Positions 1 to 64,000 of a stretch of DNA of 64,000 nucleotides are shown piece by piece; the first letter of the stretch is position 1; every line of letters begins with the position of its first letter. Under the pieces are notes generated by a model. The model was not told the DNA's origin. It ran no database searches and saw only the letters and a list, made by a program, of their open reading frames with translations. Source of the stretch: Bugula neritina (lineage: Eukaryota; Animalia; Bryozoa). The position numbers and the translations under genes are program-made. The stretch covers positions 31,185,504 to 31,249,503 of the forward strand of contig OZ037765.1 in assembly GCA_964035545.1 (NCBI GenBank), given 5' to 3'.

Positions 1-150
1 TCTGTATGAAAATTATTTTCAACCTCCTCATTGTTCACGACTCAATGTTAAAACTGCTACAGTCAGGCAACTACTGTATGAAGCAACGTGACTATCCAGT
101 GTATCAGTGATATTAGTATAGTTGTGAGAGATATGTTGTGCTGTGTTCAG

Positions 151-3100
151 GACTCGTATGCCATGAAGTATAGAGCCGGCATCGCCCCGCACCGAGTGAG
201 CACTAAGAGGAAGTCAGAGTATGCGTACAAGTATGACTGGAAGAAACCTGTTGAGTCGACACCACTCCTTGCTGCTCAGCAGGTCTGTTTCTCTGCCTGT
301 CTGTGTTATTACTACAGGGTGTTGCTATTACTACAGTGTTGTTATTGTTACAGAGTGTTGTTATTACTACACACTTGCTATTACTACAGAGTGTTGTTAT
401 TACTACAGTGTTGTTATTGCTACAGAGTGTTGTTATTACTACACACTTGCTATTACTACAGAGTGTTGCTATTACTACAATGTGTTGTTATTACTACAGA
501 GTGTTGCTATTATTACAATTTTGTTCTTGCTACATAATGTTGTTATTATTGCCGGGTTTTGTTATTGCTACATACTGTTATTATCACAATAGACTGTTGC
601 TAAGTGTTGCTATTACTACAGAGTGTTTTACATGCAGCTTACAAATTATTTCTCATTATTATCACCAGCTCTGCCGTGCTTTTCTCAATACTGTGATGCA
701 GTACAGTGTACGCTAACCACCTATGTTCTTATTACTCTGTTATGTGTTAAACTGTATGTCATTATTTACCAAACTTTAATTTGCCATGATAATTTATGTA
801 ATATCTTATGTAGCATTATTTGTGGATGTTTTGACAATTTTCACTACATTATTGACTGCCTTTGGTTAGGTTGTCCACAATAACAACCCTCAGATTGCGC
901 CATATAAAGTAGGCTTACCCAAGCAGAGCGAGTACAGCAAAGAGTTTAAACCATGGAAGTATAAACCAGTGGTGAGTCAGGATGATGCAATCGCTGTCTC
1001 CAGCAGTCTCAAGAAGACTATTAAGGGATCAAAGGTGAGGGTAGTTTACTGTCACAAATTCTGAGTGTACATATACCTATAAATAGACTTACCGGGTTTT
1101 TCCTAATGATTATACAGGAATGTTCATAAATATTCTAGACTAATCAAAGAGATGGGTCATTGTTCATTGTTACTGTTTTGGTTAGTCATGTTAACTACTG
1201 CCCAGCAATGTAAACAAGGTATTGCGCAATAATTGCGAAATAACCATGGAAATTCCAATGTTTTGTTTTGTTTTGATTTTCTATAAATAGTATTGGCATG
1301 TGGGGAATGTTTTCTACTAGAATCTTCTATACTGGAATGCTTGAGAATGTTCTAGAGTGTTTTGTTTACTATAAATACTGAGGCAGTTGTGTTTACGAAT
1401 CAGTTCACTCTTATAAGTTCATCTGTGCATATCTTACTGAAGAAATAAAGTCTACTCTATTTACTCTCAACTGGATTAGCAAGCTGTATGCTACTTGTCT
1501 CTATACTTCTGACTACCAGACTTTTCGAACTCGTCACACTGCTACCAACAGTTTTGTGACAATTGGGGGCTGCTCCGGGAAGTCTCAGTCGCACACAGGG
1601 AAGTTATTAGTTACAACGTGAGTATACACAGGATTAATTAACAGTTGTTGAGACATTATGGCGTTGTTGGAGAGAGTGACACAGATGGGTAAAGACCTTG
1701 GGTTGGTGGAGGACAAGCTCATAGCTTTTGTTGAAAAGAACCTACCCATTGTTGCTGCACAAGAAGAAAAAGAAAAGGACCGAGAGGAACGTAGATTAGA
1801 GCGTGAGGCAGAAAAGATCAGGCAAGAGAATGAGAAAGCCTTAATGGAGATGAAGATAAAAGCTGATCAGGAGGCAACGGCATTCAAGGTTAAAGCTGAT
1901 CAGGAGACAATGGCACTCAAGATAAAAGCTGACCAGGAGGCAGAAGAGAGAAGACAACAACATGAATTAGATATGGAAAAGCTGAAAGCTAACACAAGTT
2001 TGGAGCACTCAAGACATGAGAGCACCAGGTTAGAAATAGCTAACAAACCAAAACCAAAAATACCATTCTTTGATGAGAAGGTGGATGAAATGGATAGCTA
2101 TTTAGAGCGGTTCGAGTGGGTTGCCGAAGGATGTAACTGGGACAAGGGAGATTGGCCCTACCATCTCAGTCAGTACCTAAGGGGTACAGCAACAGAAGCT
2201 TACATCCGGTTGTCACCTACCGATCGTAGAGATTATAAAAGAGTCAAAGAAGCCTTGTTGGAGCGCTTTAACTTGACTCAAGAGGGCTACAGAAAAAAGC
2301 TCAGAGAGGCAGAAGCTTACGAGGATGAAACTCCTGCCCAACTATTCACTAGGATAGAAAGTTATGTGCACAAGTGGGTGGAGCTTTCAGGGGGCATGGA
2401 CATAGCCAAACTAGTGGCGACTGAACAATTTATATCATCATGCCCAGACGACCTAGCTGTGCATTTAAAGCAAAGTTCCTACAACAGTAGTGAGGATATG
2501 TGTGATGCAGCGTCACTGTTCTTGCACGCTCGTGGAAGGAAACTAGCAAAGACAAAGAAAACTAATACAAAAAGGATGGAAAACACACCTGCCGATAGCA
2601 TGAATGCTGAACAAGGAAGTAAAAGCAATGGTGCATGCTTCATCTGCAAAGATAAGTCACACATTGCTCGTAATTGCCCACGGCGAGGGAAGAAGTACTG
2701 TTCGCATTGCAAGATGAACAACCACAATACTTCAGACTGCAGAAAGTATGGTGGAAGGTCAGTGCATGCTGCTGCTGCAATAGCGACTACTCCGAATAAG
2801 ACTGTGGTCACAGATCCAGGAATCTCATCTAAAGTGGAAGAACCTACGGAAATCACAGTTAATGGTAAAAAGTTTGTCAACGCTGCTGTCTGCAAGAATG
2901 GACCTAAATTCAAAGATGGGGGCACAGCGATATTTGATGCGGAAGTTAATGGCCAACGAGCTACTGTAATGCGCGACACCGGCTGTGGTTGCATTGTAGT
3001 CAATGCAAAGTATGTGCAATCTCAACATTTAACTGGAGAATCAGTTTATCTGAATATGGCTGATGCAAGTGTTAGGGAGGCTCAGTGGGCACTTATCTCA

Positions 3101-6100
3101 GTGCGCTCACCATTTTACAATGGTGTTGTCAAAGCTGCAGTAATGGACAAGACGATTTGTGACCTGCTTATTGGGAATGTGGATGGAGCGAGATCAGCTG
3201 ACCAACCGCTGGAAAACTGGAAGGACTGCGCCGTAACCACAAGAGCTCAAGCTGTCAAGGAGAAGTCAGGAGACAAACCCCTGATGATTGATTCAAATGC
3301 TAACCCATTAAGTATAGGGAAAGATGAAATAGCCAGACTGCAGAGGGATGACCCCACATTGGAGCGTTTCTTCGATGCAAAAGAAGTGAAGGAGAAAAAG
3401 GGATGCACCACCAGGTTTGTGGTGAGGAATAAGATTCTGTACCGTGAGTACACCGACTCGAAGTCTGTCAGTGTAAAACCTGTTAAACAACTCATGGTAC
3501 CCAGTTCACTGAGAAAGGAAGTTCTACAGAAAGCTCATGACTGCATAATGAGCGGACACCTAGGAGTAAAGAAAACCACTGATAGAGTGCTTTCCAACTT
3601 CTTTTGGCCAGGACTAAACGGAGATGTCGTACGTTTCTGTCAATCATGTGACATTTGCCAGAAGACGGTGAAAAAAGGCTCAGTCATGAAAGTTCCAGTA
3701 CAGGAAACTCCACTAATTGACACCCCATTCAAGAGATGTGCAATAGACCTAATCGGACCAATTAACCCTCCAAGTGAGAAAGGACACCGCTACATCCTAA
3801 CTTTAGTTGACTATGCTACAAGATACCCTGAAGCTACACCATTGAAGAATATTGACTCAGCTACTGTAGCTGAAGCGCTGCTTGACATATACAGTCGTGT
3901 TGGGATACCAGAGGAGGTGATAAGCGACCAAGGAACTCAATTCATCTCGGATTACATGAAAGAGTTTACCAGATTACTTGACATGCGACAACTTCCTACC
4001 TCACCATACCATGCAATGGCCAATGGACTTGTGGAAAAGTTCAACGGAACCCTCAAGAGTATGTTAAAAAAGTTGTGTGCTAAAGAGCCAAGACAGTGGC
4101 ATCGGTTCATCAATGCGGCTCTATTTGCATATAGAGAAGTCCCACAGGAATCAACAGGCTTCGCCCCATTCGAGTTACTCTATGGAAGAACTGTACGTGG
4201 ACCAATGTACATCCTGCGACAACTTTGGACAAAAGAAGACACCGCCGATGAAGTCAAGACCTGCTATCAACATGTTTTTGAATTGAGAGAGCGTTTAGAT
4301 GACATGATGGAAATGGCACTAGCTTCGCTAAAAGACAGTCAAAAAAGATACAAACACTATTTTGACAAGAAAGCTAAGCAGAGAGACTTCAGACCTGGTG
4401 ACAAAGTGCTCATTCTTCTACCTACGGATGGAAATAAATTGCTGATGCATTGGCAAGGACCATTCAATATTGAGGAGAAAGTCAGACTGAATGACTACAT
4501 TATCAACATTAGAGGCAAGAGGAGAACATACCATGCCAACATGCTGAAGAAATATTTTGAGCGGGAGGCGCCTACCGACCCTATGACTGTTGGAGCTGTG
4601 ATGACTTTAGATGCTGCTGGTACTGGAGTTATTGATCATGATGAGGAAAGAGAAGAAGGCCAAGATGATTTGTTGGACCTGTACGGCAAGAAACAGCAGA
4701 CAGAAACAAGCAAAGATGTCATTCTGGGTGAAGAGCTGGAGAATCAGCAAAGAAGACGGCTGGAGGAGTTAATAAGAAAGTTTGAAGGTATCTTCAGTGA
4801 CTTGCCAGGAAATGCAACGGGAATAGAACATTCTATCGAGCTCACGACTGATGAGCCAGTGAAATCCAAACCATATGGATTGCCCTACAGGGTAAGAGAA
4901 ACTCTCAAGGCGGACATCGAGGATATGTTGAAGATGGGTGTTATTCGGCCATCTACCTCTCCCTACGCCTCACCAACGGTGATAGTAAAGAAGCCAGATG
5001 GAAGCAACAGGATTTGTATAGACTATCGCAAACTAAACCGAGTCACAGTATTCGATCCTGAACCAATGGTGAAAACAGATGACGTTTTCAGAAAGCTCAG
5101 TAAAGATAAATACTTTACCAAACTTGATTTATCCAAGGGATACTGGCAAATACCAGTGAAGAAAGAAGATATTCCTAAAACTGCATTTGTGACACCCGAT
5201 GGACATTATGAATTCATCAAGATGCCATTTGGGATGGTTAACTCTGGAGCGACACTGGTGAGAGGGTTGAGAAAACTTTTTGTAAATCTGAAAGGAGTGG
5301 ACAACTACATTGATGACATTCTAGTGCACACGGAAAGTTGGGAAGAACACGTTAAAACGCTAACAGAAGTTTTCAGCCGGCTTGCCACAGCTGGACTTAC
5401 CGTTAGACCAAGTAAATGTAGAGTAGGAGGAACAAACACGGAGTTCATCGGACATAAACTTTACAGGGGTGAAATTAAACCAATGGATGACAACATTGAG
5501 AAAATTAGGGCTGCGCCAAGGCCAACCAATAAGACGCAAGTGAGATCGTTCATTGGACTTACTAGTTACTACAGAGAATATATTCCTCATTATTCAACTA
5601 TAGCGAGTCCATTAACAGATTTAACAAAGAAGGGAGAACCAAAGAAAGTCAAATGGCAGGAACCACAAGAGAAAGCGTACACCAGCTTAAAAACAATGCT
5701 GACAAGTGCGCCAATTTTGAAATTACCAGATGTACACAAACCGTTTGTGCTAAGGACTGATGCATCAGATGTTGGGCTAGGGGCAGTGCTGATGCAGCCT
5801 CAGGATGGAAAGCTGTTCCCTGTGAGTTACGCAAGTAGGAAACTACTAGACCGAGAGAGAAACTACTCAGCCATAGAGAAGGAATGCTTAGCTGTGGTAT
5901 GGGCGGTCAAGAAATATCTACAATATTTATATGGTGTGGAGTTCGTGCTGCAGACTGATCACCAACCGTTGGTGTACATCAACCAGGCCAAATTTGAGAA
6001 CAGCAGAGTGATGAGATGGGCTATGTATTTACAGAACTTCAGAATCAAGGTGGAGTCAATCAAAGGAAAGGACAATGTTGGAGCCGATTATCTAAGCCGA

Positions 6101-9100
6101 ATTGACTCAGAATTTTAAGTAGTTAGGAGAAATGATCAAGATAATTTCTCTTAGAATGGGGGGTTGTCACAAATTCTGAGTGTACATATACCTATAAATA
6201 GACTTACCGGGTTTTTCCTAATGATTATACAGGAATGTTCATAAATATTCTAGACTAATCAAAGAGATGGGTCATTGTTCATTGTTACTGTTTTGGTTAG
6301 TCATGTTAACTACTGCCCAGCAATGTAAACAAGGTATTGCGCAATAATTGCGAAATAACCATGGAAATTCCAATGTTTTGTTTTGTTTTGATTTTCTATA
6401 AATAGTATTGGCATGTGGGGAATGTTTTCTACTAGAATCTTCTATACTGGAATGCTTGAGAATGTTCTAGAGTGTTTTGTTTACTATAAATACTGAGGCA
6501 GTTGTGTTTACGAATCAGTTCACTCTTATAAGTTCATCTGTGCATATCTTACTGAAGAAATAAAGTCTACTCTATTTACTCTCAACTGGATTAGCAAGCT
6601 GTATGCTACTTGTCTCTATACTTCTGACTACCAGACTTTTCGAACTCGTCACACTGCTACCAACAGTTTTGTGACATTTACAAATTACTCTGTAAGGGAG
6701 TTCTACAGTAACAACATTTCACTCAGAACCTTTGAACGATTTTCAACAAATGATTTTTACCGTTGGCTGGCCTCGCTATGCTAACAGAAAAACTTTTTAT
6801 TACTGAAAAGTTTCACTCGACATATCTTGCTTGTTTGGGTATAAATTTTAAATTAGACTAAATATTGCTAATTTTGGCGACAAGTTTTACTTTTGAGATC
6901 ACCGTTGCAGATGAGGAGAACGAAAAGTGAGATGGATTTAACACCCGACAGACGTCCTGCTGCAGGCTCACCTTCTAGAATATTCCACGACAATACCAGA
7001 CTTACTAAATCCTTAAACCCCCAGAAACCATTCTTTCCTCATCGGCGAACAGTGTATGTAATAATTATAGCATATAACGAGAAGTAACATTAGTGTTGGT
7101 AATTATTTCAAAGTTGTCTTCTCATACATGTTTTTATATAAAGTAGACAACTCTCAATTAAAGTGATAAACGCTGTTTAATGCCCATTATACATTAGAGT
7201 GGTGAATAGATGTTATTTTTTAAACCATCCATTGTGGGACTCATTTTAATTAAACATATTTGAATACGGTCAGTTTATTCTGGTTTCTTAAAAACGTATT
7301 ATAGTGAAATTTTTTATATCTTATATCTTCTTGTCGGTTTTTAGTAGCTGGGTCACTGAGTACAAATCCAATTTCCAACCGTTTAGTAAATTCAAGTATG
7401 ACCAAGGAGCCTGGCACGGGGCTGCACCTCCTCATATTAAACAGCAAATGGTAAGTATAAAGAACTAAAGCTAAGTTATTAACATTATGTTGTCTTACTG
7501 CATTTGCTCCTATAATTGTCACGATTCAATGCTACTCTGATTTAGAACTATGAGACCGATGGGCAGCTAAGTACGAGTAATTGGACAGCAGAAGTCAGGG
7601 AACTTCGGGAGAAAGCCGAGGAGTATAGGTTAGTTTGATAGAAACACGAGTTTCTTTTGAAGCATCCTAAGTACTAATACTAATGTTGAGTGTTACAGCT
7701 TATTTATATCTAAGCATGTGCAATTTTTTATTAGACTTGTGTTTTGAACTTTTTGGGTAAATCTAACTTCTTGGGAACTGTGTATGTGAGTAAAAACTCT
7801 TCTTATGTATTTTACGAGTATACTCCCAACAGCTATCGGTAGAGGTTTGCACGTGTCACGAGTGTATGCCTAACAGGAAATTGATATTTATCCTATTTAC
7901 AGGAAGAGGTCTAACGGCACTCATTTCAGTCGGGTGCATGTTGGCCAGCTGCTGTCAGAAAATAGCAAACTATGGGACGCTGTCAGCGTCAGCAGTGAGC
8001 TTTCTGCTTTAGACTTAGAGCAATCTCAAGCTACTACCAGGTGAGGGGCATATTTTGTCGTACCAACGGAAGTTGTGAAAATAGTGCGTAAATTGTTATC
8101 ATTTTGTAAATTTATATTATTTTATTTGTATATATTTGATCAATTATTTTTAAAGTTACTAACTTTATTTTCATTTCTTTAGTCCACCTCGTAAGCCTTC
8201 TACTAAAAGTCCCAGACAAAGAACACAAAGTGCTCAACCTGCATTGAGATCTTCAGAAGACAAGCAAAAGAAAGACAGTGCACAGGCTAGAGAGCTCAAA
8301 GAAAGCAGTGCAAGAAAGCGATTAGCTTGGTCCTCTGATGGAGATCGATCTACCAGCCCTTCCGATACGTTAGTCTACTCAATTTATTGTACTGAATTAG
8401 TGTTGTTTTAGTTACGCATATAATAGAAATTATATCATTAGTTAAATTATACACGTCATGAAAAAGAAGTTGTATTGTTGGATTTCCTCTATAATGAACC
8501 GTTATAGATTATCACTCATGCTTATAAATGATTGTCTTAATTTTTTTAATAGCCTTCAATTATCTTCTGAACTTTTGTACAGAAAATTTTAATTTGCAAT
8601 CAAGTTTTAACCGCCAATCTAGTGAGTCCAATAAAAAATTATTCAACCATCCTCTGCATTGCTTCATCATTTTTGATGAGGTACTTTAAGAGATCAAACT
8701 TTACTATAGTTCTAGATTTACTGCTATGCTTTTAATGTTACTTAAAATTGTTTTTATATTATTATATACTTTAGTGCGAGGAGTATCCGTTCTTCTAGCA
8801 CCCCCACCATAACGTCTGAACATTCCTACAGAACTCCAAGCATTTCATCCTCAGCTATGAACAAGCAGTTTGTTAAACAGATATCAACTCAGAATAATGA
8901 AAGGTTGTCAGATGGTTCAGAATCGACGGGGAATGGCCGAGCACAAACTCCTGAGCTTACCAATTCCTCGGTTGTTCACCGACACCATTTGGATATCACT
9001 ACGCCAAACCGTCATGGCCTCTTACTGTCCAGTCCTCCCCGTAGATCTAAACAGCCAGAATCAAAAGAAAGATCTCCCCGTGTTAACCAAGTCAGAAACT

Positions 9101-10167
9101 CTGTTGGTTTGTATTATAATAAAGAATGTGATTATCTTAAAGTTTTATAAATTCGAAAATAATGCTTCGCAAACATTTATTTCATTATTACAAAACATTT
9201 TTTAATCTTGCTCAGTTTCATAAGATAAGGTGGCCTTGTGCTGTAAGCAAAAGTCACGACACCTGCACACATACTATTTATAGAGTGTAGTTATGTTTTA
9301 TGAAACTGCTGCTGGTTTTAGAAAAAGGTCAAAGAGTAGCCAGAGATATGCCACTGGAAGTGGGGATTCCTTCTGCTAATGTGAATAGTAAGGAGTTGCT
9401 TTCTCCAACATATGGAAAACCTACTCGAGACACTCATCCTCTGCTTAATGAAGAGGTTGCTGAGCCAGTAGATATGATCTTAGAGACTAGATACGTACAG
9501 AGTCCTCAACCAAAAGGTACTCTCTTACAGTAAACTAGTTGTTTAATATCTGGTCTTTTATATCAGCAAAATATGATATTATGTATTTTAATTTTGTTTG
9601 ACCATACATCATGCTTGTAATTATTGTATATGAAAGGAATGTCTTCAGTATAATAATACAAGTCAAATTGAAAGTTGATAAAATACCTCATTATGAGCAT
9701 TAGAATTAGTCTGTATATACTGTGTTTTACTACAGCCAACATGTCAGCTTTGTTGGAAGGTGCTGGCATGACGTACAAGGTGCCCCAGGCCAGACAGGAC
9801 GACCCGTGGAAAGCTATAGGTAAGAAGATATGGGAGTGTGCCATTTTTCTGTCTTATAATTTTCCAATCACTTGTCAGCTGCACATAACACAATATTTAA
9901 ATATAGTATTTGAATTATCCGTCTTTATATTTGAAAATATTCGGATGTCTCACCTTTTTACTGCCAAAGAATTGTGTTAAATAAGTAAACATTTAAATGG
10001 CATTTTTAGTGAAAAGGAAGCGAGAAGAAGACGAGTGTAGCGTCACGAGTCAACTTTCTGAATCAATGATGTCCGTTATCAGCTCAACATCTTCATTGGC
10101 CAATGAGGTGTTAGACAGAGCAGCTCGGCGCCAAAAACAGTTTTGGGGACAAAAAACCAAAAGTTAA
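151..10167 (+). CDS. MDM1: Nuclear/centriolar microtubule-binding protein MDM1, spliced; 5' end lies left of the window
   Basis: Manually joined GT-AG exons, approximately 151-282, 894-1034, 6911-7053, 7344-7450, 7547-7628, 7902-8040, 8183-8368, 8775-9090, 9321-9517, 9736-9818, 10009-10167 (TAA). Repeated SEYxxxF/Y motifs (KSEYAYKYDW, QSEYSKEFKPW, TEYKSNFQPF), the block WTAEVRELREKAEEYRKRSNGTHFSR and the C-terminus SLANEVLDRAARRQKQFWG match remembered MDM1 family motifs. Confidence 0.88.
300..625. repeat. Degenerate intronic minisatellite (18-20-bp TGTTGCTATTACTACAGAG-like units, ~58-bp higher-order unit)
   Basis: Visible tandem units starting ~20 nt after the MDM1 donor at 283; explains the three low-complexity ORFs at 88-716. 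Confidence 0.9.
1050..1561 (+). repeat. 5' LTR of copy 1
   Basis: TG...CA ends with 9-bp terminal inverted repeat, three CTATAAATA TATA-like motifs, AATAAA at 1444; appears identical to 6165-6676. Confidence 0.97.
1564..1580 (+). other. Primer binding site, tRNA-Pro-like
   Basis: TGGGGGCTGCTCCGGGA, 2 nt after the 5' LTR; 15/17 match to the complement of the canonical metazoan tRNA-Pro 3' end (TGGGGGCTCGTCCGGGA). Confidence 0.8.
1658..6118 (+). CDS. Gag-Pol polyprotein (coiled coil, SCAN-like capsid, two CCHC knuckles, protease, integrase, RT, RNase H)
   Basis: Knuckles CFICKDKSHIARNC and CSHCKMNNHNTSDC; protease RDTG; integrase HHCC (AHDCIMSGHLG...CDIC), DDE (IDLIGP/SDQGTQF/NGLVEKFN) and WQGPF; RT RICIDYRKLN, LDLSKGYWQ, MPFG, YIDD; RNase H TDAS/EKE/TDH/ADYLSR. 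Confidence 0.98.
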   Translation: MALLERVTQMGKDLGLVEDKLIAFVEKNLPIVAAQEEKEKDREERRLEREAEKIRQENEKALMEMKIKADQEATAFKVKADQETMALKIKADQEAEERRQQHELDMEKLKANTSLEHSRHESTRLEIANKPKPKIPFFDEKVDEMDSYLERFEWVAEGCNWDKGDWPYHLSQYLRGTATEAYIRLSPTDRRDYKRVKEALLERFNLTQEGYRKKLREAEAYEDETPAQLFTRIESYVHKWVELSGGMDIAKLVATEQFISSCPDDLAVHLKQSSYNSSEDMCDAASLFLHARGRKLAKTKKTNTKRMENTPADSMNAEQGSKSNGACFICKDKSHIARNCPRRGKKYCSHCKMNNHNTSDCRKYGGRSVHAAAAIATTPNKTVVTDPGISSKVEEPTEITVNGKKFVNAAVCKNGPKFKDGGTAIFDAEVNGQRATVMRDTGCGCIVVNAKYVQSQHLTGESVYLNMADASVREAQWALISVRSPFYNGVVKAAVMDKTICDLLIGNVDGARSADQPLENWKDCAVTTRAQAVKEKSGDKPLMIDSNANPLSIGKDEIARLQRDDPTLERFFDAKEVKEKKGCTTRFVVRNKILYREYTDSKSVSVKPVKQLMVPSSLRKEVLQKAHDCIMSGHLGVKKTTDRVLSNFFWPGLNGDVVRFCQSCDICQKTVKKGSVMKVPVQETPLIDTPFKRCAIDLIGPINPPSEKGHRYILTLVDYATRYPEATPLKNIDSATVAEALLDIYSRVGIPEEVISDQGTQFISDYMKEFTRLLDMRQLPTSPYHAMANGLVEKFNGTLKSMLKKLCAKEPRQWHRFINAALFAYREVPQESTGFAPFELLYGRTVRGPMYILRQLWTKEDTADEVKTCYQHVFELRERLDDMMEMALASLKDSQKRYKHYFDKKAKQRDFRPGDKVLILLPTDGNKLLMHWQGPFNIEEKVRLNDYIINIRGKRRTYHANMLKKYFEREAPTDPMTVGAVMTLDAAGTGVIDHDEEREEGQDDLLDLYGKKQQTETSKDVILGEELENQQRRRLEELIRKFEGIFSDLPGNATGIEHSIELTTDEPVKSKPYGLPYRVRETLKADIEDMLKMGVIRPSTSPYASPTVIVKKPDGSNRICIDYRKLNRVTVFDPEPMVKTDDVFRKLSKDKYFTKLDLSKGYWQIPVKKEDIPKTAFVTPDGHYEFIKMPFGMVNSGATLVRGLRKLFVNLKGVDNYIDDILVHTESWEEHVKTLTEVFSRLATAGLTVRPSKCRVGGTNTEFIGHKLYRGEIKPMDDNIEKIRAAPRPTNKTQVRSFIGLTSYYREYIPHYSTIASPLTDLTKKGEPKKVKWQEPQEKAYTSLKTMLTSAPILKLPDVHKPFVLRTDASDVGLGAVLMQPQDGKLFPVSYASRKLLDRERNYSAIEKECLAVVWAVKKYLQYLYGVEFVLQTDHQPLVYINQAKFENSRVMRWAMYLQNFRIKVESIKGKDNVGADYLSRIDSEF
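6153..6163 (+). other. Polypurine tract of copy 1
   Basis: AGAATGGGGGG, 1 nt before the 3' LTR. Confidence 0.8.
6165..6676 (+). repeat. 3' LTR of copy 1
   Basis: Direct repeat of 1050-1561, followed by TSD TTTAC. Confidence 0.97.
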
Positions 10168-10987
10168 CTCTCACATTTAATACTTTCATTATATAATTTA
10201 TTCTGTGGTTTTACTTAATAGTCTATAAAATTATCAATAATTTAGTAACTTTTTACTTGTTTTTTTTAAAGTATTTACAAACATTTTTATTATTTTGTGT
10301 CTAGAATTTAGATATAGTCCCAAACATCTACTGCCAGGACTTTTTGTTCACATAAAAAGCAAATAGACTACTCAACATGCAGCTCTTTGCATATTGATAT
10401 TTTATTGTCGTGAAGCACTACACACTGAAAATAGATGCAGCTACATGGAAGTTAGAGTGCATATTGTATTGATGTTAGTTTGGCTTTAGTTTAGTTAATA
10501 ATGAAGAAAGATTTGTTTTTTCACCTTATTTATAGATTTTATAGTATTCCATCCACCATTCTTCATTACAATGTTTTGTATTAAAGCTAATGATTATATT
10601 TGTGATTACTCACTGCCAGAATAAAACAGGGTGTATTCAAGTTTCACAAATATTTTTATTTACAAAAATTGCACTTTGACACGGAAGACTACGAGTACGA
10701 AAAAAAAGTTGGTGAATATCAAAACAGCAAGTAGAAGATAAATACAAAATTTGGCACAATCTGAGTAAACAAGTTGATGGAACTGCAATCTAGGCAGCCA
10801 TTTAAAACATAGCAAACTGCAGAATTCCAATTTGATTTGTAATATAAGTAAGAGGTCAATAGACGGAACACATGCTAATATATAATGTATGACAACTCCA
10901 AAAAAGTTTAAGTACCATTTAACAAAAGCACCAAAAATAGACTAAAGAAATACACAAAAACAAGAAAAATACATTTTTACAAAAAGA

Positions 10988-12223
10988 TTAATCATTTCTG
11001 TTGTGATGCACAACATGCTTGCTGGCACCATGAGCTCTGTTGCTGAAAATTTGCCTAAAAGTGGTTTCCATCAGCATATCTACACTAGTATCTATTGGCC
11101 GTATAATGAAAGGAATTGCAGCCAAGCCGATAGCCGTTGAAATTCCTTTGCTACTGCTGAGAGACATTCTTTTTGATAATAAACGAGTGCTAATCCAGCA
11201 TATTCTGTTTATTGTGAAACCTACAATTCATCCAAACATTTCCTTTAAAAGTATACAGTAAAGTTCAACGACATCTAACAAACAAATGTTTTGAGAGATA
11301 AACAGCTTCAGAGGATAATGCAGAGAGAGATACCTGGAATAATAACTGATGCCAGGCCTTGCCATAACAATGTATCAGCCACACTCTGTGCAATAATGGA
11401 TGTCTTCTCTGGGTGTGTTGAGAACTAAAAATTCAGGCAACAACAGACTGACTAAACACGCTGTTTACAATTATAAACTATTATCATAGATTTACACTTT
11501 CTAGGTAAGGTAGGCAATCACACACTATTTGTGAAAAATGCATGACAAAACTAATTATAGTCTTGGTTTTTAATAACAAATTGTGTTTACTTAAAGGTTA
11601 GAAGAAGAAACTAATTCAGGGTTGTATTCTCATGAGTTACACAGTTTAATCAAAAGTAGCAAATCTTCATTTAAACAGAAGAGGGTTTTTGTGGTAAGAA
11701 GAAAGGATTAAGAGCTTATGCTCACCTTCTTGTTTGCTATTTGACCCTTATGAGCTGCATCTGCAATAACGTAGCACGTAGATACCGCATAAGATAGCCT
11801 GACAAGACCAACATGAACGAACGATCGAAATGCTTCTCCTACTTCATTCGCATAACCTGTAATCCAGAGAGAAAATTAGTTTAACTACAATACGTTTTGG
11901 AAACAGTTAACTGAAAGGCCTACTAACATACTTAGTTGTAAACTACAGTTTTAAAAAGTTTCAAGATTCATAAACTTCAAAGATTTTAGAATCAGCCTTT
12001 TTACGGCCAACACTAAAACTAAAGAAATTATACAAACTTAATTATTCAACTTTTAGAAAAATAATATTTTTTATAAAAAAGCTAATTATGCCCAAGTATT
12101 TTTCATAGTGTTATTTGTGAACTTACCCAAATATCTCACAGGATAATCTCTGAATATATCTCCATCAGTTGCAGTAGCTTCATCACCAGACTGTTTTGCT
12201 TTTCCATTTCCATCAATAGTCAT
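10988..12223 (-). CDS. MTFP1: Mitochondrial fission process protein 1 (MTP18), 4 coding exons
   Basis: Exons 12223-12127, 11856-11726, 11424-11334, 11220-10988 join in frame: DIFRDYPVRYLGYANEVGEAFR...DTLLWQGLASVIIPGFTINR...GLAAIPFIIRPIDTSVD, the hallmark MTP18 motifs. Missed by the ORF track. Confidence 0.95.
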
Positions 12224-12345
12224 GTTGAACTTCAACTATTATAAAACTTACATATATGTAGTAATTTTAGCAACACCAATATCAATTATGGCAATTAGAG
12301 TAAACCTACCCCAACCTTAGATAAAGTATCTTTAACTTGTACATG

Positions 12346-12808
12346 TGAATAATGGGAGTAGCTGTAGCCTAGTGGCTTAGTAAACACTAGGCCAGTTGTT
12401 ATGGTGGGGTTTTACTGATTTTGAGTATTGTAAACTCACCGAATAATATATATAATATGGCCTTGGGGTGAGCTCGGGGTCGGTATGCAGTCGCGGGTTG
12501 ATAGCTTGGCTGCGAGGTAACTCCAGCTCCTGTCCGTCTGGTAGGGGTGAAGTTGAGACTCCGGGTTAGAGTAGTTGGCTGGTGGTGCTCCTCGGTCTAT
12601 GGTCCTGAGCTAGCACTCACAAACTTACTCTAACACATTCTAATTATGTTGCATACATTCTATATAAATATTCTCAATCGTTCTTCAACTAGTCTCAAGT
12701 TCCCCCATTCTCCCATTGCACTAGGTTATATAGCTATCACACTCACACAGGCCACACCCACGCTATAAGTAATATTATTGTCAAACTTAGAGTTGTGCAC
12801 CCTACACA
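12346..12808 (-). mobile_element. Probable solo LTR of a second, unrelated LTR family
   Basis: 463-bp relatively GC-rich island with TG...CA ends flanked by a 4-bp direct repeat CATG (12342-12345, 12809-12812); the minus strand shows a TATA-like GCTATATAA and an AGTAAA near the end. No second copy in the window. Confidence 0.45.
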
Positions 12809-13609
12809 CATGCAACAACAAGAGATGACAACTACACATATTTATAATACTTATAAATCCAGATATAACACAGTGGTTCGATTTTCAGTAAAGGTTATAG
12901 TTTTATGTGAGAAACAGTGTGAACAAATGTGAAAATAATGACATGTATAAATAGCTAATCATCTTTTTTTGTCAAAGACAAAGAAATACTAGCTTAAATT
13001 ATCTTGCAACTATTTTCCTATTTGTGTTTTGAATTTGATCTTTAAAAGATTGACATGTCCACATATTGATTAACTAAGACATGAGTTATATCAAAGCAAA
13101 CTGCAAAGGCTTTGTGTCTATAGTGGCTATCTACATCATGCCAGAGCTTATACACATATTTCAGTCACATTTTCACACATTTTGGCTTTTTAGTCTCTAA
13201 CATTGCAAATGGTTGTCTTTTTTTAATGATTAAACAAAAAAGAAATGAGTTATACAAATTTTGACATGCAAAAGAATAAAAAATTATTAAACTTATTCTG
13301 ACATTGTCATAGAACACTAGAGTCTGAAAGAATGCTTGGATTTGTAAAACATAATAGACTATCACTCAGTGATACTATCAGTAGCAGAATGAGAATGAAA
13401 TTTCAATTAAATTAAACATCAACATGTCCATTGACGATTCACAAATCTCAATTTCTACCTTGAATAACCCTTACTACTACTAGTTACTTAAATTTTTATG
13501 ATGAATAAGTTTTACAAATTTATTATTTATTGCTAAAAGATTTATAATACATGATTCAATTATAACTAATATATTTAAAATATCACCCCTGGCCCCTGGG
13601 CTTGTACTT

Positions 13610-14100
13610 ACTCTTACTCATACTGATACTGTGAGTACACTTTTCATAACTACTACTAATACTAATAGTAATAGTAATACTAATAGTATCGCTTCTGCTA
13701 CCTAGTGGTCTAGCATGATCGTAATCTGGAGGTAACTGGAGGAGGTATAGCAATAGTAAAACTAAATGTAATACTCTAACTCTAATGGTAATACTAATAG
13801 TAATAGTAATACTAATAGTAAATCAAAATGTAATAAGTATAACTAAATCTAATAGTAATACTAATACTTATACTAATAGTAATACTAATACTAATACTGT
13901 AATAGTAATACACTAGACTGAGAGAGTGAGACCGGGACCCAGTGACTCACTGCCAGTGGCTATTGAAAATTGGTATTCACACAACTATATTAATGTTGAT
14001 ATTACAATTATCTATTACAGTTATAGAGTTACTATTAGTAATAGCATTACTATTAGATTTAGTAAATGACTAAATAGTGTAAACTAAATAAAATGTAAAT
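13610..14100. repeat. Low-complexity (TAATAG/TAATAC)n tract
   Basis: Runs such as ACTAATACTAATAGTAATAGTAATACTAATAGTA upstream of the MTFP1 coding exons. Confidence 0.8.
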
Positions 14101-15282
14101 TATTATTCTAATTTTACCTAATTGCCAGTTGGAAATCACAAGTTGAAAATAGTATAAAATGAGATTAACAGAGTCGCTACTGTAACAAACCGGTAAGTTT
14201 GCGATTCCTATAATTATGTTCTATTTATTGAACTCCGTCGTTCTATTATTAGTTAATTAAAAAGCTGCAAACAAACGTTTTCGGTAGATAAAAAGCAGTA
14301 AAATTATATCAACTTATATTTAGTTTTTAAACTTGCATAATTTCTAATTACTGCACTACTTCACTACTATGCTAACAGTAACACTGTTGAATTAGAGTAG
14401 GAGCATGAATTGGCTTTTTTCTTATAAGTATGTTTTAGATTTATCAAACCCCAACAACTTTAGAATACATCGATATAGCACATTGAGCTCTACAAACGTG
14501 AAACCTATAAAGTAAATTAATTAACATATCAAATATATTACCTATACACAAATCAAATGGTGGTGGTATGGAATATGAAGAAAATATAAAATATAATTCT
14601 ATTCCATTTAAATTAAAGTTACTACAGCAAAAATTATAATATAGGGGCTATTGGATAATGAAATAAATACCTTGTGAATTTGTATACTTAACCGTGTTTT
14701 AATACTATTATGTTACCTTTGAAGTATCACTTCAGATAGATTTGCATGCTCTATTTGTGATGTTTATATGTAAAAAATGTAAGCATAACCGAGTTTTGCT
14801 GGCTATGTAGCTCGATAACTAAAAACAACTCTGTTATATAGCCTGAAAATGTTAATGCTATACTGGCTATACAGCCTGATAACTAGAAATAATTTTGTCA
14901 AATAGCCTGATAGCTGAAGATGAAGTGAGTCATTCTAGATGGTTTAGCATGATTTATATATTTTATAATTTCCAATTTCACTGATGCACAGCGTCAGTGG
15001 GCTAGCCATAAACCTTGCATGAGTTATCAGTCTTACTCACCAAGGCATATAAGAGATTTCCTGCAGTCATTTTATCCTAAAAGTTATTGAAAGACCTTAC
15101 GCATATTTTACTCTTTTGCATGCACAATTTTCAAATTGGTAAAAATCTTTATTTATTAATAATTGCTGGAAACACTGCGAGTGGTAATTGGATCTAAAAA
15201 TTTTGCATCTTTTGCTTTATAATGTACACCAGAGACCTATGTAGCTTATATTGCTATAAAAAGGTATGACAGCTTTAGTAAA

Positions 15283-15695
15283 CTTCCACACTCTCACTAT
15301 ACTACTCGTCATCAGTTGCAATCTCTTCCTGTTCCATTTTATTCCTCATTTGCTAGTCAACGAACCTCCAATTTTGTAAAATCTGCACTGTGGAATAAGT
15401 TGCCTAATTTTTTAAAGATTATACAGCCACTTGGTAAATTTAAAACGGAATTGAGGCATCACCTCCACTCTGTTGAGTGATCTGTGGTGCCTTGTATGGT
15501 TATGCCAACATTGGGCCCACCACTAGCCATGCTATTTCGCACTGGGCCTCATCATCACTTCCCACAGCTTTATTTTTATATACTGTTATTTGTTACTATG
15601 TTTCCTTTCTAATTGTTTGTCTGCTCTTGTAACTTATGCCAGTTGTAAAACACTATATTATGATGAAATAAAACACACACCCACGCAAGCACACA
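15283..15695 (+). mobile_element. 5'-truncated non-LTR retrotransposon (CR1/L2-group LINE) 3' end
   Basis: Open frame 15283-15480, HYTTR...SALWNKLPNFLK...KFKTELRHHL*, has the HxYxTR...WNxLP...FKxxL pattern of CR1/L2 ORF2 C-termini; followed by a 3' UTR, AAATAAA and a (CA)n-like tail. Confidence 0.7.
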
Positions 15696-16240
15696 TTCCA
15701 TGCATGCACTAATTGTAAATAAATAATATAACTGTACATAAAACTTATTTCTAATTAATGCAGTATTGTATAGTTTTAGTTTAGTATGTTATGGGTTTTA
15801 TATATACATTGTGTGTGCTTTTTTTTCTTTTTCTATTCTCACCTATATATCTGTGTATATACTACATATTGTATAGCACATTAGCCTATGTTGTATATAT
15901 AATATAGAGTTTATAGTATAATATACAAGCAAATGTTGGTAACCATTAAACTGATAGCATGCCAATGTACATATATACAAAACCTGTATAGATTAAATTG
16001 ATGAAATATTGTGAGCTTCAAAAATCTCATTCAGTTGGTGTTTTTATTAATTATGTTTGCATGAAATCTATACATGATAAGCATCTAAATACAACAGGAC
16101 CTGTCAAATATTTGCTCTAGCTGATATTGAATAAATATTTAATTTAAGGCTAACAAATAATACATGAATAGACTATAAAATTGTAAAGGCAGTTGTAATT
16201 CAATATATTAATAGTTATAACTTTTAATTGCATGTGGAGT

Positions 16241-16310
16241 GAACCAATCAAAGCTATTGTAACTCTCTACCCAATGAAATCTTAGAGTGCTGCGTTTAAG
16301 ATATAAAAAA
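16241..16310 (+). promoter_or_regulatory. Candidate core promoter: two CCAAT boxes plus TATA box
   Basis: CCAATCA (16244), CCAATG (16271) and TATAAAA (16302), ~100 bp upstream of the ATG at 16406. Confidence 0.45.
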
Positions 16311-16405
16311 CTGGTTGCATGTAACTAATTAGATAGACTATCATGAGATATGTAAATGAGTGCAGCTAATAAGGTAAAATTCTAAGCATACAACATTTTC
16401 ATGAG

Positions 16406-16960
16406 ATGAAAGAAGAACAGGATACAAATGACAGTGCTGTTACAATGACAGAAATAAATCAGACAGAGAAATCTGGATCTGAGACAGATCGTACCATAGA
16501 CTCAACATCAACAAAAACTTCTAGAAAAAGGAGCAAACACAGGTCAGTGAGCAGACTGGTGAAAAGTGAAATCAACTTTCTCTTGACTAACTACATACAA
16601 CAACAGGAATTGTTGGCCTTTGACCCCCAGTGTAAGATAACCAAACCTCCACTATACGACGTTTTATTTGCCAAGCCTCCCAAAATCTCTGGTGATGAGC
16701 CTCATCGTAAAAAACGGCCAGTAGTTTCGACAGCAGAGGAGAAAAGGCTGAGAAGTTCGGCGGAAGATACTTTAAACCAGTTAGACATTGGCAAGATATG
16801 GACATTTCACCAATTCAAAGTAGGCTTTCAGCGACCAATCCCAAGGTCACATGAAAATGGATTTGTGCAGAACTATTCCAGACATATGGGTAATATTTTA
16901 AAGGCAGTTGAATACAAGCAAACATATAGTAACATAATGAGTAAAGAACGTCATCAATAA
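16406..16960 (+). CDS. Hypothetical intronless protein, 184 aa
   Basis: Long ATG-initiated ORF in very AT-rich DNA, normal protein-like composition, upstream CCAAT/TATA; no family recognised. Confidence 0.6.
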   Translation: MKEEQDTNDSAVTMTEINQTEKSGSETDRTIDSTSTKTSRKRSKHRSVSRLVKSEINFLLTNYIQQQELLAFDPQCKITKPPLYDVLFAKPPKISGDEPHRKKRPVVSTAEEKRLRSSAEDTLNQLDIGKIWTFHQFKVGFQRPIPRSHENGFVQNYSRHMGNILKAVEYKQTYSNIMSKERHQ

Positions 16961-17544
16961 CATTCTTAAAGTTTCTTGCAGAACGGGCTTATATAAGTTC
17001 TATATGCCATAACTGTACTAAGATCTCCCTAACAAAGGCTCTGTTATTCTAACCACTTCTTAAGTATAAACATTGTTACACTTGGTTTATTAGTGATAAA
17101 AACATTCATGTGCACATAAAAGCTTTTATATATCAATGTTATTGTTTGTATGCAGAAAAAACATAAGCAGTTAATCACACGAGCCAGTATTATTCAATGT
17201 TTCTGATTAGAACAGTGAGTGACATGCCCTGCAGCAAGCACTCCATCTTATATTTTTATAAGTTGACTTCTGCTTGTATTCAGATGAACTATGTTATAGT
17301 TGTTTCCAAAACGATTTATTTTTATATTTATCATACTGTAAATAATGACAAATATATACCATCAGAACAAAACAGTCTATTAAATTGTTCTATGACCAAC
17401 TTATTGTATCATCAAGTCAAGTTTGAAATAAATATTATACTAAATATCCAAGAAGCTAGTATATGGTAATGATATATTATAGAGTAACCATGTTCAATGC
17501 TGAGAATGTAAGCCAGTGTTTGCTAGAAATAAGACAGAGCAGCT

Positions 17545-29403
<11,859 letters not shown>

Positions 29404-29800
29404 TTTTAGTTATCTACAATATGCTAACGCATTAAATAAGCTAGCTTATAATTATAACATGGAACAGTATGAAAGAGAATGTATATTTCAAAATCAATGA
29501 CTTCACAGGAGAAACGTAGTCGGAAATGATAATGAAAAGGTAGACACGTAGCCTACATACGCGATTTTTAATTCGTTTGGGGTAGCTTGGTAAAAATGTT
29601 ACGACGCTAATAATTGGATGAATTAACCAAATGACAAGTTGATATAGTCTCCTCGCTAAAACCTAACTGTTGTTTCTCTAGCTATTGGTTTAACGATACA
29701 CCTCCAGATGAGCGATGATCTAATGCTGCAGCGTTTTTTAAAACCCCTTTGTTAAAAATAAAACACTGACAATAATGTGAATAAAGTTTTTTTTTTCAAG
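29404..29800. promoter_or_regulatory. Probable bidirectional promoter region between COPA and ALKBH7
   Basis: Head-to-head ATGs (29403 -, 30420 +); locally CpG-richer, with CCAAT-type motifs (ATTGG near 29613 and 29684) and an ETS-like CGGAAATG at 29521. Confidence 0.55.
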
Positions 29801-30419
29801 GGTAGACTTTCTCTTAGTGATTACTAATTACTCATTAGTCTTAGACTTAGTTATTACTTATTAGTTATTAAGTATAGTTAAATTTTAAAATAGAATGTAA
29901 ATTGTTTAGTAGAAGCATTACTATTACTACGTCTACTGTAATTTTGAAACATCAGACATGCTTATTCAATTTCAATCTCAATATTTGAATTTCTACCTCA
30001 AAGATTAGATCTAATGTAATAGCATAAGATTTTGATTTGATTTGGTAAAAGTCTCATATATTTCTATATTAATGACTATAAGAGTATTCGAATGCATTTA
30101 TTCTGATAGGTTTAAGGCTCTTTTAAATTAAGAAATTTAAAGCTTAAAGCTAATACAAAATTTCCCTTATTTATTTTATTAAAAAAGATAAACTTTAAAG
30201 CAACTTAGCAACCATCACCATAACAATAGGTTTTGTTTTCTAATGAGACAAAATGAAAGTTAATATCGCATTGCTATTTAAATTCACTGCAAGTGTAGAT
30301 TACATACAGTGTTTAAGGGTAAATTCTTTTTGCAATTAATAACAGTAAGTTGCAAGTTTTGTGTTTTTTAATTTGTTATATTTTCTTCTTGAGCATGTTC
30401 AGTTGTTTAATTATTTTAG

Positions 30420-31683
30420 ATGACTGTGGTATTTCAGAAGCTTTCAAAATTCATGTGCCTCAGATGTCTGAAGTGGCAAAACTCTGCCTATTTACACCGT
30501 ATTAGTCGTGATTTTCACAGAACATTCACCGCAGATACTACAAGTAATAAATGTAACATATCGCTTCCAAGTTATGCTCACTCAACAACCCCTGAACATG
30601 TTCATCTGCTGCTACAGCATGACATGATAGTCTCTGAAGATTTTGTCTCTGAAAAGGAAGAAAAATCATTGCTTCAAGAGATTGAGCCGTACATGGCCAG
30701 ACTTCGATATGAATACTCACATTGGGATGATGTATCTTACTTTTTTTATAAATCTATTTGATATGCTTAGTGACTATATTACTAATGTGAGTTCTGCACT
30801 CAGATTGTGTTTAACCATTTTAATTTTGCTTATCTGATTATAGAATGTTTTATGTATGTCGTATTATTATTTCAGGCTATTCACGGATATCGGGAGACCG
30901 AAAGATCTGAATGGAATGCAACCAATACTCATATCTTGTTGCGTTTAAAAGATTTTGCTTTTAAAGATGTTAACAAACCCACTGAGTTTGTTCATGTATT
31001 AGATTTAGAAAAAGATGGTCTTATTAAGCCTCACAAAGACAGTGTTCGAGTGAGTGTATCCTTGGGTCATCTGTCTATATGCATTAGGTTCTGTAACTTG
31101 TCTCTTATTTTCTTTGAATCAATATTGTGTTTTTAGTATCAAGTGTAATGTGTGAAATGCTTAGTAATAGAATTCAGGAGCAAGTTAGCCTTCATGCAGT
31201 AACCTTTATTATTCAACTTAATATTATGCCTATGGGTATTTATTAAGCATGTTAGTATGGAGAAGACGATAATCTTAAAACGTAACAGTGTTGTAGTTTT
31301 GTGGAGACACCATTGCTGGGATATCATTACTATCAGACTGTGTAATGAGACTAGTGGCTATAGAGAATACAAATATTACAGTTGACATTCACTTAAAACA
31401 AAGATCACTATACATCATGAGGTGAGAGTTCTATAGTCTGTTTTATTTCCAAATATCGCTCTTACGCTAAAAATATATTAAGTTCTATAATTTAAATAAT
31501 ATAATTCTTTTGTATCTAATTTTGTCTAGTTAGATATGCAAATCATGAACAAAAATTTTTTTTAGAAATGCGGCAAGATTTGACTTCACACATGAGATTT
31601 TACACAACGACCATTCTTATTTCAAAGACAAACATGTAGAAAAAGGCCGTAGAGTCTCAATAATATGCAGAAATAATCCATGA
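30420..31683 (+). CDS. ALKBH7: Alpha-ketoglutarate-dependent dioxygenase AlkB homolog 7, mitochondrial; 4 exons
   Basis: Exons ~30420-30731, 30876-31049, 31297-31421, 31566-31683: EIEPYMARLRYEYSHWDD|AIHGYRETE...HVLDLEKDGLIKPHKDSVR|FCGDTIAGISLLSDCVMRL...SLYIMR|NAARFDFTHEIL...RRVSIICR; HxD...H...R catalytic set present. Confidence 0.95.
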
Positions 31684-31885
31684 CGTACTTTTCGTAACAC
31701 AACTGTTGATTTACTAGCATAAATAATTTATAAAATCTTTTTAAAAATATTATGTGTAATACATGAGTGTATAAATGTATATTTTATAATAAATTAAAAT
31801 AGATGAGCAATTATTCTATTATTGTACATAAAAATGGTACACATAGTACTGGCAATCTTACTAAAACAATACTATTTGCAAAAGG

Positions 31886-34800
31886 TTAGGTTGAAAGAGA
31901 TTCAAGTGTTTTTAATACAAGTCGAGCTTCCGTTGCCAGAATACTATCACCACGCTCCTTTTCTTTTAGCAGTCGTATTATTTTCTTATCTGTAACTTGC
32001 AATGCTCCGAAAGCTCTTATGACCTCCTTTCTCACATTGTCACTAGGATCAAGCTCTAACATTTCTGTTAACACTCTTAAAACTTTTGTTTGCCTGATTC
32101 CTAGAGTTCCCTGAAAATAAAATGTAAAATTCCATCTAAAATAAAATATCACCATAGAATTCCATTTAAATTTCTTACTTATTCCTTGAATTTTATGCTT
32201 AACACAGTTGAGTGTTTAAAGCAACATTACTGTTGATTAATCAGAGATAGCTACAGGTTCAGATATCATTTAGTGTAAATATTTGTATGAATCAATTCTT
32301 TCTTCATTCAAAACTTCAAAATAACTTTTCATCATGAGAAAGTGATTTTCGTGCGGAATGCAGGGCTGGAATCACCAAAATTGGTGAAATTTTCCACCTA
32401 CCAGTGAGGTAACAGCATGAGCTCTAATAGTTGGGTCTAAGTGAGAAAGTCGCTTCACTACTGACTCAGCTGCTCTGGAGTACAGATCCAACACTCCTAG
32501 AGTGTGTGCAGCCTCCAGCCTTACCACCTACATTTACATACACACTACTATCACTATCAGCATGATAATTATTTATTTCAATCACATCACTTGGTGATGA
32601 AGGCAAGTATAAAAATGAAATTAGCTCTGATCAAAGTTAAGAGTAGTAAAGCTGCCATACATTAACTGTAATTTACCAAAACAGAATACTTGTGTTAGTA
32701 TAGCATAAAAAATATATAAAATCAAATAAAAGCCTGGTGTTTTTATAAATTTACAAACTAAAACTAGATTCAATTCATGAGTACTTTGCAAAAGTATTGT
32801 TGGATTCCAGTACATGTTAGTACTATCTATATTATTTGTATATGCATGGTAGCTAGTTGCTATAAGATGAATCCCAAACCTCTACTGAATCATCCCAAAG
32901 CCTTCTTTCTAGTGTTGTATACACTATATCTTCTCCTTCCAGGGTGTTGCATGCATTCTTTCTGCCAAGGTGCTGTAAGAGTTGAGCAGCTTCTTTTCTG
33001 TGCTCCCATACTGGAGAGCTAGTAAATTGCTTCAAAACTACCTCCACTAAATTCCAGCTTGACTCATTGAATTGCTTGACCAAGATCCTCAGGGCCTGTA
33101 GAGATGACAACTCTTCAAATGTAAACTATCGCCATACTTGTAATATTATATAACTTTTGAAAAAATCACAACTTCCACAATTCTATTAATAACAATAAAA
33201 GCTAACCTCTGCTTTTTTATAAGTATCATCACCATTGTTCAAGTAGTGCAGCATTTTGTCAACTGCACTGGAATTCTTCATGCATATTTTACCAAATGCA
33301 ATTGCTGCATGGAAGGAAACCTGATCATCTACATCTCTCTTGTTGCATAGGTGAGCTAGCACCTGCACCAGCTCATCAAATGATGGCATTTGCTAAAATT
33401 AGTTATTATAGTTAACCAACAGCATGCTTTTTATTAATTTGCTATTCAGACAATCAGATATAAAATAAATTTAAACTCGATGGGCAAAATAAACAAACTA
33501 AAATAAGGCTATACTTTATTTTAATAGCTTACTACCATTGAAAAGGTGTTTAAATTATTTTTACTAGGAAATTATGCAATCATCAACTGAGTCATTGAGT
33601 AAATACTTGCCTTATTAATAAATGCGATATCTTTTGTACTACACAAAGTTTTCAGCATGTCTAGTCTGACTTCATCATTACCAACAATTAAATAATCCAC
33701 CATTATCTGTATGAGCTCATCTTCTAAACAACCTGCATTTCATAAACAAACTTCAACAGTAAAGAAACTCGGCAAACAGCAGCTGCGACAGAATAAAAAC
33801 TATGAATTTTTTCACAAGTAACCAGTACTTTTTTCAGAAATACTAAGCTATTTTGTCTAAATTTACTTTTAAGGTGGCAAAGCAGAGAACTGGCCGAATC
33901 ATTTAATATCTAAATCAGGAAACTAACTTCAAAGTTTTATGAAAACTTTGGCAATAATTTTTATTAGTCATAAATCAGAAGAGTGCTGACCTAGTCGGAT
34001 CAGAGCTTTGGCTGCTTCATACTGCACTCTTTCATCAGAGTCCCCTATTATAGCAGTCTTGAGAGCTTGGAAGACATCTTCATCAACACAGTTTAGCACC
34101 CCTAGTTGCTACAAACAGCACAGACACTTGGGTATCCCAATTTATATAGAAGTAGTGATCACCTGTACTGGACTATGGTTAGACTGTCTGTGTCTCACTG
34201 TGGCATATTGTATTGAATAAACACTTAAAAATAAATTCAAAGGCCCTAATAAAAAAACACAAAATGTATTTGAAGTGATTGAAATGACTCACCTTAGCCG
34301 CATCTTGCCTTTCTTCAGTGTATTTTGACTTTAGGCTGGTCTGGAAGAGGTACTATAAATACAAAAGGTTATAGATCAGAACACAACATGTACAGCATCA
34401 ATCTATTATTATTTAATCTTTAGATAGAAAATTTACCAAGTAGACAAAAGTTGGTTATAACTGACCAACAAACCAAATTTGATTATAGATAATGGTACGA
34501 ATTTTATTTACCAATAAAATGTTATAATTGTTGTTCTAAGCAATGTAATAATATTGCCTACCTGTTAACTTGTGTATTATTTGATCAATAAAACTTTTCA
34601 AGATTTACTAATTCTAAACATTATGATGGTTAGTACAATGTAGAAATATATTTTACATTGTAGGCAGACAGAAATATATCATTACACTAGGAACAATGCA
34701 GTTAATAGTACTCTTGTCTTATAAAACTCGTTTTTCTGCTAAACATAATAGACCAGAGATATTTAATTATTAAACTGCAGATAGGTAATAGATTATAGAG

Positions 34801-37800
34801 ATGTAATAGAGTATAGAGATGCAATAGACTATAAATAAATTAAACTGTAGACATGTAATACCTAGAGTCCTAGACCATGGAGATAATATATAATCAATCA
34901 TTAATTCCACATACCTGAACTCTATCCCATTTTAATCCAATATGTCTCAACTGGCTTTTCTCTGATTTCGCTAAAATTAAATTGCATGATTATTAAAAGG
35001 TGTTGAAAATGCTACAGAGAAATATCTGTAATATAGAAAATAACTTGTAATAAAGAAGTTCATTTGATATAGCAAAGAGAAACTGTGAAGGTAAATCACG
35101 GGTCACAATAATTATTTGAACAGAAAAACTACAGCAGTGATCTAGCATTGGTCAACATGCTATTGCACTTGGCAGCAGCACACTAGCACTTGGCAAGTGC
35201 AAGATTCCGCGCCAAGGATCTTCTGGTTGTCACATTTTCATATAGCATTTATTGAAACACCATCTAACACAATGCGGCAATATATGTTCAAATAAAACAT
35301 CGTTCCAACGACCAGTATGTATTGACACAACATCATTAGGTGCTGACATGTATAAGCAGCATGTGCAGCTGAAAAGTAGGAAGAATCACAAGAATCACAA
35401 AAGCTGATGAATTGGGGAGTTGTGTACTATATGGGAAAGGTAGACAGGACAGAGTAATAGAACTACTAATACTCTCATTATATTAGTACTAAAAGTAAAT
35501 TATTAAGAATTCTATTCTAAGCTTGTTGGAATGACAGTGGAACGGATTGCAATTTACCCTCTGCTTCGCAATCATCTGATTGTATGAAGTTGTCTCCCTG
35601 GTCTGTACACACAATGAATATATTTACTATATGGTCCAGTATAGTGCAGTATACAATGTAGTTATCATAAGCTGATTTTAAAAGGCAATTTTTGTATTCA
35701 CATGTCAAGCTGTAGAACAATGTCTTAAAAAAAATTCAAGGTCAACTTAGCAGTGACTACATAACATTGATTATTTCATGTTATGATTTACTATACTGAC
35801 AGAGCGTAGTACAAGACTGACCTGTCCTTATGGCTCCCAAGGCATATGCCATCTTGCTGGCTCCTCTTAGAGATAAACTACTTGTTCTATAAAAAGAAAG
35901 AAATCAACAACTTCAATCATGTTGAAATAATGCTGTAGTAATACATGGTTAAATGTGACACACAATTAGAGCTTCATGCAGACGAAAACATTTACAAGTC
36001 TAAAATATTATCAATACTATTGTTTCTGAAAAAATATATATGTTGTGCATAAAATATAATATGTTAAATGTTCAGATGAAAATCTCACTAATACTTCCAC
36101 GAAATAAGTAATAAGATTAATGGGTAGAAAACATAAGTTTTGCATGAATCTGCCATTATTATTCTATTGTGATAATATAATGTATAGAGGCGCTCTTGAA
36201 GAATAACTACATCCTGCAAAAAGAGTTTACAAAACATACATGTACTTTATATATATTACATGCACTATTTTTAGAGATTCTTTGTATCTCTGGCTGAAAA
36301 TAAATTCTGTAGACACAAATCGTTGCCATGCAACACATTCTTCACCTTCACCTTGAATGCTCCATCAACCTGTGCTGGTGCACGGCCATCTTTCGTGAAT
36401 AGAATAAATCTTCTTTACAAGCGTTGCACTTGCCATTTCCTTTGCAGTACTTAGGGTGAAGCTTAAGAGCAAATCCTAAAGTTTTATTTCTTTCAACTCT
36501 GCCTATTCTTGTGTATAGAATGCTGACCCGTTCAATACCGAGTATGTACTCAAAAGGCTTTGCTCTGGCAGCGGCATGAGATTTGACAGCTTGGCTTGCA
36601 GACTTCCACTTTACAAATTTACAAGCTTTCAGTTGTAAACAAGGTATAGAGTGACATGATTCACAGAAGTCGCCATCTTTGATTTCAATTATTTTCCTAC
36701 TCTTTTGTTTTAGAGATTTTTTATTTCCAAGGTTATAATTAGCAACATTACTGCCCACAGCCTCTGTGACCAGTATTATAACTGGAGGGAGCTTAGGTAA
36801 TAAAGCTTTCTGTGCTAAACCTTCCACTAGTGGTTCAGAAAATAAGACTGACTTTGAACGTTCTTTATGAGCTTCAATACCAGACTTTGAAATACTTTTA
36901 GAATGAGAAGGCATGGGTGGCAACGATATTCGTTTTAGAAATGATGGATTTTTAGGTGTACGGTTTTCATAGAATTTAGAGTTATTGTGGCCACTCCAGC
37001 TGACTGAGAGCTTCTTCTTAGGTCTGACTGGCTGAGAAGCTAAGGCCTTGGTGATTGAGAGACTTCGTTCCATTGCCTCCGTGGCATGTTGGCAAACCAT
37101 TACGTCATTGGGAGCTCCCATACTCTTTTTCCGTTTAAAAATGCTGTCACGCTGAATTCTACTGGCCACTTTTTCTAAACGGCGCTTCATTCTACTCCAT
37201 TCACCCATAGGAAGCAAATGTGGCGGAGTTCTTCTTACTTTGCAAACTTTATCAGAACATTTGTTTTTAACTTTTTCATAATTCTCTGAAATCCATGGTA
37301 GCATATACCCGACACTGTGAGCTAGTGCTTTGAGTTTAAAAGGTTTATCCTTAGCCTTAGTGAATGATATGCCCTTGACCTTTTTGTAATATTCCAGAGA
37401 AGGAACTGGGGTTATAGAGGAGCGGTCCTTTTTCCACTGGTTGATTACTTGGAAATTATAATCGCTCCGTTCTCTGATTTTTGTTATGCTGGTTGCAAAA
37501 CGAAGTTCATTTTTATGAAACTCATCTTCAAACTGGGGTACTGTGGACGTATTAAACTGCGTGGCATAGAGCATGCCAAATAAGCTTGAGGGCAAGTGCC
37601 ACTTGGAATTCAACAGATCCTTAGAGTCTAGATCTTCAACACTTTTCTTATACTGAATTGGACAACCAACCTCACACGGCCTCTTTGCCGCCCCACACAC
37701 TACGCATATGTTTAATAACTTTGTAAGACCCCGATTCAACTTGTTGTGAGATATATTCTTATCTTTGTAATCATTCATAATCTCAAAGTCTAAGAGAGGA

Positions 37801-40800
37801 ACTCTCTGAAATGCTAGCTTGTCCTTTAGCTCCTTTTTCTTTCGATTTGCAGCCACCGTGCGACCAAAAGATGCATCAGCCATCATAAGATTCTTGTGTA
37901 TAACTACTTTCCAAAATTATTCCAACAGAAAATTTAAACAATAATTTGTAGAGATATTTTCAACAATCACATTTTTATATGCAATGTGATGCAACAATGA
38001 TTAAGCTTCATACATAATATTGCTTTAACAATCATTAGGCATTTAAATTCCTTTTCAGAGATTGTAATCAGTGTTTAAAAAACAAATATGAAAAATAAAA
38101 ATATAGTACAATATATCAAAAGCATTCTTTTAATTATAAGACTGAAAATTCATTAGGAATAGCATTTGCTAAAAATATTTATTTTCAAATCTTGAATAAT
38201 TTTGAGTTCCATAATAAACTACTTTATATTTCAGATAATAAAAATTGATCACCAATACTTTCAAATTCAAGTACTAAAATAGTATAACTTAAGACTAGTA
38301 TTTATCACTCAATGACCTCCACACCCTTAGATAATATTTATAAGCTTACGGGTTAGTTGGAGCCAAGGCAGGCGTAGACTGAGTAACTTGAATAGGTTTG
38401 GGCTCCGCCTTGAATTCTTGTCGTTTTCTTGTAGGTGCCTTGTAGATAATGAGTTTAGTGTCATTGTAGAGTCGACCTTGATTCACCATCCTCTCTGGTG
38501 CTGGTCTGATATCAGGATCCGGGTGTACAAATGAGGTTATGCTTTGTGGATAACATTTATCACGGTTCTACAGAATAAAAAAATATTTTTTTTAAATTAA
38601 TGGTACAATGTTGAACAAAAGTAAATACTAAATAATTGAGTGACTAAAAGGCTACACAACTGTAGCCCTGTTCTTGTCATTGTATTTGTAAGACAATAAT
38701 TGTCCAAATAAAATATCAGTTATATTTCACGAAACTAAATTAAAACTCATCTTAATCATAAAAAATACTGAATGTAGTATTGGAGTGAGGAATTTAACTC
38801 AATACCAGCTTTGTTAATAAATTGTGCAACTCAAAATACAATAATTTATGTAGGGTTAAATAACTGAAAGTCCAGCAGCATGAAATAGAAATCAGCCCTT
38901 CTGCTGATTGGAGCAAATAAAACCCTTAAGTATGCTGTTATGACTTATGTTACTTAGTTTAACAATGAAACTAGTATACTGTGAGAAATCAAAGTAAAAC
39001 AATAATCATTAGCAAATGTGTATATGACAGCTTTTTCAACAATAAACTTCCTGAAAAACTAGCTTTGAATACAATTAATAGTTCATACAAGAAAAACAAG
39101 AAAATATTATGGTGTGCAATTAATGTGAGATGAGAGATAAAAAAACTTTTTATAAATTACTGCACGGTGAAAAATAATAGACAAATTTCAATGACTGCAA
39201 TTCCCAGAATTACAGAGAACTTCTTTTAAATAGAAATTATTTTTAGCCTAATAAAAAGCAAAGTTTACCTGCTGCAGTTGTGTGTTACATTACATATAAA
39301 AGCATTCTTGAGCAATTTTGGGCATTAATTAAACTTTAAAAATTGAAGTGAAGATCAATGTAACTGTTGACTATTTTTGCATAACTGCCTGAAAAAAACT
39401 GCCTGAAAAAGTAGCTTTATTATTTTTAACTATATTATAAAGCAACACTTGTTTACTGAAATGACAACTCCAACCAACCTTCCCCAACAATACATCGAGA
39501 AAACTGTCTGTTATCAAATCAAAAATAATAAATTTAAACAAAAGCAGAAACTAAAATATAAAATTATAAAGGAGAAAATAACAACATCCAATACCTTCTT
39601 GCATATTGTACAAGTACAGTATAGAAACTACAATGCATAAGAAATATATGCATTAAACTCAATAAATAAAAAATGAAAAGCTTTACACACTAATAGAACT
39701 TGATACTCTATTGATACTCAATATTTAAAAGCTTATGTTAGGAATCACTACAAGCATAATTGCTTAAAAACTACATTGACTGTAACTATAATAATTCTAA
39801 AAGCTCCAGTTTTGAATTAAACAGTAGTTTATTGCCTACGCCCTACAGCAACATAAAAAGGAAAGATGAAAACATTTAGAAGAACTCTGAAGAGATATGG
39901 GAATGAACAGAATATTAGTTAGTACGTATATAGTACTGTGTATGACATACCACACGGCTGATGGGTAATGTCTTAGCCTTAGGTATCTCTTTAGAATAGT
40001 ATTTAAGGTGCATCACAGGTGTGTAGCTGTCCACCTCATCCACTTGTTCGGGGAGGGCTGGCATACTAGCCGTGGTCTGGAAAAGAACAGAAAGGAGGTC
40101 AGGCTATATTTTACCACAAAAACGTGAAATAAATATTTATATAATAATATATCAGCTTAGTGGTGATGAAAATCTAAAGATTTTAGGATGAAGAAAGTTT
40201 CAACAATTGATAGCCAGCATTAATTGGTTTTTATGAAGTTTATGCCAATTTCATATTCTTTTATTCTTATAAAACTCGAACGAATTTATAGTCGCCAACA
40301 TTGTGAGAAACCTTCATGGAAAGAACTTTTATGATTAAATACCCTTTATAACATCACCAATGGCCTTTAATAGGAGTCGAACACTGATTATATGTTTACC
40401 AAGTCAGTGCTCTGCTAACTAGACCATGATGCTCCCTATTTATTTTGCTCTTGTATAGATTGTCAAAAATTTAACATAAAACTGCCCTATGAATATGATA
40501 AACAAGATTCAAGGCTACAATGAATATTTAATAGAAAATCAGCTAAATTATGTGTTATTTAAACAATGAGTTATAGTAAAGTTACTAACAAGTATAGTAA
40601 CAACGTACGGTAACAGGCTGCCGTGATGACAATCCAGATCTGGCAACAGTCTTAGCAACTGATGAAAAGTCCCTTTTGGCTAAAAATATTTAATGTAAAT
40701 ATTTATTTATGATTTTAGGATCAAACAAATGCCGTTGAATCAGTTCGATAATTAGCAATTAATTTCCATTTGAATACTATTTTTTAAGATCAAATACATA

Positions 40801-43800
40801 GTAGTACTGCAGCAACACGATAAAATAGACTTACAGGCTCTGGTGAGTAGACGACTCCCCATACTCTCCACTGATTTACAAGCAGCTTCATACACCTTGT
40901 CCTGAATTTGTACCAACTGCTTGCTCAGTCTATCTAATGCCTCTCTCTACATACATAAGTTCAGTTGAGGAACGAATAGGGCTCCAGTAGTAATATAGAC
41001 ATTATAGTCATAAGGCGTTGAATGGTAACAAACACAATTCCTAAAGTGGTCTTATGATCAAGTATATAACAATGTAACATATATATATATATATAGTACA
41101 TGCATTATACATAGTGCACACTAAAATGCAAATTATAATAAGTTTGGAAGCTAAATTAAGAACTGGCTAATATAACCATCACAGGACAGTCTTCCATGCA
41201 TTAATAAGTGCACAAATATATGTCCAAAATATTTCAATATTTAGTTTAGAGGATGTGAAAGCAATACAACATATCATACAAGTGTAAGCGTAACATCCAA
41301 ATAAAGCTAAATATAAACAAAAATTGCCACACTAAACTTATAAGTGAGTAGTACAACATATATTATAAAGAACGTGTGTATAAATAATAACATCAGCTAG
41401 TTGGCACATAAGTGAAAAATTATAAATCAATTTGGAGTTGCCCTACTTACAAACTTTCTGGTTTCCTCAGTACACATCTCACTCTTTAATAGCAATAGCA
41501 TAGTATTTAGTGACAATTTTCTACATAGTTTGAATGTATTAGATAAATAAAAAAATATTATGCTACTGATTTATTCTAGAAAAGCTAGAAGAAAGTGTGT
41601 GCTTATCAAAACAATTCTTCCAATAAAAGAGAAGACTCAAAATTGGATATGTAGATTCACATATTTTTTACAAAAAATATATAATTTAGCGACTGCATAT
41701 ATGCATAACACTGCAGAGATTATCAATCTAGCTCTAGCACTACAGAGAATGCATGCATGATTGCAGAAGTACTTCAAATATAACATATTGATAGGCAACA
41801 CTGTACCTGACACTATGAACAGGTGTTTAAAATGTTGCAACTAGTTTTAAAATAATGTTCATAAATGAACATTATATAAAGCAGTAATTGATGTACACTA
41901 ATTTTTGTAGATTAAGAATTATCATACCAATGCCAGACTCTGCAATTAAATTGAACGAATCATGAACATATAACTTTTCCCAAATATATGATTCAGTCAT
42001 CCACATAACCTCATACAGAAATACATGTTACCTAATTAGTTTTTTTAGTAAATTATACAACATATTTCACATAATTATAACAAAATCACAGAGATGTACT
42101 GTATGCATTTCTCATTATACACTACAACCAAATAAAGGATGGGAAGATAATTTCTAAATACAAAACATTGATAAAAATGAATGTAGCTTTGCATAAAGTG
42201 TTGAGGAACTATGTTAATAACAATCTAATACAAAAATCATGTAGCGTAAACGTAATACAAATAATATACTAAACAGCTATGAAATACTTAAATATACAGA
42301 AAAACACAATAATATATACTTACATTGATGTCCATATTATCTTCACTCTCTCTCCAAGGCAGGCGAGCTTGTCTCCCTGAAGAGGCTGTGTATAATATAT
42401 AAATAATTGAATTAGAAAGAGATGCAAACGTCAAAACCTAAGTTTTACTCTAAATCCACTATAACATTGTAATGCACTAATAAAAAGCAGTATTTATAGA
42501 AACAGTCCTTACATACCATTATAACGGTAGTGAAGTGATAGCTCGTTTACAATGTATTGCATTGTAATTGTATTGAAAAATATCAGTTGGCATAACATTT
42601 TAAATATCAGCAACAGTAAACTAGCTCTGTTGTGCCTGATTTGCTATAATAAGTAAAAGTTTTAAATTTTCTCTGAGAGATGTGTAGTCTAAGTGCATAT
42701 TCCATGTGGTTAGGTAATGGGGGGGGGGTATACAGACACATCCCTCACAGCCTTCATTTGAGTAAATTGTCTGTTTTGTTTAAGAAGAAAAGTAGTAAAA
42801 TCACAGGATAATAGAATTGCAAATTTATGTTAATTTAGTTTTAAAAAACAATTGGCTGGTCATCCAATGAGCTATAAGAGTTCAGGTAAGCAACCACTTG
42901 AGTGTTTAAGACAAGACTTGGTCCCAACACCGCCCTAAGTCATGTGATCAGATACGTACGTTTCTCTACATAGTTCCCTGGCACAGCTATGGCCACCTGG
43001 TCCAGTGAGTTGGGGTCTAGCTCATTCAGGTATGGCCTCAGAGCACTGAATTCTACTCTGTGGTGCTCTGACTGCCAGTAATCATCAGCTGGTGCATCAT
43101 ACGGCTCTGAAAACACATGTTACACAGGCTATAGCTCAAGCAGCTGAAACTTTTCGTTGGATCTCAACTTTAGACCAAAATAAATGGCACACAACAATTG
43201 TTTTGCTTACAAAATTACTACAAAGGCACATGCCCTACTGATATGGCATTTTATAACGTAATATTACAGTTTTTTCACTGCATTATGTCTAGTAATTAGA
43301 TTTTTAGCATGTAGCTATAGATTTCACAAAACCTTTGAATTTTTTGAAAATTGGAAAACTATAAAATGTTTAGCCACAGTAAAGCGGTGCCACTGGGACT
43401 ACCATGAAACATGAAGGAGTTAAATCAACTTTATCAATTCTGCAAATGTAATTTTAGGAAAAAGAGCACCATTTCCAATCATAATTTATTAAAAGGTTGG
43501 AGCTAAATGAATTTAGATATATAAACATATATTATACTAAATTACAAAATCTTGTAGAATTCTAAGAACATCTTAGTTCTACAAGTTTGCCATAGCATAC
43601 AAGTAGGAATCATTCTATTCCCGTAGTTCTTACTCAGCGTTATTAATGAAGAGTAAAGAAGAGGGATGTGCATGCAGAAGCAGATAGAAACAGTTGGTAC
43701 ACCATTCCACAGAGAAATAGAGAGTTGATAGCTAAAGTAGGGGTTGGTTTCACACGCTTTATATATAATATCATTCAATGGGTGAAAACTCTGGCATAGA

Positions 43801-46800
43801 AAGTTCCAGAGAGCAGTGGTCAAGAATTGCAAGTCAGTCAAATGTGCTGATATTTAGAAAACAAAAGCAAATTCAATATGCTTTTATATTTACACAATTT
43901 CATTGAATATGATGGCAATCAATAATTAGAAGTATAGTATTCTACTATACTAAAACTATAATATAAATAATATGAATAAGGTGAGTACTGAAATGTAGTG
44001 TTGTATAGACAGCTACGAACTGTAATAAAAACGATAAATACACGAGCATTGGACACATACATATTACATAACATGGTCAAGTACACCAAATTTACTGTGT
44101 TCATATTTATATAGCAAGTCCTGAAATTTCGTCTTGTAAATGAGTAACAGAAAAGATCACTTCTAAACATGGGGTACCGAGTGCATTCAATGCAATTAAA
44201 GGTTCGTATGTAATAATTTGACAGAAAGTGTGTAGGGAGATCAAAAAGCACTTTCTGTTTGCAACTCATAGCTACTTAAGTGTAAACTACAAGATAAACA
44301 ATTAATTAGACTTTAATCATATGTTGTCTTATTTATACTTAAGACAACACGATTAAAAACTATAAAGAAAGTTTTACAGTTCTATATGGTTTTACAGCAT
44401 ATATAGAACTGTAAGAAGTTCTCAGTCCAATAAAATAGTGACCAAAATAAGAAAAATAATACGCAATGTCTTTTGAGGACAAGTTAAAAACCTGAAAACC
44501 ATATTTCAGTTTACTACATCGTACTATATTTGTATCAGTATACTAATGAATAAATTCTATACACAGTCAGTAAACACAGACAAGGAGAACTAGTTGATAG
44601 ACAAGGTGTATAGGTAACATCACATTTGCCATAGAAAAGAGTTGTGAAGTTGACCATAGAGCTAGAAGCATGGGTGCACCCACTACAGTATTATTACCAG
44701 AAGTAACTGAAAGATCAATACTCATGCTACTCATGCTACAAGTATCTGAGTAGTCAGATGGTGTCAGCTCCACCATTTCTGTAACTGTGGATGGAATTGG
44801 TATATTAGTATGTGAATTTATGCAAACAGCTAGTACTTGAAGCTGGAATGCATTTAGAATATACAAGCATATGATTTATAAACTTATAAATCAAAACATC
44901 TGAAAAAAAGTAAAAAAAAAACTAAAGGAAGAAGTTAGAAAACAAAATTGGTAAAGCCTTATTTGAATCAGTACTGAAAAAGAAGTTTTTGATTGATTTT
45001 TCCACTTCAGTATTGACTTGTATAAAAACCTTTGGTTGTTGAACTTCGGTCTACTGGACTTTTGACAATGACTTTACTATGCTCCCGAGTCGGCTGTAAC
45101 TCGTCGGGTACGGCAGGTTTGGGTCTGTTTTCAGTTTCAGCTTTCCTGTTGGACCTTTTTGTTCGCCTGGCAGCTTCGTCCGTCACGTCAGTGAACAAAC
45201 TGCTGACCACCGAGACTTGACTCATTGACTTCGCGTCTGTTTGTGACTCATAATCATGAGCAGACGTGTCATCAGCCTCCTCATCATCAACCTGATTACA
45301 TCATCACAAATCTGATGACATCATCACAAAAATGATGACATCATCACAAATCTCATGACATCATTATCAACCTAATGACACCATAACTAATACGATGGCA
45401 TCAATTATCTCTAGAAAGCTTTTGGTTTGATTCTTATACTAAATAAATAATTATACTAAATAAATAATTAGGCCAAAACAAATTGTAACATGAACATTTT
45501 TACAAAATTTTCAAAAAGAAGTTCTGCAGTGTAAAAACTTTTATGTCAATTAAATTTAGTATATCCCAATTTATAAGCTGTAATAAATTAACATATTTAC
45601 CTATGAAAGAATAGTATAATACTGGTAACACCATTAGATAGCTTAAGACAACCTGGAGTTCACGTTAATGAGCAATAACTTGACCCACTTATAATAAGCT
45701 GCATCTTTTAGTAACTCTAGTTATTTTAAACACTCAGAAACATGGCACAATAAATCGTAATGACAAATATAATACCTGATGCAAAGATTGTGTGTACACA
45801 TACACATGCATGTATAATACTTTTATGTATAATGAAGACTAATGAACCATTACTAACTCGCATTTCAAAATATTAACTATTATATAAAAATATATTAGAT
45901 TAGAACATGAAATGACGATATTCTCAGAATAGCAACATCGACAAACAAGTATAAGATGGACAAAGCTTACATTGTAGACGGTGCTGCCTTCAACCGTATC
46001 TCCAAAGGGTGAAACTTCAGACTCCCGGCCTCCACCCTCCAGAGGTTCTTTAAAACTCAACTTTGAATGAGTTGACCTCTGAACTGCTGCCTGTGGGTGC
46101 AGCTGTTATCAACACAAAGTAGTGCAGAATAACAGAATACTTGGGTAGTTATCCAATAAAATGATGAAATAAAAGTACGAGTATGTATTGGACTGATCTC
46201 ACAATTTTTTTATCGAATAAAGAAGATAATTCATCTTCTGTTTAGAAAAGAGCAATTATTCTTTGAGCAGATATGAAATGGCAATCTTTGTGCGGCAATC
46301 AGCAATATGTACTCTGCTACTCACTGTGATGATTTATTTAATTAGAAAGCTTGAAGTTCATTGATTCTACATGCTAAATTGATTTTCATCGAAAAATACT
46401 TTTTATGATATTTAAGATCAAAGTTGTTGTATGAATTTGTTATTTAATGTTAAATAATAACTTTTCAAGCATGCCTTAGTCCTTCTACTTTGTAGAATAT
46501 ACAGTTAAAATGAGAGTAAATTTACAACTTTTATAGCCAGAGTAACACATCATCTCATATTTTACTTACAGTTGTAGAAGGGGGATCAGCTTCTGGTAGG
46601 ACCAGACGGTTACCTGACTGATTAGCACCAATGATCTCTTCGGGACTGGTCATGCTAATGTGAAGCTGACTTGCACTAGTACCAGCTACAAGTCAAGATA
46701 AAAAGGAGACAACTCTAATTACATGTTATGTATGTAATACACACAATGCATATACTGGTTTTGTTCATACATGTACTTGTAACATTAAAAATATCTTGTA

Positions 46801-49078
46801 TATCTAGTATATTGATAAACCTCTTGTATCTAATGTATTATTAAACCAGCCTACATACATCTAATCTATTAGACTAAGCTGTATATAATCTATTATTAGA
46901 CTAACCTGTATCTAATTTATTATTAGACTAACTTGTATCCAATCTATTATTAGACTAACTTGTATCCAATCTATTATTAGACTAACTTGTATCCAATCTA
47001 TTATTAGACTAACCTGTATATAATATATTATTAGACTAACATGCATCCAGTCTATTATTAGACTAACCTGTATCTAATCTATTATTAGACTAACCTGTAT
47101 CCAATCTATTATTAGATTCGGCTGTTTGCAGACGGCTTATATCAGCAGCAGGGAAGCTGCTCAGCACTGACTTGTTATTTCTCATATCTGAATATCTGTT
47201 ACCAAAATCAACTTCTGAGCCGACGCCATCTTCATTCTCATCCTAAACATATTATATAAGAAATAGTAGAGAATAAAACACATATATGCAAGCAGAAAGT
47301 GGTGAGCTGAAACTAGAGGTATTTAAGCTTTACAGGTGGAAGAATATAACAGTTTCAGTAGAGCCTACATGTACAGAATGATGAAATGTGTTAACTCTCC
47401 ATCAGCTGATCATTGACATAGAGTTAGTTGATGGCTGCATGACATTTTAGTTGTTTTAAATCCCACATGTTCACCGACTGTTTCGTATGCAAAGTAATGA
47501 CAGAATTTTATGGTTAGATCCATATTTTCATATGTTTGAAGTAACCTTGTGTCTATTATTTCAATGTAAATTAAATAATAACAAATTGTTACATTTCCGC
47601 TGGTTTTTGAAATGTTTTTTCTATATGCCAATCTCTATTTTTTAAAGTCAATTTTAATTAAACTTTAAAAATTTTTAAGGCTATTCTCAAAGATTGTCTA
47701 AATTCTCATGTCTGTAATACAGTTAATGTATTGCATTAGTTGGCATAAAATTGAAATTTAAACATTATATTACACTCTTACAAGTAAAGAAGCCCATTTA
47801 TTGCATAACAACCTGCTGCAAGTAACCCTATTACAAACTCAACTCAGCTACAACCAACTCAAATTAAACCATCAAAGTTTGAAATTTTTACACTAGTTAA
47901 TAACTTGTATAGGTTGAAGTTATAGGGCACAGGGACTTTATTAAGATTTAAAAAGTAGTCTAGATAGCACTAAGTATGCTAACATATGAATAACTAAGCG
48001 CATGAGGTTTTGCTATAAGATGCAAATATTTTTTAATGAAATGCATGGGTCAGGAGATTGAAAAGTTTATGACTGAGACATCAGCTAAAGACTCTCCTTT
48101 GCGTGAGAGTGGTTTAGTCTGCAGTACTTACCTTGCGTGCAGGTGAGTGCTGAATGATAATCTGCTCAAGTCTATTCTCTAACCACTGAACCCGCTTTCT
48201 TCTTTTGTTAATCAGTTGAGACTCTGAACCTGTTTCCACTGACTTTAGCAAATCATTCCTTGCATAAGACAACTCCTTGTTTATCTTACCACATATCTAC
48301 AATACATGTAAAATGATAATAGACAGACTAACACTACATACCTGTTTGAAGCATGGCATACTACAGTTATTTGGCAAACTAACTGAATTCATACTTCAGA
48401 TTATAATATAATTTAAAGTATGAATTCATTTAGTTTGCCAAATAACTGTAAATTTCTATGATGCAAACAGGTATGTAGTGTTAGTCATGAAAACAAGTTT
48501 ATATTATGTACTGCAACTTTGGAGAATTTATACGTATTATGCTTAAATAATATATTATGTTATTTAAACACAATATGTATAAATTCTCCAAAGTTGCAGT
48601 ACATACATACATGATAAATATTGCCTTGTCATTGTATAAAACCAGAATTAATAAGCTTAAGATCTTAACTTCTAAAAATTTAACTTTTCTTTCATAGTAA
48701 ATTAGCTTTTGCCAATACAACATAGTAAACATAAACTTGCAGTATAATTGAACACAAGTTGCAACTTCTTATTGTTACCTGTAAAATGATAATCATTTCA
48801 TCAGCTTTAACCTTGAGCTCTTTTACTCTAGAGGTATGAAACTGCAAAGAATCTGGCTTTGCAGTTTTCAGATCAGATAAAGCTTGCCGTAGTTGTTCTT
48901 GAAACATCACAACATTCTTGCGTTGTTCCGCCATATATAAATCTGAGCGATAGCATATCTTTACTCGTTCCTTCAGTGGTTTCCCACTGGAAATTGGTGC
49001 TGGTTTTTCCGTCAAACCCTCAATGCTGGGCAATCGGTTGTACCTGCTGATGGCAACTTTAGACGGTGAAGACGGCAT
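31886..49078 (-). CDS. HEATR9: HEAT-repeat protein, HEATR9-like, with long low-complexity N-terminal extension (~20 exons)
   Basis: Exons traced from MPSSPSKVAISRYNRLPSI (49078) to ...LKTLESLST* (31886). The C-terminal half (LKWDRVQYLFQTSLKS..ERQDAAKQLGVL..VFQALK..VQYEAAKALIRLGCLED, VRLEAAHTLGVL, LGIRQTKVLRVL) resembles remembered vertebrate HEATR9. Some middle exon boundaries are uncertain. Confidence 0.68.
36322..36334. promoter_or_regulatory. RFX X-box-like palindrome
   Basis: GTTGCCATGCAAC versus consensus GTTGCCATGGCAAC. Confidence 0.35.
36348..37886 (-). CDS. 512-aa basic, Cys-cluster orphan ORF nested in a HEATR9-like intron (alternative first exon or nested gene)
   Basis: 1.5-kb uninterrupted ORF in AT-rich DNA; the flanking host exons join in phase without it; a phase-compatible GT lies at its end. 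Confidence 0.75.
   Translation of the reverse strand: MMADASFGRTVAANRKKKELKDKLAFQRVPLLDFEIMNDYKDKNISHNKLNRGLTKLLNICVVCGAAKRPCEVGCPIQYKKSVEDLDSKDLLNSKWHLPSSLFGMLYATQFNTSTVPQFEDEFHKNELRFATSITKIRERSDYNFQVINQWKKDRSSITPVPSLEYYKKVKGISFTKAKDKPFKLKALAHSVGYMLPWISENYEKVKNKCSDKVCKVRRTPPHLLPMGEWSRMKRRLEKVASRIQRDSIFKRKKSMGAPNDVMVCQHATEAMERSLSITKALASQPVRPKKKLSVSWSGHNNSKFYENRTPKNPSFLKRISLPPMPSHSKSISKSGIEAHKERSKSVLFSEPLVEGLAQKALLPKLPPVIILVTEAVGSNVANYNLGNKKSLKQKSRKIIEIKDGDFCESCHSIPCLQLKACKFVKWKSASQAVKSHAAARAKPFEYILGIERVSILYTRIGRVERNKTLGFALKLHPKYCKGNGKCNACKEDLFYSRKMAVHQHRLMEHSR
40360..40430 (-). mobile_element. Possible decayed tRNA-derived SINE head
   Basis: Minus strand TGGTCTAGTTAG (A-box-like) ... GTTCGACTCC (B-box-like) at tRNA-like spacing; no full cloverleaf. 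Confidence 0.3.
45281..45400. repeat. 20-bp minisatellite spanning a HEATR9-like 3' splice site
   Basis: CATCATCACAAATCTGATGA-type units; the first unit overlaps the acceptor ATCAG|GTTGATGATG. Confidence 0.8.
46810..47116. repeat. 27-bp minisatellite (~10 copies) built from a HEATR9-like exon end plus 5' splice site
   Basis: Minus-strand unit TCTAATAATAGATTGGATACAG|GTTAG; the first unit is coding (SNNRLDT). Confidence 0.92.
48326..48486. repeat. 161-bp near-perfect palindrome (foldback/MITE-like)
   Basis: GACTAACACTACATACCTGTTTG...CAAACAGGTATGTAGTGTTAGTC, with inner arms ACAGTTATTTGGCAAACTAA/TTAGTTTGCCAAATAACTGT. Confidence 0.85.
48505..48605. repeat. 101-bp near-perfect palindrome
   Basis: TATGTACTGCAACTTTGGAGAATTTATAC...GTATAAATTCTCCAAAGTTGCAGTACATA. 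Confidence 0.85.
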
Positions 49079-50208
49079 CTCCCTCGTATATTCGTAAATT
49101 TATTTAAAATTTGCACCAGTCTTTTAGACCTTCTTGATGTTGGAGCAACTTTTTATTACATTCTCTTTTCTAAAATAGATAATTAACTTCAACATTTTTA
49201 TAATTAGGATTTTTCTGGGGAGTTCATTCTCATCTTACATTGTCCACTATTACGTGTTGCTAAAATTTACAAGATTACTTGAGGTATGTTGTTAGTAACA
49301 TAATACAACTTTTAATGTGCAATGAGCATTTCCATAATGTGTCTAGCTAGTAACTATAAAACATAACCAATATCAAAACCAAATGTTGATTTACTTGAAT
49401 TGAAATCAACACAGAAATATTTTTAGATGCTTACAGCTATTGCATAGAACAACTAGTAGTAGTACAACTAGTTGTCTATTTCAATAGATGACTAGAACTA
49501 GCAAGTTAGTAAGTTATTTACTTACTTTTTGTACATAATCATAATGCAACTTTAAACTATAGGAATAAGGCAGCTCTTATAAGTCAGATAAAAATGAAGT
49601 AGTTGATACTGGATGCAACATTTCAGGTCAAACTTTTGGCTAGAAGTAGAATATAAAAATAATCAACTATAAAATCACTACTGACAGTGACACTGCTTTA
49701 ACATTTGAAGTTAAACTGAAGTGAATGGTCTAGACAGCTAGTGTAGCTTTAAATTTTAAAAACATTGCTCAGTATGACTTTTTTTATAAAAGTTTTCAAA
49801 CCTCAGTTTGAAGCAGAAAGTCTAAACAAACAAAAAATAATTGAATTTTTCATACAACTTTCAAGATACATTTATGATTTATAGAGTTAAATAAAACATC
49901 ACCAGTTTAAGTATAACCTTAACGCCTGGTTAAATAAAGCAAACGCAGTTTTATATTGATGAATACAGAATAGCCACACTTATAAGTCAAAGTGCTAGTA
50001 GTAGTACTACCTTATACTTTATAGTTATATTTATATTAGGTTCAACTCAGAACCAGTATGAAGTTAAACACTAATAGTAATAAAATGATAATATTATAAT
50101 CATCAACTTTATTATTGATAATTTAAATTATTATTATTAATATTATAGTAATCACTAATTAATAAAACCATCGGCATCATATTCATATTGATTAAAGCCT
50201 AAAGGGTA
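49029..50208. repeat. Segmental duplication, copy A (HEATR9-like start codon and upstream region)
   Basis: Colinear direct similarity, with indels, to 62790-64000. Confidence 0.93.
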
Positions 50209-50712
50209 ATATAAATAATAATATGCATCAGCATGGCCAAGTGATTATCATTATGAACTTGTACTAAATTAAGATATTAAAATCAAAATGAAAATAGCAG
50301 ACAATAAAAATTATACGATAAAGTTTTATAACTGTGGTCTATGAGCACAAAAATCTTAATCATCGAAGTAATATAAATCTTGAGTGTAAATCGTCTAGTA
50401 GTGATACTAAATCTAATACTAATAGTAATAGAAATAGTATTAAACTATTCAATAAATTTTTAATGTGCAAGAACCAATATCTAAAATTAGCTGAATTTAG
50501 CCAAGTGGTTACCGCGGTGATTTGCCTGTGCTCAACAAGCTCTCGGTAAAATAGTTACAAATACGTTATGAAAAGTAGTATTCTTAATTGTTGCAAACTT
50601 CAAACCTCAGTCTAAAACTTGCTCTCTAGCCCTTCTTTAACTGAATAAATAGGCTGATTCAAGAGACCTCATAGGTAGAACGGTATATTACCCAAAACAC
50701 CTTTTGTATCCG

Positions 50713-50739
50713 CCTTTTCTAGCGTAGTGCGAGGTAAGT
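50713..50739 (+). promoter_or_regulatory. Candidate 5'TOP/TCT-type start, short non-coding exon 1 and donor
   Basis: CCTTTTCTAGCGTAGTGCGAG|GTAAGT: pyrimidine start plus a perfect donor at 50734, as in ribosomal-protein and snoRNA-host genes, directly upstream of the RPS15A-derived array. Confidence 0.6.
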
Positions 50740-50957
50740 GATGCATCACATGTTCTCCTTCATTTAAAAATCGTTCGACATCTAAATTGTAGGAGTATCT
50801 CGACTGTTGTGCGTTATAGCTATGCATACTTGTGAAAAGTAAAAATGTCTATAATGATTAGTTGTTATTTTGTTTTCATCAGATGCTGTGAAAATCCTTT
50901 CTATCCAGTTAACATACTTTTTACGATGTTGATTTAAACAATAATATCATTTGTATT

Positions 50958-51064
50958 AGTGTACATCATGGACGCAAATTATATCCTCATCATGGTTCAT
51001 GCTATATCAGAACTAATCATTATATAGTAGTCATCTGTTGATCACTCATAGTATGTTCAGAATT
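50958..51064 (+). ncRNA. Possible second H/ACA-like RNA (degenerate; only its 3' hairpin recurs in later units)
   Basis: Short hairpin, H-box ATATCA (51004-51009), then a hairpin GAAC...GTTC ending AGA-NNN; target not identified. Confidence 0.3.
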
Positions 51065-51077
51065 TGAATTTTAAGTA

Positions 51078-51211
51078 GCTCTTCCTTCGAAAGCAACTGC
51101 TGCATTTTCCAATGTATCAGTCCGTCAAGTAAGGGTAGATTAAAATGCTAGGAAAGCATAGTGGGTTTTTGTGCTCTTACTGCCATAGACTCAATCCACC
51201 AAGCTACACTC
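51078..51211 (+). ncRNA. SNORA21: H/ACA snoRNA, SNORA21/ACA21 family, copy 1 (divergent)
   Basis: Hairpin, H box AGATTA (51137), hairpin, ACA (51206). Pocket 1 (AAAGC + CGTC) pairs 28S GACG-U-N-GCUUU; pocket 2 (TAGTGGGT + CAATCCA) pairs around 28S UGGAUUG-U-UCACCCACUA. Both 3' pocket strands begin 14 nt before their box. Confidence 0.85.
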
Positions 51212-51548
51212 TTTAATTGATCACATTTGCGTGTGAGTCAAGATTGTTTCATTTTCTGCAATACTGCCAGTTTCCACTTGGATTATTATTATTGTTGGTT
51301 ATTTTATTGTAGTTATGTTGTCATAACAATTTCCCAAAGAACAATGGACCACGAATAAGCTAAAGGAAAACATCTTGGTGGAAAATAATAGTTGCTGATC
51401 ACAGATCTGGAAAGATTGTTGTCAACTTGACTGGGCGACTAAACAAGGTACTATCCTAATCATCATCATGTGCTAAATCAGAACTATTCATTATATAGTG
51501 GTTATCTGTTGATCACTCATAGTATGTTCAGAATTTGAATTTTAAGTA

Positions 51549-51678
51549 GCTCTTCCTTCAAAAGCAACTGCTGCATTTTCCAATGCAGTGGTTCGTCAAG
51601 TAAGGGTAGATTAAAATTGCTAGGACAGTGTGTTTTTGTGCTCTTACTGCCATAAACTCAATCCACCAAGCTACACTC
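51549..51678 (+). ncRNA. SNORA21: SNORA21-family H/ACA snoRNA, copy 2
   Basis: 12-bp upper stem AACTGCTGCATT/AATGCAGTGGTT, CAAAAGC + CGTCAAG pocket, AGATTA, CAATCCA, ACA. Confidence 0.8.
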
Positions 51679-52013
51679 CTTAATAGATTACATAAATTTG
51701 CTCGTGAGTCGAGATTGTTTCATTTTCTGCAATACTGCAAGTTTCCACTTGAATTATTATTGTTGGTTATTTTATTGTAGTTATGTTGTCATGACAACTT
51801 CCCAAGAAATAATGAACCACGAAGAAGCTAAAGGAAAACATCTTGGTGGAAAATAATAGTTGATGATCACAGATGTGGAAAGATTGTTGTCAACTTGACT
51901 AGGCGACTAAACAAGGTACTATCCTAATCATCATGTGCTAAATCAGAACTATTCATTATATAGTGGTTATCTGTTGATCACTCATAGTATGTTCAGAATT
52001 TGAATTTTAAGTA

Positions 52014-52143
52014 GCTCTTCCTTCAAAAGCAACTGCTGCATTTTCCAATGCAGTGGTTCGTCAAGTAAGGATAGATTAAAATTGCTAGGACAGTGTGTTT
52101 TTGTGCTCTTACTGCCATAAACTCAATCCACCAAGCTACACTC
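52014..52143 (+). ncRNA. SNORA21: SNORA21-family H/ACA snoRNA, copy 3
   Basis: As copy 2. Confidence 0.8.
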
Positions 52144-52478
52144 CTTAATAGATTGCATAAATTTGCTTGTGAGTTGAGATTGTTTCATTTTTTGCAATAC
52201 TGCAAGTTTCCACTTGAATTATTATTGTTAGTTGTTTTATTGTAGTTATGTTGTCATGACAACTTCCCAAGAAATAATGAACCACGAAGAAGCTAAAGGA
52301 AAACATCTTGGTGGAAAATAATAGTTGATGATCACAGATGTGGAAAGATTGTTGTCAACTTGACTAGGCGACTAAACAAGGTACTATCCTAATCATCATG
52401 TGCTAAATCAGAACTATTCATTATATAGTGGTTATCTGTTGATCACTCATAGTATGTTCAGAATTTGAATTTTAAGTA

Positions 52479-52608
52479 GCTCTTCCTTCAAAAGCAACTG
52501 CTGCATTTTCCAATGCAGTGGTTCGTCAAGTAAGGGTAGATTAAAATTGCTAGGACAGTGTGTTTTTGTGCTCTTACTGCCATAAACTCAATCCACCAAG
52601 CTACACTC
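52479..52608 (+). ncRNA. SNORA21: SNORA21-family H/ACA snoRNA, copy 4
   Basis: As copy 2. Confidence 0.8.
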
Positions 52609-52943
52609 CTTAATAGATTACATAAATTTGCTCGTGAGTCGAGATTGTTTCATTTTCTGCAATACTGCAAGTTTCCACTTGAATTATTATTGTTAGTTGT
52701 TTTATTGTAGTTATGTTGTCATGACAACTTCCCAAGAAATAATGAACCACGAATAAGCTAAAGGAAAACATCTTGGTGGAAAATAATAGTTGATGATCAC
52801 AGATCTGGAAAGATTGTTGTCAACTTGACTAGGCGACTAAACAAGGTACTATCCTAATCATCATGTGCTAAATCAGAACTATTCATTATATAGTGGTTAT
52901 CTGTTGATCACTCATAGTATGTTCAGAATTTGAATTTTAAGTA

Positions 52944-53071
52944 GCTCTGCCTTCAAAAGCAACTGCTGCATTTTCCAATGCAGTGGTTCGTCAAGTAAGG
53001 ATAGATAAATTGCTAGTACAGTGTGTTTTTGTGCTCTTACTGCCATAAACTCAATCCACCAAGCTACACTC
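52944..53071 (+). ncRNA. SNORA21: SNORA21-family H/ACA snoRNA, copy 5
   Basis: As copy 2; a small deletion converts the H box to AGATAA, still ANANNA. Confidence 0.75.
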
Positions 53072-53409
53072 CTTAATAGATTGCATAAATTTGCTTGTGA
53101 GTTGAGATTGTTTCATTTTTTGCAATACTGCAAGTTTCCACTTGAATTATTATTGTTAGTTGTTTTATTGTAGTTATGTTGTCATGACAACTTCCCAAGA
53201 AATAATGAACCACGAAGAAGCTAAAGGAAAACATCTTGGTGGAAAATAATAGTTGATGATCACAGATGTGGAAAGATTGTTGTCAACTTGACTAGGCGAC
53301 TAAACAAGGTACTATCCTAATCATCATCATGTGCTAAATCAGAACTATTCATTATATAGTGGTTATCTGTTGATCACTCATAGTATGTTCAGAATTTGAA
53401 TTTTAAGTA

Positions 53410-53539
53410 GCTCTTCCTTCAAAAGCAACTGCTGCATTTTCCAATGCAGTGGTTCGTCAAGTAAGGGTAGATTAAAATTGCTAGGACAGTGTGTTTTTGT
53501 GCTCTTACTGCCATAAACTCAATCCACCAAGCTACACTC
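53410..53539 (+). ncRNA. SNORA21: SNORA21-family H/ACA snoRNA, copy 6
   Basis: As copy 2. Confidence 0.8.
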
Positions 53540-53877
53540 CTTAATAGATTACATAAATTTGCTCGTGAGTCGAGATTGTTTCATTTTCTGCAATACTGCA
53601 AGTTTCCACTTGAATTATTATTATTGTTGGTTATTTTATTGTAGTTATGTTGTCATGACAACTTCCCAAGAAATAATGAACCACGAAGAAGCTAAAGGAA
53701 AACATCTTGGTGGAAAATAATAGTTGATGATCACAGATGTGGAAAGATTGTTGTCAACTTGACTAGGCGACTAAACAAGGTACTATCCTAATCATCATGT
53801 GCTAAATCAGAACTATTCATTATATAGTGGTTATCTGTTGATCACTCATAGTATGTTCAGAATTTGAATTTTAAGTA

Positions 53878-54007
53878 GCTCTTCCTTCAAAAGCAACTGC
53901 TGCATTTTCCAATGCAGTGGTTCGTCAAGTAAGGATAGATTAAAATTGCTAGGACAGTGTGTTTTTGTGCTCTTACTGCCATAAACTCAATCCACCAAGC
54001 TACACTC
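53878..54007 (+). ncRNA. SNORA21: SNORA21-family H/ACA snoRNA, copy 7
   Basis: As copy 2. Confidence 0.8.
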
Positions 54008-54206
54008 CTTAATAGATTACATAAATTTGCTTGTGAGTTGAGATTGTTTCATTTTCTGCAATACTGCCAGTTTCCACTTGGATTATTATTGTTAGTTATT
54101 TTATTGTAGTTATGTTGTCATGACAACTTCTCAAGGAATAATGGACCATGAAGAAGCTAAAAGAAAACATCTTGGTGGAAAAATATTAGGATTTTTCTTT
54201 TGAAAC

Positions 54207-54212
54207 AATAAA
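54207..54212 (+). terminator. Polyadenylation signal of the RPS15A-derived unit
   Basis: AATAAA 3 nt after the stop codon. Confidence 0.65.
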
Positions 54213-56221
54213 ATGGTGAACTAACAGAAAATCTTGTTATTAATTCTATTCTTTATTTTTTTGCTGTGACAAGTCATGCATGTTGGTGGTCAGTGATTAA
54301 TAAAAAGTATAAAAAGCACGAAACTACATAATTTAAAATTACATAAAACTAGGATTTTGGCAGAAATAAGCTAAGACTGGCTTAGTCTAACTTTATTATA
54401 TCTGTATAGTCCGAATATAACTCCTATTGCCAGAGCAAGTCCAGCTGCATGAGAAGTATGAAAGACACTTTTAGTAGCTATAATAGTAGTAATACTTAGT
54501 AATAGGTTCGTGTGTGTGTACTCGAAGCAAATCTTGCAGATGCTCATTGGTGAGTTAGCTGTGTTCTATTATTTTTTGATATGGTCCATCATATAGAATA
54601 TGCACTCGCATTTATAAACATAACCAAATATCCTCAGTGCTGCAGTTCAGCTATGTGTAGGGTACTTTTCATAGTTATAACTGGCGAAGTGTAAACGCTA
54701 ACTGTAGTTAAAGCAACATCGCAACTATAGTTGTGATGCTGCTATTAGTTTCAGTAGTGTTGTCCCAGTTGGATGCTTTTTATTTATTTTGGTACAATGT
54801 ATATATTTAATGTGCAATTCATTCGAATATTATTGAATTATATGTATATTTAGGTAAACTTGGATCAGCTGTTGGCTACTTAGCACATAAAAAATCCTTT
54901 AATCTGTATTAACTTATTAAGGGCGCCCTTGTAATATTTTTATATTTTATACTTCTCGTTGGAAAAGAATATTTCATTAAAAATAATGTCTATTATTAAC
55001 TTATTACTGTGTTTTACCCCACACAAATCTGTGAAAAGTGGGCTATTATTTCAGATACTTTATATTAGCTATTCTAGCTATTAGCTATTTAGCAATCGAT
55101 ACAACAGTTATATACATTATTATGGTACCAAAATTAAAAAATAGCGTCTAATTGAGATGAAATTGTTTCAGCAACTATACACCGGCCAGAATCTTCCAGT
55201 GAGTCATGTTCATGATTGGCCAGTATTGCTTAGTACACGCATTCTGCGAATGATTAAGAAACCAATGAAATTTTAAGAATTGCTAGTGATTGGCTGAGAG
55301 CCTGATTAAAACAGTAGGAGCACCTGAAGTGGCCCAATGGCCACCATTTGCTCATGCCTGCAGTAGACAAGGCAAGAAAAATATGAATTTTATAAAATTT
55401 AAAAATTTGAAGTAATTATAAAGTAATTGTAAAATTCAATTACATTAGCAATGTAATTAATTACAATTGCATTTTTATACATCAATTACAAATTACATTC
55501 AATTACTTGAAAAAATGTAATTAACTACAACCAGGGATGTAGTGGAAAAAATATTCTAGGCCAGACTCTCAGGCCGAGGGTCCCTCCCCTCCCCCCCCTC
55601 AAAGCACTTCTGATGCAAATTTATGCAATTTAAAGCCATTGTGAATCATAATTCTTCTGAAAAAATCTGTGTTGAAATGTGCACCTCGCTATTATTTTCA
55701 TACCATATACCCAGCTACATGAAGACTGGGCATTGCTGCAAACTATATAAATATTCAGTCTTGTCCCATACCTGTTGACTGTAATGTAATGTAATGTAGT
55801 CTTACTCAACTGCAGTTAGGTTTGTTCTGACACTAAGTCCAACCTGTACAGAAAAAATGCTGAATATCTCAAAAAGATGGAAGGATAGAGGCAGGTAACA
55901 AGTGCTCTCCAAATGCAACCTGATTACTTTAAATAACTATAATACACTGCCGTGCACAGAAAAAGAATAATAGATCAGAACGGAGGAAGATTGCTAATCA
56001 GAAAATGTGTGTTGGTTATTTATAAAGAGCAATTTGAATTGATAACTCATTGGCAAGCAGAAATTATTTGAAGTTTGTTAAAGTACTATAAGTCTAATCC
56101 ATAAGGTGATACCGCCACACCTTCTTACACACAATAAAGCACACCCAAGAAGAGTATGTTAACTTGGTTTTAAAATAAAACCCATGAGCTTCCACTAGAT
56201 ACATCAAAGAAATATACCCCA

Positions 56222-56733
56222 TGTCACAAAACTGTTGGTAGCAGTGTGACGAGTTCGAAAAGTCTGGTAGTCAGAAGTATAGAGACAAGTAGCATACAGC
56301 TTGCTAATCCAGTTGAGAGTAAATAGAGTAGACTTTATTTCTTCAGTAAGATATGCACAGATGAACTTATAAGAGTGAACTGATTCGTAAACACAACTGC
56401 CTCAGTATTTATAGTAAACAAAACACTCTAGAACATTCTCAAGCATTCCAGTAGAGAAGATTCTAGTAGAAAACATTCCCCACATGCCAATACTATTTAT
56501 AGAAAATCAAAACAAAACAAAACATTGGAATTTCCATGGTTATTTCGCAATTATTGCGCAATACCTTGTTTACATTGCTGGGCAGTAGTTAACATGACTA
56601 ACCAAAACAGTAACAATGAACAATGACCCATCTCTTTGATTAGCCTAGAATATTTATGAACATTCCTGTATAATCATTAGGAAAAACCCGGTAAGTCTAT
56701 TTATAGGTATATGTACACTCAGAATTTGTGACA
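56222..56733 (-). repeat. 3' LTR of copy 2
   Basis: Reverse complement of the copy-1 LTR; one visible difference from its partner (56644 C vs 61714 T). Confidence 0.97.
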
Positions 56734-56779
56734 ACCCCCCATTCTAAGAGAAATTATCTTGATCATTTCTCCTAACTAC

Positions 56780-59700
56780 TTAAAATTCTGAGTCAATTCG
56801 GCTTAGATAATCGGCTCCAACATTGTCTTTTCCTTTGATTGACTCCACCTTGATCCTGAAGTTCTGTAAATACATAGCCCATCTCATCACTCTGCTGTTC
56901 TCAAATTTGGCCTGGTTGATGTACACCAGCGGTTGGTGATCAGTCTGCAGCACGAACTCCACACCATATAAATATTGTAGATATTTCTTGACCGCCCATA
57001 CCACAGCTAAGCATTCCTTCTCTATGGCTGAGTAGTTTCTCTCTCGGTCTAGTAGTTTCCTACTTGCGTAACTCACAGGGAACAGCTTTCCATCCTGAGG
57101 CTGCATCAGCACTGCCCCTAGCCCAACATCTGATGCATCAGTCCTTAGCACAAACGGTTTGTGTACATCTGGTAATTTCAAAATTGGCGCACTTGTCAGC
57201 ATTGTTTTTAAGCTGGTGTACGCTTTCTCTTGTGGTTCCTGCCATTTGACTTTCTTTGGTTCTCCCTTCTTTGTTAAATCTGTTAATGGACTCGCTATAG
57301 TTGAATAATGAGGAATATATTCTCTGTAGTAACTAGTAAGTCCAATGAACGATCTCACTTGCGTCTTATTGGTTGGCCTTGGCGCAGCCCTAATTTTCTC
57401 AATGTTGTCATCCATTGGTTTAATTTCACCCCTGTAAAGTTTATGTCCGATGAACTCCGTGTTTGTTCCTCCTACTCTACATTTACTTGGTCTAACGGTA
57501 AGTCCAGCTGTGGCAAGCCGGCTGAAAACTTCTGTTAGCGTTTTAACGTGTTCTTCCCAACTTTCCGTGTGCACTAGAATGTCATCAATGTAGTTGTCCA
57601 CTCCTTTCAGATTTACAAAAAGTTTTCTCAACCCTCTCACCAGTGTCGCTCCAGAGTTAACCATCCCAAATGGCATCTTGATGAATTCATAATGTCCATC
57701 GGGTGTCACAAATGCAGTTTTAGGAATATCTTCTTTCTTCACTGGTATTTGCCAGTATCCCTTGGATAAATCAAGTTTGGTAAAGTATTTATCTTTACTG
57801 AGCTTTCTGAAAACGTCATCTATTTTCACCATTGGTTCAGGATCGAATACTGTGACTCGGTTTAGTTTGCGATAGTCTATACAAATCCTGTTGCTTCCAT
57901 CTGGCTTCTTTACTATCACCGTTGGTGAGGCGTAGGGAGAGGTAGATGGCCGAATAACACCCATCTTCAACATATCCTCGATGTCCGCCTTGAGAGTTTC
58001 TCTTACCCTGTAGGGCAATCCATATGGTTTGGATTTCACTGGCTCATCAGTCGTGAGCTCGATAGAATGTTCTATTCCCGTTGCATTTCCTGGCAAGTCA
58101 CTGAAGATACCTTCAAACTTTCTTAGTAACTCCTCCAGCCGTCTTCTTTGCTGATTCTCCAGCTCTTCACCCAGAATGACATCTTTGCTTGTTTCTGTCT
58201 GCTGTTTCTTGCCGTACAGGCCCAACAAATCATCTTGGCCTTCTTCTCTTTCCTCATCATGATCAATAACTCCAGTACCAGCAGCATCTAAAGTCATCAC
58301 AGCTCCAACAGTCATAGGGTCGGTAGGCGCCTCCCGCTCAAAATATTTCTTCAGCATGTTGGCATGGTATGTTCTCCTCTTGCCTCTAATGTTGATAATG
58401 TAGTCATTCAGTCTGACTTTCTCCTCAATATTGAATGGTCCTTGCCAATGCATCAGCAATTTATTTCCATCCGTAGGTAGAAGAATGAGCACTTTGTCAC
58501 CAGGTCTGAAGTCTCTCTGCTTAGCTTTCTTGTCAAAATAGTGTTTGTATCTTTTTTGACTGTCTTTTAGCGAAGCTAGTGCCATTTCCATCATGTCATC
58601 TAAACGCTCTCTCAATTCAAAAACATGTTGATAGCAGGTCTTGACTTCATCGGCGGTGTCTTCTTTTGTCCAAAGTTGTCGCAGGATGTACATTGGTCCA
58701 CGTACAGTTCTTCCATAGAGTAACTCGAATGGGGCGAAGCCTGTTGATTCCTGTGGGACTTCTCTATATGCAAATAGAGCCGCATTGATGAACCGATGCC
58801 ACTGTCTTGGCTCTTTAGCACACAACTTTTTTAACATACTCTTGAGGGTTCCGTTGAACTTTTCCACAAGTCCATTGGCCATTGCATGGTATGGTGAGGT
58901 AGGAAGTTGTCGCATGTCAAGTAATCTGGTAAACTCTTTCATGTAATCCGAGATGAATTGAGTTCCTTGGTCGCTTATCACCTCCTCTGGTATCCCAACA
59001 CGACTGTATATGTCAAGCAGCGCTTCAGCTACAGTAGCTGAGTCAATATTCTTCAATGGTGTAGCTTCAGGGTATCTTGTAGCATAGTCAACTAAAGTTA
59101 GGATGTAGCGGTGTCCTTTCTCACTTGGAGGGTTAATTGGTCCGATTAGGTCTATTGCACATCTCTTGAATGGGGTGTCAATTAGTGGAGTTTCCTGTAC
59201 TGGAACTTTCATGACTGAGCCTTTTTTCACCGTCTTCTGGCAAATGTCACATGATTGACAGAAACGTACGACATCTCCGTTTAGTCCTGGCCAGAAGAAG
59301 TTGGAAAGCACTCTATCAGTGGTTTTCTTTACTCCTAGGTGTCCGCTCATTATGCAGTCATGAGCTTTCTGTAGAACTTCCTTCCTCAGTGAACTGGGTA
59401 CCATGAGTTGTTTAACAGGTTTTACACTGACAGACTTCGAGTCGGTGTACTCACGGTACAGAATCTTATTCCTCACCACAAACCTAGTGGTGCATCCCTT
59501 TTTCTCCTTCACTTCTTTTGCATCGAAGAAACGTTCCAATGTGGGGTCATCCCTCTGCAGTCTGGCTATCTCATCTTTCCCTATACTTAATGGGTTAGCA
59601 TTTGAATCAATCATCAGTGGTTTGTCCCCTGACTTTTCCTTGACAGCTTGAGCTCTTGTGGTTACGGCGCAGTCCTTCCAGTTTTCCAGCGGCTGGTCAG

Positions 59701-61195
59701 CTGATCTTGCTCCATCCACATTCCCAATAAGCAGGTCACAAATCGTCTTGTCCATTACTGCAGCTTTGACGACACCATTGTAAAAGGGTGAGCGCACTGA
59801 GATAAGTGCCCACTGAGCCTCCCTAACACTTGCATCAGCCATATTCAGATAAACTGATTCTCCAGTTAAGTGTTGAGGTTGCACATACTTTGCATTGACT
59901 ACAATGCAACCGCAGCCGGTGTCGCGCATTACAGTAGCTCGTTGGCCATTAACTTCCGCATCAAATATCGCTGTGCCCCCATCTTTGAATTTAGGTCCAT
60001 TTTTGCAGACAGCAGCGTTGACAAACTTTTTACCATTGACTGTGATTTCCGTAGGTTCTTCCACTTTAGATGAGATTCCTGGATCTGTGACCACAGTCTT
60101 TTTCTGAGTAGTCGCTATTGCAGCAGCAGCATGCACTGACCTTCCACCATACTTTCTGCAGTCTGAAGTATTGTGGTTGTTCATCTTGCAATGTGAACAG
60201 TACTTCTTCCCTCGCCGTGGGCAGTTACGAGCAATGTGTGACTTATCTTTGCAGATAAAGCATGCCCCATCGCTTTTACTTCCTTGTTCAGCATTCATGC
60301 TACCGGTGGGTGTGTTTTCCATCCTTTTTGTATTAGTTTTCTTAGTCTTTGCTAGTTTTCTTCCACGGGCGTGCAAAAACAGTGATGCTGCATCACACAT
60401 ATCTTCACTGCTGTTGTAGGAACTTTGCTTTAAATGCACAGCTAGGTCGTCTGGGCATGATGATATAAATTGTTCAGTCGCCACTAGTTTGGCTATGTCC
60501 ATGCCCCCTGAAAGCTCCACCCACTTGTGCACGTAAGTTTCTATCCTAGTGAATAGTTGGGCAGGAGTTTCATCCTCGTAAGCTTCTGCCTCTCTGAGCT
60601 TTTTTCTGTAGCCCTCTTGAGTCAAGTTAAAGCGCTCCAACAAGGCTTCTTTGACTTTTTTATAATCTCTACGATCGGTAGGTGACAACCGGATGTAAGC
60701 TTCTGTTGCTGTACCCCTTAGGTACTGACTGAGATGGTAGGGCCAATCTCCCTTGTCCCAGTTACATCCTTCGGCAACCCACTCGAACCGCTCTAAATAG
60801 CTATCCATTTCATCCACCTTCTCATCAAAGAATGGTATCTTTGGTTTTGGTTTGTTAGCTATTTCTAACCTGGTGCTCTCATGTCTTGAGTGCTCCAAAC
60901 TTGTGTTAGCTTTCAGCTTTTCCATATCTAATTCATGTTGTTGTCTTCTCTCTTCTGCCTCCTGGTCAGCTTTTATCTTCATCTCCATTAAGGCTTTCTC
61001 ATTTTCTTGCTTGATCCTTTCCGCCTCACGCTCTAATCTACGCTCCTCTCGGTCCTTTTCTTTTTCCTCTCGGTCCTTTTCTTTTTCCTCTTGTGCAGCA
61101 ACAATGGGTAGGTTCTTTTCAACAAAAGCTACGAGCTTGTCCTCCACCAATCCAAGGTCTTTACCCATCTGTGTCACTCTCTCCAACAACGCCAT
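56780..61195 (-). CDS. Gag-Pol polyprotein of copy 2 (Gag-PR-IN-RT-RH)
   Basis: Same motifs as 1658-6118; differs by two in-frame repeat indels (+7, -22 aa) and about 15 substitutions. Confidence 0.98.
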   Translation of the reverse strand: MALLERVTQMGKDLGLVEDKLVAFVEKNLPIVAAQEEKEKDREEKEKDREERRLEREAERIKQENEKALMEMKIKADQEAEERRQQHELDMEKLKANTSLEHSRHESTRLEIANKPKPKIPFFDEKVDEMDSYLERFEWVAEGCNWDKGDWPYHLSQYLRGTATEAYIRLSPTDRRDYKKVKEALLERFNLTQEGYRKKLREAEAYEDETPAQLFTRIETYVHKWVELSGGMDIAKLVATEQFISSCPDDLAVHLKQSSYNSSEDMCDAASLFLHARGRKLAKTKKTNTKRMENTPTGSMNAEQGSKSDGACFICKDKSHIARNCPRRGKKYCSHCKMNNHNTSDCRKYGGRSVHAAAAIATTQKKTVVTDPGISSKVEEPTEITVNGKKFVNAAVCKNGPKFKDGGTAIFDAEVNGQRATVMRDTGCGCIVVNAKYVQPQHLTGESVYLNMADASVREAQWALISVRSPFYNGVVKAAVMDKTICDLLIGNVDGARSADQPLENWKDCAVTTRAQAVKEKSGDKPLMIDSNANPLSIGKDEIARLQRDDPTLERFFDAKEVKEKKGCTTRFVVRNKILYREYTDSKSVSVKPVKQLMVPSSLRKEVLQKAHDCIMSGHLGVKKTTDRVLSNFFWPGLNGDVVRFCQSCDICQKTVKKGSVMKVPVQETPLIDTPFKRCAIDLIGPINPPSEKGHRYILTLVDYATRYPEATPLKNIDSATVAEALLDIYSRVGIPEEVISDQGTQFISDYMKEFTRLLDMRQLPTSPYHAMANGLVEKFNGTLKSMLKKLCAKEPRQWHRFINAALFAYREVPQESTGFAPFELLYGRTVRGPMYILRQLWTKEDTADEVKTCYQHVFELRERLDDMMEMALASLKDSQKRYKHYFDKKAKQRDFRPGDKVLILLPTDGNKLLMHWQGPFNIEEKVRLNDYIINIRGKRRTYHANMLKKYFEREAPTDPMTVGAVMTLDAAGTGVIDHDEEREEGQDDLLGLYGKKQQTETSKDVILGEELENQQRRRLEELLRKFEGIFSDLPGNATGIEHSIELTTDEPVKSKPYGLPYRVRETLKADIEDMLKMGVIRPSTSPYASPTVIVKKPDGSNRICIDYRKLNRVTVFDPEPMVKIDDVFRKLSKDKYFTKLDLSKGYWQIPVKKEDIPKTAFVTPDGHYEFIKMPFGMVNSGATLVRGLRKLFVNLKGVDNYIDDILVHTESWEEHVKTLTEVFSRLATAGLTVRPSKCRVGGTNTEFIGHKLYRGEIKPMDDNIEKIRAAPRPTNKTQVRSFIGLTSYYREYIPHYSTIASPLTDLTKKGEPKKVKWQEPQEKAYTSLKTMLTSAPILKLPDVHKPFVLRTDASDVGLGAVLMQPQDGKLFPVSYASRKLLDRERNYSAIEKECLAVVWAVKKYLQYLYGVEFVLQTDHQPLVYINQAKFENSRVMRWAMYLQNFRIKVESIKGKDNVGADYLSRIDSEF

Positions 61196-61291
61196 AATGT
61201 CTCAACAACTGTTAATTAATCCTGTGTATGCTCACGTTGTAACTAATAACTTCCCTGTGTGCGACTGAGACTTCCCGGAGCAGCCCCCAAT

Positions 61292-61803
61292 TGTCACAAA
61301 ACTGTTGGTAGCAGTGTGACGAGTTCGAAAAGTCTGGTAGTCAGAAGTATAGAGACAAGTAGCATACAGCTTGCTAATCCAGTTGAGAGTAAATAGAGTA
61401 GACTTTATTTCTTCAGTAAGATATGCACAGATGAACTTATAAGAGTGAACTGATTCGTAAACACAACTGCCTCAGTATTTATAGTAAACAAAACACTCTA
61501 GAACATTCTCAAGCATTCCAGTAGAGAAGATTCTAGTAGAAAACATTCCCCACATGCCAATACTATTTATAGAAAATCAAAACAAAACAAAACATTGGAA
61601 TTTCCATGGTTATTTCGCAATTATTGCGCAATACCTTGTTTACATTGCTGGGCAGTAGTTAACATGACTAACCAAAACAGTAACAATGAACAATGACCCA
61701 TCTCTTTGATTAGTCTAGAATATTTATGAACATTCCTGTATAATCATTAGGAAAAACCCGGTAAGTCTATTTATAGGTATATGTACACTCAGAATTTGTG
61801 ACA
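61292..61803 (-). repeat. 5' LTR of copy 2
   Basis: TG...CA, followed internally by the same tRNA-Pro-like PBS. Confidence 0.97.
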
Positions 61804-62689
61804 CCCCAAAAGATCAAATTTGACAGGTTTAATATGTGTTAACCTAGAAGATGATTAAATGTAAAGCTGCAGAGGTTAGTACAATCAAACATAAAAGGTT
61901 ACTTATGGTGGTGTACAGTTTGCAAAACCTTATTGCATTGATAATTAACATGCAATAACCTAGGTTTTTGACCAAAATGTAGATATAGTTATACCTGTAG
62001 ACCTCAGTGATAAATTTTCATTAGCCTCTCCTACACACCTGGCACTGTTTTTTAAAGACATTTTGATTTATTTCTGGATTTCATGTTGATTTTTTCCAAA
62101 TTCCATTGCTTATTGATAAAATGCAAGTCCACACAAAATAGCTGTCACTGCCTTGCTGAGGCCACATTATTGGTATATTATAAGAATTCAGTCCCGGCAA
62201 ACAAAACTTCACATAATTGTGCTAGAATTAAAATTTAAAAACCATGTTTTAGATCTTCCTGTTCCTTAGAGCACCTGCTTTTTGAGTTTTCAATAATTTT
62301 TGCAAAGTTATAGACAAAAATCTTCTCATTTTTGGCCAGTTTTACCTGAAAAATTTATTTTTCAATCCCTGCCAAATATCTCAGCAGGAAAGCATGGTAT
62401 TCGAATAAAACAAACACTGTCGGAAACCTGAGAAATTTATGCATGGCAACCTTTTTGATCTTTTCAATAGCCTTCATAGATTTTCTACAAGTTAGTGATA
62501 TGTACACCGAAAATAAAAGATTTTTTCAATAGTAATCACCAATGCACAGCACTTCGTGCTTCAGTGAACACGTAGAGATGAGAAGTTGGAATATTGATAG
62601 CTGCATATTATTCATAGTATAATCCCAGGCTAAACAATCACAAGTAGGCAACACGCATGCCACCCACATAGCTTCAACATTACAAGAAC

Positions 62690-62839
62690 TTAAATTAGAT
62701 CGTGAGCGAAATTGATGATATTCCCAGTGAGGATGCCAATCAGCAAAGTGTACCAGGTAAATACTTCACCATTATAAATTATATAAATCGGCAATCGGTT
62801 GTACCTGTCGATGGCAACTTTAGACGGTGAAGACGGCAT
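62690..62839 (-). pseudogene. Truncated duplicate of the HEATR9-like start fused to unrelated sequence
   Basis: MPSSPSKVAIDRYNRLP (vs MPSSPSKVAISRYNRLP), then homology ends and the frame closes after 49 codons. Confidence 0.7.
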
Positions 62840-64000
62840 CTCCCTCGTAAATTCGTAACTTTATTTCAAATTTGTACCAGTCCTTTATACTTTCTTTATG
62901 TTGGAGCAACTTTTTATTACATTCTCTTTTTTCTAAAATAGATAATTGAATTCCAAATTTTTATAATAGACCCTTTTTCAGAAGTCCATGATATACCCTT
63001 TACAAATAAGAGTTGTGTCCTCCCAAATAGGGTTATTCTGGTGAGTTATTTCTCATCTTACATTGTCCACTATTATCATTATGTGTTGCTAAAGTTACAA
63101 AATTACTTAAGGGATGTTGTTAGTAACATAATACAACTTTTAATGTGTGATGAGCATTTCCATGATATGTCTAGCCAGTAACAATGAAACATAACCAATA
63201 CCAAAACCAAATGCCTAAATTTAGTTTATATTTACTTGAATTGAAATCAACACAGAAATATTTGTAGATGCTTACAGCTATTGCATAGAACAACTAGTAG
63301 TAGTACAACTAGTTGCCTATATCAATAGACGACTAGAACTAGCAAGTTAGTAAGTTATTTACTTACTTTTTGTACATAATCATAATGCAACTTTAAACTA
63401 TAGGAATAAGGCAGCTCTTATAAGTCAGATAAAAATGAAGTAGTTGATACTGGATGCAACATTTCAGGTCAAACTTTTGAGCTAGAAGTAGAATATAAAA
63501 ATGATAAACTATAAAATCTCTACCGACTGTGATACTGCCTGAACTTTTGAAGTTAAACTGAATAGTCTAGACAGCTAGTGTAGCTTTAAATTTTAAAAAC
63601 ATTGCTCAGTATGACTTTTTTTTATAAAACTAAAAGTCTTCAGACCTCAGTTTAAAGCAGGAAGTCTAAACAAAAACAATAATTGAACTTTTCATACAAC
63701 CTACAAGATACATTTATAGAGTTAAATAAAACAAACGCAGTTTTATAATGATGAATAGAGAATAGTCATACTCATAAGTCATAGTGCTAGCAGTAGTACG
63801 ACCTTATACTATATAGTTATATTTACTTTTAGATTAAGTTCAACTTAGAATCAGTATGACTATGAAGTTAAACACTAATAAAAATGATAACATTATGATT
63901 ATAACCATCAAGTTCAACATTAATATTGATAATTCAAATTATCATTAATATAGTAATCACTAATCAGTAATACCATCGGCATCATATTGATTAAAGGGTA
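62790..64000. repeat. Segmental duplication, copy B (runs off the window)
   Basis: Matches 49029-50208 from GGCAATCGGTTGTACCTG through ...CCATCGGCATCATATT. Confidence 0.93.

Follow-up and report, generated by a model that had tools for sequence, protein, structure and literature searches.

The window, the whole 64,000-nt stretch of Bugula neritina DNA that was analysed, contains at 50713–54212 a duplicate of the ribosomal protein gene RPS15A in which seven introns each harbour an H/ACA snoRNA. By its architecture the array is an unprocessed pseudogene that arose by lineage-specific tandem duplication of RPS15A and has the build of a multi-intron non-coding snoRNA host, and by its fold and target pairing the snoRNA is a real SNORA21/snR10-type H/ACA guide. 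We favour a model, at a probability of about 0.55, in which the inherited promoter of this coding-dead duplicate fires and its seven introns are spliced. Each intron would release a SNORA21-type guide for two 28S pseudouridines, yielding redundant guides, up to seven in number; the spliced RNA left behind, rich in stops, would be an NMD substrate and be destroyed. The array is a plausible nascent snoRNA host, and should be regarded as a candidate only.

Window positions 49029–54448 are a rearranged duplicate of an intact parent RPS15A, and all features of the duplicate lie on the + strand. The duplicated upstream region and promoter (49029–50712) is paralogous to 62790 onward, with ~7.5% substitutions relative to the parent, and leads into a non-coding exon 1 (50713–50733). 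This exon starts with a TOP-like run of 8 pyrimidines at 50713, homologous to parent exon 1 and marking a predicted start site, and ends at the perfect donor that a sequence-only reading of this DNA had noted (GAG/GTAAGT, at 50733/50734). The hybrid first intron (50734–51312) comprises parent intron 1 sequence to ~50982, followed by intron 3 sequence, snoRNA copy 1 and the 3′ part of intron 4; the deletion at ~50982, which joins intron 1 to intron 3, eliminated exons 2 (bearing the start codon) and 3 along with the intervening intron 2. A tandem repeat occupies 51000–54182 (TRF: period 465, 6.8 copies, 96%). The seven units of ~465 bp described in the sequence-only reading were recovered at the same coordinates, with seven acceptors, six internal donors and the 465 period. 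Six AAG/GTACT donors open introns at 51448, 51916, 52381, 52846, 53309, and 53780, and seven TTGTAG acceptors open the six internal exons (51313–51447, 51781–51915, 52246–52380, 52711–52845, 53174–53308, and 53645–53779) and the last exon at 54110. Splice sites are kept in all seven units, so that the splicing scaffold survives, as had been proposed, at the sequence level.

Each internal exon is 135 nt long and interrupted by stops in all three frames. This length and the stops had been recognized; the exons had also been called scrambled, which they are not. Each is a precise chimera: 74 nt from the start of exon 5 are followed by 61 nt from the end of exon 3, with a GAAATA microhomology at the join. 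The last exon (54110–54212) is intact, again as first read: it holds the coding part of exon 5, encoding the RPS15A C-terminus up to a TGA at 54201–54203, and an AATAAA at 54207–54212. One snoRNA lies in each intron, always sense-oriented and flanked by canonical splice sites, at 51080–51211, 51551–51678, 52016–52143, 52481–52608, 52946–53071, 53412–53539, and 53880–54007. These copies score 108.9, 121.3, 123.7, 121.3, 114.3, 121.3, and 123.7 bits, respectively, with a covariance model built from five non-array copies. Their distance to the acceptor is 101–105 nt, vs 99 nt in the parent. Beyond the array, a duplicated 3′ flank (54213–54448) differs by ~4.5% from the parent, and homology stops at 54448. 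Mobile DNA fills 55520–62737 (no strand assigned), including a multi-copy 1.6-kb repeat into which a 5.6-kb LTR retrotransposon (56217–61807) has inserted, splitting it in two; an additional ~1 kb between copy and parent has no other match. The upstream region of the intact parent (62790–64000, + strand) runs to the end of the window, and the gene itself lies just past it.

The RPS15A origin proposed from the sequence was borne out when a genome search with the 5′ part of the array turned up a single further locus, which begins 0.4 kb past the window end. This locus is the parent, an intact RPS15A gene with five exons encoding 130 amino acids, ~10 kb downstream of the array. On contig L010 (L010 position + 63496 = window position) its exon 1 ends at 1050 and the remaining exons span 1393–1542, 1765–1844, 2330–2415, and 2712–2805. 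Exon 2 is single-copy in the genome. Two snoRNA copies, A in intron 3 (1946–2073) and B in intron 4 (2485–2612), are already supplied by the parent. A genome search with PF00410 missed the intron-split RPS15A, and its only match was a foreign contig of mitochondrial type.

Coding capacity has indeed been lost from the copy: the exon with the start codon is absent, and the changes in the internal exons mostly alter amino acids or create stops. In a 952-nt spliced model the first ATG opens 3 codons, and the longest ATG-initiated ORF has 27 amino acids. The copy combines the features of an unprocessed pseudogene, namely local duplication at the DNA level, introns and promoter included, a disabled coding sequence and an intact parent; an origin as a retrocopy is ruled out by the retained introns and promoter. 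The last exon is 94/94 identical to the parent, and 0/94 changes would have P ~0.013 under the rate of the copy. Because the upstream in-frame start is gone, we disfavour selection at the protein level here, and the identity would most simply reflect recent gene conversion from the parent.

The snoRNA had been named SNORA21 from its sequence. Pairing with 28S targets supports this name, but the score against the Rfam model RF00412 falls under the gathering threshold: the array snoRNAs reach 15.1–18.4 bits (E ~1–4) vs a threshold of 80, and no Rfam family reaches its gathering threshold within the window. Its identity therefore rests on the target test, and we class it as SNORA21-type rather than as a member of the Rfam family. 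All seven array copies have two hairpins with a box H (ANANNA) in the hinge and an ACA 3 nt from the end. The 5′ pocket pairs with U3234 of the animal's own 28S rRNA (6+4) and the 3′ pocket with U3303 (3+7), which are the best or only sites among the 733 U residues of this 28S; in copy 1, the 5′ pocket matches an off-site position equally well. In both pockets the target U sits 14 nt from the box, within the rule of 14–16 nt from box H or ACA, and the two targets are 69 nt apart. Chicken ACA21 guides 28S positions 3886 and 3955, also 69 nt apart, and its second site is that of yeast snR10 (PMC2653536); the first corresponds to human 4401. The array snoRNA shares with SNORA21/ACA21 (RF00412, clan CL00031) the two-hairpin guide form, this pair of 28S sites and a place in a ribosomal-protein intron, although the SNORA21 host is RPL23 and not RPS15A.

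Comparison among copies supports the same fold. Across the five non-array copies, 14/29 pairs show two-sided changes, a value that 0/500 shuffles reach and that exceeds all slid controls. In related animals, found via the exon-2 peptide, the same RNA lies within RPS15A introns whose remaining sequence does not align: introns 3 and 4 on contig L021 and intron 4 on L026, with partial copies on L028. Searching the genome with the covariance model returned nine copies, the seven of the array and the two of the parent. A 19-nt snoRNA pattern had three matches in metagenome contigs, which we judged to be chance.

The breakpoints suggest how the array may have formed. A segment of ~3.8 kb comprising the promoter and the whole gene would have been duplicated in tandem, and the downstream copy remained coding. 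Exon 4 of the upstream copy would have been lost when its paralogous snoRNAs A and B recombined, and the fusion of exon 5 to exon 3 at the microhomology would have created a self-contained exon–intron–snoRNA unit with its own acceptor and donor. Because the chimeric exon carries both, the unit could be repeated without damage to splicing. Unequal crossover would then account for an older unit 1 followed by a two-unit block present three times, and the deletion from intron 1 to intron 3 would have taken out the start codon. Only the duplication has a fixed place in this order, at the start; the other four steps are unordered.

Each array snoRNA is a mosaic of the parental A and B copies, and the switch point in unit 1, whose snoRNA is mostly of type A, differs from that in units 2–7; therefore A/B recombination occurred twice or conversion came after. 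Unit 1 differs by ~9% from the other units, and its snoRNA is the most diverged, with 7 private substitutions, a 5-nt insertion and an A>G wobble change in a guide. Units 2–6 are 0–2% apart and alternate between two types (2/4/6 vs 3/5), which unit 7 partly resembles; this suggests that a block of two units was repeated three times. Units 2 and 6 differ by 0 substitutions. Copy 5 differs from copy 3 by 2 substitutions and a small deletion after box H, all within the snoRNA, and one of these changes disrupts an invariant G–C pair.

In the sister lineage, contig L025 joins the upstream flank of the copy to one intact RPS15A, indicating that the ancestral state was a single gene at the position of the array and that it was the upstream duplicate that decayed. 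Private substitutions amount to 4.6% in the copy, 3.6% in the parent and 6.1% in the sister, which places the age of the duplicate at ~80% of the split from the sister lineage. The duplication is therefore nearly as old as the lineage split, unless two already divergent alleles were joined.

We compared the window over 48850–51500, which includes one unit, with read contigs from the DNA runs X1 and X7 and the RNA runs X8 and X9. Beside the chimeric junction, the X8/X9 contigs run on into exon 3 and exon 5 of the parent, showing parent mRNA only, and their share of words (5–6%) is that predicted by parent mRNA alone. Both RNA runs carry X7-like alleles, and the DNA runs of that lineage show no array: in X7 no tandem junction is seen, depth is not raised, and the indel pattern is shared with the sister lineage. 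Because these samples appear to represent a different lineage, which probably lacks the array, X8 and X9 do not refute its expression. The snoRNA in these other-lineage RNA contigs has a parent-type 3′ half at a depth of 17. X8/X9 contigs matching units 2–7 over 51161–51209 were considered as array RNA and rejected, because the single site that separates them from parent B is probably an ancestral base, common to all seven units.

Against the favoured reading of a transcribed and spliced copy stands, first, a silent pseudogene satellite: an untranscribed duplicate subject to neutral tandem turnover, with its signals intact merely because it is young. We consider this rather unlikely. X8 and X9 yielded no RNA specific to the array, and several comparisons likewise speak for it. 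In comparisons of low power, array snoRNAs are not depleted of substitutions relative to the dead exons (7/130 vs 9/134 changes in unit 1, p=0.80; 3/131 vs 7/134 in the unit-2 type, p=0.33). Private snoRNA changes fall in invariant columns in 3/9 cases, where 3–4 are expected, and the private changes of unit 5 lie entirely in its snoRNA. The absence of any GT/AG change has P ~0.57 under neutrality; intact splice dinucleotides are expected by chance because there are only two or three independent unit lineages. What weighs against silence is that the 1.7-kb upstream region, the TOP run and the donor are all kept, and that boxes and guides are retained in 7/7 array copies. Promoters of ribosomal protein genes are compact and constitutive. 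The only sign of constraint is that the core promoter, exon 1 and donor (50681–50739) have 0 copy-private changes in 59 nt (P ~0.06, for an interval picked after looking); special conservation was looked for in the wider promoter and none was found. The copy's own-branch divergence of ~4.6% is enough to have lost unseen promoter elements.

A further reading takes up the word amplifier from the initial description of the locus and holds that selection has kept or expanded the array because extra SNORA21-type guide, or a supply decoupled from RPS15A feedback, is advantageous. In its favour, seven snoRNAs are intact while the exons decay, the duplicate has persisted for most of the time since the sister split and is probably on both haplotypes, and the copy has lost a conserved structured element of parent intron 2. 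Guide and box positions have 1 wobble change vs ~2.4 expected, with P ~0.3. The comparisons of snoRNA and exon given above, however, show no statistical sign of purifying selection, and the claim of selective maintenance is not upheld by them; the small number of independent unit lineages weighs against it too, and one or two copies are seen to suffice in the sister lineage and other bryozoans. We regard such selection as improbable, and the two copies of the parent most likely make the extra guides redundant.

Assembly artefact, whether by collapse or over-expansion of the repeat or by misjoining of haplotypes, is very improbable even though X1, the sole run holding the array, is probably the source HiFi run, since the units carry patterned variants, the array (3.2 kb) is well under the 12–20 kb of the HiFi fragments (PMC11480708), and read depth fits the assembled copy number. 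An X1 contig spans the deletion junction at a depth of 132, the single-copy value; the unit-to-unit junction has a depth of 481, 3.6x compared with the 4.0–5.1x predicted by the assembly; and the snoRNA bins reach 9–10x single-copy depth, vs 9 copies assembled. Artefact had been named as a possible refutation when the array was first described, and the spanned junctions speak against it. HiFi coverage of tzBugNeri2.1 is 132-fold (PMC11480708); X1 has the same depth and is therefore probably the source run rather than an independent one. Full junction depth and small differences from the assembly suggest that both haplotypes of the source colony probably carry the array. Other DNA runs contain just 7% of the words.

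Non-coding snoRNA hosts offer the closest parallels. snoRNA host genes have TOP starts, which the pyrimidine run of the array resembles, and NMD features. UHG/SNHG1, GAS5, U17HG, and Drosophila Uhg share with the array short exons rich in stops, a single snoRNA in each intron and the lack of a protein product (PMC2653536). Unlike in these genes, the exons of the array are still recognizable RPS15A pieces beside an intact parent, its seven guides belong to one family, and the locus is a young, lineage-specific candidate. SNORD115/SNORD116 of the Prader-Willi locus are likewise tandem exon–intron units of a long non-coding RNA whose introns typically carry a single snoRNA each, and the copy number of the units is altered by unequal crossover (PMC3845636; 10.1101/476010). 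Those snoRNAs, however, are of the C/D box class, largely orphan, imprinted, brain-expressed, and present in tens to hundreds, whereas the array has seven H/ACA rRNA guides derived from an RPS15A duplicate.

snoRNAs expand mainly through intragenic duplication (PMC2653536), and ribosomal-protein pseudogenes bearing snoRNAs are known (PMC1687206). From such cis-duplications and snoRNA-bearing pseudogenes (type-3 snoRTs and segmental copies) the array differs in being a DNA-level duplicate that has a promoter and introns of its own, not a retrocopy, and in having amplified an entire exon together with an intron. The lncRNAs of Hezroni et al. 2017 are also coding genes turned non-coding with promoter and splice sites kept; that study treats loss of the ancestral gene, points to duplication with pseudogenisation as a related route, difficult to quantify, and does not mention snoRNAs (PMC5577775). 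Non-coding genes that host snoRNAs are considered young in animal evolution (PMC7719101). A limited literature search found no documented case of the route from a ribosomal-protein duplicate to a multi-snoRNA host.

Non-coding hosts resemble ribosomal-protein genes in their 5′ TOP, which suggests such an origin, and their exons usually drift beyond recognition. What is unusual here is that the ribosomal-protein origin is still readable, with the parent ~10 kb off, an ancestral single-copy state and mapped breakpoints. We tentatively entertain, as less likely than not, that transcription of the locus supplies seven functional guides, in which case it may record the birth of a polycistronic non-coding snoRNA host with an output uncoupled from the intron-2 element of the parent. 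If silent, the array would be an ordinary pseudogene repeat; if expressed, it would mean that a multi-snoRNA host can arise directly from a ribosomal-protein duplicate.

The SNORA21-type RNA has moved between RPS15A introns among the relatives. It lies in introns 3 and 4 of the L021 locus, in intron 4 only of L026, and apparently in introns 1 and 3 of L028, where contig ends cut both. A structured element begins at the 5′ splice site of intron 2 of the parent RPS15A, just past the window end (positions 1543–1625 of the parent locus, L010), and has been lost from the rearranged array copy. This element is kept in three relatives (L021, L022, and L028), comparison with which revealed two-sided change in 7 of 26 predicted pairs; it is a candidate autoregulatory element.

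The window holds two copies of one LTR retrotransposon, at 1050–6679 on the forward strand and 56217–61807 on the reverse strand, that are 97.9% identical to each other and whose LTRs are >99% identical. Each carries one single frame of 1471–1486 aa with a weak SCAN match and with the integrase ahead of RT and RNase H, a Gmr1-like order. The second copy splits a ~1.6-kb repeat into two parts (55520–56216 and 61808–62737), which belongs to a family of at least 40 copies with 86–94% identity. Two adjoining palindromic stretches of 161 and 101 bp (48326–48605), with self-complementarity of 87–91%, are both present in the sister lineage too; the pair is possibly a miniature inverted-repeat element. 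A 512-aa open frame on the reverse strand (36348–37886) had no match in a Pfam search, and the sole homologue found, 96% identical, is from the sister lineage.

A 65-kb scaffold of the assembly (G000:C214; L001, L012) encodes AT-rich mitochondrial-type genes, ribosomal proteins among them. This scaffold is distinct from the bryozoan mitogenome of 15 kb and is probably a co-assembled protist or alga.

Sequencing runs X5–X9 and the sequences L017 and L025 are ~10% apart from this assembly in non-coding DNA. These samples carry the same organism label, and some share a study with X1, the DNA run that is probably the assembly source. Their divergence fits the cryptic types S, D, and N named in B. 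neritina (PMC11480708).
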